In this document: positions 1 to 64,000 of the stretch, piece after piece
Layout: each line of letters opens with the position of its first letter
Position numbering within the stretch: the stretch's first letter is position 1
From: an uncultured delta proteobacterium
Lineage (GTDB): Bacteria; Desulfobacterota; Desulfomonilia; UBA1062
Direction: 5' to 3'
Assembly (NCBI GenBank): GCA_963752595.1
Contig: CAVVYZ010000020.1
Location: forward strand, 96,001-160,000
Length of the DNA stretch: 64,000 nucleotides
Notes under the pieces: model-generated
What the model saw: only the letters and a program-made list of their open reading frames with translations
Database searches by the model: none
Told to the model about the DNA's origin: nothing
Program-made: the position numbers and the translations under genes

Positions 1-354
1 CGGCTCATCGGTGTCGATGCTCCGGAAGTCGACTCGCCGTACGCAAAAAAAGAGCCCGGGGGCGATGAGAGCAAGGCGTACCTGATGAATCTTCTCGCCG
101 GCAAAAAGGTCTCCATCAGGGTGGGAGAAGATCCGAAAGACCGCTTCGGCAGGACCCTGGCCTATGTCTATGTGGGGGACGTTCTCGTAAACGGCCGCAT
201 CATCAGGGACGGTTTTGCACAGGTGTATGAGAAATTCGACTATGAATACAAGGACCTCTTCAAGGCTTACGAGCAGGAGGCCAGGACGAGGGGAATCGGC
301 ATCTGGCAGGGGGAAACACCGGCGCCGGATTTCAGGGGTAAGGGTTCAGACTAG
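1..354 (+). CDS. Thermonuclease (SNase-like) family protein, 5' partial
   Basis: Frame open from base 1: RLIGVDAPE...DRFGRTLAYVY...EQEARTRGIGIW, typical SNase motifs. Confidence 0.9.
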   Translation, partial: RLIGVDAPEVDSPYAKKEPGGDESKAYLMNLLAGKKVSIRVGEDPKDRFGRTLAYVYVGDVLVNGRIIRDGFAQVYEKFDYEYKDLFKAYEQEARTRGIGIWQGETPAPDFRGKGSD

Positions 355-375
355 CCGGCTCTCTCCTTAGCGGCA

Positions 376-651
376 TCACGCATACCGGTTTTTCCGTGCC
401 GAGCCGATGAAAAGCAGGATCAGCCCCAGTACGATAAGGGCGAGAAAGAGCGGGCAGGATTCGAATGCATGAATAATCTGCGGGCTCGCATAGATCTGAT
501 CCCGGACGGCATCAGGCCCCTTATCCACGAGAGTGAGTATGGTATACTGTGTCCGGTCATTCTGCATCAGGTACATGATTCCCTGGTAAAACATCAGACA
601 AACCCCTCCGACAGAACCCGCGATGCCGGCAAGGAAGAATATATTTTCCAC
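376..651 (-). CDS. Small hypothetical membrane protein
   Basis: 91-aa ORF with two hydrophobic segments; GAGG RBS upstream. Confidence 0.6.
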   Translation of the reverse strand: MENIFFLAGIAGSVGGVCLMFYQGIMYLMQNDRTQYTILTLVDKGPDAVRDQIYASPQIIHAFESCPLFLALIVLGLILLFIGSARKNRYA

Positions 652-880
652 GGCCCCTCCCGTATAAGAACTTGATCACACCTTGGTTCCTATACCATAC
701 TTCCCGGAGCGAGGGAACACAGTCGGACGGTAAACAGAGATTATCATGCAAGGCTATGATCACAAGAGGTTTTCCCGGATATTTGCATCACATACGATAT
801 TAACATGAAACTCTTGCATTAATTCCCATATTCAACTATCTTTCGCTTCTACATTTACATTGTCCGAGAAGGAGAAGTTC

Positions 881-2745
881 ATGCTTACGTATATGAGAAA
901 TCGATCCCAAAAATGGGTCAAGATAGTCGTATTCGGGATCATCATATTGGTCTTTGTATTGTGGGGGGGAGCTCATACTTGGGCAACGAGACGAACAAAG
1001 TTGCCAAGATCGACCGGCATATTGTCACGGTCACCCAGTATTCGAAGGCTTACCAGGATGCCTTGAAGCTCTACCAGAGCAAGCTCGGTGATAACCTGAC
1101 GCCCGATATGATCAAACAGCTCGATCTCAAGGAAAAGGTGCTCGATCAGCTCATCGATGATTATATCCTGGATATCCAGGCGAAAAAGCTAGGCATAAGC
1201 ATTTCCGATGAAGAGCTCCAGAAGGCCATCAGGGAGTTCCAGCCTTTCCAGCAGGACGGTCAGTTCAGTGCGGACAATTACCGGAGAATCCTCCAGTACC
1301 AGAGGCTCACCCCCGGCGAGTTCGAAGAAATGCAGAGAAAGGAACTCCTCAGGCAGAGGGTTTATGCGATGGTTGCCGAAAACGTCATCGTATCGCCCGA
1401 AGAGGCATCATCTTTTTACAAGTATCAGAACGATACCTTTGATCTCAATTACCTGACCATCAATGCTCAGGCATTTCTGAAAGACATAGCCGTAAGCGAT
1501 TCCGAGGCCGGGATCTACTATGATAAGAACAAGGAAAAATACAAGATCCCTCCCAAGATAACCCTTTCCTATATCGATTTTCCTGCAGCCGGATATATGA
1601 ATGACGTATCCGTGAGCATTGACGAGGCAAGAAGTTATTATGATTCCCACAAGGACGAGTTCACCTCGAAGACGCAGGTCCACGGCAGACACATCCTCTT
1701 GCGGGTTTCTCAAGGGGACAGCGAGGCCGTGATCCGGCAGAAACAGGAAGCTGCACAGAAGATCTATGAGGAGATAAAGGCAGGAGGAGACTTTGCCGCC
1801 CTTGCCGGCAAGTATTCAGAAGATCCGGGGACGAATTTTACCGGCGGAGACATAGGCCTTGTTCCCAAGGACAGTCTGCCCGAACCCATGGGCGATACGC
1901 TTTATAAGATGACGCCTGGAGAGGTTGCCCCCCCGGTTCGAACGAGCCTGGGTTTCCACATCCTCAAGCTCGAAGGCAAGGAAGAAGGAAAGGCGTCCAC
2001 TTTTGAAGAGGCGTCTCCCATGATCATCGGGAATATGAAAACCCAGCGGGCAAAAATTCTTGCAGGGGATGAAGCCAACAACTCATTCAAGGATCTCTAT
2101 GAGCAGGGAAATTCGAATCTTGCAGCGTATGCCCAGGCCAAGGGTCTTCAGGTCAAAGAGCTCGGACCCGTTGCCCAGAATGAGAATATAGGCATTCCCA
2201 ATTCCATAGAGATCACAAAGAGCGCCTTTGGCTATCCCAAGGGAGAGATAGGCTCGGTGGTCGACACCCAGGACGGCTACATGCTCTATATGGTGAAGGA
2301 CAAGATATCGGCACGCATCCCTGAACTCTCCGAGGTCAAGGACAAGATAGTCAACGATTTGAAGATATCGAAGGCTGTGGAGAAGGCAAAGGCATATGCG
2401 GCAAGTATTTCAAAGAACCCTGCCCAGCTGGGCGGTATGCCGCATCTGACCACCGGGGAATTCAAGAGGACGGCATACATGATACCACAGATCGGGATGG
2501 TTGCCGGCATAAAGGACGATCTCGACAAGCTGAAAAGCCCGAAGATCTATACGGAGGCGGGCAAAATCTATATTGTCTGGATCGGCAGGATGCAGGAAGC
2601 CGATGTGAATGCTGCAAGCACGAGCCAGCTCGATAAGGTCAGAAAAGAGCTGCTTTCCCGAAAGAGAGAGATTGCGGTCGAGGACTTCCTGAAAGAGGCG
2701 CGCAAGCAGCACAAGATCGTAAAAGATACAGAGAAGATCATGTAA
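881..2745 (+). CDS. ppiD: PpiD/SurA-type periplasmic peptidyl-prolyl isomerase (frameshift in G-run near 965, probably a sequencing error)
   Basis: N-terminal TM MLTYMRNRSQKWVKIVVFGIIILVFVLWG, SurA-N domain, rotamase motif HGRHIL...GGDFAALAGKYSEDPGT...GGDIG. Confidence 0.88.
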
Positions 2746-2773
2746 CGTAAAAACAATCCTGCGAGGAGATAAT

Positions 2774-2812
2774 AAGGGGCCGGGAAAATTGATTTTCCGG
2801 CCCCTTTGTTTT
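2774..2812. terminator. Intrinsic, probably bidirectional, terminator
   Basis: AAGGGGCCGGGAAAAT-TG-ATTTTCCGGCCCCTT hairpin followed by T-rich tract, between convergent genes. Confidence 0.8.
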
Positions 2813-3422
2813 ATGAGATTCCCTGCGTAATCCTTTTATCCTCTCGTCCCGGTGCAGTCCGGTCAGACTCCCTCTCGGCTTCGATCCGGAGCTCTTTATA
2901 GAGCCGGACGAGATCTTCGAAATGATAGAAGGCGTTCAGGCCGCTCGGGCTCGGCAAGACCCAGAGGAAAGTATTGTCCAGCTTTTCATCCTGCCTGCCC
3001 GAAGCCGCTTTCGGACGGCCGAAAGCTATACGGTAGGCCTCAATCCCGGGGAATGCGATGAAACGCGGCATGAATTTCCGGACCTTTAGGGTGAGCTTCT
3101 CCCGGGATTCAATCAGCTCATCTCTCTTCAGGTCTACTGCTCCTGCAGTAGAACGCTCTACGAAATTCGTAATTCCATAGCCCTGCTCGAGGAGTTCCTC
3201 TTCCTCGAAAGGCGATAAGAGCCTAGGCGTAAATCCCGATGCATACAATACCGGCCAGAAACGGTTTCCCGGCCTTGCAAAGTGGCGGCCGACCGCACCG
3301 GAATACAAACCCGGATTGATGCCGCAGAAGAGCACCTTCAAGTGTGGGGCGATTATGTCGGGTATCGTCCTGCCTTCTGCAGCCAGGATTTCTTTTCTGG
3401 TCGGCTTGTACGGCACTTCCAT
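2811..3422 (-). CDS. mug: G/U mismatch-specific DNA glycosylase
   Basis: GINPGLYS, HFARPGNRFW and LPSPSGLNA motifs. Confidence 0.92.
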   Translation of the reverse strand: MEVPYKPTRKEILAAEGRTIPDIIAPHLKVLFCGINPGLYSGAVGRHFARPGNRFWPVLYASGFTPRLLSPFEEEELLEQGYGITNFVERSTAGAVDLKRDELIESREKLTLKVRKFMPRFIAFPGIEAYRIAFGRPKAASGRQDEKLDNTFLWVLPSPSGLNAFYHFEDLVRLYKELRIEAERESDRTAPGREDKRITQGIS

Positions 3423-3427
3423 GGTTT

Positions 3428-4378
3428 TCAGGCCTGAATGAATCCTTTCAAAAAGAAGATGAGATACAACACAATCAGAAACACGCCTCCCAATCGGGGT
3501 ACCTTTTGCATCATCATGAAGATCGAGATGACGAGCGTCGTCATGATGCATAGAGGAAGGTAGAAGACGAGGACCGGATGGCTGACAGGGAGAGGTTTGA
3601 TGGAAGCAATGATCCCTCCGTTAAACAGGAAGAAGGCCAGTATTGCTCCGATGATACCCTCATAGCTGACCTCCGCCTTTTTTTTCAGTGCAGCCGGAAG
3701 CTCTCTCACGAGCTCTTCAAGGCCCACCACGAGGGCAAGGATAGTCATGCCGAAAACCGTGTCGGAAAGCCTGAAACGGCTGATGATGGCTTCTGATCCT
3801 GCCACAAGCATTTCACTGCCGATAATTATTGCGATAACCGAAATGACTATCAGCGAAACGGACTCCCGCCTGCTGAATGTAACTCCCTTTTCCAGGATTG
3901 CGAGGACCTCACCGGTGGGCTTTATATCGAGCCCCCGTTTGCTCAAGCGTAAAATATAAAGGACCGAAAGGACGAATCCGAGCAGCAGTACCGAGCCGTC
4001 CGTCCTTGAAATCAATCCATCAAGTCCCAGCAGGCCGAAAAGGATCTCGGCAAGAACCGGGATGGCAATAACCCGCTTCGGTGCATACTGGAAGGATACC
4101 GGAGACAGCACGGCCCTCAGTCCAAAGGACAGGGCAATGATAACCATCACAGCACCGATAATGGATCCCAGGGCGATTCCTGCCGATCCTGCAAGAGAGC
4201 CTATTACGCCGACAATGAGATTTTCGGGTTCCAGGCCGATGAATATGATGCTGATAATAAGTGATGTTACCCCCAAACCTAAGGAAGTCCCCACAACTCC
4301 TTTTACGAGTTCCTCGGTAAAATAGAAGATCAGGCCGAGCCCGATTACAAAGAGACCTGCAGCTATGGTAAAATCCAA
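3428..4378 (-). CDS. Sodium/calcium exchanger (CaCA, YrbG-like) membrane protein
   Basis: About 10 TM segments in two repeats with alpha-repeat-like motifs (GLEPEN, GLEELVREL). Confidence 0.8.
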   Translation of the reverse strand: MDFTIAAGLFVIGLGLIFYFTEELVKGVVGTSLGLGVTSLIISIIFIGLEPENLIVGVIGSLAGSAGIALGSIIGAVMVIIALSFGLRAVLSPVSFQYAPKRVIAIPVLAEILFGLLGLDGLISRTDGSVLLLGFVLSVLYILRLSKRGLDIKPTGEVLAILEKGVTFSRRESVSLIVISVIAIIIGSEMLVAGSEAIISRFRLSDTVFGMTILALVVGLEELVRELPAALKKKAEVSYEGIIGAILAFFLFNGGIIASIKPLPVSHPVLVFYLPLCIMTTLVISIFMMMQKVPRLGGVFLIVLYLIFFLKGFIQA

Positions 4379-4449
4379 TGAGCCCTCCTTCTTGTCAGGA
4401 TATGGCTGTGAAGGCTTCCGTGATGAGTATGCGCAACATCCGGGGTGCT

Positions 4450-4706
4450 CTATTTCTCAATAACACTGATCTGTCTGCTGCCTTCCATATAGGCTTCCTT
4501 GACCTGGGAAATATCGGCGAAGCCTTTTTTGCGCAGTTTGCTCAGAGGAGATCGGCTATGCTCACCGATCCAGCCTCTCTTTTCATGACGAAACGTATCA
4601 TGAGAAAGAGGAACCAGTATATGATGGTTCCCCGGAGCACGATTTCTGCCAAAGCCATTGTGGGTGAGAAAAGCTCATCCCGGTTAATGTTTAAGAATCC
4701 CCTCAT
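4450..4706 (-). pseudogene. DUF421/YetF-family protein with large internal deletion
   Basis: N-terminus (EIVLRGTIIYWFLF...KREAGSVSIADLL) abuts an out-of-frame C-terminus (LRKKGFADISQVKEAYMEGSRQISVIEK). Confidence 0.7.
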
Positions 4707-5050
4707 GGTTACCTCCAAAAAAGGCCGGGTACCGAACTGAGAATGTCCGTACACTTACCCCTTAAGGCTTAAGACACGTTGCCGTAACGGGCCTTAAGCC
4801 GGAAGCGAGCCGGGGATGCCCGGTCCCTATGAAGTATAATCTCTGAGAAAATACCATGCTCAAGCTTCTTGAAAAACGTCATTTCACTCATCATGAGTGT
4901 TTCATGCAGAACTGGAGAACGAAGCCCTTTCCTCAGCGTGCTGCCAGGACCACCGACCCTCGATCTCCACCTCCGGGGCGATATAACCACCTCCATAAAG
5001 GCCGACTGTCGATTTTCTGTGCTGTTCTGTCAAGGTGAACCGGTAAGGGG

Positions 5051-5626
5051 TTATCTCGTAAAGAGAGCGGCGCGGCTGATGCCGACCCTGGGATTTCCCC
5101 GGAGCGTAAACCCGGTGCCCAGGCAGAGCGCTACTTCAGCATTAAACAGGCTCTCCGATGTATGGATCTTCGGTTCCACCAGGAGATAGGAACCCCCCGG
5201 CTTCAGGAGAGAATACAGATCCTTTACAAAGGCTGCTTTGGCATCCACCTCATGGAGCATCCAGAAGGTGAGGATGAAATCAACCGGGCCTGGGACACCG
5301 GGAGTTCCTTCCCGGGCCAGGACCGGTGTTATCCGCTTGTCCAGGCCGCGCTTTCGCGAACGGCTCATGAGTACATCCAGCATCTTCTGCTGAATATCTA
5401 CGGCAAATACCTTTCCCTTCCCGCCCACGAATTCTGCCATTGCAATGGAGAAATACCCCATGCCGCAGCCTGCATCCATGACATGATCGCCCGGTTTCAC
5501 ATACGGCTTTATGATCACCTTAGGATCGTGGATGAGCTTCCTCAGACGGTGGTCCCATGAATAAGCCAGCCACCAGGGGCAGGTATGATCTTCAAAAAGG
5601 AATAATTTTCTGATAGTTTTCATCAT
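5051..5626 (-). CDS. Class I SAM-dependent methyltransferase
   Basis: HTCPWW N-terminus, VMDAGCGMGYFS motif I. Confidence 0.88.
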   Translation of the reverse strand: MMKTIRKLFLFEDHTCPWWLAYSWDHRLRKLIHDPKVIIKPYVKPGDHVMDAGCGMGYFSIAMAEFVGGKGKVFAVDIQQKMLDVLMSRSRKRGLDKRITPVLAREGTPGVPGPVDFILTFWMLHEVDAKAAFVKDLYSLLKPGGSYLLVEPKIHTSESLFNAEVALCLGTGFTLRGNPRVGISRAALFTR

Positions 5627-5839
5627 GGCCGATCTCCTGGATAACATCTGGAACCGACTACCTGCAGACGGGAGCTCTTTAGAAGCCCGAGCCTGCCCGA
5701 AAGTGCCCTTAATCGTCCGGTCTTTACCATATGTGCCGAGGAACACGAGATATCCGGTATCCTCCCTTTGGTGTTTCACCTCTACTCTATAGCATATTGT
5801 ATTGACAGCTCAAAATCCATGCGGTAACTGACCTGTTGC

Positions 5840-5966
5840 AACACGCCGAATCCCTGTATCACAGGGAACGGGGGACCCAATGAGCAGGGGCGTACCGCTT
5901 AACAAGCGTAAGGGCAAACTCTTCGGCCCGAGCCCGTCAGCTAACCTCGCAGGCGTCGAGGAGTGA
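5840..5966 (+). ncRNA. c-di-AMP (ydaO/yuaA) riboswitch
   Basis: GCCGAATCC...GGAACGGGGGACCCA...AGGGG...AGGG...CCCGAGCCCGTCAGCTAACCTCGCAGGCG fits the ydaO consensus; directly upstream of a K+ transporter. Confidence 0.9.
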
Positions 5967-6020
5967 GACCTTCCGATATCCGGAGGCCTTGCCCCATAAA
6001 AAGGTTTTGGAGGGTCGGTA

Positions 6021-7952
6021 ATGAATGGTTCCGCGGTATCCGAGTCGGCTTCGCTCGATTCTACAAACGGCCGGCAACCGGCTACTCCGCGTGCATGGAA
6101 TTTTCCCCTGATCATAGGCACCCTGGGCGTCGTGTATGGAGACATCGGGACGAGCCCGCTGTACGCTATCAGGGAGTGTTTCTCCGGGACCCATGCGATC
6201 CCGGCGACTGAGAGCAACATATTCGGAATCATCTCTCTCGTATTCTGGACACTGATCGTCGTAGTATGCTTCAAATACATCATATTTCTGCTTCGTGCCG
6301 ACAATAAGGGCGAGGGCGGGATATTTTCCCTGCTTGCCCTCGCAAGGTCGGGTGAGGGCAGTAAAGCTTCCCGTTCCTATTCGGTTGTTGTTCTGGCAGC
6401 CATCTTCGGAGCTGCGCTCATTTACGGCGACGGTGTCATAACCCCCGCCATTTCGGTCCTCTCCGCCATGGAAGGTCTCGAGGTGGCCACCACGGCATTG
6501 TCGCCTTTGGTGGTGCCTCTTACGTGCGTCGTGCTCCTGACGCTGTTTCTCGTTCAGAAATCCGGCACATACGGCGTGGGGAGGGTGTTCGGACCCATTA
6601 TGTTCGTCTGGTTCATTACAATTGCTATCCTCGGCCTGAAAGAAGTCATCCGGAATCCGGAGATTTTTCTGGCAATCAATCCCCTTTATATTCATGATTT
6701 TTTCGCTGCGAACAAGTTTCACGGCATGGTCGTCCTGGGCTCGGTGGTGCTCGTCATTACGGGGTGTGAGGACCTCTACCTGGACCTGGGGCATTTCGGG
6801 AGGAGATCGATCCGGGTGTCATGGTTTTCGTTCGTTTTTCCCGCATTATTCCTCAACTATTTAGGGCAGGGGGCCCTGCTTCTGGATCATCCGGAGAAGG
6901 CGTTCAACCCCTTCTACGGCCTCGTCCCCCATATGCTCATCTATCCCATGGTTGCGCTTTCGACCGTGGCAGCGGTAATTGCTTCGCAGGCGCTCATCTC
7001 AGGGGCCTTTTCCCTTACCCAGCAGGCCATCCAGCTCGGGTACTCCCCGCGCCTGCGCATCATTCACACCTCGCCGGACACGAGAGGGCAGATCTATATC
7101 CCCATCGTGAATTACGCCCTGATGGTCGCGTGTATCGGCGTCGTGCTGGCGTTCAAGGGATCAAGCGGCCTGGCCGGCGCGTACGGCATCGCCGTCACGG
7201 CAACGATGACTATTACATCGATCATCTATCTGTTCGTTGTGGTGAAAGTCTGGAGGTGGTCTCCATGGAAGGCTGTACCCCTGGTCGGACTTTTCCTCGC
7301 CTTTGATATTTCCTATTTCGGAACGAATCTGCTGAAGTTTCTCCAGGGCGGGTGGTTTCCCCTGGCTGTTGCAGCAATCGTCATGATCGCCATGACAACG
7401 TGGAAAGAAGGACGCTACCAACTCGGACAAAAGCTCCGGCAAAGCCGGTTTCCCATCAATCTCTTCCTTGACGACCTGAGGGTCCATGATCTCCAGAGGG
7501 TGAGGGGCACAGCCGTTTTCCTGACTGTGTCACCGGAGGGTACGCCCCCGGCCCTTCTTCATCATGTGAAGCACAACCATGTGCTGCATGAGAAGGTGAT
7601 CCTCTTCACGATCGTAACCGCAGATACCCCGACGGTAAAGAATTTCGAGCGGGTTACGGTCGATGATCTGGGACAGGGCTTCTTCCGCCTCATCTGCAGG
7701 TACGGATTCATGGAAAAGCCGGACGTGCCGAGCATCATGGGGCTTGCCTCCAGGCTCGGGCTCAAGGTCGATCCTGCGGTAACCACCTTCTATATGGGGA
7801 GGGAGACATTGCTTACCTCAGGGAATTCACGGATGGCAGGATGGCGGAAAGAGCTTTTTTCCTTCCTGGCGCGGAATGCCCAGACCCCCATGGCTTATTT
7901 CGGGATCCCGCCGAACCGGGTGATCGAGATCGGGGCCCAGATCGAACTGTAA
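6021..7952 (+). CDS. kup: KUP/HAK/KT potassium transporter
   Basis: GVVYGDIGTSPLY, ADNKGEGG, YGDGVITPAISVLSA motifs; 643 aa. Confidence 0.97.
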   Translation: MNGSAVSESASLDSTNGRQPATPRAWNFPLIIGTLGVVYGDIGTSPLYAIRECFSGTHAIPATESNIFGIISLVFWTLIVVVCFKYIIFLLRADNKGEGGIFSLLALARSGEGSKASRSYSVVVLAAIFGAALIYGDGVITPAISVLSAMEGLEVATTALSPLVVPLTCVVLLTLFLVQKSGTYGVGRVFGPIMFVWFITIAILGLKEVIRNPEIFLAINPLYIHDFFAANKFHGMVVLGSVVLVITGCEDLYLDLGHFGRRSIRVSWFSFVFPALFLNYLGQGALLLDHPEKAFNPFYGLVPHMLIYPMVALSTVAAVIASQALISGAFSLTQQAIQLGYSPRLRIIHTSPDTRGQIYIPIVNYALMVACIGVVLAFKGSSGLAGAYGIAVTATMTITSIIYLFVVVKVWRWSPWKAVPLVGLFLAFDISYFGTNLLKFLQGGWFPLAVAAIVMIAMTTWKEGRYQLGQKLRQSRFPINLFLDDLRVHDLQRVRGTAVFLTVSPEGTPPALLHHVKHNHVLHEKVILFTIVTADTPTVKNFERVTVDDLGQGFFRLICRYGFMEKPDVPSIMGLASRLGLKVDPAVTTFYMGRETLLTSGNSRMAGWRKELFSFLARNAQTPMAYFGIPPNRVIEIGAQIEL

Positions 7953-8006
7953 AAGAGGAAGCTGCCCGGCTCAAGGCATGGGCCGCAGGCGATGTGTAGA
8001 GCCGGC

Positions 8007-8231
8007 CTACTCCCTGGTCCATTTAATCTGGAACTCGATCTCTTCTTCCTTTCCTTCCCGCTCATGCTCGATGGTGAATGTGGACCCCGCAGGCACTAAT
8101 ACGCGTTCACCCGAAATCCGGATCTCGAACCTTCTGCCCTGCTCGATGGTATCGGCCAGCCTGCGCAGCTTGGCTACGAACTGTAAATTGGAATAAGTTA
8201 TTTCGATGTCGCGGTCTTTCTTATTGCCCAT
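8007..8231 (-). CDS. Amphi-Trp domain protein
   Basis: FVAKLRRLADTIEQG...IEHERE...EIEFQIKW signature. Confidence 0.85.
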   Translation of the reverse strand: MGNKKDRDIEITYSNLQFVAKLRRLADTIEQGRRFEIRISGERVLVPAGSTFTIEHEREGKEEEIEFQIKWTRE

Positions 8232-8253
8232 ATCTCATTCCTCCTGGAGTTTG

Positions 8254-9237
8254 TTATAAAAATAAGGCTGCTAGGCTGAAATAGAACAGCAGTGTTGTTA
8301 TATCTGCAATCGCAAGCGTTACAGGGCCTGCGGCAATCTTCGGGTCGAGCTTGAGCCCGTGCAGCAGAGCCGGAATGCTCAGGCCGAACAGGCACGCCGC
8401 GCTTATGGCCAGGACGATGCTCGATCCGATGGAGAATGCCGCTACGCCCGCCCCGAACCAGAACCAGACAATGAGGCCTACGAGAGTTCCGCAGGCAGAC
8501 CCGAGGAGCAGTGCCGTCCCGATCTCACGGCGCACGGCCCGGAAATACCAGGCGAACGTCGGCTGCACCGAGCGCAGTGTCTGAATCGTGACTGTCATGG
8601 ACTGCATGGCGACGCTCTCGCCCAGCCCCAGTATCAGCGTGAGGAAAAAGGCCAGAATGATGCTTCTTGCGATCGTGATCTCAAAGGCGCTGGAAAGCAT
8701 GGCACTGATGGTCCCGCTTGCGATGGTGGCAAGCAGCCATGGTATGCGGAAGCGGAAGGCATTGAAGGCCGATGCGCCGCGCACCTGCGACATATGGAAA
8801 CCGATGGACTCGAAGATCTCTTCCAGATGCTCCCTCTCGGCAAGGTCGAACACTTCATCCGTAAAAAGTTTTACGTCAATGACTCCCATGATCCTGTGCT
8901 CGTCATCCACCACAGGGAATGCCAGGAACTTGTACAGGACGAACATCTCGCACGCATCCATAACCGTAGCCGTATGCGGCACGGTCACGATACGGGTTAT
9001 CATGATCTCGGACAGCCGCTGGTCCAGTTCAGCGCTCAGCAGCCGCCGGGCAGGCAAAACTCCGGTGAGCCTGTCCTCTTCGTCTACCACGTAGAAATAA
9101 ACGATCCTCTCGCCGAAATCCTGCCTGCGGATAGTCTTTAAGGCCTGCTGCACGGTCAATTCCTGAGATAAGGTGATGAAATCCTTGTGTGCAACTGCGG
9201 TAACCTGCTGGCTTAAATGACCTATCCCGTTTGTCAT
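8254..9237 (-). CDS. mgtE: MgtE-family Mg2+ transporter (CBS pair plus membrane domain, no N-domain)
   Basis: YFYVVDEEDRLTGV CBS, RIPWLL, LKLDPKIAAGPVTLAIAD. Confidence 0.85.
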   Translation of the reverse strand: MTNGIGHLSQQVTAVAHKDFITLSQELTVQQALKTIRRQDFGERIVYFYVVDEEDRLTGVLPARRLLSAELDQRLSEIMITRIVTVPHTATVMDACEMFVLYKFLAFPVVDDEHRIMGVIDVKLFTDEVFDLAEREHLEEIFESIGFHMSQVRGASAFNAFRFRIPWLLATIASGTISAMLSSAFEITIARSIILAFFLTLILGLGESVAMQSMTVTIQTLRSVQPTFAWYFRAVRREIGTALLLGSACGTLVGLIVWFWFGAGVAAFSIGSSIVLAISAACLFGLSIPALLHGLKLDPKIAAGPVTLAIADITTLLFYFSLAALFL

Positions 9238-9329
9238 GACGGACCGCTCCTTCCACATCCGGGATGTGTATATATGTTAAGATTATTGAAGGCTTAAGAA
9301 CCCGCATAAAGATCCGAGACTCTGCCTGA

Positions 9330-10313
9330 TCATCCGATTCCTATTCTTTCTTTGGCAAGGGCCAGAGTGTATTCCGCTGCAGGGCGAACCTTGGATGCGC
9401 CTTCAGCTAATATTCTGTTAATATATGGAGGGTCGGAGGTCAACCTATGATATCGGGACTGCAGGGGTGCAAGCCCTTCGATGATCGCTTCTGCCAGTTC
9501 TTCCTTGAGCGTTGAATAGCCTTTCCCTTCGAACCTCCTCTCTATCGCCGTTCTGTCCAGTCCGGTAAAAAGTTCGTAAATCACCAGGAGGTTGTGGATA
9601 CCTGGCCGATTCTCATCGAACCTGATCTCGCGTAGCGAATCCGTGGTCGCTCTTCTCACTTTCGAGCGTATGAGATCCGGAGGGTCCAGCAACCCGATGC
9701 TGTGGCCATCCTGCGGGCCGCTCTTGCTCATTTTCCGTGCGGGGTCCACCAGGTCCATGATCCGTGCACCCCTTTCCGGAATGACTGCCTCGGGTATGTT
9801 GAATGTTTCTCCATAGATGGCATTGAAACGCCGGGCAACATCCCGTGTCAGCTCGACATGCTGCCTCTGATCCTCGCCTACGGGCACGAGGTCGGTGCCG
9901 TACAGGAGGATGTCTGCTGCCATGAGGGCAGGGTAGACGAAGAGGCCGGTGCTTACCTGAGCTTTCTGTCTGACCGATTTCTCCTTGAACTGGGTCATGC
10001 GCTGCATCCACCCTAGGGGTATGAAGCAGTTCAGTATCCAGGCCAGCTCGGCGTGAGCGCTTATCTGCGATTGGACAAAGAGCGAGGACATGCCGGGGTC
10101 AATCCCGGCGGCAAGGAGCAGCGCTGCCGTCTCACGAATGCTGCTCCTCAATGCCCCCGGGTCTCGAGGGATTGTAATGGCGTGCAGGTCAACGATGCAG
10201 AAGATATTCTCATGGCCGGTCTGCGACATCACCCAGTTCCGGATAGCTGCCAGATAATTGCCGATATGGAGCGCGCCCGTCGGCTGTATCCCTGAAAAGA
10301 CCCGTTTCTTCAT
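9330..10313 (-). CDS. trpS: Tryptophan--tRNA ligase
   Basis: SGIQPTGALHIGNY (HIGH), YPALMAADILLY, VPVGEDQRQH, KMSKS. Confidence 0.97.
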   Translation of the reverse strand: MKKRVFSGIQPTGALHIGNYLAAIRNWVMSQTGHENIFCIVDLHAITIPRDPGALRSSIRETAALLLAAGIDPGMSSLFVQSQISAHAELAWILNCFIPLGWMQRMTQFKEKSVRQKAQVSTGLFVYPALMAADILLYGTDLVPVGEDQRQHVELTRDVARRFNAIYGETFNIPEAVIPERGARIMDLVDPARKMSKSGPQDGHSIGLLDPPDLIRSKVRRATTDSLREIRFDENRPGIHNLLVIYELFTGLDRTAIERRFEGKGYSTLKEELAEAIIEGLAPLQSRYHRLTSDPPYINRILAEGASKVRPAAEYTLALAKERIGIG

Positions 10314-10386
10314 GGAGAATGCACCACCTGTTATACATAGTGGCACCGGTATGGCAAAAAAAAATATCCGGATGAGGTGCGGTTTC

Positions 10387-13295
10387 TCAGTCGGCCGGAG
10401 GAATTTCTTCGGGGAAGGTCTTCCTGTCCAGGACCTCGCGGACCTTTTCCATGAGATTCCGGGCCGAGAAGGGTTTCTGGATGAAATCCACCCCCTTTTC
10501 GAGGACACCGTGGTGAGCGATCACGTCTTCGGTATAGCCTGACATATAGACTACCTTGAGGTGGGGGTATTGTGCATGGAGAATTCCATAGAGGTCTTTG
10601 CCGTTCATATCCGGCATGATCACGTCGGTGAGCAAAAGGTCGATGTGCCTGCCCTCTGGGAAACTGCATCGAGGCATTCCCCGGCAGCTTCCATATTGAA
10701 AACGGTGTAGCCCGATCTTCTCAGTATCTCCGATGCCAGGTTCATCACCATCTCGTTATCTTCTGCGATGAGGATGGTTTCTTTGCCGTGCATCGTCTGC
10801 GGATCCTTCACCACCTCTTCATCAGGCGGAACCGAGCTCTTTTCACTGGGGAGATAAACCCGGAAGCATGCGCCCTTTCCCTTTTCGCTGTATACATTGA
10901 TAAAGCCGCCGTGCTGCTTGGCAATGCCGTAGACGGTTGCAAGGCCCAGACCCGTTCCCAGGCCCCGGCCCTTGGTGGTGAAAAACGGCTCGAAGATATT
11001 CTCCATGATATGCGCATCCATGCCCATGCCGGTGTCGCACATCTCCAGCAGTACGTAGCGTCCCGGCTTGAAGTCGGACTGTGCGGACGGATACGACTCA
11101 TCGAAGATCACCTCATCGGTCCGTATGGTGAGGATTCCCCCGTCAGGCATGGCATCCTGGGCATTCACGGCAAGGTTCATGAGGATCTGCTCAATCTGGC
11201 CGATATCGGCATTCACATATCCCATGGATGTCCCCAGTCTGATCCTGATCTCGATATCCTCCCTGATGGTCCTCCTCAGGATTTTTTCAAACCCGGATAT
11301 GATCCTGTTGAGGTCTACCAGCTTCATCTCAAGGACCTGCCTTCGGCTGAAGGCAAGCAATTGGTGGGTGAGGTGCTTTGCGCTTTCGGCAGCCTTCTGA
11401 ATGAGGGTGATGCTCCGGTGCCTGGGATCGTCAGGATGGATATCGCTGAGCAGGATATCCGAATAGCCGATGACAGGGGTGAGCAGGTTGTTCAGGTCAT
11501 GGGCAATCCCGCCTGCGAGCCTGCCGATGGACTCCATCTTGAGTGCTTGAATGAGCAATTCCTCTGACTTCTTGCGGTCGGTTATATCCTGGATAACCGC
11601 CACCAGATGGTCAGGGGTCCCGTCGGATGATCGGACGCAGTGCAGGGACACCTCTGTGGATATCAGAGAGCCGTCTTTCCTGATATAACGCTTCTCGGAT
11701 GTGGCATTGCTCTGAGAGCCGGCAATAAAGTCCCGGTAGCGCCGGAGCTCGTCGTTGAGGTCTTCTTCCGGTGTAAGGTCCATCCATGACTTGGCCTTTA
11801 ACTCATCGCAGGTATAACCCAGGATCGAGCATATCTTTTCATTGATCTCGATCCAGTTGCCTTCGGGCGATATGACGGCCACACCGATCAGGGGAAGATT
11901 GAAATATCCCCGGAAGCGTTCTTCACTCTTCCGCAGGGCTTCTTCCGCCTTTTTCCGTTCAGTGACATCGGTGCCGATGCTCAGGACGTCTATGATATTC
12001 CCGTGCTTGTCCCTGATGGCACGGTTCGTCCAGGATAACCACACGCGCTCGCCGTCTTTCTTTATATTTTCATTGGCATTGTTCTGGTACTGCTCGGGGT
12101 TCCCATAAATGCAGGCCGCCATTTCCCTTAGATTACGGCCTGTATCGTCGTTTTCCGGTATGATGGTTCCCACCGCGTCCTTGCCCAGGAGCTCTTCTTC
12201 GGTATATCCGAAAAATCGCAGACCGAATTCGTTCATAAAGGTTATCCTGCCGCCGCGCTCCCACCGCAGAATAATATTGTTGGCATTCTCCAGAAGCTCG
12301 CGGTAGCTCTCCTCGCTCCTGCGAAGGGCTTCCGCGACATGGGTCCTGGCTATCACTCCTCCTATCTGGGCCGCCACGCCTTCGAAAACCTGCCGTGCCA
12401 GCAGCGGCGTCTCGTCCATGCTCCGGGACGCCACCATGATTGCGCCCATCACCTTGCCTTCGAACTTCACCGGGACAATGGCCATGGCTTTAAGGCCGTA
12501 TGATGCAATGATGGGATCGTTCAGATACAGGGTGGATGCAAGCTCCTGGAACGAAGTGTAGAGAGGCCGGCCCTTGGCAACGACCTTCGTGCGGGGATCA
12601 GCGGGACTGAACGAAGAAACCTGATCCACGAATTCCTGCGGCACCCCCGCATGCACCAGGAGCTCGATCGAACCGGCCTGGGATGCCTCCGCAGAATCAT
12701 GCTTCATGATATATACGCCGCCGCAGTCTATGCCATCGATCTGCAGCGCGATCTCCAGCACCTGCTCCATGCCGGTTCTGAGGTCTCTGGCCATGCTCAA
12801 GCGTTTTGCCATCTCATGCTGGATTGCCAGGAGGCGCTCTGCATATTTGCGGCCGGTTATATCGCGGACCACGCTCATGATTGCCTGAGGCTTTCCATCC
12901 GGACCATGAACAAAAGAGGAGTTTACATCGACCCTGATGGTCGAGCGGTCCTTTCGATACAGGGTATATTCGTTGCTGGATGAAAAACCCGTTTCCACTG
13001 CATTGCGGATATTTTCGATCGCCCTGGCTCTGTTCTCCTCATCCAGAAGGTCGGAGAAGTTTTTTACTCTGTCCAGGAATTCCTCAACGGAGGACACGCC
13101 ATAAATATGTGCTGTCCTGATATTGACCGAGATGAAATTCCCATCGAGATCGTACATGACGATGGGGTCGGGAGAAGTCTCGACGAGTCGATAGTAACGT
13201 TCTTCACTCCGCAGAAGGGAATGTACGGCTTCTTTTCGTCCGGGAGTGTCCGTCATCAATCCGAGGATAGCAGGTTTGCCCGCCCAGTCAACCAT
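10387..13295 (-). CDS. PAS/GAF hybrid sensor histidine kinase with receiver domain (frameshift near 10660; N-terminus looks truncated)
   Basis: Three PAS, one [15 protein letters not shown]-box, [13 protein letters not shown], receiver [14 protein letters not shown]. Confidence 0.9.
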
Positions 13296-13504
13296 CTTTG
13301 CACCGATCTCTTTCGCTAAACGTTGCCGTACTGCAAGCCGGGTTGTACTGAAACGTACCCGCTCCTGAAATGAAACGTAATATTGAATAGTTCAAAAGAT
13401 AAAGCAGAGAATGGAAAAGTCAAGGGTCCACCCGGCGGCAGGTTCAAAATACCGGGGAAAGGGGAGGGTAAGGGAGGGGGGTGTTTGGCGGGATACGAAG
13501 GAGT

Positions 13505-14578
13505 TTACCGGGAATCCGGCAAAGACCCCTGTGCAAGGCTGCAGAACCGGGTAATGTGCTGTTCACGGGTTGTGAACGAGGTTACGAGGCGGATAAGAAC
13601 ATCGGCATCATTCAATGCAGAGCCGGCAGGCAAAGCTTCCGGATACCATTCATAGAATTCCGCCCCGGCCTCACGCAAGCGTTGTGCAAGTGCGCGGGGC
13701 ATCACTGCGAACACTTCATTTGCCTGCACAGGCCATACGATATGAACGCTGGTGTTCAATGAAAGCTCCGAGGCCAGACGTTCGGCCTGCCGGTTGGCAT
13801 GCTCGGCCAATTCGAGCCAGTGCCCGTCTTGCAGCCATCCGACAAACTGGGCCCCGAAAAAGCGGCCTTTTGAAAGCAGATGCCCGGAGCGCTTCCTGCG
13901 ATGCATGAAGCCTTCTGCAAGGCCGCGGTTAAAGAAAACGACCGCTTCGGCAGCAAGCGCGCCGCACTTGGTGGCGCCGAGGCACAGCACATCGATGCCC
14001 GCCTTCCACGTCAGCTCTGCCGGAGAGCAGCGCAGCGCGGCAGCGGCATTGGCGAACCGGGCGCCGTCCATATGCACCCGCAATCCCTTCTCGTGTGCAG
14101 CAGCGCTCAGAGCTCCAATTTCCTCAGGCGTGTAGACAAGGCCTGTCTCGCTTGCCTGGGTGATGGTCAGTGCACGGGCGCGGGGGTTGTGCGGGTCATC
14201 CGTGCCGGTTGCCCTGAAATGCTGTGCGAGATGGTCAGCCGTCAGCTTTCCTGCGCCTTTGGAAATGGGGATGAGGCGGGCGCCGCCGGTAAAGAATTCC
14301 GGCGCAGTCGATTCGTCGCTCAGGATATGCGCCCGGTCATGACAGAGCACGGTCTCCCAGGGCTGAACCAGGCAGGATAGGGCAAGTGAGTTTGCAGCCG
14401 TACCGGATGCGACGAAGAAGGCCTCCAGGTCGCACTCGAAGACCTGCCGCAGAAGCTCAACGGCCTTTCCCGTCCAGTCATCGTTGCCATAACCGTGCGT
14501 ATACCCGGTATTCGCCTTCGAGAGCATATCGAGCACCCGCTGCGATGCTCCTGTCTGATTGTCGCTGCCGAATTGCAT
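13505..14578 (-). CDS. Low-specificity L-threonine aldolase family protein
   Basis: MQFGSDN, GTAANSLAL, HMDGARFANA, GATKCG. Confidence 0.9.
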   Translation of the reverse strand: MQFGSDNQTGASQRVLDMLSKANTGYTHGYGNDDWTGKAVELLRQVFECDLEAFFVASGTAANSLALSCLVQPWETVLCHDRAHILSDESTAPEFFTGGARLIPISKGAGKLTADHLAQHFRATGTDDPHNPRARALTITQASETGLVYTPEEIGALSAAAHEKGLRVHMDGARFANAAAALRCSPAELTWKAGIDVLCLGATKCGALAAEAVVFFNRGLAEGFMHRRKRSGHLLSKGRFFGAQFVGWLQDGHWLELAEHANRQAERLASELSLNTSVHIVWPVQANEVFAVMPRALAQRLREAGAEFYEWYPEALPAGSALNDADVLIRLVTSFTTREQHITRFCSLAQGSLPDSR

Positions 14579-14592
14579 GGTAATCTCCTGTC

Positions 14593-15507
14593 TTATTGCC
14601 TGTGAAGGCCGGTCCTGTGCCGGAAGGTCAGCCGCCTGCCCGGCATCAATACACCCGAGCATTCATCAGGTGCGACAAGCTCCCGACTCGGAGCCCGTCT
14701 TTGCGATCCTTGAAGTACCTTGTCATTGATCTCTTCCGGCCCTTTGTCCTCGACATATCCGAAGCCCATGGCGCGCAGATCCCTCGTCAGCAAGCCCAGG
14801 GTCGAAGAATGCTTTCCACGGCTCCCCGGCCGACGCTACCCGCTGCGCAAGCGCATCGAAGCGCGACCGCTGGGCAGGGGTCAATAACGATGGGGAGATC
14901 ATATAGTCGAAGACGACTCCGCTTCCCACCGGCGCCGATGCGATGAACCGCAATGTTGCCATCACTGCCTCGGTCGTCAAGTATTCCGTCACGCCGAGCC
15001 ATGAAAAGAACGTGCATTTGCCCGGATCGTAGCCTGCACCGCGCAGCCCCTCTTCGAGTGTCTGCGTTTCAAAGTCAACGGGTGCAAACGTGAGATCAGC
15101 CGGGAGTGCGATACCGACCTCCTCCAGGCGCGCCCGCTTCCATGCCTGTGTCGCAGGGTGGTCGACTTCGAACACCTGCAGCACGCCCTCGGGATAGCGG
15201 GTTTCGGTAGGCGAACGTGTCAAGCCCTGCGCCCAAGATAACATACTGGCTTACGCCGCGTTGAACGCCGAGGGCGAGTTCGTCCTCGGCGTATCGGCTG
15301 CGTGCGGCCACAAAAGCTCGCAAGTAAGGCGACAGCGGCGTGGCCTCGAATTGATGAGGATCGGTCAGCAATGCCGAAAGCACTCTCTTTGCCGATGATG
15401 CGAAGTGCGACAGGGTCATCGAAAACCTTCGGATCATCCAGGAGTTGATGTGCCGCGCGCCGCATCGCAACGCGCTGTGCCGTTATACTCGGTCGGTTTT
15501 CTTTCAT
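14593..15507 (-). CDS. SAM-dependent methyltransferase (TIGR00027/LCM-like), split by several frameshifts
   Basis: PSITAQRVAMRRAAHQLLD, QYVILGAGLDTFAYR, VFEVDHPATQAWKR, FFSWLGVT across frames. Confidence 0.8.
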
Positions 15508-15709
15508 GAATGCCGCCTTTTTTAAAACAAGACTCAAGTCATACGACGGGCTGTTCTGTCCTGCTGTTTATTTCATGGGGATTATTTCTTTACTGCTAAT
15601 ACTTTTAATCTATGACCTTTTAATGTTCGCGCAACAAAGAAATCCAACACTTTTTCGATGAATTTGATCTCTTTATCGAGTAATCTCCCCCGATATGAAG
15701 AAGGCTTCT

Positions 15710-16057
15710 TTACCCTATATCAAGAATTCTCCCATTTACGTTGTATGGGAGATACAGAGCTGCTTCTTTCAGAAGTCTTTTTCTTCGGGAACCTGTATAG
15801 TCAAGAAGAGCCTCCTTATCAAGGTCGCCGGAAGAAGCAGCCAAATTATCATAAAAAGTTTCCTGATGCTCCAGAGGATCTTTCAGCCGTGGGTTTACAT
15901 AAACAAGACCGCAGGTGCGGCATTGTACATGCGTGAACCCATCCTTCTCAAACAAAACACCAGGTGTGTCTGAACCGCAGAGATCGCAGGGGACATACGT
16001 CAGATCTCGCTCCAGATCAATGAAACCGTTGTTTATCATAGAGAATGCCCTTTTCAA
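15710..16057 (-). pseudogene. Truncated Zn-ribbon class I methyltransferase fragment
   Basis: CDLC...CRTCGLVYVNPR, then stops at RILDIG (start of SAM motif I). Confidence 0.7.
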
Positions 16058-16206
16058 GAAGCTACATAAAATATACGAAAAAATATACTAAAGAATATCT
16101 GCTTCCGAGTAAACTTCAGCGGGACATGGATAAATATGATTCATTTATTTATTAAACGATGACAGTTCATGTATTGGACGTTCTCCTGCTTCTACCTCTG
16201 ATATCA

Positions 16207-16401
16207 TTAACTCGTACGAACAAACAGATAAGGACCTTTCCATCCTGTGCGTTTTTTCTGCTGCGCTATCGCCTCGTTTATATTTTCAACCGCATTGATA
16301 CATGTTTCGAGTGTATATTCATCATTTTTATATGCAATGTTCAGCTGCAGATCGAAAGGCGCGCTGCCATTAGATTCAATGGCGTTTGCCGTTATTCTCA
16401 C
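16207..16401 (-). CDS. Small hypothetical protein or fragment
   Basis: 64-aa ORF immediately downstream of the flavin reductase gene. Confidence 0.3.
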   Translation of the reverse strand: MRITANAIESNGSAPFDLQLNIAYKNDEYTLETCINAVENINEAIAQQKKRTGWKGPYLFVRTS

Positions 16402-16405
16402 TTCG

Positions 16406-16939
16406 CTACTTCATCTTTGACCTCAGCTTGATCTTTTCGCCGGCAACCATGAAGTTGCCTCTTCCGAGATGATGAATCGTGCGCGGGTTTTTCACTTTGG
16501 GGTCGATCCATGCCTTGATGACTTCAACGACAAACAAACAATACCCGGTAACCATCTTTGTATCTACCACCCGGCACTCGAGATTTGCAAAGCACTCTTC
16601 GATGAGAGGAGCGCCGACTTGCTCAGCGGGCTTGGGCGTGAGGCAAAACGTCTCGAACTTGTCTATGTCCGCACCCGACGAATTGCCGCAACCCACGACC
16701 TTTTCCGCTATATCCACTGTGGGAATGTTAATAACACATTCCTTTGTTGCCTTTAACATGCCGAAGGAATGGTTGCGACTGCTGATGACGCAACCCACGA
16801 GCGGCGGCTCAAACTCGATCATCGTGTGCCACGACATAGTCATGATGTTTGGGTGCCCGCCACGGGCGGTTGTGACCATGACGACCGGCCCCGGCTCGAG
16901 CAGGCTATAGACCTTGGACAGAGGAAAGGATTTTCTCAT
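16406..16939 (-). CDS. Flavin reductase family protein
   Basis: LLEPGPVVMVTT, NIMTMSWH, ECVINIP, APLIEECFANLEC. Confidence 0.9.
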   Translation of the reverse strand: MRKSFPLSKVYSLLEPGPVVMVTTARGGHPNIMTMSWHTMIEFEPPLVGCVISSRNHSFGMLKATKECVINIPTVDIAEKVVGCGNSSGADIDKFETFCLTPKPAEQVGAPLIEECFANLECRVVDTKMVTGYCLFVVEVIKAWIDPKVKNPRTIHHLGRGNFMVAGEKIKLRSKMK

Positions 16940-17109
16940 CGTTTCTCCAACTTCCGGTTGATGGTTGAAGCCAGGGTATCGTCCATCATTTTGTTTATGT
17001 GTGATGGTCACTTGAGATTAGAGGAATTTTTTGTGCTTTGCCGATATAAAAATTCCCTCAGATGATTCCGCGCAGCTTGGCTTAAGGGGCACTTCATTAC
17101 TCCAAGGTC

Positions 17110-17622
17110 TCATCTCCGATCTTTCTGATCCCGTAATTTATGCTCGAATCGCTGTTCATTGACCTCGGTTCCCCACCGGGTGCCTCTATGCTCTTCAACG
17201 AGGTTGAAACCCTTCTTCTCGTAGAGATGTTTTGCGGCGTTGAGCCCCTCGAATGTCCATAGATAAAGTTTCCTGTAGCCTTTATTCTCACAAAAGCTGA
17301 TCGCGGTAGCGATGAGGCGGTTACCGGCTCCTTTTCCCCGCAGGGCATCCGATATAATGAACCACCGAAGGTGTGCACCCTCGCTTTCTGCATGAATGCC
17401 GTCAATCGCGATAGAGCCTTCGACACGGCCGTCTGCCAGGGCAGTCCAAAAACCGTCACGGCCCTCGTCGTATCGCTTGAGAAATTCGGAAAGCTCGGTC
17501 GCTACCTTGGCTTCAAAGAAGAGCCCGAATCCCCAATGATTACGGTAATAGGTCCCATGAAGTTCAGCAACCCGCCCAATCGAGCCGGGAACATAGCCTT
17601 TGGCTATCTTGATTTCTGGCAT
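17110..17622 (-). CDS. GNAT N-acetyltransferase
   Basis: AHLRWF, LRGKGAGNRL, LWTFEGLNAAKHLYEKKGF. Confidence 0.9.
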   Translation of the reverse strand: MPEIKIAKGYVPGSIGRVAELHGTYYRNHWGFGLFFEAKVATELSEFLKRYDEGRDGFWTALADGRVEGSIAIDGIHAESEGAHLRWFIISDALRGKGAGNRLIATAISFCENKGYRKLYLWTFEGLNAAKHLYEKKGFNLVEEHRGTRWGTEVNEQRFEHKLRDQKDRR

Positions 17623-17639
17623 GAGGACCTCCGCCTCGT

Positions 17640-17761
17640 TTAGTGAACTGAAGCATCTGCTCATGCGTGCGCATCTCTCTGAGAAAACGCAAACGCTTCA
17701 CTATCCCATTATTGAGATCGAGGAGCTCTGCTTCGCTTAGTTTGCTGATATCAATCTTCAT
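17640..17761 (-). pseudogene. N-terminal fragment of a small cassette-type hypothetical protein
   Basis: MKIDISKLSEAELLDLNNGIVKRLRFLREMRTHEQMLQF runs straight into the GNAT RBS region. Confidence 0.55.
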
Positions 17762-17847
17762 TGCGTCACCTACCTTCTCAATACTCTTGGTCAATGCATG
17801 GACATGTTGCTGCTTTAGACGCCATATCAACAAGTGGGTTCGCTGGT

Positions 17848-18340
17848 CTAAACTAACTTTGGAATATTGACCGATATAGGTGTTGATGTCGCCAAATCAA
17901 CTCCTTTTGCATCAAGTCGTGCCTCGACCTTCCATTTGAGGTCGGTGTGTCTGTTGCTGAGGAGACTTAAAGCTGCAGTAAGCATCCGGCCAAGTGTCGA
18001 ACTCATGAACTCCGGTGCGCCTGTGTTCGGTGCAGCAAGTTCGAACTCATATTTTGCTGTATGTCCGGCCTTGCATGCCTTTGCTTCCTCAATAACGAGT
18101 TTATCCCTGTAGATTTCCTGAGAACGTGTTCGCGTTTTTTCCGTCTTTGTAGATCTCGGTAGTCTGCACTCCAATCAGACTTACAGTCAGTTTGTTTCCT
18201 TGAATGGGCTTTTTAGCATGAAGATCGAAACTGCCTGTTATGGTGTCTCCCGGATTAAATGCTGTGCGAGACAGAAACAGTTTGATCGATCCCCGCATCA
18301 AGCGAGCAACGTAGTACGCAATAACGGCTACGATTCCGCC
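17848..18340 (-). pseudogene. 5'-truncated, frameshifted Ig-like (arrestin/SpoOM-like) hypothetical protein
   Basis: AFNPGDTITGSFDLHAKKPIQGNKLTVSLIG...WKVEARLDAKGVDL across two frames; start replaced by an attC remnant. Confidence 0.55.
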
Positions 18341-18364
18341 ACCCACTGGATTTGTTTGTTCGAA
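18341..18364 (-). repeat. Half attC remnant (R'' side only)
   Basis: + strand CCACTGGATTTGTTTGTTCGAA; GTTCGAA complements this cassette's start TTCGAAC at 18958. Confidence 0.6.
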
Positions 18365-18368
18365 GCCT

Positions 18369-18665
18369 TTAGGCTCTCCTCTTCCAAATCCGGGGGCTAC
18401 GCTTGACATGAAATACGGAAAGAACCACAACCTTATCATCTTCGATGATGAAGAAAACTGAATAGGGAAATCTTCTGGTGAGTGCCCGACGAACATTTCT
18501 ATGTATTACTGGATAAATTAGGTGATTTCTGAGAATTGAATTGAAGAGAGCATCGAGGACAAGCAAGAGCTCAGAACCAAGACCACGAACACGAGTCTCA
18601 CACCAATCAAAGGCGTCTGCAATATCTGCTTCAGCCTCTGGACGGATGATCAGTCCAAGACTCAT
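18369..18665 (-). CDS. RelE/ParE-family toxin (cassette)
   Basis: IRPEAEADIADAFDW...RRFPYSVFF...VFHVKRSP. Confidence 0.9.
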   Translation of the reverse strand: MSLGLIIRPEAEADIADAFDWCETRVRGLGSELLLVLDALFNSILRNHLIYPVIHRNVRRALTRRFPYSVFFIIEDDKVVVLSVFHVKRSPRIWKRRA

Positions 18666-18883
18666 GCACGACTCTTAATGCGCTCTCGAACCATTAACCA
18701 CGGTGACCCTGCATTTGGATTGTTATGATATGCATCGAGCCGGCGATCTATTTCTGCCTTTTCTTCTTCTGTAAGCGACACTGATTCGGGGACCTGAGCA
18801 ATACTATCCCAAATATCCTGAACCAGCTGAATCCGCTCAGAAACGCTGAGGTCTAGAATGTCCTTCTTTGCAAATGATCCCAT
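18662..18883 (-). CDS. Addiction-module antitoxin component (cassette)
   Basis: LSVSERIQLVQDIWDSI...EIDRRLDAY...GSPW; overlaps toxin start. Confidence 0.9.
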   Translation of the reverse strand: MGSFAKKDILDLSVSERIQLVQDIWDSIAQVPESVSLTEEEKAEIDRRLDAYHNNPNAGSPWLMVRERIKSRA

Positions 18884-18957
18884 CTTTCCTCCATTAAAAC
18901 TTATTATAATCCATATTCAATTATCTTTCTATCAACTTCGTCCAATAAGGAGTAGGC

Positions 18958-19019
18958 TTCGAACGACAAAGCTCACCAGCGCGGCTCTGTCTCGCGTCCG
19001 GTGGAGCGCTTCGTTAGGC
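18958..19019 (-). repeat. attC site
   Basis: + strand TTCGAAC...imperfect palindrome...GTTAGGC, 62 bp. Confidence 0.9.
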
Positions 19020-19283
19020 CCTTTTCTTCTCCACTAAGTATCCGGATACGTATTTGTGGACTATACTGGATATCAAAGTCTGGTAGGGTACACCTTCTTG
19101 AGCAGCAATTACTTGAACCCGATCTAAATCCTCTGATGACATTCGGATATTTATTCTCTTGTCTTTTTTAATCGTATTCCGTGCATACTCACTAAGTTTC
19201 TTAATCTCCTTTTGGGGATTCTTTACGGGTTTCCATTCATCCTGGTCATATGAATCTAAAAGTTTCTTTTCTTCGGTATTAAG
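19014..19283 (-). pseudogene. Start-less CopG/BrnA-like antitoxin remnant
   Basis: Manual translation LNTEEKKLLDSYDQDEWK...KDKRINIRMSSEDL...EGVPYQTLISSIVHKYVSG...*; no start codon. Confidence 0.75.
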
Positions 19284-19835
19284 TCACTTAAAAAAGTATG
19301 AAAAATTCAATCCAATTGTTTTAAAATCACTTTGTCGCCCACGGCTTGAGAAGTTGTATGTATAATTCGCTGTAAATCGCACCTCTTTATTTACCCAGAG
19401 ATGAACCCCGATTTCGGGATAGAATGTAGCCATCCAATCGTTTACTACCGTTCTATTTTCCCCAGATTCATCAACTAACCCATCACCGTCGTTGTCTATA
19501 TTATCTTCATCAGCCTTCTCTTCTGTTTCTGAATAACCATAAAATAATCCCATTCCTGCATATGGGGAAATGCGGTATGGAGTTGTTGCCCTAATCGCTA
19601 ACTTATAACCGCTGAGTACCTCTTCAACGTGTTGATGACCCAATAACATCATGCTTCCATAGAGCGAGAAAATATCACCATTATAAGCCTCTGCTCCTAC
19701 TTCTAAGCCTAACGCACGAGGATTCCTTGAGAGATCAGATGCTATAAACAGACATAATTTCTCAATCTCTGATCCCCATATAGGTGAATTGATAAGCAAG
19801 AAAACAAGAGTCGTTATCAACATAGATAATTTCAA
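19284..19835 (-). CDS. Secreted or outer-membrane beta-barrel-like protein (cassette)
   Basis: Signal peptide, amphipathic strands, C-terminal aromatic residues, acidic DNDGDGLVDE loop. Confidence 0.65.
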   Translation of the reverse strand: MKLSMLITTLVFLLINSPIWGSEIEKLCLFIASDLSRNPRALGLEVGAEAYNGDIFSLYGSMMLLGHQHVEEVLSGYKLAIRATTPYRISPYAGMGLFYGYSETEEKADEDNIDNDGDGLVDESGENRTVVNDWMATFYPEIGVHLWVNKEVRFTANYTYNFSSRGRQSDFKTIGLNFSYFFK

Positions 19836-19843
19836 AAAATACC

Positions 19844-19908
19844 TCCTAACGTGCGGGCATCAGCGGGGCGGGCGGCAGCCCGCGTCCGCCTGGATGCTAT
19901 AGTTATGT
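19844..19908 (-). repeat. attC site
   Basis: TCCTAAC...GTTATGT, 65 bp. Confidence 0.92.
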
Positions 19909-20406
19909 CTTTTTCTTAAAGGCTCTTTGTGTAGTGTGCTTAAGGCATTCACCCAAAACACCGGCCTCGTTGACAAAAGGTTTACGGAACCATTCCCATA
20001 TGGAGAATCGTATTTCGGTAACCAATCTATATTCACATTCAGTAATTATACCACTATCGTTAATGGTGAATGAATAAGAATAAGGCCCCAGTGTGCTGGA
20101 TGGTAGTAGCCCTAGGGTAAAAACAGAAAGAAGTAACGGCATGCCACATGAATATGGACCACCTATAGGGTTCAGTTTTAAATTCGGCGCATTAGGATTA
20201 TCTACAATTCTAAACTTTCCGGATTTTAAAAGTATTTTATACTCCTTTGGATATTGTTTAGCGTTAACAACGAAGACTTCATAATTATTTAGATCAAACC
20301 ATATGGTTTGCTTTGTATATTGGTGAGGATCTTGGTCAATATATTTAAGCGTGCTTGTGCAGCCCGAGATGAAAAAAATCAAGCCTGCAAGTAGATATGG
20401 TTTCAT
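19903..20406 (-). CDS. Putative lipoprotein (cassette)
   Basis: MKPYLLAGLIFFISGC lipobox; stop codon overlaps attC R''. Confidence 0.75.
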   Translation of the reverse strand: MKPYLLAGLIFFISGCTSTLKYIDQDPHQYTKQTIWFDLNNYEVFVVNAKQYPKEYKILLKSGKFRIVDNPNAPNLKLNPIGGPYSCGMPLLLSVFTLGLLPSSTLGPYSYSFTINDSGIITECEYRLVTEIRFSIWEWFRKPFVNEAGVLGECLKHTTQRAFKKKT

Positions 20407-20422
20407 AAGTTCTCCACATGGG

Positions 20423-20549
20423 ACATAATGGTTTGGCTCAGCGGCAGCGGCGAGGCACACAAGACTCCTTTGCCATTATCACTCACTTCTTGCAAGCCGA
20501 CGCTTCCCCTCGGCAGCGGAGCCACTGTCCGCTGGAGCCAGTGTTAGGC
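20423..20549 (-). repeat. Long attC site with mutated crossover (ATT instead of GTT)
   Basis: ACATAAT...TGGCTCAGCGG...CCGCTGGAGCCA...GTTAGGC, 127 bp. Confidence 0.8.
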
Positions 20550-20627
20550 GCACCGCTTATTATTTTGATTGTTTCCGAAGAAACCCATCTTTTTGCAGCA
20601 AAATGGGCTTTACCGGTAAGGCAAGAC

Positions 20628-20825
20628 TCAATCTCGAAGAAGTGCATTTACTAGAAGCCCGAAAGCCAAAGCAGACGCCCCAAGACAAAGACCTGCGCCA
20701 ATCCATTGGGCGTTGAAGAGTGCAAACACAGCGGCTAGCAATCCTGCAAACCCGGTAATCAATACAGCAATTACCACGATCCCAAGAAGGGTTTCAGACC
20801 GGTTAGATTTCTTTTCCATTTTCAA
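20628..20825 (-). CDS. Small two-TM membrane protein (cassette)
   Basis: 65-aa hydrophobic ORF between two attC sites. Confidence 0.65.
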   Translation of the reverse strand: MKMEKKSNRSETLLGIVVIAVLITGFAGLLAAVFALFNAQWIGAGLCLGASALAFGLLVNALLRD

Positions 20826-20875
20826 CTCCTTACCTTATCAAGCCGTGATTTTCAAGTGTCTTTCCAAGAGAGGTG

Positions 20876-20956
20876 CACCAACGTTTGAGCTAACCGGCAT
20901 GCAAAAGCAGAGCGTAGCGGCGCTTTTGCATGTCCGTGTTGAGCTATTTGTTAAGC
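20876..20956 (-). repeat. attC site
   Basis: CACCAAC...CATGCAAAAGC/GCTTTTGCATG...GTTAAGC, 81 bp. Confidence 0.88.
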
Positions 20957-21730
20957 GCAGTCAAACTTGACCATGATGTGGTTTGGAAGATCAGACTCCT
21001 TTCTTCCGACCATCGCGTAATAGAACAACGGACGTCCATCAATGGAGATGCGGTGTCTGTATCGTTCCAAATGATGAACCTCCAACACATCGCTTAGTAG
21101 CATCCACTTGACCAAGCTGGAAAAGCCAGAAGTATCGCTCTCAAGCAGGAATGATTCCTTGATATTGAAGGCAACCCATCCTGCCGGCGCAATCAAATTA
21201 AATGCATTGGCAAAGGCCTTTGCTGGAATATCACCAAAACCGAGTGCTGCGACACAAGAAAGACAATTAATCTGCCACGCGACTAGTTCTTGCTGCATGG
21301 CAACGTCCAGATCACAAAAGTCGCAGACATAATACGCATCGTATATACCCGGCCTGTCACGCTCGCAGGCGATATACGCTTCTTTGCAGATGTCAGCGCC
21401 AATAACGCGGGCTACGCCCACAGTTTGCAGTTGCTCTCCAAACATACCGTTTCCGGCTCCGAGATCGAGCACGCGCAACTCTGTCATTTCAGCATTGTTA
21501 TCTCTCATAACCTTGCTCAAGATATCGCCGACTTTTTTGGGAGAACTACACTTGAGGCGCTGATAAAAAAGCTGCTCGTATAAATCGGAACGCTTGTAAA
21601 TTTCGCCATATTCATGAAAGCGGAGCCTAATTTCCTGTCCGTTTTCGGTGAGGTAGAAAAATGCCTCATCTTGGTCGAGCTGATGAGGTTCCGTAACAGG
21701 GAGCTTGATGTTATATTGCTGATGCTTCAT
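20951..21730 (-). CDS. Class I SAM-dependent methyltransferase (cassette)
   Basis: LRVLDLGAGNGMFGE motif; stop codon in attC. Confidence 0.85.
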   Translation of the reverse strand: MKHQQYNIKLPVTEPHQLDQDEAFFYLTENGQEIRLRFHEYGEIYKRSDLYEQLFYQRLKCSSPKKVGDILSKVMRDNNAEMTELRVLDLGAGNGMFGEQLQTVGVARVIGADICKEAYIACERDRPGIYDAYYVCDFCDLDVAMQQELVAWQINCLSCVAALGFGDIPAKAFANAFNLIAPAGWVAFNIKESFLLESDTSGFSSLVKWMLLSDVLEVHHLERYRHRISIDGRPLFYYAMVGRKESDLPNHIMVKFDCA

Positions 21731-21750
21731 ATTACCTCCATTGAAAAGAA

Positions 21751-21809
21751 GCCTAACGACATGGGTCAGCGGCGCGCGACAGCGCGTCCGCTGGAGCCGA
21801 TTGTTCGGT
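21751..21809 (-). repeat. attC site
   Basis: GCCTAAC...GTTCGGT, 59 bp. Confidence 0.92.
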
Positions 21810-21818
21810 TCAGGTCAT

Positions 21819-22879
21819 TCATCTTTTCATATTCTTCTTTGCTGTCTTAATGAAGCGTCCGAATGCCCTGTCCTTTTTACGTTTGTCCAAGTACGACATC
21901 TCATAGTGCTCTGACTCTTTCCTGAGTTTCAAATAACTGGAATAGCGCTCTTCACTCAACTCGCCGTTTGTAATTGCAGTAAGAACTGCGCAGTCTGATT
22001 CCTGAGTATGGCTGCAATCGGCATAGCGACAAGCCATGGAAAGCTCAATAATATCTTCAAACCCTTTGTTTACCCCTTCACTGGCGCCCAGAAGGCCTAA
22101 TTCTCTCATTCCAGGTGTATCAATGAACATAACGCCTTTATCAAGAACAATGAGTTGCCGACGCGCTGTTGTGTGTGTGCCTTCTCCTGTTCCACTGACA
22201 GCTTTAGTATCAAGATCATCCCGTCCAATCAGATGATTGATCAGTGTAGTCTTGCCGACTCCGGATGACCCAAGCAGGCAATATGTTCGACCCGGTATTA
22301 ATACCTGGTGGAATTCGTCAAATCCGGAGCCGGTTATGTTACTGAGTGCAATAACCCTGGTCGTGATGCCGGCCTGTCTGATAGCCGCAAGCTTCTGTTG
22401 CAGCTCATCGTGGGAGATCAAGTCCGTTTTGGCAAGAATGACAATCGGCTCAACATGTCCGTCGGCTGCCATTACTAAATACCGATTCAGTCTCGGTAGA
22501 TTAAAGTCAAAGTGACATGACTGGACAATGAAAGCGATATCAATGTTGGCTGCAATCATCTGGTAGTCCACTTCTACGCCGGCACGCTTTCGGCGTAAAA
22601 ACGTCCTTCGTGGAAAGACCCCATGGATGATTGCCAGGTGTCATCATTGTGATACTGCACGGTGACCCAATCGCCGACACATGGCAGCTCGACCGATGAC
22701 TCAACATGGAAATAGAACTTCCCCGCAAGTTCAGCAGGAATCTCTCTGAGTTCATTCCTGATAATGTAGGAATTGCGATCAACTGCCGACACGCGTGCAA
22801 TGCCTTGATCCTCGTGGCGGATGTCATCGACATGTGCTTCAAACCAGTGGTCAAAACCTAGATCACTCAATTTCATCAT
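21819..22879 (-). CDS. rsgA: RsgA-family GTPase (cassette; frameshift near 22580-22640)
   Basis: OB-fold PCVGDWV, AANID, LLGSSGVGKTTL, HTT, IDTPGMRE, CRYADCSH..E..C Zn finger. Confidence 0.88.
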
Positions 22880-22887
22880 AACTTGTC

Positions 22888-22944
22888 ACCGAACGTGCGG
22901 ATCACCGGCGGCTGAAAGCCGTCCGGTGGATGCCATTGTTGGGC
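22888..22944 (-). repeat. attC site
   Basis: ACCGAAC...GTTGGGC, 57 bp. Confidence 0.92.
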
Positions 22945-23244
22945 TTATTCGATAACTGGTATCCCACGATAACTATGCCAGATTCTTAGGACTTGGATTG
23001 TTTTAAGTGAGTTATCTATAAAGTAGATGATTCGATAAGGCTTTAGAATTGCTTCTCGAATTGAATCTTCACCTTTTTCAGGCACAACTCGATTTGAGAA
23101 GGGAAATTCAGATGCAAGTTCAATATGGTAGATAATCCGATCAGCAAGTTTTGCAGCTGCATCAGGATTATCAAGAGCGATGTACTGAACTATTTCTTTT
23201 AAATCCTCGTATGCAGATTCAGCCCATTTTATTGTGAAAGCCAT
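22945..23244 (-). CDS. RelE/ParE-family toxin (cassette)
   Basis: WAESAYEDLKEIVQYIALDNPDAA...PYRIIY...LRIWH. Confidence 0.9.
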   Translation of the reverse strand: MAFTIKWAESAYEDLKEIVQYIALDNPDAAAKLADRIIYHIELASEFPFSNRVVPEKGEDSIREAILKPYRIIYFIDNSLKTIQVLRIWHSYRGIPVIE

Positions 23245-23414
23245 TTTTTAAGACTTTCTTTTACCTCTTTATGTGGAACGATTTTACCTTCTTTGATGTC
23301 TGCGAGGCCCTTATCAATAGCGGCAAGAAAGTGAATCCGCTCTTCAATATCATTCCAAGTGGCTGAATCTGGGAGTTCCTGAATGGTTTTTATTGCGATT
23401 TCTTTGCTATTCAT
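23229..23414 (-). CDS. Putative antitoxin (cassette)
   Basis: 61 aa, IDKGLADIKEGKIVPHKEV; overlaps toxin start. Confidence 0.8.
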   Translation of the reverse strand: MNSKEIAIKTIQELPDSATWNDIEERIHFLAAIDKGLADIKEGKIVPHKEVKESLKKWLSQ

Positions 23415-23464
23415 ATCACTTATATACTCCTTTGAAACGATTCAGACAAGTTGCATTATCTGAG

Positions 23465-23521
23465 GCCCGACGTGCTGATCACCGGCGGCTGTAAGCCGTC
23501 CGGTGCATTGGCTGGTTGGGT
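23465..23521 (-). repeat. attC site with mutated crossover (GTC instead of GTT)
   Basis: GCCCGAC...GTTGGGT, 57 bp. Confidence 0.85.
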
Positions 23522-23638
23522 TGTGGATGGGTACAGAATTTCGCGCTCTATTTAAACCGGCACAGATTCTTCAACCCTAAAGCAGATTCATGTCCTGCAA
23601 TGAAAAACTTAGCCCAACAACCACTGACAGGCGAGCCT

Positions 23639-24541
23639 TCAACGAAAAAACCTCACCGGAAGATTTCCCCAGCCATCGGCCTTGAGAAACTCCAGCGCCG
23701 CACTCACCACCTCTACCGGCTTTTCTTCGTGTACCAGTAGGCGGGCACCCGGAATCTCCAGCAGACGAGCATCTGGAAACTGCTTGACCATCTTGCGCGC
23801 CAGGTCGACGGGAAACGTCGGATCGTCTGCGCCCCAGATCAGTTGCACCGGCATCGTCAGCCTCATATGCGCTTGCTCCAGCACGTCTACCGGCGCCCAC
23901 TGCGCGCCGAGCAGATAGCGTCGCACGCCCTCCATCCGCTGCGGTGAACGCCGTAGCGGTTCGATAATGTAGTCGTGAAAATCGCCTTCGATCAGGCGGA
24001 TATCGGTAAAGCATCCGCCGAACCCCATGGCCGACTGCAGAAACAGTGGCCAGCGCAGCAACACATTGAACACCGCCAGAATCCCTGGCACGTGCATCAG
24101 GAACTGGTAGAGAGGAATCCAAGGCGGACGATGCCCGGGCATCTCGGTGTTGATGAGAATCAGCTTGTCGATACGCGATACATCCTCAAGCGCGAGGAAG
24201 CGGGCGAAAGTGCCGCCGGTGTCCTGTGCCATTACGCTGTAACGCTCTAGACCCAGGCTATTGACCAGCCGCTTCAGCGTCTGCCCTTGGCCCGGAAAGC
24301 TGAAGTCGGTCGCATCCGTCCACTCACTTTCGCCCATACCGGGGATGTCCGGTACGTAGCATGTGTAGTGCATCGACAGCTCAGGAAGCAGCTTGCGCCA
24401 GGTGAAGCCGGAGAGCGGAAACCCGTGCACCAGTAGCAAAGGTGAACCCTTGCCGTATCGGCGACAGGGGAGCCGTTCGTTGCCTGTGTCCACCGTCTGC
24501 ACCGGCGTGTCAAAGTAGAACCGAGTAGTCGCTTCTGTCAT
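23639..24541 (-). CDS. Alpha/beta hydrolase (epoxide hydrolase/dehalogenase-like; cassette)
   Basis: LLLVHGFP, AQDTGG nucleophile elbow, LIWGADDP, HEEKP. Confidence 0.9.
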   Translation of the reverse strand: MTEATTRFYFDTPVQTVDTGNERLPCRRYGKGSPLLLVHGFPLSGFTWRKLLPELSMHYTCYVPDIPGMGESEWTDATDFSFPGQGQTLKRLVNSLGLERYSVMAQDTGGTFARFLALEDVSRIDKLILINTEMPGHRPPWIPLYQFLMHVPGILAVFNVLLRWPLFLQSAMGFGGCFTDIRLIEGDFHDYIIEPLRRSPQRMEGVRRYLLGAQWAPVDVLEQAHMRLTMPVQLIWGADDPTFPVDLARKMVKQFPDARLLEIPGARLLVHEEKPVEVVSAALEFLKADGWGNLPVRFFR

Positions 24542-24754
24542 AATAATTAATCAGCCACCGATGATTACTGACACAATTGATGCTACCAATGACACGATTT
24601 CCATATGTTCCCCTCTAACTGCCCAACGTGTAGATCAGCGGCGCGGGCGGCAGCCCGCGTCCGTCTGCATGCGTTTGATACTATGTAAGGCCTCCTCGAA
24701 TGGGTGGTATATTTGCTGGACCAACACCAAAAACCAACCAAGGAGGAGGCTTAA

Positions 24755-25798
24755 ATGAGATTCTACACCAAAGAGCACAAATTTTATTGTGGAATCGATC
24801 TGCACACCAAAAAAATGTATGTGTGCATACTGGGAAGCACAGGGGATATCATGGTTCACCGGAACATGAATACAGATGCAGGCGCTTTTCTTGAGCTCAT
24901 TGCTCCCTTTCGCGAGGACATCGTGGTAGCTGCAGAGTGCATGTTCACCTGGTACTGGGTAGCTGATCTGTGCGCCAAAGAGGGAATTCCTTTTATCCTG
25001 GGCCATGCTCTCTATATGAAAGCAATCCATGGCGGAAAGAGCAAAAACGACAAGATCGATTCCCATAAAATTGCTGTGCTCCTTAAGGGCGGCATGCTGC
25101 CCCAGGCATATGTCTATCCGGCGAAGATGCGCTCTACCAGGGATCTCCTCAGGAGGAGAAATCATCTGGTGAGGAAGAGAGCCGAGCTCTTTGCCCATAT
25201 TCAGAACACAAAAAGCCAGTACAACCTGCCGGAACATCTCGGCCGCATTGCCAAGCCGAAGAACAGAGAGGGCGTTGTAGAGCGATTCGACGATAGAAGT
25301 GTGAGGAAGAACATGGAAGTGGACCTTGCCATGATCGAAGCCTATGACCGCATCATCCTCCCGCTAGAGCGGGAGATTATAAAGATCGCCAATGGACATG
25401 ATCTCCTTTCCTATACTCTTCTGCAAACCATCCCAGGAGTCGGCAGAATCCTCGCTCTTGTAATGCTCTATGAAATAGAGACCATTAATCGATTCGCAAC
25501 TGTCCAGGACTTTGCCTCATATGCCCGTCTGGTTAAATGTAAAAAAGAATCCAACGGTAAAACCTATGGAACCAGCGGAAAGAAGATCGGCAATGCTCAC
25601 TTAAAGTGGGCTTTCAGTGAAGCATCGGTACTCTTCATCAAGGGCAATGAACCAGCGAAGAAATACCTCGACCGGCTTACCCAGAAACACGGGAAAGGAA
25701 AAGCACTCTCGATCCTTGCCCACAAGCTCGGAAGAGCTGCCTATTACCTGCTGAAAAACAAAGTGGCTTTCGATACTGAGAAGTTCTTGAGCCACTAA
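24755..25798 (+). CDS. IS110-family transposase/recombinase
   Basis: RuvC-like DEDD (GIDLH, AAEC, KNDKIDS), TIPGVG, ESNGK serine loop, GNAHLKWAF. Confidence 0.96.
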   Translation: MRFYTKEHKFYCGIDLHTKKMYVCILGSTGDIMVHRNMNTDAGAFLELIAPFREDIVVAAECMFTWYWVADLCAKEGIPFILGHALYMKAIHGGKSKNDKIDSHKIAVLLKGGMLPQAYVYPAKMRSTRDLLRRRNHLVRKRAELFAHIQNTKSQYNLPEHLGRIAKPKNREGVVERFDDRSVRKNMEVDLAMIEAYDRIILPLEREIIKIANGHDLLSYTLLQTIPGVGRILALVMLYEIETINRFATVQDFASYARLVKCKKESNGKTYGTSGKKIGNAHLKWAFSEASVLFIKGNEPAKKYLDRLTQKHGKGKALSILAHKLGRAAYYLLKNKVAFDTEKFLSH

Positions 25799-25804
25799 AG
25801 AATT

Positions 25805-26345
25805 GGAGGAGACGGATCAGTCCGACGCCTAACTGGAGCCATATGGGGATGGAGCACGCATTCACCTCGATCAGAAAGGGAATAGAATATCCTTGCATGA
25901 TAAGAGTGCTTGAAAAAGGATGTGCCCGATTGGTACCCCGCAGCCTGTTGCGCTTGATTGGAGATCCGTCTCGCTCCTTCGATACATGCTCTTGTTGGTC
26001 AGGTTCTGCCCCTTACCCGAACCCGCGCCTAACTGGGAAGAACAGCACCCCGGCGTTTGACTGGGACGGCACGAGGGAGAACGGCATTGTTTCTAGGTCG
26101 CATTCTTCTAAGAAGAGAGGGCAACCACTCGCTTGCATCTCTCTTCGGGAAGAATGATGAAGAGAACCTCAATAAGTGTTTGGTGCAGGATTTGATTTCG
26201 CTTGCACCCGTTGATGAAACCAAAGCCAGAGCAGCCAACATCGAGCAATATGGTTGAACGGAAAAAAGAATCGTCTTACCGTTCAAGAGTGTCTTGCCAA
26301 TAGACACACAATGCAGACGAAAAAGAAGAACAACTTTTTCGTCTT
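25805..26345 (+). ncRNA. Predicted bridge/seek RNA with three guide loops (copy 1)
   Basis: Nested stems enclose pairs of 9-nt segments that match the attC target (two loops) or the IS junction (one loop); see findings. Confidence 0.75.
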
Positions 26346-26405
26346 GGGGTAGTTTTATCTATTGACAAGAGGAGGCCTTATAAGTGTTCGCCTGCTTTTC
26401 ACCGG

Positions 26406-26669
26406 CTATTCGTAATGTGTCCACATGCGGATGACTTTCACTGTTTTGATGTCATCAAGTATTTGGTAAACCAGCCGGTGTTGGATGTTCATTCTTCTGG
26501 AGCATGCTCCAGATAGATCTCCTAGAAGTTTTTCATATGGCGGGGGAGTCTGATAGGGATCTTCTTTGAGGATTTCGAGCAGATGCTCTGCCTGAGGTTT
26601 TAAACCGGAATGTGCGATCTTCTTGGCGTCTTTCTTTGCCTGCTTGGTAAAGGCTACCCTCCAAGTCAC
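26406..26669 (-). CDS. yoeB: Txe/YoeB toxin (cassette)
   Basis: PPYEKLLGDLSGACSRRMNIQHRLVY...RMWTHYE. Confidence 0.93.
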   Translation of the reverse strand: MTWRVAFTKQAKKDAKKIAHSGLKPQAEHLLEILKEDPYQTPPPYEKLLGDLSGACSRRMNIQHRLVYQILDDIKTVKVIRMWTHYE

Positions 26670-26908
26670 CAGTCAACATCCTCATCGCACTCCTCTACGG
26701 GAGTTCCAAGCCCTTCCCGGATAGATTCACGCATGCCAGGTATTGATGTGAGGTACAAAGTTTCCTGGATTGCTCGCCAATCATCTTCAGAAATAAGAAC
26801 TGCCGAGCTCCTTTTCCCAACGATCTGAATCGGCTCATGGGATTCTTTCACCTCATCCACAAGGCTATATAAACGCTTTCTTGCTTCCGTTGCTGTTAGG
26901 GTAGGCAT
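26666..26908 (-). CDS. yefM: Phd/YefM antitoxin (cassette)
   Basis: TATEARKRLYSLVDEV...AVLISEDDWRAIQETLYL. Confidence 0.93.
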   Translation of the reverse strand: MPTLTATEARKRLYSLVDEVKESHEPIQIVGKRSSAVLISEDDWRAIQETLYLTSIPGMRESIREGLGTPVEECDEDVDW

Positions 26909-26926
26909 ATTATTAAATCTCCTTTA

Positions 26927-26965
26927 CGTACGATATATCGTACGCCATAAGGCAATCAATGTCAA
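26927..26965 (-). promoter_or_regulatory. yefM-yoeB promoter with overlapping palindromic operator
   Basis: Minus strand TTGACA-17-TACGAT; perfect 18-bp palindrome CGTACGATATATCGTACG at 26927-26944. Confidence 0.8.
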
Positions 26966-26975
26966 GTCATTTGAA

Positions 26976-27020
26976 GGCGAACGTAGGCATCAGCGGCGGC
27001 TGAAAGCCGTCCGCTGGATG
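26976..27020 (-). repeat. attC site truncated by IS4-family element
   Basis: GGCGAAC...CAGCGGCGGCTGAAAGCCGTCCGCTGGATG, then IS sequence; R'' GTT box missing. Confidence 0.85.
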
Positions 27021-28304
27021 CATTGGGCTTTATAACTTGTCAATATAACATTCAAAGAATGGCCGTTCTCGATACATTTGTTCAAATTTTCTTGGTTCAC
27101 CACGAACCGCGGGTACAGTAGTTGGTCTCACTTTGTATCGATGCTGTTCTGCCGGTTGGCGCAGGCAAAGAGTATCCGGGAGATTTGCGATGGGCTTGCC
27201 TGTTGCGTGGGAAAACTCAAACATCCGGGGCTTCAGGAATCTCCGAAGAAGTCGACGCTCTCCTATGCGAATGCCCACAGGCCCTGGGAGATGTACCGTG
27301 ATCTTTTCTATCTTCTGCTGGAAAGATACCGTGGAAGCATGAAAGGCAAGAAGAGGAAATTCCGTTTCAAGAACAAGCTGCTTTCTTTGGACAGCACGAC
27401 CATATCCCTGTGCTTGTCCATATTCCCCTGGGCAGAGTTCAGGAGGACAAAAGGTGCGGTCAAGCTGCATCTTCTGCTGGATCATGACGGATATCTTCCC
27501 ACCTATGCCTATATCTCAAACGGGAAAAAGCACGATGTCACCATTGCCAGAAAGGTTCCTCTTACACCGGTCTCCATCGTCACCATGGACAAGGGGTATA
27601 ATGATTACCGCCTGTTTGCTTCCTGGACTGAATCCGGGATCTATTTCGTCACCAGGATGAAAGACAATGCCGTCTACAATGTGGTGGAGGAACGCAGTGT
27701 TCCTCGGCATAAGAATATCCTCTCAGACCAGCTCATCATCTTCACGGGAACAGGAGCCGAAGAGAAATGTCCCCATGTCCTGCGCCGGGTGGTTGTATGG
27801 GACGAAGAAAACCAAAGACAGATTATCCTGCTGACCAACCACTTCTCTTTTTCTGCACGTACCATATCCGCCATCTACAAGGACCGTTGGGAAATCGAGA
27901 TCTTCTTCAAGACGCTCAAGCAGAACCTCAAAGTGAAAACCTTTGTCGGCACCAGCGAAAACGCCCTGTATATCCGGATTTGGACAGCACTTATCGCCAT
28001 GCTCATGATCAAGTACCTGCAGCACATCTCCAGATTATCCTGGTCCCTTTCCAACCTCGTCACCTTGCTTCGCCGGAATCTCTTTACTTACCGTGATCTG
28101 CATGCCTGGCTCGATAACCCCTTTGAAACACCACCGGCTGAACCCGAGTTTGTCCAAGAAGTGCTGCCTTTCCCCGGTCTTGGACAGCATGTGTGCAATG
28201 TAGATAAAATGAGAACCGGGTCATGAAAAATCGCTTGTCCCAAACCTAACGCATTGATTTGTTTTGACCTGAATCAGAAATCAGGATTATTTTGGACAGC
28301 AGTG
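27021..28304 (+). mobile_element. IS4-family element, internally deleted
   Basis: Ends CATTG... and ...GGACAGCAGTG; no target duplication seen; left boundary somewhat uncertain. Confidence 0.75.
27078..28226 (+). pseudogene. IS4-family (DUF4372-type) DDE transposase, N-terminus apparently missing
   Basis: SWSHFVSMLF, LDSTTISL, MDKGY, YKDRWEIEIFFKTLKQ (YREK motif). Confidence 0.85.
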
Positions 28305-28324
28305 GAATTGCATATTAAATTAAT

Positions 28325-28384
28325 GCCCAACGGCGGGCATCACCGGCGCGCGTCAGCGCGTCCGTGTGCATGCCATGGTTGGAT
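28325..28384 (-). repeat. attC site
   Basis: GCCCAAC...GTTGGAT, 60 bp. Confidence 0.92.
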
Positions 28385-28388
28385 GCCT

Positions 28389-28703
28389 TTAGAAACCAGT
28401 AAATAAGAAATCAAGAGCTGAAATGATTACATGACGCTGATCTTTAAGGGTCCCGACCTTTTCGCCTAAAACACGGACAGAAACACCTGCCATCTCAGCT
28501 GTGGACATGTATACAATCTTTCGTTTAATTTTAAACTGTGGATTGAGATGGTCTATTGGTCTTCCTAAGGCTGATGCGCTTATAAGGGGCGCAACAACTC
28601 GTGTTGCCAGAGAACTAAGGAGATCGGCTTGAAGATCGACAAGGTAGGGAATATCTTTTTTTGTACGCTCATTTAAATTTTCATACACATCAAATTGTGC
28701 CAT
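28389..28703 (-). CDS. ccdB: CcdB toxin (cassette)
   Basis: MAQFDVYEN...PYLVDLQADLLSSLATRVVAPL...ALDFLFTGF. Confidence 0.93.
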   Translation of the reverse strand: MAQFDVYENLNERTKKDIPYLVDLQADLLSSLATRVVAPLISASALGRPIDHLNPQFKIKRKIVYMSTAEMAGVSVRVLGEKVGTLKDQRHVIISALDFLFTGF

Positions 28704-28951
28704 TAAAAGTTCCTCAATTCATCACTGAATACTCCTGAGACTTCAATTCGCTGATTATAGGCTTCAATAGCCTCTTTATTATTTTCTCTCCATTTGCAAC
28801 GCTTTTCCTCCAGGAGCATTTCTATAAGGCGCTGCTCCAATGCCCTTGATAAATTGATGCTGTTTTTCTTCGCTTGCTGGAGGAGATCGCTATTGATACT
28901 CAGGTTAGTGGATTTTTTAGGTGCTTTGGGATTAAAGATGTTGATTTGCAT
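28703..28951 (-). CDS. ccdA: CcdA antitoxin (cassette)
   Basis: KKSTNLSINSDLL...INLSRALE...WRENNKEAIEAYN...FSDELRNF. Confidence 0.93.
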   Translation of the reverse strand: MQINIFNPKAPKKSTNLSINSDLLQQAKKNSINLSRALEQRLIEMLLEEKRCKWRENNKEAIEAYNQRIEVSGVFSDELRNF

Positions 28952-28962
28952 GCTTGCCTCCT

Positions 28963-29000
28963 TATGCGCATATAATAGCCACATTAATGCGCATTATCAA
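28963..29000 (-). promoter_or_regulatory. ccdAB promoter with two ATGCGCAT palindromes
   Basis: Minus strand TTGATA-17-TATTAT; palindromes TATGCGCATA (28963-28972) and TAATGCGCATTA (28985-28996). Confidence 0.72.
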
Positions 29001-29029
29001 GCGATTCTTTAGTAATGATATTTGTGATC

Positions 29030-29089
29030 ATCCAACGCCTGAATTAAGCCGCGCCGCGAAGCGGCGTCGGCTTGAATGAGTTGTTAGGC
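29030..29089 (-). repeat. attC site of aadA/aadB-like type
   Basis: Minus strand GCCTAACAACTCATTCAAGCCGACGCCGCTTCGCGGCGCGGCTTAATTCAGGCGTTGGAT, 60 bp. Confidence 0.95.
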
Positions 29090-29135
29090 ATGATTGGATT
29101 TTCCCCACTTTCTGAGTCGCCCGGTAATCCCCTCA

Positions 29136-29882
29136 TCACCGCGTCATCAGCGCGAACACGCCCCAGCCCAGGTATTCACGCGTGTAAGCGGCGTAGCGCT
29201 CGGGTTCCGAGGTTAGTTTGGCTCGAACATCTTTCGCGAACTCGTCGTCGGGATTGGCTTCAAGCCATCGGCGCATGGTGAGCCATTTGGCCGCCTCGTA
29301 TCTGTCCCAGCCGTCTTGGTCAGCCAGAACCATTTCAACGACGTCGTAGCCGAGGTGGCCGAAAGACGCGAGAAGTTCTGGAAGCATGAGAAAGTCGGAG
29401 ATTGAGTCGGCAAGACACCCCTTGGCAACATCTTCCGTCGGCGGTAACTGCCGCCAGTAGGGCTCGCCGATGAGGATGATCCCTCCGGGGCGGAGGCTCT
29501 GCGCCAGAAGTTCGATAGTTCCGCTGACGCCCCCGCCGATCCACGTGGCGCCGAGACAGGCTGCCACACCGGCCTTCTCGTCAGAGACGAAGCCGGCAGC
29601 ATCGCCATGGATGAACTTGACTTGATCGGCGACACCGAGTTCTTCAGCGCGGAGTTTCGCTTGCTCGGTGAACAACTGGCTCATGTCGATGCCGGTGCCG
29701 ATGACTCCGTAATCGCGTGCCCAGGTGCACAGCATCTCCCCCGAACCGCTGCCGAGGTCGAGCACTCGGGTCCCCCTTTCCAGACGCAGCGCCGCGCCGA
29801 GAGTGGCGAGCTTTTCGGGTGTGAACGGGTCATGGATGCGGTGAGCACTTTCGGTGATGTTGAAGATCCGTGGAATATCCAA
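29136..29882 (-). CDS. YjhP-like SAM-dependent methyltransferase (cassette)
   Basis: MDIPRIFNITESAHRIH...VLDLGSGSGEMLCTWARD...YTREYLGWGVFAL, 248 aa. Confidence 0.9.
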   Translation of the reverse strand: MDIPRIFNITESAHRIHDPFTPEKLATLGAALRLERGTRVLDLGSGSGEMLCTWARDYGVIGTGIDMSQLFTEQAKLRAEELGVADQVKFIHGDAAGFVSDEKAGVAACLGATWIGGGVSGTIELLAQSLRPGGIILIGEPYWRQLPPTEDVAKGCLADSISDFLMLPELLASFGHLGYDVVEMVLADQDGWDRYEAAKWLTMRRWLEANPDDEFAKDVRAKLTSEPERYAAYTREYLGWGVFALMTR

Positions 29883-30051
29883 TGTAGTAAACCTCCTTAT
29901 GGGTGTGAATAGATTCGGTCACTGCCTAACGCCAGGCATCAGCGGCGGCTTTAGCCGTCCGCTGGAGGCCTTTGATACTATGTAAGGCCTCCTCGAATGG
30001 GTGGTATATTTGCTGGACCAACACCAAAAACCAACCAAGGAGGAGGCTTAA

Positions 30052-31095
30052 ATGAGATTCTACACCAAAGAGCACAAATTTTATTGTGGAATCGATCTGC
30101 ACACCAAAAAAATGTATGTGTGCATACTGGGAAGCACAGGGGATATCATGGTTCACCGGAACATGAATACAGATGCAGGCGCTTTTCTTGAGCTCATTGC
30201 TCCCTTTCGCGAGGACATCGTGGTAGCTGCAGAGTGCATGTTCACCTGGTACTGGGTAGCTGATCTGTGCGCCAAAGAGGGAATTCCTTTTATCCTGGGC
30301 CATGCTCTCTATATGAAAGCAATCCATGGCGGAAAGAGCAAAAACGACAAGATCGATTCCCATAAAATTGCTGTGCTCCTTAAGGGCGGCATGCTGCCCC
30401 AGGCATATGTCTATCCGGCGAAGATGCGCTCTACCAGGGATCTCCTCAGGAGGAGAAATCATCTGGTGAGGAAGAGAGCCGAGCTCTTTGCCCATATTCA
30501 GAACACAAAAAGCCAGTACAACCTGCCGGAACATCTCGGCCGCATTGCCAAGCCGAAGAACAGAGAGGGCGTTGTAGAGCGATTCGACGATAGAAGTGTG
30601 AGGAAGAACATGGAAGTGGACCTTGCCATGATCGAAGCCTATGACCGCATCATCCTCCCGCTAGAGCGGGAGATTATAAAGATCGCCAATGGACATGATC
30701 TCCTTTCCTATACTCTTCTGCAAACCATCCCAGGAGTCGGCAGAATCCTCGCTCTTGTAATGCTCTATGAAATAGAGACCATTAATCGATTCGCAACTGT
30801 CCAGGACTTTGCCTCATATGCCCGTCTGGTTAAATGTAAAAAAGAATCCAACGGTAAAACCTATGGAACCAGCGGAAAGAAGATCGGCAATGCTCACTTA
30901 AAGTGGGCTTTCAGTGAAGCATCGGTACTCTTCATCAAGGGCAATGAACCAGCGAAGAAATACCTCGACCGGCTTACCCAGAAACACGGGAAAGGAAAAG
31001 CACTCTCGATCCTTGCCCACAAGCTCGGAAGAGCTGCCTATTACCTGCTGAAAAACAAAGTGGCTTTCGATACTGAGAAGTTCTTGAGCCACTAA
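30052..31095 (+). CDS. IS110-family transposase/recombinase
   Basis: Protein identical to 24755-25798. Confidence 0.96.
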   Translation: MRFYTKEHKFYCGIDLHTKKMYVCILGSTGDIMVHRNMNTDAGAFLELIAPFREDIVVAAECMFTWYWVADLCAKEGIPFILGHALYMKAIHGGKSKNDKIDSHKIAVLLKGGMLPQAYVYPAKMRSTRDLLRRRNHLVRKRAELFAHIQNTKSQYNLPEHLGRIAKPKNREGVVERFDDRSVRKNMEVDLAMIEAYDRIILPLEREIIKIANGHDLLSYTLLQTIPGVGRILALVMLYEIETINRFATVQDFASYARLVKCKKESNGKTYGTSGKKIGNAHLKWAFSEASVLFIKGNEPAKKYLDRLTQKHGKGKALSILAHKLGRAAYYLLKNKVAFDTEKFLSH

Positions 31096-31101
31096 AGAAT
31101 T

Positions 31102-31642
31102 GGAGGAGACGGATCAGTCCGACGCCTAACTGGAGCCATATGGGGATGGAGCACGCATTCACCTCGATCAGAAAGGGAATAGAATATCCTTGCATGATAA
31201 GAGTGCTTGAAAAAGGATGTGCCCGATTGGTACCCCGCAGCCTGTTGCGCTTGATTGGAGATCCGTCTCGCTCCTTCGATACATGCTCTTGTTGGTCAGG
31301 TTCTGCCCCTTACCCGAACCCGCGCCTAACTGGGAAGAACAGCACCCCGGCGTTTGACTGGGACGGCACGAGGGAGAACGGCATTGTTTCTAGGTCGCAT
31401 TCTTCTAAGAAGAGAGGGCAACCACTCGCTTGCATCTCTCTTCGGGAAGAATGATGAAGAGAACCTCAATAAGTGTTTGGTGCAGGATTTGATTTCGCTT
31501 GCACCCGTTGATGAAACCAAAGCCAGAGCAGCCAACATCGAGCAATATGGTTGAACGGAAAAAAGAATCGTCTTACCGTTCGAGAGTGTCTTGCCAATAG
31601 ACACACAATGCAGACGAAAAAGAAGAACAACTTTTTCGTCTT
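31102..31642 (+). ncRNA. Predicted three-loop bridge/seek RNA (copy 2)
   Basis: Same as 25805-26345. Confidence 0.75.
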
Positions 31643-31727
31643 GGGGTAGTTTTATCTATTGACAAGAGGAGGCCTTATAAGTGTTATGCTTTTTTGTAAG
31701 GCTCAGATATTAGATAATGAAAGGCTT

Positions 31728-32444
31728 TCAATGCTTTTGAATAGATGGTCTAGATGTGCTTATATCAACATTTGAAAGAACTTTATTAACCATATCATCA
31801 ATTTCAGGATATTTACTCACACGTTTATAATCAGAACGGTATTGTTTTACTCTCTTCAGGACTATGTTGGTGAGCTCTCTATCTTTTTCAGATCCCTTTA
31901 CGGGATAAAAGAATTTCATTACCTTACTATCAAGGTCCCCCTCTACCCATTCAATTGCCTTTTCAACCTCTCCTGATCGTAAGTATCTAAGTGTATGAAG
32001 GCTTACATTTATATTTCTAAGGTCCTCGTTTGTAGGGCCTAATGTATTGGCAAAAAAGAGGTATGCTCCAACCTTTAATCCAAATATTGCACCAAAGAAT
32101 CCTGAAGCAATGATCAATAAAACTATGTTCACTATTTTCAATATGGAATTCTTACCTGTGTTAACGTCAGTCTTATTTTTCAGACGGATGAGCTTCGTAT
32201 CAATCACAAAATCAATAACAACAGAGAAAGCTATTACCCCAAATATTGCCAACCAGTTGCTTTTCAACAACACTATAATTAAACCAGCTGATAAGCCAAT
32301 TAGTAACGATGTAGCACCTAATAGGAAGGTATAATTTATTACTGATATATTACTACAAGACTTACACGAGTGTTCCCCATAGACACTTTTAAAGTATACC
32401 TTCCAGTAAGGAATTGAATCTTCATTGCAGTTTGGACATCTCAT
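31728..32444 (-). CDS. Zn-ribbon membrane protein of unknown function (cassette)
   Basis: CPNC...CKSC followed by three TM segments; AT-rich. Confidence 0.75.
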   Translation of the reverse strand: MRCPNCNEDSIPYWKVYFKSVYGEHSCKSCSNISVINYTFLLGATSLLIGLSAGLIIVLLKSNWLAIFGVIAFSVVIDFVIDTKLIRLKNKTDVNTGKNSILKIVNIVLLIIASGFFGAIFGLKVGAYLFFANTLGPTNEDLRNINVSLHTLRYLRSGEVEKAIEWVEGDLDSKVMKFFYPVKGSEKDRELTNIVLKRVKQYRSDYKRVSKYPEIDDMVNKVLSNVDISTSRPSIQKH

Positions 32445-32466
32445 AAATTTTCCTTCCTATCTTTGA

Positions 32467-32523
32467 GCATAACGTGCCGATCACTGGCGGCTGAAAGCCG
32501 TCCGGTGGATTGGCGGGTTATGC
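32467..32523 (-). repeat. attC site
   Basis: GCATAAC...GTTATGC, 57 bp. Confidence 0.93.
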
Positions 32524-32559
32524 TGTGTTATAGCGTATTGAAATTGAATAATAAAAAAG

Positions 32560-33147
32560 TTAATCTCGATATAAAAAGAGTGCTACACGCCTGCATCTTA
32601 CCTGTATTCCATTGATCTCGCTCCGTATTCTCACTCCCAGAGTTATTTCTTCATCAGGGAATTGGCTGAAAATATTGATTGTATCAACCCAAACAACTGT
32701 TGTGCTATTTGTTTGAACAGTACTTTGTGAGATAGGAACATCATTAGTAAGATCATAAAGTTCAACAAAACAATTATTGGCTCCGTTAGCAGATTCAATT
32801 GCCGCTGAAAAAACTATTCTATTAACGCCAATATAATTCTCAATATTGAATTTAGTTAGTAAACATGCATTTGGAGACATGACCCATGATGTATTAGTAG
32901 CAACCAGGAAATCTTGAAAGTCGTATTCAAATCTAATCTGCTTATCGTATACCCCAACACCAGGGAGTCCTTGAGGTCCTTGTGCACCTGTTGACCCCTG
33001 TTCTCCCTGCTGGCCTTGGGATCCTTGTTCTCCTTGTGGGCCTTGATCTCCATCAGAACCACCAACGCAACCATTTAGCATAAGTAATAAGAAAATTATA
33101 AAAAACATTATAGATGTAGACTTATAAGACATAAAAGAATTGCACAT
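32560..33147 (-). CDS. Collagen-like repeat lipoprotein (cassette)
   Basis: LMLNGC lipobox followed by about 11 Gly-X-Y triplets (GDQGPQGEQ...GLPG). Confidence 0.8.
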   Translation of the reverse strand: MCNSFMSYKSTSIMFFIIFLLLMLNGCVGGSDGDQGPQGEQGSQGQQGEQGSTGAQGPQGLPGVGVYDKQIRFEYDFQDFLVATNTSWVMSPNACLLTKFNIENYIGVNRIVFSAAIESANGANNCFVELYDLTNDVPISQSTVQTNSTTVVWVDTINIFSQFPDEEITLGVRIRSEINGIQVRCRRVALFLYRD

Positions 33148-33178
33148 AGTATTTTGAGCTCCTCTCTTTATTATTAAG

Positions 33179-33238
33179 GCATAACGATGGCATCAGCGGC
33201 GCGGCTCCGCCGCGTCCGCCTGCATGCGATGGTTATGC
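33179..33238 (-). repeat. attC site
   Basis: GCATAAC...GTTATGC, 60 bp. Confidence 0.93.
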
Positions 33239-33253
33239 GATCCTCGATTCATA

Positions 33254-33970
33254 TTAATAAGGACAACTTTCAATAATAAGATGAACCCATTTATAGTATG
33301 GTTCATCATCAGTTATTCTAATTTTGTAGGAGTTTTTCAACCAACGCTGAAGAAAATCTTCTGCTGACATTGGTGCATCCGGAGATGATTTGAACATATC
33401 AGGATCTATACTCTCCATTTGCTTCTTTGTTGGACGTAAATAGATTACTCCCTCATAAGGGGGGTATAAAATATTTTGTATATCTGGGAGGTCATTCTTA
33501 GTTTTTTCACATGAAAACCATTCAAGCTCAGATGGAAACATATTCAGGAATGGATCAGTGGCAGAAATAAATAGGTCAACAACATCAACAAAATCCTCAG
33601 CTTCAGCTCTTTCTGGAACAATATATTCGTGCTCGACAAGATTCCTCATGCTATTCATTCTGCGCAATATTTGGGGAGTTGTTAGACTACACTTCTTGCA
33701 GAACTCAAGCTTTTCAGGAAAATGTTGTCTTTCTTTTTTGGGTAATGATTTGATTCCGAAAGCATTTACAAGAAGCTCAACTTGATAGTGCAAGGCACGT
33801 TTAGCATTTGTTAAAGCATTTATATTCGAACGAGCATCATTGCTTGCTTCCAAATCAGTCTGTGAAAATTGAAGGTATCCACGGGGATCGATTTCCTGGG
33901 ATGATTCTATACATTCAAATCCACTTACGTGCGGTTTATTAAATTTATAATGTTCGGGTAGAATTATCAT
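33254..33970 (-). CDS. Hypothetical protein, HEPN-like (cassette)
   Basis: NALTNAKRALH helix and RNLVEH (RxxxxH) motif. Confidence 0.65.
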   Translation of the reverse strand: MIILPEHYKFNKPHVSGFECIESSQEIDPRGYLQFSQTDLEASNDARSNINALTNAKRALHYQVELLVNAFGIKSLPKKERQHFPEKLEFCKKCSLTTPQILRRMNSMRNLVEHEYIVPERAEAEDFVDVVDLFISATDPFLNMFPSELEWFSCEKTKNDLPDIQNILYPPYEGVIYLRPTKKQMESIDPDMFKSSPDAPMSAEDFLQRWLKNSYKIRITDDEPYYKWVHLIIESCPY

Positions 33971-33982
33971 CAGAACTTATCC

Positions 33983-34046
33983 GCATAACGGCCAGCATCA
34001 GCGGCGCGGGCGGCAGCCCGCGTCCGTCTGCATGCTGTGGTTAGAC
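33983..34046 (-). repeat. attC site
   Basis: GCATAAC...GTTAGAC, 64 bp. Confidence 0.93.
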
Positions 34047-34796
34047 AGTTCTATTTTCACTAAGCAATCCAAGAAAATCGTATGAGAAGGTTTGTATATT
34101 TTTAAGAATTTGATCTGCATATTTGTCTATAGCCATCGAGCCAATTACTGGAGGGTTTATCTTCACGCATGTTAAACTATTCCCTTGCTCCATGAAGTGA
34201 AGCTGAAACATTAGTTGATTCATCCCGATCTCAGGATGAATGAGTTGATCTCGTGCAAAAATTGCTTGGTCAAGCCACAATGCCTTGTGTTCCATAATCA
34301 ATGCTTTGATTCTAGCGGCAGTTTCATTTCTCTTTTTCGAGGCATTATTTGTAAGAGCGTTGAGGACTTTACCACCATAAATATTCTGTGAACGATGGAA
34401 TCCATCAATAGATGCAGCAACGACTTTTTCACTTGAGAGTAGTTGAACGAGAAGATCCAAGAGGGATTTAACTCCAGAAAAGAATGCTTCAATACGAAGG
34501 TGCATGTCGGGAAGTTGGCCATATATATCTAATTCTTGAAGATCAAACTTCCGCGTTTGCCATTGCTGATAAATTGTCTCAATGTGTTTTTGGCAAAGGT
34601 GTTCTGCATCACCGCAAATGTTCTTTATCTGCCCAGCACAATGATTCAATACCGAAAACTCGGTCCAGCATGATTGAACGATACCTTTACTTACACCTGA
34701 CCATAGATTGGGATTGAAAATTTTAGCACCAGCAACAGCCGACTTATCTGCACAGATAACCGGTATGCGGTTGTTTTGTTTTTTATTTTTCGTCAT
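34041..34796 (-). CDS. Hypothetical protein, HEPN-like (Cthe_2314-like; cassette)
   Basis: EAFFSGVKSLLDLLVQLL helix and RDQLIH (RxxxxH) motif. Confidence 0.65.
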   Translation of the reverse strand: MTKNKKQNNRIPVICADKSAVAGAKIFNPNLWSGVSKGIVQSCWTEFSVLNHCAGQIKNICGDAEHLCQKHIETIYQQWQTRKFDLQELDIYGQLPDMHLRIEAFFSGVKSLLDLLVQLLSSEKVVAASIDGFHRSQNIYGGKVLNALTNNASKKRNETAARIKALIMEHKALWLDQAIFARDQLIHPEIGMNQLMFQLHFMEQGNSLTCVKINPPVIGSMAIDKYADQILKNIQTFSYDFLGLLSENRTV

Positions 34797-34816
34797 ATTT
34801 TATAATTATTTAGGAT

Positions 34817-34881
34817 GTCTAACGCCCAGCATCACCGGCGCGGGCGGCACGCCCGCGTCCGTGTGCATGCTGTTGTTAGCT
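34817..34881 (-). repeat. attC site of first cassette
   Basis: GTCTAAC...GTTAGCT, 65 bp. Confidence 0.93.
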
Positions 34882-34889
34882 TCTTTTGA

Positions 34890-35255
34890 TTATTGTTTTA
34901 TGTCCTCATTAACAATTTGGGGAGCCATCACTAATCTTTGATCTTTTTTCTTCTCCTTGATGAGAAATATCAAACCAACTGGAAAATAAACTCCCATGGA
35001 CCACATTCCTGGTGCGTTAAAGGGCACTGAAATAAGAACTGCTGGTATTTTAATACCTATGCCCAGTGACAATGCACCAGTTGCCCAGATTATGTGTAAC
35101 CCCACAGGGAATCCTAAGAAAGATGAAATGATATACAACCATTTCTTGTTTAGATCTTTTTTCTTAAAGAAGTATATGGCACACCAGAGTTGAACAACAG
35201 TACAAAGGACAAATAACGAAGCAATAACTATGTGATAGATTGATATTTCATTCAT
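34890..35255 (-). CDS. Hypothetical membrane protein (first cassette)
   Basis: Hydrophobic ORF with AGGAG RBS, between attI and the first attC. Confidence 0.7.
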   Translation of the reverse strand: MNEISIYHIVIASLFVLCTVVQLWCAIYFFKKKDLNKKWLYIISSFLGFPVGLHIIWATGALSLGIGIKIPAVLISVPFNAPGMWSMGVYFPVGLIFLIKEKKKDQRLVMAPQIVNEDIKQ

Positions 35256-35275
35256 GAACAACATACTCCTCTTGA

Positions 35276-35340
35276 AGCTAACCATTTACTATACTGCAAA
35301 ATTGAAGCAAAAGTCGCTATATAGCGACTTTTACGGCTCC
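35276..35340 (-). other. attI site (crossover G|TT at 35282/35281)
   Basis: AGCTAAC at 35276-35282 complements R'' GTTAGCT of the first attC; no attC palindrome beyond it; lies next to intI. Confidence 0.8.
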
Positions 35341-35405
35341 ATCGGGTAAATCTAATATGATATGGTATCTTCCTTTTCCAATGTTTGAATTTATATTATA
35401 CCACC

Positions 35406-36817
35406 GAGCCAATTGCAAAACACACAGATTGCGATAATATTTCAATAAGCAAGATAACTGATTGAAATAATGAAGAGAAAGCTCTATTCTTTTTGTGTCG
35501 AGCAAAAAGAAAGGAGTAACGATGAGCAATCTCTTCGATATTTGGCATACCACACAAGCGAGACTTTTTCCATGGTTGGAAGAGCGACTTGATCCATTGA
35601 GTGAGAAGGAGCAGCAGTTTGTGAAGGTTGTTTCCCTGATGGACTTGCCCAGGCATATGGGTGAATACCGGTGGATAGGGTTAGGCAGGAGACGCGAAGA
35701 CAGGACAGCGATCGCGAAAGCGTTTGTAGCCAAGGCGGTATACAATTTCGAGACGACGAAAGTGCTCATAGAATACCTGATGGGCAGCAAGAACCTGAGG
35801 CGATTATGCGGATGGGAGACGAGAGGGGATATACCATCGGGATCGACCTTTTCACGGGCGTTTGCTGAATATGCTCGGGGGTGCCTGCCCCAGAAGGTTC
35901 ACGAGGCCATGGTGAAGGCGCACTGTGGTGAGAAAATTGCCGGGCATGTGAGCAGGGATGCGACGGCCATTGAGGCGAGGGAGAAGGCGGTGAAGAAAGA
36001 GGCTGAGGAAACCACTCTGTTGCCGAAAAGGAAGCGTGGCCGCCCGAAGCGAGGAGAAGAAGCTGTTCCCAAGCCTCCGAAAAGGCTGGATCTTCAGGTT
36101 GGCCGTAGCCTTGAGGAGAATCTGTCGGATCTGCCGTATCATTGTGACGTGGGGACCAAGAAGGACAGCAAGGGATACAAGATGACGTGGCGGGGCTACA
36201 AGCTGCATATTGACTGTATCGATGGGGACATACCGGTGAGTGCATTGTTGACCTCTGCATCATTGCATGATTCCCAGGCGGCCATACCGCTTGCCCAGAT
36301 GACGTCGAAGCGGGTGACGAGCCTGTATGATCTCATGGACGCCGCCTATGATGCGCCGCAGATCAAGGAGTTCAGTGAGGGACTCTCTCATGTTCCGATC
36401 ATTGATCCCAATCCAAGGCGTGGAGAGAAGATACCTCTTGATCCTGCCAGGAAGGCACGGTTTGCGCAGAGGAGCAGCGTTGAGCGGGTGAATTCGTATC
36501 TGAAAGATAACCATGGAGGGAGTCATATAAGGGTTAAAGGAGCGTCCAAGGTCATGGCGCATCTTATGTTCGGGCTCATTGTCATTACTGCGAACCAACT
36601 CTTCCAGATGCTTTGTTGAAGGATACATGCGATAAAATCAGATATATTCGCACCGCCTATTGGAGTAGGAGCTGGATAGCTGCGCTCGGAAATCGACATA
36701 AGGGTGATGTTGAGCATAGAATCACCGTGTAAATGGCGCGTTATGATCTTTATCTTAGATGTAGACAACTGTATTATGCTTCAATAATTATACGGCAGAG
36801 AGTTTTGCAATTGGCTC
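35406..36817 (+). mobile_element. DDE insertion sequence (IS5/IS1182/ISNCY-like), 1412 bp
   Basis: Perfect 16-bp IR GAGCCAATTGCAAAAC / GTTTTGCAATTGGCTC with 4-bp CACC target duplication. Confidence 0.93.
35521..36619 (+). CDS. DDE transposase
   Basis: SRDATAIE, GYKLH, HDSQ, MDAAYD, RSSVERVNSYLK. Confidence 0.92.
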
Positions 36818-36876
36818 CACCATTAATATTTTTCGGAATACTTGAATGCATTTGTTTTGTTGGGAGGTCCTATCCT

Positions 36877-37851
36877 ATGAAGCCGAAGAATACCCAGGAG
36901 CAAAAGCTCTTTGACGTTGTTTGCGATATCCTCCGCAGAAAGCATTATTCTCTCAAGACAGAGAAATCGTATATATCCTGGATGAGAAGATTCATCAGTT
37001 ATCATAAAATGCGCCATCCCAGGGATATGGGCAAACACGAAATCGAATCGTTCCTCACACATCCGGCTGTTGATCATAAGGTCGCTTCATCAACGCAGAA
37101 TCAGGCATTCAATGCCATACTGTTTCTCTACCGTGATGTGCTGGAAATCAACATCTCGGATGAACTCAATGCCGTGCGGGCAAAAAAGCAAGCCCGCATA
37201 CCCGTAGTTTTGAGCCATGAGGAAGCCTTAAAGGTGATCGACTCCATTACAGGTGTGCATCAGCTCATGGCAAAGCTTCTCTATGGCTGCGGCCTTCGAC
37301 TTACGGAATGCCTCAGATTGAGGGTCAAAGACATCGATTTTGAAATGAACTGCATCGTTATCTTTGATGGCAAAGGGAAAAAAGACCGGGTTGTCATGCT
37401 TCCCAAGAAAGTTGCATTCATCCTTAAAGAGCAGATACAGCATGTACATTCGATCCATAGATATGATCTTGCAAGGGGTTATGGCGCGGTCCATCTTCCA
37501 TTCGCCTTGGAGAAGAAATACCCGAATTCACCAAAACAGCTTGGTTGGCAGTACGTCTTCCCTTCTGATGAAGTATCCCGGGACCCGAGATCCGGAAAAA
37601 CCATGCGGCACCACGTGAGCCCCACGACCCTGCAGAGGGCGGTTAAAAAAGCAGTTGCAATAGCAGGTGTTTACAAGCATGTGGGGTGCCATACCTTCAG
37701 GCACAGTTTCGCCACCCGGCTGCTTGAGAATGGGTACGACATAAGAACCGTACAAGAGCTCCTCGGTCATAAGGACATTAAGACAACCATGATCTACACC
37801 CACGTCATGAACAAAGGGGCTATGGCCGTGAAGAGTCCGCTGGATGTGTAG
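36877..37851 (+). CDS. intI: Integron integrase
   Basis: [17 protein letters not shown], integron-specific insert [10 protein letters not shown]...[20 protein letters not shown]...TTMIYTHV; GGGAGG RBS. Confidence 0.97.
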
Positions 37852-38197
37852 GGCCGCAGGCTCATTGCAACTGAGGTTCGGCAGGGCTGATCAAGGAAGA
37901 GCTCAAGAGAAGACCGGAGAAGGAAGATGGATTCGTAAAGACGGGCAGACTCCGTCCGTGCGGGGTGAAAAGGGATAAAGCTCTGGCCTCCTCTTAGCAT
38001 CATGGCTTCAACAAAAGTTCGGCGCAATAATCAAGCTGCTCGTGCATTAAACATTTAAACTAAACAATGGCATAATTTCAACAGGAAATCCATTTGATTA
38101 TAAAGATATATAAAGGAAACCAGCCGGCTCAACCGACAGAGCGAAACACCGTATGCAACGCTTGGCAGAGGAAGGCAAAGGGTGAGAGTGACCTTTT

Positions 38198-39026
38198 TTA
38201 GCTTCTCAGCCGAGGATCTATTGCGTCGCGGATGCCTTCGCCCAGGAGGTTGTAGCCCAGCACGGTGATGAGGATGGCCATGCCCGGGTAGAACGAGAGC
38301 CACCAGGCGACGCCGAGAGTGCTCTGGCCCTGGGTGAGGATGTTGCCCCAGCTTGGGGTGGGCGGCTGGACGCCGATTCCCAGGAAGGACAGCGCCGATT
38401 CCACGAGCACGGCCGATGCGACTGCCCAGGGTGGCCGACACGAGCACCGGCGCCATGGCATTGGGCAGGATGTGCAGGAAGATGATGCGTGCGCCGCCCG
38501 CGCCCATGGCCTTTTCCGCCAGCACGAAATCACGCTCTTTGAGGCTTAGGAATTCTGCGCGCACGAGCCGCGTGATGCCCATCCACGAGGTGAGCCCGAT
38601 GACCGCCATGATATTGAAGATGGAGGGCTCCAGGAAGGCGATCACGGCCAGGATCAGGAAGAACGATGGGAAGCAGAGCATGATGTCCACGAAGCGCATG
38701 ATGATGATGTCGATCCAGCCGCCGTAGTAGCCGGAGACGGCTCCCAGGAGGATGCCGATCAGCGTGGCGATGCCCACGGCCACGAACCCTACCTTCAGCG
38801 AGATGCCTGCGCCGTAGAGCATGCGGGTGAACACGTCCCTGCCCAGGTCGTCTGTGCCGAAGAGATGTCTGGCTGTAGGTGCGGCGAGGATGTTGTCCAC
38901 GTCGATGGTGCTCGGGTCGTACGGCGCGATATAGGGCGTCAGGATGGAGAGGATAAAGAAGGCGAGCACGATAGCGAGCCCGACCACGGCGAGTTTGTCA
39001 TGTAAGAAACGCTTCCGGAATCCCAT
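38198..39026 (-). CDS. oppC: Peptide ABC transporter permease (OppC/DppC), one frameshift
   Basis: HLFGTDDLGRDVF, EAA-like loop, LSFLGIGVQPPTPSWG. Confidence 0.9.
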
Positions 39027-39027
39027 G

Positions 39028-40003
39028 TCAGCTCGCCCGTATCCTCGGGTCGGCCACGCTGTAGGCAATGTCCGCGATGAGGTTGCCCAGCAGCGTCAGT
39101 ACGGCGCCGATGGTGAGGCTTCCCATGATCAGGTTGTAGTCGCGCATCATGATTGCCTCATAGAACAGCTTGCCCAGGCCCGGTATGGAGAAGATGCTCT
39201 CGAAGATGACGCTGCCGCCGATGAGCCCGGGCACGGAGAGGCCCAGGATCGTGATGACCGGAAGCAGGGCGTTGCGCATGGCGTGCTTGTAGATCACGGT
39301 CCGCTCGGGCAGGCCCTTGGCGCGGGCGGTCAGGATGTAGTCCTGCCGGATGATCTCGAGCATGCTCGAGCGCATGTAGCGGCTCATGCCCGCCAGCGAC
39401 CCGAAGGCGGAGATGACCACGGGCAGGATGAGGTGCCGCGACGAGGTCCCAGACCTGGCCGAAGGCACTCAGGTGCTCGTATCCCGAGGAATGGATGCCC
39501 GAGATGGGAAGCCACCCGAGCCGCACCCCCAGGAGATCCATGCAGATGAGCGCGAGCCAGAAGCTCGGCACGGAAAAGCCGATGAACACGAACACCGTGA
39601 TGGCCCGGTCGAGGATGCTGCCCCGGCTGACGGCCGAGATCACGCCCAGCGGGATGGCCACCAGGAAGATGAGGATCATGGAGGAGATGTTGATGGAGAT
39701 GGTGATGGGCAGCCGCTCCTTGATCTTGTCCCACACGGGCCGGGCGTCCGACGAGATGGAGTTGCCGAAATCCAGCCTTGCCAGGCTCTTCATCCAGAGG
39801 AAGTACTGGACCGTGAGCGGCTTGTCCAGGCCGTAGTGGTGCTTGAGCTGCTCGATGGCCTGGGGCGTGATGTTCGGGTTGAGCTCGGCCTGCATGCCCG
39901 TGGGCTCGCCGGGCGCCAGGTGGATGACCGCGAAGCACACGATGGTGATGCCGATGAACGTGGGGATGAGGATGGCGAGGCGTTTCAGCAGATACTTCAG
40001 CAT
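39028..40003 (-). CDS. oppB: Peptide ABC transporter permease (OppB/DppB), one frameshift
   Basis: [33 protein letters not shown]. Confidence 0.9.
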
Positions 40004-40023
40004 CTCGTTTCCGGTCTCAACAT

Positions 40024-41674
40024 TTAAGGCACTACGTGGTACTTCTGCTGGTCCTTGGGCACGTACCACTTCTCGAGGTTGTACGTGATGCCGGCAGGGG
40101 CGGTCTTGATGCCCTGGATACGGGAGCTCACCGCGGGCAGGCTGTACGGCACGTAGAGGAACACGTACGGCTGCTCGTCGGCCAGGATCTCCTGGATGCG
40201 GAAGTAGGCTTTCTTGCGTTCTTCGTCGTTGAAGGTCTGCCTGCCGTCCACGAGGAGCTTGTCTACCTCGGCGTTTTTATATCCTACGAAATTGAGACCG
40301 CCCGGGCACCGCATTGCTCGAATGCCACACGTTGAAGATGTCCGGGTCCTGGAGGATGTTCCAGCCGAGGATCACGGCATCGAAGTTGAACTTGTCCACG
40401 TACTCCTTGAGAAACACGGTCCACTCCATGATGCGGATCTTTACCGGGATGCCCACGGCCTTGAGCCGCTCCTGGATGATCTGGGCCGTCTTTTCGCGCA
40501 GCGGGTTGCCCTGGTTCGTGATGATGGTGAACGAAAGCGGTTTGCCGTCCTTTTCCACGATGCCGTCTTTGTTGCGGTCTTCGTACCCCGCTTCCTTGAG
40601 CAGGGCACGGGCCTTTACCGGGTTGTAAGTATAGCGCCTGACCTGTGTGTCGTACCACTTGGTTCCCGGCTTGTACGGGCCGATGGCCTCATCGCCCAGG
40701 CCCATGAGTACGCCCTTGATGATCTCCTGCTTGTCGATGGCATAGGCGAATGCCTGCCTCACGCGGATGTCGTTGAAGGGCGGCTTGGTGAGATTGAAGC
40801 CCAGGAAGGTGTAGCCGTCGGCGAGGTACTTGTACTTGGTGTACTTCCGGTTGAAGTCAGGGGTGCTGGTCTGCCTGAGGTACTGCAGCGGGGTGAGTCC
40901 CATAAAGTCGATATTGCCTGCTTTCAGCTCCATGAACTCGGTGTTCTGGTCCGGGATGACGCGGTAGAGGATGCCCATGAGCGGGGACCGGCTGTCGAAG
41001 TAGCGATCAAAGGACTGGAGCACGATCCTGTTTCCGGTCTCCCAGGTCTTGAACTTGAAGGGGCCGGTGCCCACCGGTTTCCGCGAGAGCTGGGACTTGG
41101 AGATGTCCTTGCCCTTGAGCAGGTGCTCGGGCAGCATCTGCAACGCACCCCAGCTGATGAGCGCAGGGGCCAGGGGCTTGTCGTAGGTGAACTCGATCGT
41201 GTAGTCGTCGATGATCCTGGCTTCCTTGACAAGCTTGTACTTGTCCGCATAGGCGGTGGGCGTCTTGGGGTCGATGATGAGCTTGTAGGTGAACATGACG
41301 TCGTTCGCAGTGAATTTCTCGCCGTCATGCCAGAACACATTATTGCGCAGGTGGAAGCGGATAAGCTTGCCGTCGTTCTCGATATCCCAAGAACTGGCCA
41401 GGTCGGGCACGATGTTGTAGTCCTTGTCGTACTTCACGAGCCCGTTGTAGATGAAGCCCGCCACCTCGTGGGACGATGCGTCGGTTGCGAGCATGGGGAT
41501 GAGGTTCGAGGCATCGCCTATGGACGACTGCACCAGGATGTCGCCGGGAACGGGGTTTTCATCCACGGCAGCGTTTTTGGCCGGGATCTGCTCCTTGTTA
41601 TTCTCTTTCGAGCATGCTACTATGCTCAATACAACGAATACCAACGCAATAATGACATATGTGCTTTTTTTCAT
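40024..41674 (-). CDS. oppA: Peptide ABC transporter substrate-binding lipoprotein, one frameshift
   Basis: IVAC lipobox, PDLASSW, WHDGEKFTANDV, PVGTGPF. Confidence 0.9.
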
Positions 41675-41763
41675 AATGCGGTGAACGATAGCAGAACAGA
41701 GAGTGAAGGACAAGGTGACAGTTGCCTCCGCGTTGAAAATATCCAAGATGAGAATCTAAGCGC

Positions 41764-44700
41764 ATGAAATTCTTTGCAGACCTCCACATCCATTCCCGGT
41801 TTTCCCGGGCGACGAGCAAGAGCCTCACGATAAGCGCCCTGGCAAGGGGAGCTTTGAAGAAAGGCATCACCGTGCTCGGCACGGGCGACCTTACCCACCC
41901 GGCCTGGATCGAGGAGATCGAGGCAGAGCTTGCCGAAGCCGAGCCCGGGCTCTTCAAGCTCAGAAGCGGGGCGGAGCCCGTGCGGTTCGTGCTCACGGGC
42001 GAGATCAGCACCATCTACAAGCAGGGGGACAAGGTGCGCAAGGTCCACCACCTCATAGCAGCGCCCGATCTCGCAACTGCCCGGAAGATCTCCACGTCCC
42101 TTGCACGCGTGGGCAACATCCTTTCGGACGGCAGGCCCATCCTCGGGATCACCTCGCGCAACCTGCTGGAGATCGTGCTCGATGCAAGCGAGAAAGCCAT
42201 GCTCATCCCGGCGCATATCTGGACGCCGTGGTTCTCGGTCCTGGGCTCCAAGTCCGGGTTCGACACCATCGAAGAGTGCTACGGCGACCTCGCGAAGCAT
42301 ATCTTTGCCGCAGAGACAGGCCTGTCATCGGACCCGCCCATGAACTGGATGGTCGGCAGCCTCGACAAGTATCATCTGATCTCGAACTCCGATGCCCATT
42401 CCGCGGAAAAGCTCGGCAGGGAGGCCACGATCTTCGATTGCGGGCTCGACTACTTTGCCATGCGCCATGCCCTGGAAAGCGGCGACGGGCTGAACGGCAC
42501 TATCGAGTTCTTCCCAGAAGAGGGCAAGTATCACCAAGACGGCCACCGCGACTGCAACGTCATCCTGACCCCGGAAGAGACCAGGGAGCTTGGCGGCATC
42601 TGCCCGGTATGCGGGAAAAAGCTTACGGTGGGGGTCTTGAGCCGGGTGGAAGAGCTTGCCGATCGTCACGACGGCTCACGGCCGCAGAGCGCACGCCCCT
42701 TCCACTCGCTTATCCCGCTTGTGGAGATCCTGGGCGAGATCATGCAGACAGGCAGCACTTCCAAGAAGGTGGGCGAGGCATATGAGAGCCTGATCGCAAA
42801 GCTCGGGGGCGAGCTGCCCCTGCTCCTGGATGTCGATGCGGACGAGATCCGCGCCGTAGCGGGCGAGACCCTGGCGCTTGCGATCACCCGCATGCGGCAG
42901 GGCCGGGTCCACAAGGAAGCGGGCTACGACGGCGTATTCGGCCGCATACGGGTATTCCGCGACAACGAAGAGGACATGCTCTTCAGCGGCGACCTTTTCG
43001 GAAAGCCCCTTGGCCGGGTAAAAAAAAAGCAAAAAGCCGAACTTGAGCAGGAGAAAGAAGCACTCCTGCCTCAGATCAGACTGAACCAAGCCCAGGAGGA
43101 AGTCATTTCCTTTGACGAAGGCGTCCTCGTGGTCAGGGCAGGGCCCGGGACCGGCAAGACCAGGGCTCTTGTGGAGCGCATCGGGTCGCTTCTGGAGAAG
43201 GGCCGGACATCCATCCTCGCGATCACCTTCACCACCAGGGCCGCCGAAGAGATCAGAGAGCGGCTGGGACGGGAGGATATCGACGTATACACCTTCCATG
43301 CCCTGGCAGCCGGGATACTGCGTGAGAACGGAGCCGAATTCCGCATAGCGGATGAAGATGCTATTGCCGGGCTGGCCTCCGGATGGGGCTTCGACTTTCC
43401 AGGCTCATCGATTGACGGCATGCTCCTCAGGCTGAGCACGAACAAGCCCCTTGAGCAGAGCGAAATGCACCTGCTGGGCACGCTGCGGGATCATGGATAT
43501 CTCACTTATGAGGGCATGATCGGTGAAGCGGCACACCTCATCGAACAGGGTGGATACACCCCGGCGTGGGACCACATCATGGTCGATGAGTTCCAGGACA
43601 TCAATCCCCTTCAGTACGGATTCCTCAAGCTTTTAAGCATGCGAGCAGGAAGCCTGATGGTCATCGGAGATCCGAGCCAGGCCATTTACGGCTTCCGGGG
43701 CAGCTCCCCTGCAAGCTTCGAAGACTTTCTTGCCGGTCATGCTCCTGCACGGTCCGTAGCCCTGACGCAGACATACCGGTTCGGCAGTCACATCGCAAAG
43801 GCATCCAATGCATTCATCGGGCATGAGGCGGTGGAGAGCTTCTGCAAGGGACTCCCCGTACGGCTCGTGCACACCGGGGATAGTGCGGGGTTCATCGCGA
43901 CCGAGATCGAATCGCTTGCAGGAGGCTTGAGCCACAGGGCAGTCGGCAAGGCAAAGGCCGATTATGCGTTGAGCGACATTGCCGTCATCGTGCGGAGCAG
44001 GCAGCAGGCCGGACCGGTGATGGAAGCTTTGACCAGGGCCTCCATCCCCTTTGATACTGCGTATGCAAAGGCGCTGGCAGCAATGAACGGCGTGTCCCAG
44101 CGTGCAGCCCTTCTGGAGAGGCAGGACTGGCAGATCCTGGTCAAGGGGGTAGGGGAGCGGTCGAAGGAGAAGCTCGAACACGGGGCACTTGCCGACCCTG
44201 TGCTCTCGGGCAGGATCGACAGGGCAGGCGCCCTGCTGGCAGGGCTCGATGGGCCGGTAGCGGAGCGCATTGCGGCCCTGGAGGAATCCGGCCTGTTCAA
44301 GCTGCCCGAGCTTCCGAAAGACCATGCCTTTTACCGTTATGCACGCATGTTCGGCGAAGATGCCGACGGGTTCATCGGCTTCCTGCGGCTCAGCAACGAC
44401 CAGGGGGCGCTCACCGGGGAAAAGGTGCGCATCCTGACTGCCCATGCCGCGAAAGGCCTGGAGTTCAAGTGCGTCTTCATCGCAGGCCTGTCCGAGGGGG
44501 CCTTCCCCATGGCAGGGCAGGATCTCACCGAGGAGAGGAACCTTTTCTACGTTGCCATGACCAGGGCAGAAGAACTCCTCTACCTCGTCTGTCCGCCGGC
44601 CTCGCCTTCTTCCTTTATTGCAGAGGTGCCGCAGGAGTGCTGCTCGCTCATCGAAAAGAAGAAAAAGGCACGGTCCGGGCAGATGCTCCTGTTTGAATAA
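41764..44700 (+). CDS. Endonuclease Q-like PHP domain fused to UvrD/Rep helicase
   Basis: DLHIHSRFSRATS, NSDAHS, CPVCG, then AGPGTGKT, VDEFQD, TAHAAKGLEF, FYVAMTRA. Confidence 0.9.
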   Translation: MKFFADLHIHSRFSRATSKSLTISALARGALKKGITVLGTGDLTHPAWIEEIEAELAEAEPGLFKLRSGAEPVRFVLTGEISTIYKQGDKVRKVHHLIAAPDLATARKISTSLARVGNILSDGRPILGITSRNLLEIVLDASEKAMLIPAHIWTPWFSVLGSKSGFDTIEECYGDLAKHIFAAETGLSSDPPMNWMVGSLDKYHLISNSDAHSAEKLGREATIFDCGLDYFAMRHALESGDGLNGTIEFFPEEGKYHQDGHRDCNVILTPEETRELGGICPVCGKKLTVGVLSRVEELADRHDGSRPQSARPFHSLIPLVEILGEIMQTGSTSKKVGEAYESLIAKLGGELPLLLDVDADEIRAVAGETLALAITRMRQGRVHKEAGYDGVFGRIRVFRDNEEDMLFSGDLFGKPLGRVKKKQKAELEQEKEALLPQIRLNQAQEEVISFDEGVLVVRAGPGTGKTRALVERIGSLLEKGRTSILAITFTTRAAEEIRERLGREDIDVYTFHALAAGILRENGAEFRIADEDAIAGLASGWGFDFPGSSIDGMLLRLSTNKPLEQSEMHLLGTLRDHGYLTYEGMIGEAAHLIEQGGYTPAWDHIMVDEFQDINPLQYGFLKLLSMRAGSLMVIGDPSQAIYGFRGSSPASFEDFLAGHAPARSVALTQTYRFGSHIAKASNAFIGHEAVESFCKGLPVRLVHTGDSAGFIATEIESLAGGLSHRAVGKAKADYALSDIAVIVRSRQQAGPVMEALTRASIPFDTAYAKALAAMNGVSQRAALLERQDWQILVKGVGERSKEKLEHGALADPVLSGRIDRAGALLAGLDGPVAERIAALEESGLFKLPELPKDHAFYRYARMFGEDADGFIGFLRLSNDQGALTGEKVRILTAHAAKGLEFKCVFIAGLSEGAFPMAGQDLTEERNLFYVAMTRAEELLYLVCPPASPSSFIAEVPQECCSLIEKKKKARSGQMLLFE

Positions 44701-44833
44701 TAAATAAGGATATGGGGCTTGCGCCTGCAGCCTGTTTGACATTGATCTGGATATTTTCTTGCGTCCATAGTAATGTTCATATGTTGAATCCCTTGAACAG
44801 TGCAGAGGAGGAAAACGGAGGAACAGTGGTTCG

Positions 44834-46093
44834 ATGAGTTTCGGTACCAGAGAAATCGTCTATGCGGTTATTCTTTTCATAACCATCCTGCTTTCAGCAT
44901 TCTTCGCGGCAGGCGAGATAGCATTCATGCGCGCCAACCGGTTCAGGATCCGGCACCTCGTTGAGAAAGGCGACAAGGAAGCGATGCGTGTCGAATCGAT
45001 CCTCAAGGACCCCGACCGCCTTATCAGTTCGATCCTTCTCGGGAATAACTTTGTCAATATCCTCGGCTCCGGCCTTGCCACTGCGCTCTTCATGGTGTTT
45101 TTCGGTGAAGAAGGAATCCTGTACGCGTCATTGGCCATGACCGTGATCCTGCTTATTTTCGCTGAAATTGCCCCGAAGACCATTGCGGCATACCGGGCGG
45201 ATGAGCTGTCCATGATATTTTCCACGCCGGTAAATCTTGTGATCAAGTTGCTCGGACCGGTCGCCCATGTTATGGCCCTTGTCTCCCGTGGGCTCTTATC
45301 GCTCTTCCGCTTCAAGCCGGGAGAGCTCAACAAGCTTACGGAAGAAGACGTGGAATCGGTCATCACCATGGGCCACAAGGAAGGGTTCATCCAGGAGCCC
45401 AAGGCAAAGATGCTCGTCGCCATCATGGACATGGACACGGTGCCGGTGAAGAAGATCATGATTCCGCTTACCGATATGGAGTTCGTCCCTTTGGACAGCT
45501 CGTTCGAGGATGTCGTGAAGGTCATTGCCACGAGAAACCACAGCCGGTATCCGGTCTACGAAGAAGACAGGGACAACATCGTGGGATATCTCCACATCAG
45601 GGACGTCTGGCGCTTTCTTGATGACCGGCAGCATTTCCGTGTCAGGGACTGCATGCGTGAGGCATTCTTCATCCCGGAGACAAAGCCCATCCTCAAACAG
45701 CTCATCGATTTCCAGAAGAAGCGACTGCATATAGCGTTCATCGTCGATGAATATGGGACCGTAAAGGGGGGTATCACCCTGGAGGACATCATCGAAGAGA
45801 TCACCGGGGATATCATCGACGAGCACGATACTGTCCTCGCCCATGTCATCCCGCTGGGAGACAGGAGCTACGTCGTCACCGGCAACATCGGCCTGAGAGA
45901 CCTGGGAAGGTATATCGGCCGGGAATTCCCCGAGGAATACGACACCCTCTCAGGGCTTATCTACGAGCTGTTCGACCGCATCCCGGAAGAGGGTGACAAG
46001 ATATCCTGGCAGGACATGCAGTTCAGGGTGGAGCGCATGAGGGGCAACAGCGTATTGCGCGTCCGGATCACGCTCAAAGAAGAAGAGCAATAA
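44834..46093 (+). CDS. HlyC/CorC (CNNM) family transporter
   Basis: DUF21 domain (SAFFAAGE, EIAPK), CBS pair, VDEYG...TLEDIIEEI, CorC C-terminus. Confidence 0.92.
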   Translation: MSFGTREIVYAVILFITILLSAFFAAGEIAFMRANRFRIRHLVEKGDKEAMRVESILKDPDRLISSILLGNNFVNILGSGLATALFMVFFGEEGILYASLAMTVILLIFAEIAPKTIAAYRADELSMIFSTPVNLVIKLLGPVAHVMALVSRGLLSLFRFKPGELNKLTEEDVESVITMGHKEGFIQEPKAKMLVAIMDMDTVPVKKIMIPLTDMEFVPLDSSFEDVVKVIATRNHSRYPVYEEDRDNIVGYLHIRDVWRFLDDRQHFRVRDCMREAFFIPETKPILKQLIDFQKKRLHIAFIVDEYGTVKGGITLEDIIEEITGDIIDEHDTVLAHVIPLGDRSYVVTGNIGLRDLGRYIGREFPEEYDTLSGLIYELFDRIPEEGDKISWQDMQFRVERMRGNSVLRVRITLKEEEQ

Positions 46094-46342
46094 AAAATAT
46101 TCAGCAGTTGGAAGTACATCCGATAGCCGGATGGGAAAAAGTAAAAAAATGCTGGTAGTTCCCACTGGAGAAGCTGGAAAAGGTTGTTATTATCAACTTT
46201 GAGAACAATGCTTTTATTCAGCAGGAAACGATTGGTTCAGCCTGATATTCATCACATATAATTCCTTGTGAATCTTATCTTTGGATCATAGGTGGAGTGA
46301 AAAAAATACCAATCCTTTTATTTTACTGTGGAGGTATATACT

Positions 46343-47062
46343 ATGTTAAGTGCAGCGAGAATTTATTGGTTGATTTTGCTGCTTCTGTTCTTTTCGGGAG
46401 CTCCGGCCTATGCCCTGACCATAGAGAGCGCTTCGGGCATGTGGCTTAATCCCGCAACCGATGGGGTTTCCAGCTGCGTGGGGTATGCTTCGGCTCCTGT
46501 TGCATACGGCTCGGGAACGGAGAATCGGGTTCTTTGGGGCAGCTCGGCCGGTTCATATCATAGTGCTCTCGGCTTTACCGGAACAGCCGGACAATCGTTT
46601 GATGCGGGAGAAGCCTTCGAAATAGGCCGGTTGCAACATATCAATTTCCCCACGTACATTGGGAGCGGGATCAGCGGGGTCGATTTGCTGCTGACTCTGG
46701 CGTTCGCTAACCCGGTCGGGCTTGCGGGAGATTACGATTTCCGTTTTACCATATATAATACCCCGAATGCCGCAACCGGGAACCCTTTTGATGATTACAT
46801 TTACTTCCCTGCCTTTTTTGCTCGGCAAACGTACAATATCAGCGGCATCGCGTACACCCTGGAGCTTCTCGGATTCGGGCCGGATTCGTTGAATCCCGTC
46901 ACTCAGCTAAAGACGCCTGAAAACGGCTCGAGCAGTACGAAGTTGTGGGGAAGGATTACCGAGATTCCTAATGGCAGCACCGTACCGGAGCCCGCAACGA
47001 TGCTTCTGCTGGGGTCGGGGCTTTTAGGGCTCGCGATGGCAGGGAGAAGATGGGGAAAATAG
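46343..47062 (+). CDS. PEP-CTERM surface protein
   Basis: Signal peptide; C-terminal VPEPATMLLLGSGLLGLAMAGRR. Confidence 0.9.
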   Translation: MLSAARIYWLILLLLFFSGAPAYALTIESASGMWLNPATDGVSSCVGYASAPVAYGSGTENRVLWGSSAGSYHSALGFTGTAGQSFDAGEAFEIGRLQHINFPTYIGSGISGVDLLLTLAFANPVGLAGDYDFRFTIYNTPNAATGNPFDDYIYFPAFFARQTYNISGIAYTLELLGFGPDSLNPVTQLKTPENGSSSTKLWGRITEIPNGSTVPEPATMLLLGSGLLGLAMAGRRWGK

Positions 47063-47077
47063 ATCTTGGGGAAGAAG

Positions 47078-47758
47078 CTATATCTTAACCGGGTGCTTCT
47101 TTTCCAGTGCCAGTGTTGCATCCGAAGAACGGACATAAAGAGGCAGCGCAGGCTGCAAGGTCCCCAGGGACAGATCTGAAAGCGCCATACGGCCGATCAC
47201 CGATGCCCTGGGGTACCAGAGATGGACCGGCCCTTCGATATAGTTTTTCCCGAGAATGCGGGAGAGCGTTTCACGGTAGAGGGGGATGCCGTTCCCGATA
47301 AAGAGGGTTTCGGTATCGATAATTTCACTCAATTCTTCCGGCTTGACGTTCACGGGGGAGGTAAGGGGCGCGCCAACAGGAGAGAAGAGCCGGCAGAAGA
47401 CCTCGGATTTCCTCGCATCGATAACCGGCATGACGGGAATGGACGAAGGCAGAGCGCCCTGTGCCAGTGCATCGAGGGTGTTCACCCCTGCAAGGCGGCA
47501 GTTCAAAGCAAGACAAAGGCCTTTTGCAGTGGCAATTCCGATCCTGATCCCGGTAAACGACCCCGGGCCTATCCCTACGGCAATCAGATCGATATCTTCC
47601 TTGGAATACGGGCTTAAACGGAAAAGCGTATCGATTACGGGAAGCAGGCTTCCCGCATGGCCGGTCCTTACCGGGATGGTGATCTCATAGCTGGGGCCTT
47701 TCTCGCCTATGAGCGCAACCGAACAGGCATCCGTGGAGGTGTCGAGCGCGAGGATCAC
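47078..47758 (-). CDS. tsaB: tRNA threonylcarbamoyladenosine biosynthesis protein TsaB
   Basis: ILALDTST, GPGSFTGIRIG, IDARKSEV. Confidence 0.95.
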   Translation of the reverse strand: MILALDTSTDACSVALIGEKGPSYEITIPVRTGHAGSLLPVIDTLFRLSPYSKEDIDLIAVGIGPGSFTGIRIGIATAKGLCLALNCRLAGVNTLDALAQGALPSSIPVMPVIDARKSEVFCRLFSPVGAPLTSPVNVKPEELSEIIDTETLFIGNGIPLYRETLSRILGKNYIEGPVHLWYPRASVIGRMALSDLSLGTLQPALPLYVRSSDATLALEKKHPVKI

Positions 47759-47763
47759 GGATG

Positions 47764-48843
47764 CTATCCTCCCTGGAACAGTCTTGAAACATCGTTATAC
47801 AGGGCGAGCATCATCAGGAGGATGAGAAGGAACAGCCCGATCTGCTGGGCGATCTCCCGCGGCCTGTCCCGTAAAGGCCTGCCGAGGGCGGCCTCGATCC
47901 CGAAGAGCATGATGTGCCCGCCGTCGAGTACGGGGATGGGGAGCAGGTTGATGAGAAAGAGATTGATGCTGATGAATGCGATCATGGAAAAGAACGGCAT
48001 CACGCCCGCCCGGAAGGTTTCGCCCGAGACCTGGGCAATGAGGATGGGTCCTCCGAGGCTCTTTTTGACATCGACCGAGCCGTTGATCATCTTCCAGACC
48101 CCGATGCCGGTGAGCTTGATGACCTGCCAGCTCTGGGTGAACCCGTAACCGAAGCCCCCGATCAGACCCATCTTTTCCTCTACAATCTTATCCGTGCGGG
48201 TAATGCCGATCACGGCCCGGTTGATCTCTTCTCCGAAAATGTTGGTCCCCTTGGTCATGATCGGGCTTACATGTGCCGTGAACTGGGTGCTGTCCCGCTC
48301 GATGATGATTTCGAAACGGTCCTTCGGGGTTGCGCCCTCCATGAGGAGGGGGATCTCATCCCAGGATTTCACCGGTTTGCCCTGGATGGAGACGATGGTG
48401 TCTGCGGCCTTCAAGCCGGACTTGTCTGCAGGAGAGTCCTTGAGCACGCTTCCTATGATCGGGGGAAACGTCGGGATTCCTGTCCAGGCAATGAGCATAT
48501 AGATGAGGATCGCCAGCAGGAGGTTGAATACCGGGCCTGCGACAACGATCGCCGAACGGGCGCGCAGGCTCTTCTTTGAAAAGGACCGGCGCGGGTCCAT
48601 GGGAGAAAGCCTGCTCTCCTCATCGGATGGATCTTCGCCGAGCATTTTCACGTATCCGCCCAGGGGTACAACGGCGAGCCGGTATTCCGTCTCACCGATG
48701 CGCTTTTTTATGAGAGCCGGGCCGAAGCCCAGAGAGAATTTCAGCACCCCTACGCCGTTTAATTTTGCCAGGATAAAATGTCCGAGCTCATGGATGAATA
48801 TCAGGATTCCCAGTACGATGATAAAAGCGAAAATGGTTGTCAT
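47764..48843 (-). CDS. rseP: RIP metalloprotease RseP
   Basis: HELGH, PDZ domain, NLLPIPVLDGG. Confidence 0.95.
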   Translation of the reverse strand: MTTIFAFIIVLGILIFIHELGHFILAKLNGVGVLKFSLGFGPALIKKRIGETEYRLAVVPLGGYVKMLGEDPSDEESRLSPMDPRRSFSKKSLRARSAIVVAGPVFNLLLAILIYMLIAWTGIPTFPPIIGSVLKDSPADKSGLKAADTIVSIQGKPVKSWDEIPLLMEGATPKDRFEIIIERDSTQFTAHVSPIMTKGTNIFGEEINRAVIGITRTDKIVEEKMGLIGGFGYGFTQSWQVIKLTGIGVWKMINGSVDVKKSLGGPILIAQVSGETFRAGVMPFFSMIAFISINLFLINLLPIPVLDGGHIMLFGIEAALGRPLRDRPREIAQQIGLFLLILLMMLALYNDVSRLFQGG

Positions 48844-49967
48844 GATAATAAATTCTCCGCGATGAATCTTGATTTTGTATCGAGTTCTATCAAATCAGCC
48901 GGTGACTCTACCTTTGAACCGGCAAGTTTGTCCATAGTTTTCGATGCGATGTCGATTATCTGATCGAATCTGATGCGGCCTTTCAGGAAACCTTCGACGG
49001 CAGTCTCATCCGCGGCGTTCATGATGCACGGCAGTACCTTGGGATCTTCCATGGCAGACCGGGCAAGCTTGAGTGCGGGGAATTTCTCCTCATCAGGTTT
49101 GAAGAACTCGAGTTTTACCATATCTTTCATTATCAACGGCTTCAGACCGAGGCTCATTCTCCGCGGCCAGGAAAGCGCATAGGCAATGGGGATGCGCATA
49201 TCGGGAATCCCCATCTGTGCCTTGATGCTCATGTCCCGGAACTCAACCATGGAATGAATGATGCTCTGGGGATGGACCACGACCTCGATCAGGGGCAAGG
49301 CCACGCCGAAGAGCCAGTGGGCCTCAATGATTTCGAGTCCTTTGTTCATCATGGTTGCCGAATCGATGGTGATTCTAGATCCCATGGACCAGGTGGGATG
49401 GTTCAAAGCCTCCCCAGGCGTGATATCGGCAAAGGTCTCTTTCGGCCTCGTGCGGAAAGGGCCTCCCGAGGCAGTGAGGATGATGCGGCTGATCTCTTTG
49501 CTGTCTTCGCCTGCAAGGCACTGGAAAACCGCCGAGTGCTCCGAATCGACCGGGATGATCCGGGCACCGGAGGCGGCAGCCTCTTCGCTCATGAACGCCC
49601 CGCCGATCACCAGGGATTCCTTGTTGGCCAGCGCCAGGACGGAACCCTGACGGATCGCTTCCAGCGAGGGAAGAAATCCGGCGGCGCCCGAGATCCCGTT
49701 CACCACGAAATCGGGCCTGGCCGCTGTGATGAGTTCCGAGGCCGCGTTCTTTCCCCACAGGACATCACTGCCTTTGAGATCTAAGGGAGGTTCGCAGCCC
49801 AGGGCGAGGAGCTTCACGCCGAATTCCGCCGCCTGATCTTTAAGCTCTTTTGCATTCGTGCCCGCAGATAATCCGACGACAGCGAATTCCCCGGGGTTCC
49901 GTGCGAGGACATCAAGGGTAGAGCGGCCGATGGAGCCTGTTGATCCGAGAACAACGACCGTCTTCAT
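48840..49967 (-). CDS. dxr: 1-deoxy-D-xylulose-5-phosphate reductoisomerase
   Basis: LGSTGSIG, LANKESL, PVDSEH, HPTWSMG, NKGLE. Confidence 0.97.
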   Translation of the reverse strand: MKTVVVLGSTGSIGRSTLDVLARNPGEFAVVGLSAGTNAKELKDQAAEFGVKLLALGCEPPLDLKGSDVLWGKNAASELITAARPDFVVNGISGAAGFLPSLEAIRQGSVLALANKESLVIGGAFMSEEAAASGARIIPVDSEHSAVFQCLAGEDSKEISRIILTASGGPFRTRPKETFADITPGEALNHPTWSMGSRITIDSATMMNKGLEIIEAHWLFGVALPLIEVVVHPQSIIHSMVEFRDMSIKAQMGIPDMRIPIAYALSWPRRMSLGLKPLIMKDMVKLEFFKPDEEKFPALKLARSAMEDPKVLPCIMNAADETAVEGFLKGRIRFDQIIDIASKTMDKLAGSKVESPADLIELDTKSRFIAENLLS

Positions 49968-50777
49968 TTACCGGATTACCTGGATGGCGAAATAGAGGAA
50001 GATACCCACCGGGATGATTCCGTCCATGCGGTCGAGCATGCCGCCATGGCCCGGGATCAGATTTCCCATGTCCTTGACCTGGAACTGTCTCTTGTATAGC
50101 GATGCGCTCAAGTCACCCGAGAGGTCCAGCAGGCTGATGGCTCCGGCCATGATCGGGACGGCCCACAGCGGGCAGGGCAGTTCGAGGGGCAGGAAACGGT
50201 TGTAGAGAATATAGAACAGGCTTCCCGCTAGGATGCTCGTTGCCATGCCTCCGAAGAGGCCTTCGACGGTTTTCTTGGGGCTTAAATTCGGCACGAGGGC
50301 ATGCCTGCCGAAATTCTTCCCGGTATAATATGCGCCGGTATCCGCCCCGAAGGTGCATATGAGCCCGAAAATCATCCAGAACCTGCCGTCGATGTCGTTC
50401 CGCAGCAGGACCCAGAAGCTCAAAAGGGCCAGGGGATAGATGAGCCCGGAAATGGCGAGATTGATGTCCATGGCCGAGGCCTTTCCCTTCTCGAAAAGGA
50501 AGAGCCCCGCTGCCATCATGATGAGGCTCAATCCGCAGATCAGGAAGAACGAGAGGGCGAGATTATTCATATATATAGTATAGAGGTATGGCAATGAGCC
50601 GACCATGCCTATCCGGCTCAAGAGTTTCGCGTTTTCCCCGAGCCCGACGCGATACAGCTCGTAGAGGCAGGTCGGAAGGACGATGAGTGCAATGATGAAT
50701 AAAGCTGATGGCGGCCCTAAAACTGCAGGTACGGCAAAGATGATGAGAAGGATAGCGGCGCCGAAGATACGCATCAT
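49968..50777 (-). CDS. cdsA: Phosphatidate cytidylyltransferase
   Basis: SPKKTVEG, KDMGNLIPGHGGMLDRMD. Confidence 0.95.
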   Translation of the reverse strand: MMRIFGAAILLIIFAVPAVLGPPSALFIIALIVLPTCLYELYRVGLGENAKLLSRIGMVGSLPYLYTIYMNNLALSFFLICGLSLIMMAAGLFLFEKGKASAMDINLAISGLIYPLALLSFWVLLRNDIDGRFWMIFGLICTFGADTGAYYTGKNFGRHALVPNLSPKKTVEGLFGGMATSILAGSLFYILYNRFLPLELPCPLWAVPIMAGAISLLDLSGDLSASLYKRQFQVKDMGNLIPGHGGMLDRMDGIIPVGIFLYFAIQVIR

Positions 50778-51493
50778 GGGTTAAGCTTGCCTTCGATCTG
50801 CTCCGGCGTCATCCCGAAACGCCTCTGCCGGCTGTGGAACCAGGAAATGGCGGCACCCAGGGCTTTTTCGTCGAAATCGGGCCAGAGGATGTCGGTGAAG
50901 TAGATCTCGGTATAGGCAAGCTGCCAGAGGAGGAAATTGCTGACGCGCCACTCTCCTCCTGTCCTGATCAGCAGGTCGGGATCGGGCATGAACGAGGTAT
51001 CGAGATATCGGGAAAAGGTCTCCTCGTCGAGCTCACTGTTCAGGGGACTGCTGCGGAGGACCTGCCGGATACCGCGGATGATGTCGTCCCTGCCGCCGTA
51101 ATTCAGGGCCACAGTGAGGTGGATGCCCTTGTTGTCTTTTGTCTTGTCTTTTGTGGCCTGAATCTTCTGCTGAAGCTTTTCCGGAAATTTGGCCAGGTCT
51201 CCGATGGTATGCAGGCACACGCCGCCTTCCATGAGCCTTTCAACCTCCCGGTCGATGAATCCCTCCAGCAGCCTGAAAAGGCCTTCCACCTCATCTTTGG
51301 GTCGTCTCCAGTTCTCTGAGGAGAAGGCATAGAGGGTAAGGTATGTGACGCCCCTTTGCTTCGCAGCCTCAACAATCTTCCTGGCAGCCTGGGAACCGGC
51401 TTCATGACCTTTGAGCCGTGTAAGCCCCCGGCCCTTGGCCCATCTTCCGTTTCCGTCCATGATGATTGCGAGGTGAACGATTTTGTTTTCCAT
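50774..51493 (-). CDS. uppS: Undecaprenyl diphosphate synthase
   Basis: IIMDGNGRWA, FSSENWRRP, IRTGGEWRVSNFLLWQ. Confidence 0.96.
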   Translation of the reverse strand: MENKIVHLAIIMDGNGRWAKGRGLTRLKGHEAGSQAARKIVEAAKQRGVTYLTLYAFSSENWRRPKDEVEGLFRLLEGFIDREVERLMEGGVCLHTIGDLAKFPEKLQQKIQATKDKTKDNKGIHLTVALNYGGRDDIIRGIRQVLRSSPLNSELDEETFSRYLDTSFMPDPDLLIRTGGEWRVSNFLLWQLAYTEIYFTDILWPDFDEKALGAAISWFHSRQRRFGMTPEQIEGKLNP

Positions 51494-51765
51494 ACGTCGG
51501 GCATTGTTAACACGCTGAAATTCATGGGTCAACAGATTTGGAGTGCTCCGCATGATGTCACTTGATTTCAGGAAAGAATGAGATATTATGAATCCAAAAT
51601 GAATATTTAATCATCTATAGAAAGTCTTGTATCATACCCTTTGGGTAGATAAGGGCTGCTATCCTGCTTAAAAGAAAATATCCCAGTCAAATAATACTCC
51701 TTGACTTTTAAGTGATCATTGAGATACAGACGATTTCTGCGCAAGCTATGGGTGCGCTAACTAGG

Positions 51766-51841
51766 GCTGGAGTAGCTCAATCGGTAGAGCAGCTGATTTG
51801 TAATCAGCAGGTTGCGGGTTCGAGTCCCATCTCCAGCTCCA
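51766..51841 (+). tRNA. tRNA-Thr(TGT)
   Basis: Cloverleaf, anticodon arm CTGAT-TTGTAA-TCAG, CCA end. Confidence 0.96.
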
Positions 51842-51850
51842 AGATTTGAG

Positions 51851-51935
<85 letters not shown>

Positions 51936-51999
51936 TGAAGATTTGAGGGATTGCAGGAGACGTAAGTCGTTAAGACTGCATATCCTTGTGAAAAGTGAT

Positions 52000-52076
52000 G
52001 CGGGAGTAGCTCAGTTGGCTAGAGCGTCAGCCTTCCAAGCTGAGGGTCGCGGGTTCGAATCCCGTTTCCCGCTCCA
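52000..52076 (+). tRNA. tRNA-Gly(TCC)
   Basis: TCAGC-CTTCCAA-GCTGA, CCA end. Confidence 0.96.
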
Positions 52077-52099
52077 TACCCGTCTCTTGTGGATATTAT

Positions 52100-52175
<76 letters not shown>

Positions 52176-52228
52176 TTTTCTATATTAGGCTTGTGCAGAG
52201 AAAAAAATACTATATAAGGGGGATGCAG

Positions 52229-53429
<1,201 letters not shown>

Positions 53430-53443
53430 GTTGGTGGAGCATC

Positions 53444-53594
53444 ATGAGAGACAGCATAACATTGGCATGTTCCGAGTGCAAGAGACGCAACTACACGTCC
53501 ACCCGGAACAAGAAGAAGAGTACGGAAAAGTTGGAGATGAAAAAGTACTGTGCATTCTGCAGGACTCATACTCGTGCATAAAGAGACAAAATAA
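53444..53594 (+). CDS. rpmG: 50S ribosomal protein L33 (Zn-binding type)
   Basis: Manual translation [17 protein letters not shown]...[13 protein letters not shown]...HKETK (one indel). Confidence 0.92.
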
Positions 53595-53603
53595 AAAAAG
53601 TGC

Positions 53604-53680
53604 AGGCCAGTAGCTCTAATTGGTAGAGCGCCGGACTCCAAATCCGGATGCTGGGGGTTCGAATCCCTCCTGGCCTGCCA
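53604..53680 (+). tRNA. tRNA-Trp(CCA)
   Basis: CCGGA-CTCCAAA-TCCGG, CCA end; canonical position before secE. Confidence 0.96.
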
Positions 53681-53695
53681 TAGTTTGGTAAAGAT

Positions 53696-53885
53696 ATGGA
53701 AAAAATAGAGGTCTTCAAAGAGAGTTCCTCAGGGAAGTCAAAGCCGAGTTGAACAAGGTCACCTGGACGGCAGGAAAGAGGTCATGAGCGGGACGATTGC
53801 AGTGCTCGTCCTGAGCGCGTTCGTCTCCATATTCCTGGCGCTCATAGACATCGGTCTGTCCCCTGTGGTCAGGCTGTTGAGTTGA
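53696..53885 (+). CDS. secE: Preprotein translocase subunit SecE (frameshifted)
   Basis: FLREVKAELNKVTW...TIAVLVLSAFVSIFLALIDIGL; synteny. Confidence 0.88.
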
Positions 53886-53890
53886 TGGGT

Positions 53891-54447
53891 ATGGAAGAGA
53901 ATATGGAAGAACACTGGATCACAAGTGGTACGTAGTTCATACCCACTCGAACTACGAGCAGAAGGCGAAGAAGTCTCTGGAAGAGAGGGTCAAGGCATTC
54001 CACGTCGAAGAGTTTTTCTCCGGCATACTCGTTCCCTCCGAGCAGGTCCCGAAGGCGCCCCAGGGCAAGAAGAAGTCGGCGAACAGGAGGACTTTCCCCG
54101 GATACATACTCGTACGGATGGTTCTCACCGACCAGACCTGGCACGTGGTGATGAATACGCCCAAGATAACCGGATTCGTCGGCGGCAGGACTTCCCCGTC
54201 CACCATCCCCGATTCTGAAGTGGAAACGCTTACGGGCCCAGCTCGAAGAAGGGGTGGAAGCGTCATGTCTACAAGAGCGAGTTCAATGTCGGTGATGAGG
54301 TGCTCGTCAACGAGGGACCATTCCAGAATTTCAGCGGCGTTGTGGACGATACCAAGCCTGACAAGGGCAAGGTCACGGGTGCTCGTGAGCATCTTCGGCA
54401 GATCCACACCGGTTGAGTTGAATTTTGATCAGATAACCAAGAAATAG
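53891..54447 (+). CDS. nusG: Transcription factor NusG (frameshifted)
   Basis: KWYVVHT, FPGYILVRM, NTPKITGFVG, VSIFGRSTPVEL. Confidence 0.92.
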
Positions 54448-54463
54448 ATCCAAGGGGTAGCAG

Positions 54464-54892
54464 ATGGCAAAAAAGAATGTACTGGCAAAAATCAAGATTC
54501 ATATCCCCGCAGGCGAAGCGAAACCTTCACCTCCTGTCGGACCTGCACTGGGACAGCACGGGGTGAACATCATGGAGTTCTGCAAGGCATTCAATGCTGC
54601 GACCGACAAGCAGCGGGGCTACAAGATACCGGTGCAGATCACGGTATACTCGGACCGTTCCTTTACCTTCATCACCAAGAGTCCGCCTGCATCGACCCTG
54701 CTCATCAAGGCAGCCGGAATCGAGAAAGGCTCCCAGGTCCCCAACAAGGACAAGGTGGCCAAGCTCACTACGGATCAGATCAAGGACATCGCCAACCAGA
54801 AGATGAAAGATCTGAACACCACCGACATGGAGATGGCCGTCAGGATCATCGCCGGCACTGCTCGGAGCATGGGCATTGAGATTGTTGATTAA
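54464..54892 (+). CDS. rplK: 50S ribosomal protein L11
   Basis: [24 protein letters not shown]. Confidence 0.97.
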
Positions 54893-54905
54893 GGAGAAGT
54901 GAGCT

Positions 54906-55613
54906 ATGGCGAAGAGTGGTAAGAAATACATTGAGGTCAGTAAAAACATCGATCCGCAGAAGAAATATAAGCTGGACGAAGCATTGAAGCTCGTCGTTGG
55001 AGGGCGCATACGCCAAGTTCGACGAGAGCGTCGACGTTGCGCTTAGGCTCGGTGTCGATCCGAGGCATGCGGACCAGATGGTACGCGGATCGCTCGTTCT
55101 CCCCCACGGGACGGGCAAGACGACCCGTATCCTCGTATTTGCAAAGGGCGAGAAGGAGAAAGAGGCTATCGATGCCGGCGCCGACTTATGCCGGTGCAGA
55201 GGATATTGCCGAGAAGATCCAGGGCGGATGGCTCGATTTCGACAAGGTCATCGCCACCCCGGATACCATGGGTACGGTCGGCAAGCTGGGAAAGATCCTG
55301 GGACCCAGGGGCCTGATGCCGAACCCCAAGCTCGGCACCGTGACCTTCGACGTGAGCAAGGCCGTTGGTGAAATGAAGGCCGGCCGCGTGGATTTCCGCG
55401 TGGACAAGGTGGGAATCGTCCATTGCGCCATCGGCAAGGTTTCCTTCGGCCAGGACAAGATCATGGACAACGTCAGGGCTCTCCTTGAGACTGATCATGA
55501 AGCTCAAGCCGTCATCGAGCAAGGGAACATATCTAAAGAGCGTGACGGTTTCGAGCACCATGGGTCCAGGCGTAAAGGTGGACCCGATCGAGGTTCCGCA
55601 GCTTTTGAAGTAA
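54906..55613 (+). CDS. rplA: 50S ribosomal protein L1 (frameshifted)
   Basis: [36 protein letters not shown]. Confidence 0.95.
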
Positions 55614-55625
55614 AGGAATAGCATC

Positions 55626-55697
55626 CTGGTCAAAGACAGCGGGCGTCTTTTGCAAAAAAGGCGGACTTAAAAATATCAGCCCGCCGAGATCTGGGAG
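55626..55697 (+). promoter_or_regulatory. Ribosomal protein L10 leader
   Basis: AAGACAGCGGG...CTTAA...CCCGCCGAG upstream of rplJ. Confidence 0.75.
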
Positions 55698-55753
55698 TCT
55701 CCCCGGCACCCTTTGACAGGATAGATCATAAAAGAAAGGGGTGAGGTAATTCA

Positions 55754-56275
55754 TTGAAGAAAGAACAGAAAGCAGTCACGGTCAATCAATTACATGATGA
55801 GCTGGGGATATCCCAGGCGGTCTTCATGACCGACTACATGGGCCTGAATGTCGAGAAGATTACCCAGCTGAGGAAGAGCGTCAAGGACGCAGGCGGAAAT
55901 TACCAGGTCGTCAAGAACACCCTCCTCGAGAGGGCTGCTGAAGATACACCGGCAAAGCTGCTCGAAGAGTCCTTCGCAGGACCGACAGCCATCGCCATGG
56001 CCTTCAAAGATCCTGTCGCCGTTGCAAAGATCCTGGTGAACTTTGCCAAGGATAACGAGAAGCTGGAGATCCAGTCCGGAGTGCTCGGCAGGCAGGTTCT
56101 GAAGGCTGACGATGTCCAGGCGCTCGCAAAGATGCCGGGCAGGGAAGAACTCCTGGCCAAGATGCTTGGCTCGATCAATGCTCCGGTTTCCAACTTTGTC
56201 GGAGTGTTTGCCGCAATGCTGAGGCAGCTGTTGTATGTGCTCAGTGCAATTGAAAAACAAAAACAAGGAGAGTAA
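55754..56275 (+). CDS. rplJ: 50S ribosomal protein L10
   Basis: [30 protein letters not shown]. Confidence 0.96.
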
Positions 56276-56280
56276 GAGAA

Positions 56281-56671
56281 ATGGCTGAAATTACACGTGA
56301 AGATGTTATAAAATATATTGAGAATATGACGGTTCTTGAGCTGGCGGGTTTCGTAAAGGAGCTCGAGGAGAAGTTCGGCGTGAGCGCAGCGGCCCCGATG
56401 GGCATGGTAGCGGCAATGCCGGCAGGCGGTGCAGCCGCCTGCCGCAGAGGCTGAAGAGAAGACCGAATTCGACGTCGTCCTCAAGGATGCAGGCGCGCAG
56501 AAGATCCAGGTCATCAAGGTTGTCCGCGTCTCTGACGGACCTCGGCCTGAAAGAGGCAAAGGAAGCAGTCGAAGGCGCACCTAACACCATCAAGGCAGGT
56601 GTCTCCAAGGATGATGCAGAGGATGCAAAGAAGAAGCTCGAAGAGGTTGGTGCGTCGTAGAGATCAAGTAG
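56281..56671 (+). CDS. rplL: 50S ribosomal protein L7/L12 (frameshifted)
   Basis: [49 protein letters not shown]. Confidence 0.95.
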
Positions 56672-56698
56672 ATATAGGATACGAACAAAGGTAATAGT

Positions 56699-56724
56699 GG
56701 GGTTGGTGTATACCAGCCCCTTTT
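56699..56724 (+). terminator. Terminator/attenuator between rplL and rpoB
   Basis: GGGGTTGGT-GTAT-ACCAGCCCC followed by TTTT. Confidence 0.7.
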
Positions 56725-56783
56725 GTGCTCTCATTTATACATAAATAAAAAAACGCATAACCCAAAAAGAGGAAGACCGTAAG

Positions 56784-60941
<4,158 letters not shown>

Positions 60942-60958
60942 AGTTAAGGAGAGAAAGA

Positions 60959-64000
<3,042 letters not shown>

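Follow-up and report, generated by a model that had tools for sequence, protein, structure and literature searches.

An ISGsu4-like IS110 element in integron attC sites, probably steered by the first of three loops in its predicted guide RNA

Two nearly identical copies of an ISGsu4-like IS110 element occupy attC sites of an integron in the 64,000-nt stretch of DNA from an uncultured delta proteobacterium analyzed here (the window), both inserted at TG/TT of the R'' box. Our results suggest that the element was probably steered there by loop 1, the first of three loops predicted in its 3' non-coding end, and that the better score of loop 2 in this array is probably a one-base coincidence. The initial annotation had designated loop 2 as the guide and had taken the ranking of the attC sites as independent support. 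At the level of sequence comparison, we established the ends and core of the element, the conservation of its three predicted loops, the tracking of both flanks by loop 1 and the tracking of the element ends by loop 3.

The integron contains an integrase gene (intI, 36868..37851, + strand; TIGR02249, 457.8 bits for a cut-off of 265) and a cassette array (18958..34881, - strand) with 15 intact attC sites, 13 empty and 2 occupied. These 15 sites formed our scoring set in the window, a 16th, degenerate site at 26976 being left out for the loss of its GTT box. Copy 1 of the insertion sequence (IS; 24678..26386, + strand, antisense to the cassettes) is 1,709 bp long, a length that counts the TG core once. 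Copy 2 (29975..31683, + strand) has the same length and a single mismatch to copy 1 (26285, A/G), and its inner features lie at the copy 1 coordinates plus 5,297. At site 1, the part of attC left of the insertion (24621..24677, - strand) holds the R' and L boxes and the TG core (24676-24677), and the R'' box, severed from the rest of the site, lies at 26386..26392 (- strand); the corresponding parts of site 2 are at 29924..29974 and 31683..31689 (both - strand). The insertion point is between TG and TT in both cases, the G starting the complement of the R'' box. The left flanks of copies 1 and 2 are GCGTTTG and GCCTTTG, the right flanks TTCGCC and TTATGC, and the TG core is common to both. A contig of run X2 crosses site 1 without the IS, joining 24675 to 26385, skipping 1709 bases and adding no other letters, which confirms the IS ends and the empty target. 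The flanks bear out the earlier placement of both copies at the same TG of the R'' GTT box.

The element encodes a 347-aa ISGsu4-like DEDD transposase of the IS110 family (24755..25798, + strand; PF01548 and PF02371, NF033542 above its cut-off), with the DEDD_Tnp_IS110 and Transposase_20 domains of the superfamily. As in other IS110 elements, insertion at the short shared core, TG, is scarless, and the non-coding end carries guides that covary with the target (loop 1, by permutation) and with the donor (loop 3, by inspection). Subterminal inverted repeats of 12 bp lie at 24686..24697 (left) and 26369..26380 (right; both + strand), and the 3' non-coding end is 591 nt long. An Rfam scan of positions 17000-38000 gave no match at E<=1.

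From sequence conservation, this 3' end is predicted to encode, on the + strand, a working target loop, a second loop that looks like it and a donor loop, all three conserved. Loop 1, the predicted working target-binding loop (25804..25972), has its right-arm guide at 25825-25833 and its left-arm guide, GCGCTTG, at 25950-25956; its stem covaries at 11 of 12 pairs (26 sequences), and its guides covary with the flanks. Loop 2 (26003..26083), a conserved target-loop look-alike with a right-arm segment at 26025-26033 and the left-arm segment GCGTTTG at 26053-26059, has stem covariation at 7 of 10 pairs (42 sequences) and no independent flank signal. In each of these two loops the 5' segment is complementary to GTTAG and the 3' segment ends in TTG. 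Loop 3 (26085..26178) is the predicted donor-binding loop: its 5' segment (26085-26093) approximates the complement of the left end, its 3' segment (26172-26178) is identical to the right end, and by eye it varies along with the element ends in relatives. The best 80 genome matches (58-89% protein identity) share this layout wherever the end is intact. All 54 tabulated right flanks start with GTT, in a table that leaves out two unreliably placed ends and four with a short or no flank. Loop 2 is kept down to about 55% protein identity, both target-type loops being present in plasmid relatives from Vibrio, Alteromonas and Pseudoalteromonas (54-57%), and it is closer to its own loop 1 than to shuffled loop 1s. 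The middle loop is retained without a clear part in site choice. We rejected loop 2 as a reader of R' because the R' sites here carry a CG core, and an all-against-all scan gave no in-register signal for loop 2 reading the donor ends or pairing with itself.

Within the window, the left arm of loop 2 matches the flank of copy 1 at 7/7 and that of copy 2 at 6/7, and the rest of the 15 sites reach 5/7 at most; the six empty TG-core sites score 4, 4, 5, 5, 3 and 5 of 7. The occupied pair is thus the top pair among 105 for the 15 sites and among 28 for the 8 TG-core sites, as the initial annotation had noticed, and TG is indeed absent from the seven empty sites that it named as being without it (one CG, one AG and five GG). 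This left-arm ranking is one of 12 scores that we tried. With the left arm plus the 4-nt right arm, copy 2 tied with the empty site at 34817 (2/28), and when only the right arm was scored, the two occupied sites came out lowest (3/4). Loop 1 scored 6/7 and 5/7 at the occupied sites (4/28 pairs), its 7-mer GCGCTTG differing from GCGTTTG of loop 2 by a single base. A hidden Markov model (HMM) built from the array yielded 20 further attC sites in the genome, of which one has no GTT box and another holds a further copy, on contig C2. Over the resulting 34 sites (14 with TG), loop 2 gave 2/91 pairs and loop 1 gave 21/91. The earlier statement that empty TG sites match loop 2 at 5/7 or less held for the array; genome-wide, an empty site at C26:49852 matches at 6/7. 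Two empty TG sites on contig C16 match loop 1 at 6/7 and have a TTAG right arm, and the flank of the C2 sister copy scores 5/7 for each of that copy's own two loops. The ranking within this genome is real and does favor loop 2, yet it turns on two events and one base. It lends weak support to loop 2 and fails as a proof from within the window, showing how a ranking built on two events may single out the wrong guide.

We then considered the 63 insertions for which a left flank was available together with both loops: 57 came from the 80 genome loci, 3 from the 13 metagenome loci and 3 from the host genome itself. They represent 52 guide sets, are not independent relatives and had their guides placed by motif search with hand fixes; the other loci had no flank or no RNA end. 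Three loci with the loop-1-type flank GCGCTTG and no guides in view (L081, L082 and L084) were left uncounted. At positions -7 to -3, loop 1 matched the flank at 2.96 of 5 bases, compared with 1.79 after free shuffling (z 8.9), 1.97 for a GC-matched null (z 7.4) and 2.39 and 2.57 for two within-clade nulls (z 4.7 and 3.3). Loop 2 matched at 2.18 of 5 (z 3.8, 4.0, 3.0 and 2.1 for the same four nulls), an excess that disappeared once loop 1 was allowed for (p 0.58-0.90), in a statistic that is biased low when the loops resemble each other. Per insertion, loop 1 had the higher score in 39 cases and loop 2 in 11, with 13 ties. Where the two loops differ, the flank base agreed with loop 1 76 times, with loop 2 24 times and with neither of them 47 times. 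In a mixture model, the log-likelihood was -416.5 for loop 1 only and -458.9 for loop 2 only; the best loop-2 share was 0, with a drop of 2.3 at a share of 0.2 and an upper bound of about 0.2.

The right arm gave a concordant picture. In 55 insertions, loop 1 covaried with the right flank (p=0.0003) and loop 2 did not (p=0.81), and right arms fitting GTTRRRY were found in 56/64 cases for loop 1 and in only 19/64 for loop 2; the loop 2 of the element studied here has such a full attC-type arm. The all-against-all scan displayed an in-register diagonal solely for loop 1 versus the left flank. Individual loci pointed the same way: L031 carries GG as its core on either side of the element, and loop 1 and the donor loop show the same change, which loop 2 does not; L010 has an altered loop-1 right arm and a flank that changed along with it; and the match to loop 1 is 7/7 in L045 and L056, unusual bases included. 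We also repeated in relatives the test of the initial annotation, comparing occupied sites with their empty TG-core neighbors at 17 loci: the occupied site had the higher loop-1 score in 13 (p=0.0025), and for loop 2 the count was 10 (p=0.053). This test is approximate, since the attC detector, which relies on predicted folds, overlooked 3 of the 15 window sites, gave false hits and called only 23 of the relatives' 46 occupied sites attC. Left-arm matching is loose, 42 of the 63 insertions matching loop 1 at 5/7 or less; since 5/7 is the commonest loop-1 score, the values of 6/7 and 5/7 found here are ordinary. Family-wide, loop 2 did not explain flanks independently of loop 1. Together, the covariation, the mixture model, the occupied/empty comparison and the right arms indicate loop 1 rather than loop 2 as the guide. 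Two broader proposals of the initial annotation were supported: that guides in the 3' non-coding end direct the element to attC by base pairing, and that occupancy goes with guide match. Because loop 1 tracks the landing site across about 60 related insertions, the loop-2 match in this array is likely mostly luck.

A rival reading is that loop 2 acts in this lineage as a second address that directed one or both insertions; we consider it unlikely, without dismissing it. It accounts for the top rank of the occupied pair (p=0.036 among TG sites, 0.011-0.022 genome-wide), loop 2 beating loop 1 here on every left-arm score (1/28 versus 4/28 and 2/91 versus 21/91). In the fitted model, loop 2 was favored by a likelihood ratio of 9.85 in the case of copy 2 and of 1.31 in that of copy 1. 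Loop 2 also matches at 7/7 in L024 and L027 and at 6/7, versus 4/7 for loop 1, in L071. However, the first two of these loci reach 6/7 for loop 1 as well, position -4 is a mismatch to loop 1 itself in about half of all guide sets, and the loop-2 share across the family was 0, or about 0.2 at most. Among the ten closest sister insertions, loop 1 scored higher in 7 and tied in 3, loop 2 never being ahead. The identical loop-2 guide occurs in L001, from another host, so this guide was not tuned to this array, and the 6/7 loop-2 site on C26 stands empty. We nevertheless leave a small share of probability to a second address in this lineage because of the ratios of about 10:1 for copy 2 and 1.3:1 for copy 1, the full right arm of loop 2, the better loop-1 sites left empty on C16 and the 11 of 63 insertions in which loop 2 scored higher. 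A fuller version, in which the ISGsu4-like clade reached attC independently with two target loops, and loop 2 was reprogrammed here into a second address and directed copy 2, seems to us equally unlikely; if loop 2 were a full second attC address, one recombinase would have two natural addresses.

It is more doubtful still that left-arm guides matter little here, any nearby attC with a TG core and a GTT box being used and the ranking arising by chance. The loose matching to loop 1 and the 5/7 flank of the C2 sister copy for both of its own loops are compatible with such a reading, as is a half-match insertion reported for IS621 in the part of the report available (10.64898/2026.08.31.748434). 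On the other side, the covariation of loop 1 persisted under GC and clade stratification, and occupied sites outscored their TG-core neighbors at the 17 loci. We therefore retain steering by loop 1 as the probable explanation.

The core itself also distinguishes the sites. The left junction was TG in 59/63 insertions, and nearby empty sites had TG in 22/55 and GG in 23/55, so TG is strongly preferred. The TG requirement put forward initially is nonetheless not an absolute filter: GG was seen at one or both junctions in 8/63 insertions (L005, L031, L034, L038, L059, L065, L069 and L077), so GG sites are not immune. Insertion puts the left end of the element where the R'' box adjoined the hairpin, which breaks R''/R' pairing and agrees with the expected separation of R'' from the rest of attC. 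In predicted folds after insertion, site 2 lost its outer stem and site 1 was ambiguous. IntI should not use an attC whose R'' box is severed from the hairpin. The cassettes affected would be those to the right of the insertions, and the block should hold for single-cassette excision at the site concerned, not for co-excision with a neighbor via intact sites. Experimental evidence on the use of such sites by IntI is limited, judging from the available part of PMC11616780. Site 1 also exists as an IS-free allele, on the run X2 contig.

By analogy with IS621 and ISEc11, as described in the available parts of PMC11208160 and PMC11187229, the element would form a circle, and RNA-guided recombination would take place at the 2-nt TG core. 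The predicted circle junction sets TTGACA, just upstream of the right repeat, 18 bases from GATACT, a pair that may act as a promoter. Pairing with the two target strands would fall to loop 1, and pairing with the donor to loop 3. Tentatively, loops 2 and 3 might form an ordinary two-loop bridge serving excision or second-strand transfer, for which the core-proximal bases would suffice, with loop 1 picking the site; we find this conceivable rather than probable. Loops 1 to 3 would then resemble a fixed version of the cooperation between short RNA and bridge RNA in CazIS110-1, a possible model for loop 1 acting beside loops 2 and 3. In the part of the CazIS110-1 report available (bioRxiv 10.1101/2025.10.25.684509), which describes direct transfer, a target-loop-only RNA likewise works beside a full bridge RNA, but the short RNA there is a truncated form of one and the same loop, whereas here two loops of different sequence are separately encoded. 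The role of loop 2 matters for understanding how excision and insertion are divided in bridge recombinases, and whether such enzymes can have two addresses.

The IS621 bridge RNA also comprises a target and a donor loop, with two guides apiece on either side of a 2-nt core, but it has two loops rather than three, lies upstream of the gene and has its guides in reversed order (available parts of PMC11208160 and PMC13626964). Multi-loop donor structures are mentioned for IS1111 elements in the former. In the bridge-RNA literature covered, which included few subscription papers, neither a second target loop nor attC targeting by the ISGsu4-like clade is described, a statement that does not extend to the bridge-RNA models supplementing 10.64898/2026.10.21.760802, which may include this RNA.

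The initial annotation had appealed to the IS1111-attC elements, which belong to another lineage. Our element works like them but is not a member. As in ISKpn4, ISPst6, ISPa21 and ISPa25, insertion is near the R'' end of attC and antisense to the cassettes (PMC3001079, in part). In the available parts of PMC11187229, the IS1111-attC seekRNAs likewise lie downstream of the transposase, with the top-strand guide 5' of the bottom-strand guide, and the inverted repeats are also subterminal; the non-coding ends printed there are far shorter than the 591 nt found here, and one target-matching pair is described. The 12-bp repeats fall in the 11-13 bp range of the IS1111 group, which the long 3' non-coding region also recalls, but the terminal extensions differ: 14 bases (8 + 4 + the 2-nt core) separate the repeats at the predicted circle junction, rather than the 9-10 expected from IS1111 extensions (7 or 6, and 3 bp). 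According to Table 1 of PMC13604230, ISKpn4, ISPst6 and ISPa25 cut 7 bases before the G/TT point, and the insertion point here is accordingly 7 bases from theirs.

The transposase also places the element elsewhere. The nearest named element, ISGsu4 (ISfinder; sequence in supplementary file 6 of PMC11187229), is identical at 48 of the first 73 residues by hand count, a likeness that concerns the transposase alone, and ISMahy12 (same file) belongs to the same transposase lineage. The supplement lists ISGsu4 under IS110 with 5 unique insertions, and a name search of the literature, partly available as text, found no paper on its targeting. In the published matrix (PMC11187229), ISGsu4, taken as a proxy for our element, is about 15-23% identical to the IS1111 group, including 17.4% to ISPst6, 17.1% to ISKpn4 and 17.7% to ISPa21. 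Judged via ISGsu4, the element thus falls outside the IS1111-attC transposase clade. This 17-18% identity and the 7-base offset of the cut speak against membership and make it likely that attC targeting arose independently of IS1111-attC.

The host genome holds two more copies, on contigs C2 and C1. The C2 copy is a full-length, frameshifted, 88% sister inside another attC. The C1 copy is truncated and has the same guides, and it is uninformative on targeting because both ends are gone and it is not within an attC. No near-identical copy with flank and guides was found in the genomes of 60 relatives or in 121 class members, and viral contigs held no relative of the element. Low-depth contigs yielded the empty site 1; neither another junction of this particular element nor a circle joint was found in them. 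From two related genomes (G015 and G032), only 50-nt ends were obtained. The clade itself is large, and with its conserved three-loop RNA it targets attC at another base than the known group: 7,527 of the 8,000 protein clusters scored reached E<=1e-100.

Two of the array's attC sites, one on each side of a YoeB/ParE-type toxin-antitoxin cassette (window 26406-27030), are disabled. One is the site interrupted by the copy of the ISGsu4-like element at 24678-26386, and the other is a degenerate attC at 26976 that has no GTT box and is adjoined by an IS4-family element (27078-28226). Between intI and the first cassettes, at the expected place of attI and the cassette promoter, lies a DDE transposase gene (35495-36619) that is IS5/IS1182-like, its family matches falling below the cut-offs.

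The methyltransferase cassette (29139-29882) is probably widespread in other hosts, since in sequencing runs X1, X2, X3, and X5 its contig depth was far above that of the rest of the array and the contigs carried numerous variants of it. Two frames, at 22574-22879 and 21819-22571, apparently represent one split cassette gene; at position 22635, a contig from run X5 contains a single additional base.

Beyond the window integron, the same genome (G000) contains about 20 more attC-like sites, arranged in small clusters on contigs C2, C5, C9, C13, C16, and C26. At two attC sites, C2:224225 and C16:14687, the R' box is cut internally by sequence beginning with GTGTG, a 5' end typical of group II introns, and a 465-residue open frame follows the GTGTG-type insertion on C2. 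At the C2 site, R'' is additionally occupied by the sister IS. A truncated copy of the element (C1:291895-293401) lacks both ends and is not within any attC; it is ∼95% identical in the transposase and 99 to 100% identical in the RNA loops, and TG then TT are still present at its left junction.

Among relatives of the element, that of an Alteromonas plasmid (L108:2247-2520) has loop 1 and loop 2 3' sides that are near-identical across ∼16 bases, a resemblance that hints at duplication or conversion between the loops. Its flank matches both loops poorly. In a mostly Acidobacteriota group (L035, L037, L047, L050, L052, and L056), loop 2 has diverged from the attC consensus and is almost invariant across members, with loop 1 being variable.

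What the first reader, a model, noticed from the sequence alone, without database searches (positions are those of the whole stretch)
25805..26183. IS1111-type bridge/seek RNA with three guide loops: two for attC, one for the donor junction
Seen: the ~590-nt region after the transposase folds into three modules, each with two 9-nt segments framed by similar bases (first segment followed by TGG or TAGG, second by TTGG or CTGG). Loop 1 is closed by GAGACGGATC 25809-18 / GATCCGTCTC 25963-72 and holds ACGCCTAAC 25825-33 plus TGCGCTTGA 25949-57. Loop 2 is closed by TGCC..CCC / GGG..GGCA and holds GCGCCTAAC 26025-33 plus GGCGTTTGA 26052-60. Loop 3 has inner stems AGGT/ACCT, CATTCTTC/GAAGAATG and GAAGAGAG/CTCTCTTC and holds CATTGTTTC 26085-93 plus AATAAGTGT 26171-79. 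Loops 1 and 2 spell the attC R'' targets GCCTAA-CA-AGCGC and GCCTAA-CA-AACGC. Loop 3 matches the circle junction ATAAG-TG-ATACTATG (ATAAGTG 7/7; opposite strand CATAGTATC 7/9). Established: IS110/IS1111 recombinases use an ncRNA, typically with one target-binding and one donor-binding loop, located downstream of the transposase in IS1111. Inference: this element duplicated its target loop, giving a naturally multiplexed RNA-guided recombinase for variable attC sites. I could not check whether this architecture is already described.
Basis: partly seen in the sequence, partly recalled or inferred. Interest (0 to 1): 0.95.

Follow-up and report, generated by a model that had tools for sequence, protein, structure and literature searches.

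The report
Jumping-gene guide RNA with third loop
This jumping gene, which sits in an integron cassette site, encodes a predicted guide RNA with three DNA-reading loops instead of the usual two; across relatives the first loop follows the landing site and the third follows the element's own ends, while the extra middle loop is a weaker copy aimed at the same site, likely used at another step of the reaction rather than to reach a second kind of site.

Summary
All six guide segments are at the stated places in a 1.7-kb IS110-family element (ISGsu4-like) inserted at the R'' box of attC, with a second copy 5,297 bp away. The three-loop layout is conserved, with compensatory base changes, in relatives down to 51% transposase identity, and in a sister clade (32-35%) with unrelated, non-attC-like targets.

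The multiplexing reading is not supported. Over 114 insertions, loop 1 predicts the landing site (p 0.0002-0.0005, also within close-kin strata); loop 2 adds nothing (p 0.18-0.35). The two loops resemble each other more than chance, and where they differ the site mostly follows loop 1. Loop 3 tracks the element ends. Loop 1 carries the full donor handshake (77 of 80; sister 20 of 20); loop 2 mostly lacks it (15 of 80; 1 of 20).

Best reading: a main insertion loop, a donor loop and an auxiliary same-target loop, probably for another step (excision or direct transfer). Expression was not shown. I found no three-loop bridge RNA in nine literature searches. This scan noted the same clade and two-target-loop RNAs before on other DNA.

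The parts
24676..26386 (+). IS110-family element, copy A (1,709 bp plus one repeat of the 2-bp core TG at 24676-77 and 26385-86)
   Evidence: an empty site in run X1 joins 24675 to 26385 with one TG
24686..24697 (+). left subterminal inverted repeat (12 bp), 8 bp inside the core
26369..26380 (+). right subterminal inverted repeat, 4 bp inside the core
24755..25798 (+). 347-aa DEDD recombinase/transposase (D15, E61, D99, D102, S266 by alignment to IS621)
   Evidence: PF01548+PF02371, NF033542 above cut-off, alignment to 8wt6
25805..25977 (+). module 1: stand-alone target-binding domain, outer helix 25805-22 with 25960-77
   Evidence: helix 1, 11 of 16 pairs with two-sided changes (coordinates)
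25825..25833 (+). loop 1 left target guide (attC R'' box plus first core base)
   Evidence: covaries with right flank at -3 and -4, p 0.004 and 0.0025, n=63
25949..25958 (+). loop 1 right target guide (25949-56) and handshake AT (25957-58)
   Evidence: covaries with left flank, n=114; handshake matches donor in 77 of 80
26001..26193 (+). multibranch domain holding loops 2 and 3, closed by helix 26001-09/26185-93
26025..26033 (+). loop 2 left guide (CTAAC nearly invariant; positions further out mostly do not match the target in relatives)
26052..26061 (+). loop 2 right guide (26052-59) and handshake AC (26060-61)
   Evidence: resembles loop 1 guide within elements; no independent signal on flanks
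26085..26093 (+). loop 3 left donor guide (7 of 9 to the left end read on the opposite strand)
   Evidence: covaries at -6 and -7, p 0.0015 and 0.0005, n=50
26171..26180 (+). loop 3 right donor guide (26171-78) and handshake TT (26179-80)
   Evidence: covaries with right end at -2, p 0.0002, n=28; TT in 71 of 71 parsed
26362..26367 (+). -35 box TTGACA of the predicted circle-junction promoter; the -10 box would be GATACT at 24677-82, 18 bp on
   Evidence: spacing 17 or 18 in all 85 elements with both ends and a TTGAC box; inferred, not assayed
24621..24675 (-). attC body interrupted by copy A (rest of its R'' box at 26387-92)
   Evidence: profile search of the genome
29973..31683 (+). copy B, one base different from copy A, in another attC (29924-29972); transposase 30052-31095
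36733..37851 (+). integron integrase; its cassette array is read on the minus strand below it
   Evidence: TIGR02249 above cut-off; attC sites

Best explanation
The element is an IS110-family (ISGsu4-like) insertion sequence whose 3' non-coding region encodes a predicted three-loop bridge RNA, in which loop 1 likely selects the landing site, loop 3 likely reads the joined element ends, and loop 2 is an auxiliary loop for the same target that likely works at a different step than insertion of the circle. Shown by sequence: element ends, 2-bp core, attC R'' target, conserved fold, guide covariation. Inferred from IS621 work: the element would leave as a circle, the joined ends would form a promoter, and recombinase dimers would load on single loops. 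Loop 1 with loop 3 would drive insertion, because both carry the full post-exchange handshake. Loop 2 lacks the full donor handshake, so it would hinder less the reaction on the already inserted element (excision/copy-out or direct strand transfer). It would therefore be selected to resemble loop 1, which chose the sites it must read.
For: Loop 1 right guide vs own flank, positions -2 to -5: 2.20 matches against 1.21 expected, n=114, p 0.0002; still p 0.0005 when shuffled only among elements at least 85% alike. Loop 1 left guide is reprogrammed together with its flank in L010 and L121. Loop 2 is kept: 12 of 13 loci at >=80% and 51 of 55 at 73-80% have both target loops and the right donor guide under a strict parser, and Vibrio/Alteromonas/Pseudoalteromonas/Catenovulum relatives at 51-57% show both target loops. 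Loop 2 reads the same target: in the sister clade it covaries with both flanks (left 4.14 vs 3.42 of 7, p 0.0002, n=21; right 2.94 vs 2.14 of 5, p 0.001, n=16), and the two right guides share 4.0 of 5 bases, identical in 9 of 23. In the attC clade the two right guides are more alike within than between close relatives (p 0.0002-0.014). In L154 all three loops and the core changed TG to CG together. Where loops differ, the site follows loop 1: 31:8, 49:2, 33:10 at -2, -3, -4; sister 39:8 and 9:2. Handshake: loop 1 has both donor pairs in 77 of 80 and 20 of 20, tracking donor changes AT/AA/AG; loop 2 in 15 of 80 and 1 of 20. Published basis: optimal handshakes for insertion disfavour excision (PMC13626964, passages); loops act as separable modules (PMC11208158, passages); a target-loop-only RNA cooperates with a full bridge RNA in direct transfer (10.1101/2025.10.25.684509, sections read).
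Against: No RNA or protein-binding data. The net handshake shift away from insertion is seen only in the sister clade (+1.25 vs -0.25; lower in 18 of 20 loci, not deduplicated); in the window's own clade it is equal (0.96 vs 0.95) and only the absolute number of donor pairs is lower. IS621 excision was reported to need no target match (10.64898/2026.08.31.748434, abstract), which weakens the need for an excision loop. At -5 and -6 the site follows the loops about equally (26:21, 23:25). Window copy B fits loop 2 better (5 of 6 vs 3 of 6). In six loci (five Acidobacteriota, one Vicinamibacterales) loop 2 does not resemble the target at all. In GG-core elements loop 1 followed the core and loop 2 did not (3 of 3). 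Sister-clade tests were not corrected for kinship.
Confidence: 0.5

Rival explanations
1. Multiplexing: loops 1 and 2 are two working insertion guides that split the host's attC variants between them.
For: In this copy loop 2 has a full 7-nt left guide, and the two window insertions fit it as well or better (A 5 vs 5, B 5 vs 3 of 6). Unstratified, loop 2 shows some flank signal (1.34 vs 1.07, p 0.0007). IS621's native right target guide pairs only 4 nt (PMC11208158).
Against: Adding an element's own loop 2 to loop 1 explains no more than a shuffled loop 2 (p 0.18-0.35); the marginal signal vanishes in 80% and 85% strata (p 0.15, 0.19). Loop 2 beats loop 1 by two or more matches in 3 of 114 insertions, 3.3 expected by chance; the reverse holds in 33 of 114. 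The guides converge instead of diverging. Of 27 host attC sites, 19 fit loop 1 better and 3 fit loop 2 better. The layout exists with non-attC-like targets.
Confidence: 0.2
2. Redundancy or avidity: loop 2 is a second, weaker loop for the same insertion reaction. It loads another recombinase dimer, raises target capture or backs up loop 1, with no step of its own.
For: Same-target convergence; equal net handshake shift in the attC clade; near-invariant core-proximal bases.
Against: A plain backup should keep the donor handshake, yet loop 2 lacks it in 65 of 80 and 19 of 20. Its different structural setting beside loop 3 is conserved from 32% to 100% transposase identity.
Confidence: 0.2
3. Loop 2 is a structural or protein-binding vestige of an ancestral two-loop RNA; its guide-like bases no longer pair with DNA.
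For: No independent covariation with flanks in the attC clade; non-matching loop 2 in six loci; L008-L010 moved three times with a loop 2 left guide that does not match their sites beyond AAC.
Against: Loop 2 guides change with the target between and within clades, and with the core in L154. A purely structural loop would not do that.
Confidence: 0.1

Closest known systems
IS621 / ISCro4 bridge recombinase and bridge RNA (Durrant 2024 PMC11208160, passages and supplement search; Hiraizumi 2024 PMC11208158, passages; PMC13626964, passages; Perry preprint 10.1101/2025.05.14.653916, passages and section 5)
   Same: DEDD+Tnp recombinase, 2-bp core, loops with a left and a right guide on opposite strands, handshake dinucleotides matching the partner DNA, junction promoter.
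   Different: Three loops instead of two; RNA downstream of the gene; 12-bp subterminal repeats; transposase only about 24% identical to an IS621-family protein.
ISGsu4, ISGsu5, ISMahy12, ISShfr7, ISShwo5 (named elements; proteins of ISGsu4 and ISMahy12 seen in the supplement of PMC11187229; cluster listing in the supplement of PMC11208160)
   Same: By eye the ISGsu4 protein is plainly the same clade as the window's transposase (same N-terminus and motifs); identity was not computed.
   Different: I saw no description of their RNA or target. Their own non-coding ends were not examined here. Siddiquee's tables list ISGsu4 as IS110 and ISShwo5 as IS1111.
IS1111-attC elements ISKpn4, ISPst6, ISPa25 and their seekRNAs (PMC11187229, passages, section 6, supplement 1; target table in PMC13604230, passage)
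   Same: RNA-guided insertion into attC, 3' non-coding region, subterminal repeats, top-strand guide before bottom-strand guide.
   Different: They cut at AA*CG, 5-7 bp further into attC; their non-coding region is about 260 nt against 588 here; ISGsu4 is 17% identical to ISKpn4; one target match pair was reported.
CazIS110-1 direct-transfer pathway (10.1101/2025.10.25.684509, abstract and sections 8-9)
   Same: A free target-loop RNA works beside a full two-loop bridge RNA, which is how module 1 and the loop 2+3 domain are arranged here.
   Different: There both RNAs come from one target loop; here two separate target loops with different handshakes are encoded.

Membership tests
IS110-family bridge recombinase system | RuvC-like DEDD domain plus Tnp domain with catalytic serine | tested here: met
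IS110-family bridge recombinase system | conservative insertion around a 2-bp core | tested here: met
   TG at both ends; empty site with one TG in run X1
IS110-family bridge recombinase system | structured non-coding end with target guides that covary with the target | tested here: met
IS110-family bridge recombinase system | donor guides that covary with the joined ends | tested here: met
   right guide -2 and core, left guide -6/-7; left guide -2 never matches (0 of 50) and -4/-5 show no signal
IS110-family bridge recombinase system | handshake dinucleotides matching the partner DNA | tested here: met
   loops 1 and 3; loop 2 mostly not
IS110-family bridge recombinase system | RNA is expressed, binds the recombinase and directs recombination | not testable with these tools
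   needs bench work
canonical two-loop bridge RNA | exactly one target loop and one donor loop | tested here: not met
   three conserved loops
IS1111 family (definition in PMC11187229) | long non-coding region downstream of tnp | tested here: met
   588 nt downstream, 77 nt upstream
IS1111 family (definition in PMC11187229) | subterminal inverted repeats of 11-13 bp | tested here: met
   12 bp
IS1111 family (definition in PMC11187229) | terminal extensions of 7 (or 6) and 3 bp | tested here: not met
   8 and 4 bp plus the 2-bp core, 14 bp between the repeats on the circle
IS1111 family (definition in PMC11187229) | transposase in the IS1111 cluster with a GL-P----S(t)G motif | tested here: not met
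   the window protein reads RLVKCKKESNG there; ISGsu4 is 15-23% identical to the listed IS1111 members; no tree was built
IS1111 family (definition in PMC11187229) | top-strand match precedes bottom-strand match in the RNA | tested here: met
   first guides pair with the tnp-sense strand
IS1111-attC group (ISKpn4/ISPst6/ISPa25) | inserts in attC | tested here: met
IS1111-attC group (ISKpn4/ISPst6/ISPa25) | same insertion point in attC and related transposase | tested here: not met
ISGsu4-like clade | full-length transposase similarity to ISGsu4/ISMahy12 | tested here: inconclusive
   clear by eye; identity not computed

The most novel reading that the evidence does not exclude
A whole branch of IS110 elements encodes a three-loop bridge RNA with separate guides for the forward and reverse reactions: loop 1, with a full handshake, inserts the circle; loop 2, reading the same site without it, takes the element out. 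This would be a natural solution to the insertion-versus-excision trade-off.
Probability: 0.3. Interest if true: 0.85.

Novelty: new variant of a known kind. Interest (0 to 1): 0.62.

Why it matters
Bridge RNAs are described as two-loop guides, and published work shows that a handshake tuned for insertion works against excision. A third loop kept across transposases as distant as 32-35% identity, reading the same target with a different handshake, points to an undescribed step or control in the IS110 cycle. It can be tested with single-loop mutants. The clade also gives a second, independent route to attC targeting at the R'' box, and a large set of naturally reprogrammed guides useful for guide-design rules.

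Tried and rejected
Loop 2 reading the other (R') arm of attC: no signal (1.06 vs 1.05, p 0.51, 50 of 114 sites with a foldable hairpin). Loop 2 in a shifted register: -2, -1 and +2 nothing, +1 p 0.035 uncorrected. Loop 2 as a hybrid target-donor loop: its right guide does not resemble the right end. A separate genomic target for the aberrant loop 2 of six loci: 19-47 scattered one-mismatch hits per genome, 2-3 times the reversed control, three exact, no repeated element; inconclusive. A natural loss of loop 1 in L065: rejected, the loop overlaps the stop codon. Expression: no RNA holder listed; DNA contigs gave the empty site but no circle junction. Rfam: no match at E<=1. Internal promoter or terminator: one promoter-like site, chance level 1.6; no terminator. 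Viral contigs: no relative. More multi-copy genomes: low yield. A 28%-identity Rhizobium relative (L232) could not be parsed, so the origin of the third loop is unrooted. No structure or complex prediction was run.

Full report
1. Observation. They lie in the 588-nt 3' non-coding region of a 347-aa IS110-family transposase (24755-25798) with the IS621 catalytic residues. The element has 12-bp subterminal repeats and a TG core at both ends. A contig of run X1 joins 24675 to 26385 with a single TG, which fixes the ends. A second copy lies 5,297 bp away with one base change; the genome holds two more, damaged copies at 96% and 88%. Three of the four sit in the R'' box of attC sites; the window's two are in an integron array.

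2. Fold. The region folds better than all 100 shuffles (z -2.91). I aligned 56 non-redundant regions (56 of 60 picked; three long ones and the C2 copy were left out). The consensus gives module 1 as its own domain, and loops 2 and 3 inside one multibranch domain. For the helices I named, 28 of 46 pairs have two-sided changes and 97.2% of cells pair, against 38-50% for slid partners. The structure came from this alignment, so the count leans towards it. The right guides and the left guides of loops 2 and 3 are unpaired in the consensus. Module 2 alone is not more stable than shuffles, and its guides can pair with each other in this copy.

3. Spread. I fetched 160 homologous loci, the best 80 of 275 and 80 of 567. 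With a strict parser, both target loops and the right donor guide were found in 12 of 13 loci at >=80% identity (these include the genome's own four), 51 of 55 at 73-80%, 20 of 41 at 65-73% and 4 of 24 at 55-65%. Reading the lower bands by eye and with a relaxed parser showed the misses to be mostly parser misses or cut contigs. Six plasmid loci from Vibrio, Alteromonas, Pseudoalteromonas and Catenovulum (51-57%) show both target loops, and five of them the donor loop; L206 is interrupted. Nearly all right flanks begin TT, as attC R'' does.

4. Loop 3 is the donor loop. Its right guide follows the right end at the one variable position (0.89 vs 0.50, p 0.0002, 28 distinct cases) and follows the core (p 0.005). 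Its left guide follows the left end at -6 and -7 (p 0.0015, 0.0005, n=50), but not at -4 and -5, and never at -2. Its handshake is TT, the complement of the target's AA, in 71 of 71 parsed cases, with 6 unparsed.

5. Loop 1 chooses the site; loop 2 adds nothing measurable. Of 163 elements with a complete C-terminus, 153 were parsed; 119 had both right guides and a left flank; 114 remained after removing duplicates. Four were set by hand (L082, L153, L154, L156), two lost their loop-2 guide as unparsable, and five loci were skipped as repeats of records already held. Loop 1 matches its own flank at -2 to -5 in 2.20 of 4 positions against 1.21 shuffled (p 0.0002), and p stays 0.0002-0.0005 when shuffling only within groups at least 75, 80 or 85% alike. 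Loop 2 gives 1.34 vs 1.07 (p 0.0007) unstratified and p 0.0005 at 75%, but p 0.15 and 0.19 at 80% and 85%. Taking the better of the two loops gains nothing from an element's own loop 2 (p 0.18-0.35). Where the guides differ, the flank follows loop 1 against loop 2 by 31:8, 49:2 and 33:10 at -2 to -4, and by 26:21 and 23:25 at -5 and -6. Loop 2 wins by two or more matches in 3 of 114 cases (3.3 expected), one being window copy B; loop 1 wins so in 33. On an earlier set of 77, one of three cut-offs for 'loop 1 fits poorly' gave p 0.018 for loop 2; the others gave 0.10 and 0.53. The left guide of loop 2 is CTAAC in about 85 of 87 cases, but its next two bases match the target in only 23-24%. Of 27 attC sites anchored in the host genome (2 skipped), 19 fit loop 1 better and 3 fit loop 2 better.

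6. Loop 2 still reads the same target. A sister clade at 32-35% identity has the same three modules but other targets. In 28 of 29 loci parsed, both loops covary with both flanks (loop 2: p 0.0002-0.001; n=21 and n=16). The two right guides share 4.0 of 5 bases and are identical in 9 of 23 guide sets; discordant positions follow loop 1 by 39:8 and 9:2. These tests were not corrected for kinship, and the left-guide register was set by loop 1 and applied to both loops. In the attC clade the two right guides are more alike within elements than between close relatives (p 0.0002, 0.0015, 0.014). In L154 the core and all three loops read CG instead of TG; in three GG-core elements loop 1 followed and loop 2 did not. 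So the third loop is old, predates attC targeting and converges on loop 1's target. That is the opposite of what multiplexing over attC variants predicts.

7. Handshake. In IS621 the two bases behind each right guide pair with the partner DNA after strand exchange and drive insertion (PMC11208158), and designs optimal for insertion disfavour excision (PMC13626964). Loop 1 has both donor pairs in 77 of 80 distinct cases in the attC clade and in 20 of 20 sister loci, changing AT to AA or AG with the donor. Loop 2 has both in 15 of 80 and 1 of 20. The net shift is +1.25 for loop 1 and -0.25 for loop 2 in the sister clade, but 0.96 and 0.95 in the window's clade. The data thus single out loop 1 as the insertion loop and mark loop 2 as different, without proving what it does.

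8. Mechanism. Shown by sequence: ends, core, target, fold, covariation and handshake pattern. Inferred: circle formation; a junction promoter (TTGAC, 17-18 bp, then GATAMT-like, in 85 of 85 elements with both ends and that box); loop 1 plus loop 3 inserting the circle; loop 2 acting on the inserted element in excision or direct transfer. That role explains why it mirrors loop 1 without choosing sites. A precedent for a free target loop working with a full bridge RNA exists (10.1101/2025.10.25.684509, sections 8-9). Against it, target-independent excision was reported for IS621 (10.64898/2026.08.31.748434, abstract). I put this reading at 0.5, multiplexing at 0.2, redundancy at 0.2 and a vestige at 0.1.

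9. Known relatives. It works like an IS621-type bridge system. Its layout is IS1111-like, but it fails two IS1111 criteria (end extensions, transposase motif and cluster) and is not in the ISKpn4 group (other insertion point). By eye it belongs with ISGsu4 and ISMahy12, a lead I took from an earlier scan note (e1-2767947), which reached the same view of loops 1 and 2 on other DNA. Two further unchecked notes describe two-target-loop RNAs in other IS110 lineages. They are leads, not support.

10. Literature. Searches found no three-loop or two-target-loop bridge RNA, with direct phrases, returned 0 papers. Seen: passages of PMC11208160, which mentions multi-loop donor structures in IS1111, plus a supplement search; passages, section 6 and supplement searches of PMC11187229; passages and section 5 of 10.1101/2025.05.14.653916; passages and section 8 of 10.64898/2026.10.21.760802, which says many of its 86 models deviate from IS621; passages of PMC13604230 and 10.64898/2026.03.19.712850. 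Post and Hall 2009 was seen only as a reference; the Science versions of Perry and Pelea were not read. Figures and preprint supplements were not visible and may show this architecture.

11. Verdict. Real, conserved and, as far as these searches reach, undescribed: a new variant of a known kind. The striking claim of natural multiplexing is not borne out. The open question is what a deeply conserved same-target third loop does. Interest 0.62.

Noticed in passing
G000:C2:222477-224179 (minus): An 88%-identical copy with a frameshifted transposase keeps both left guides and loop 3 but has different right guides in loops 1 and 2; it also sits in an attC.
   Followed up: partly
G000:C1:291895-293401 (minus): A 96%-identical copy lacks both ends: it starts at the left inverted repeat and stops just behind loop 3, so it keeps the whole RNA region; its transposase is frameshifted.
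   Followed up: no
G000 attC sites: All 3 occupied attC sites have core TG against 7 of 24 empty ones (Fisher p 0.04). The site at C13:105294 matches loop 1 at 6 of 6 bases but has core GG and is empty.
   Followed up: partly
L008, L009, L010, L121, L130: Loop 1 left guide is naturally reprogrammed away from the attC consensus, with flanks following it; in L130 both target loops changed TAAC to GAAC.
   Followed up: partly
L035, L037, L047, L050, L052, L056: A subclade whose loop 2 guides are conserved but do not resemble attC, while loop 1 still follows the flanks. Unexplained.
   Followed up: partly
L209, L236, L231, L229 right ends: Short tandem repeats of the element's right end or adjacent flank (about 14-22 bp), possibly products of donor-donor or half-match recombination.
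   Followed up: no
L180-L188, L227-L251: A sister clade (32-35% to the window transposase) with the same three-module RNA and targets such as GGGGT-CA, GGGA-CA and TTGA-CA; its left-guide register shifts by one base between members.
   Followed up: yes
window 19000-37851: Integron with integrase at 36733-37851 and a minus-strand cassette array holding several toxin-antitoxin-like gene pairs (by ORF sequence only) and two DDE transposases (27078-28226, 35495-36619).
   Followed up: partly
window 26091 and homologues: The left donor guide has T two bases from the core in all 50 distinct cases while the DNA has A (49) or G (1); that base lies in the predicted -10 box of the junction promoter.
   Followed up: no
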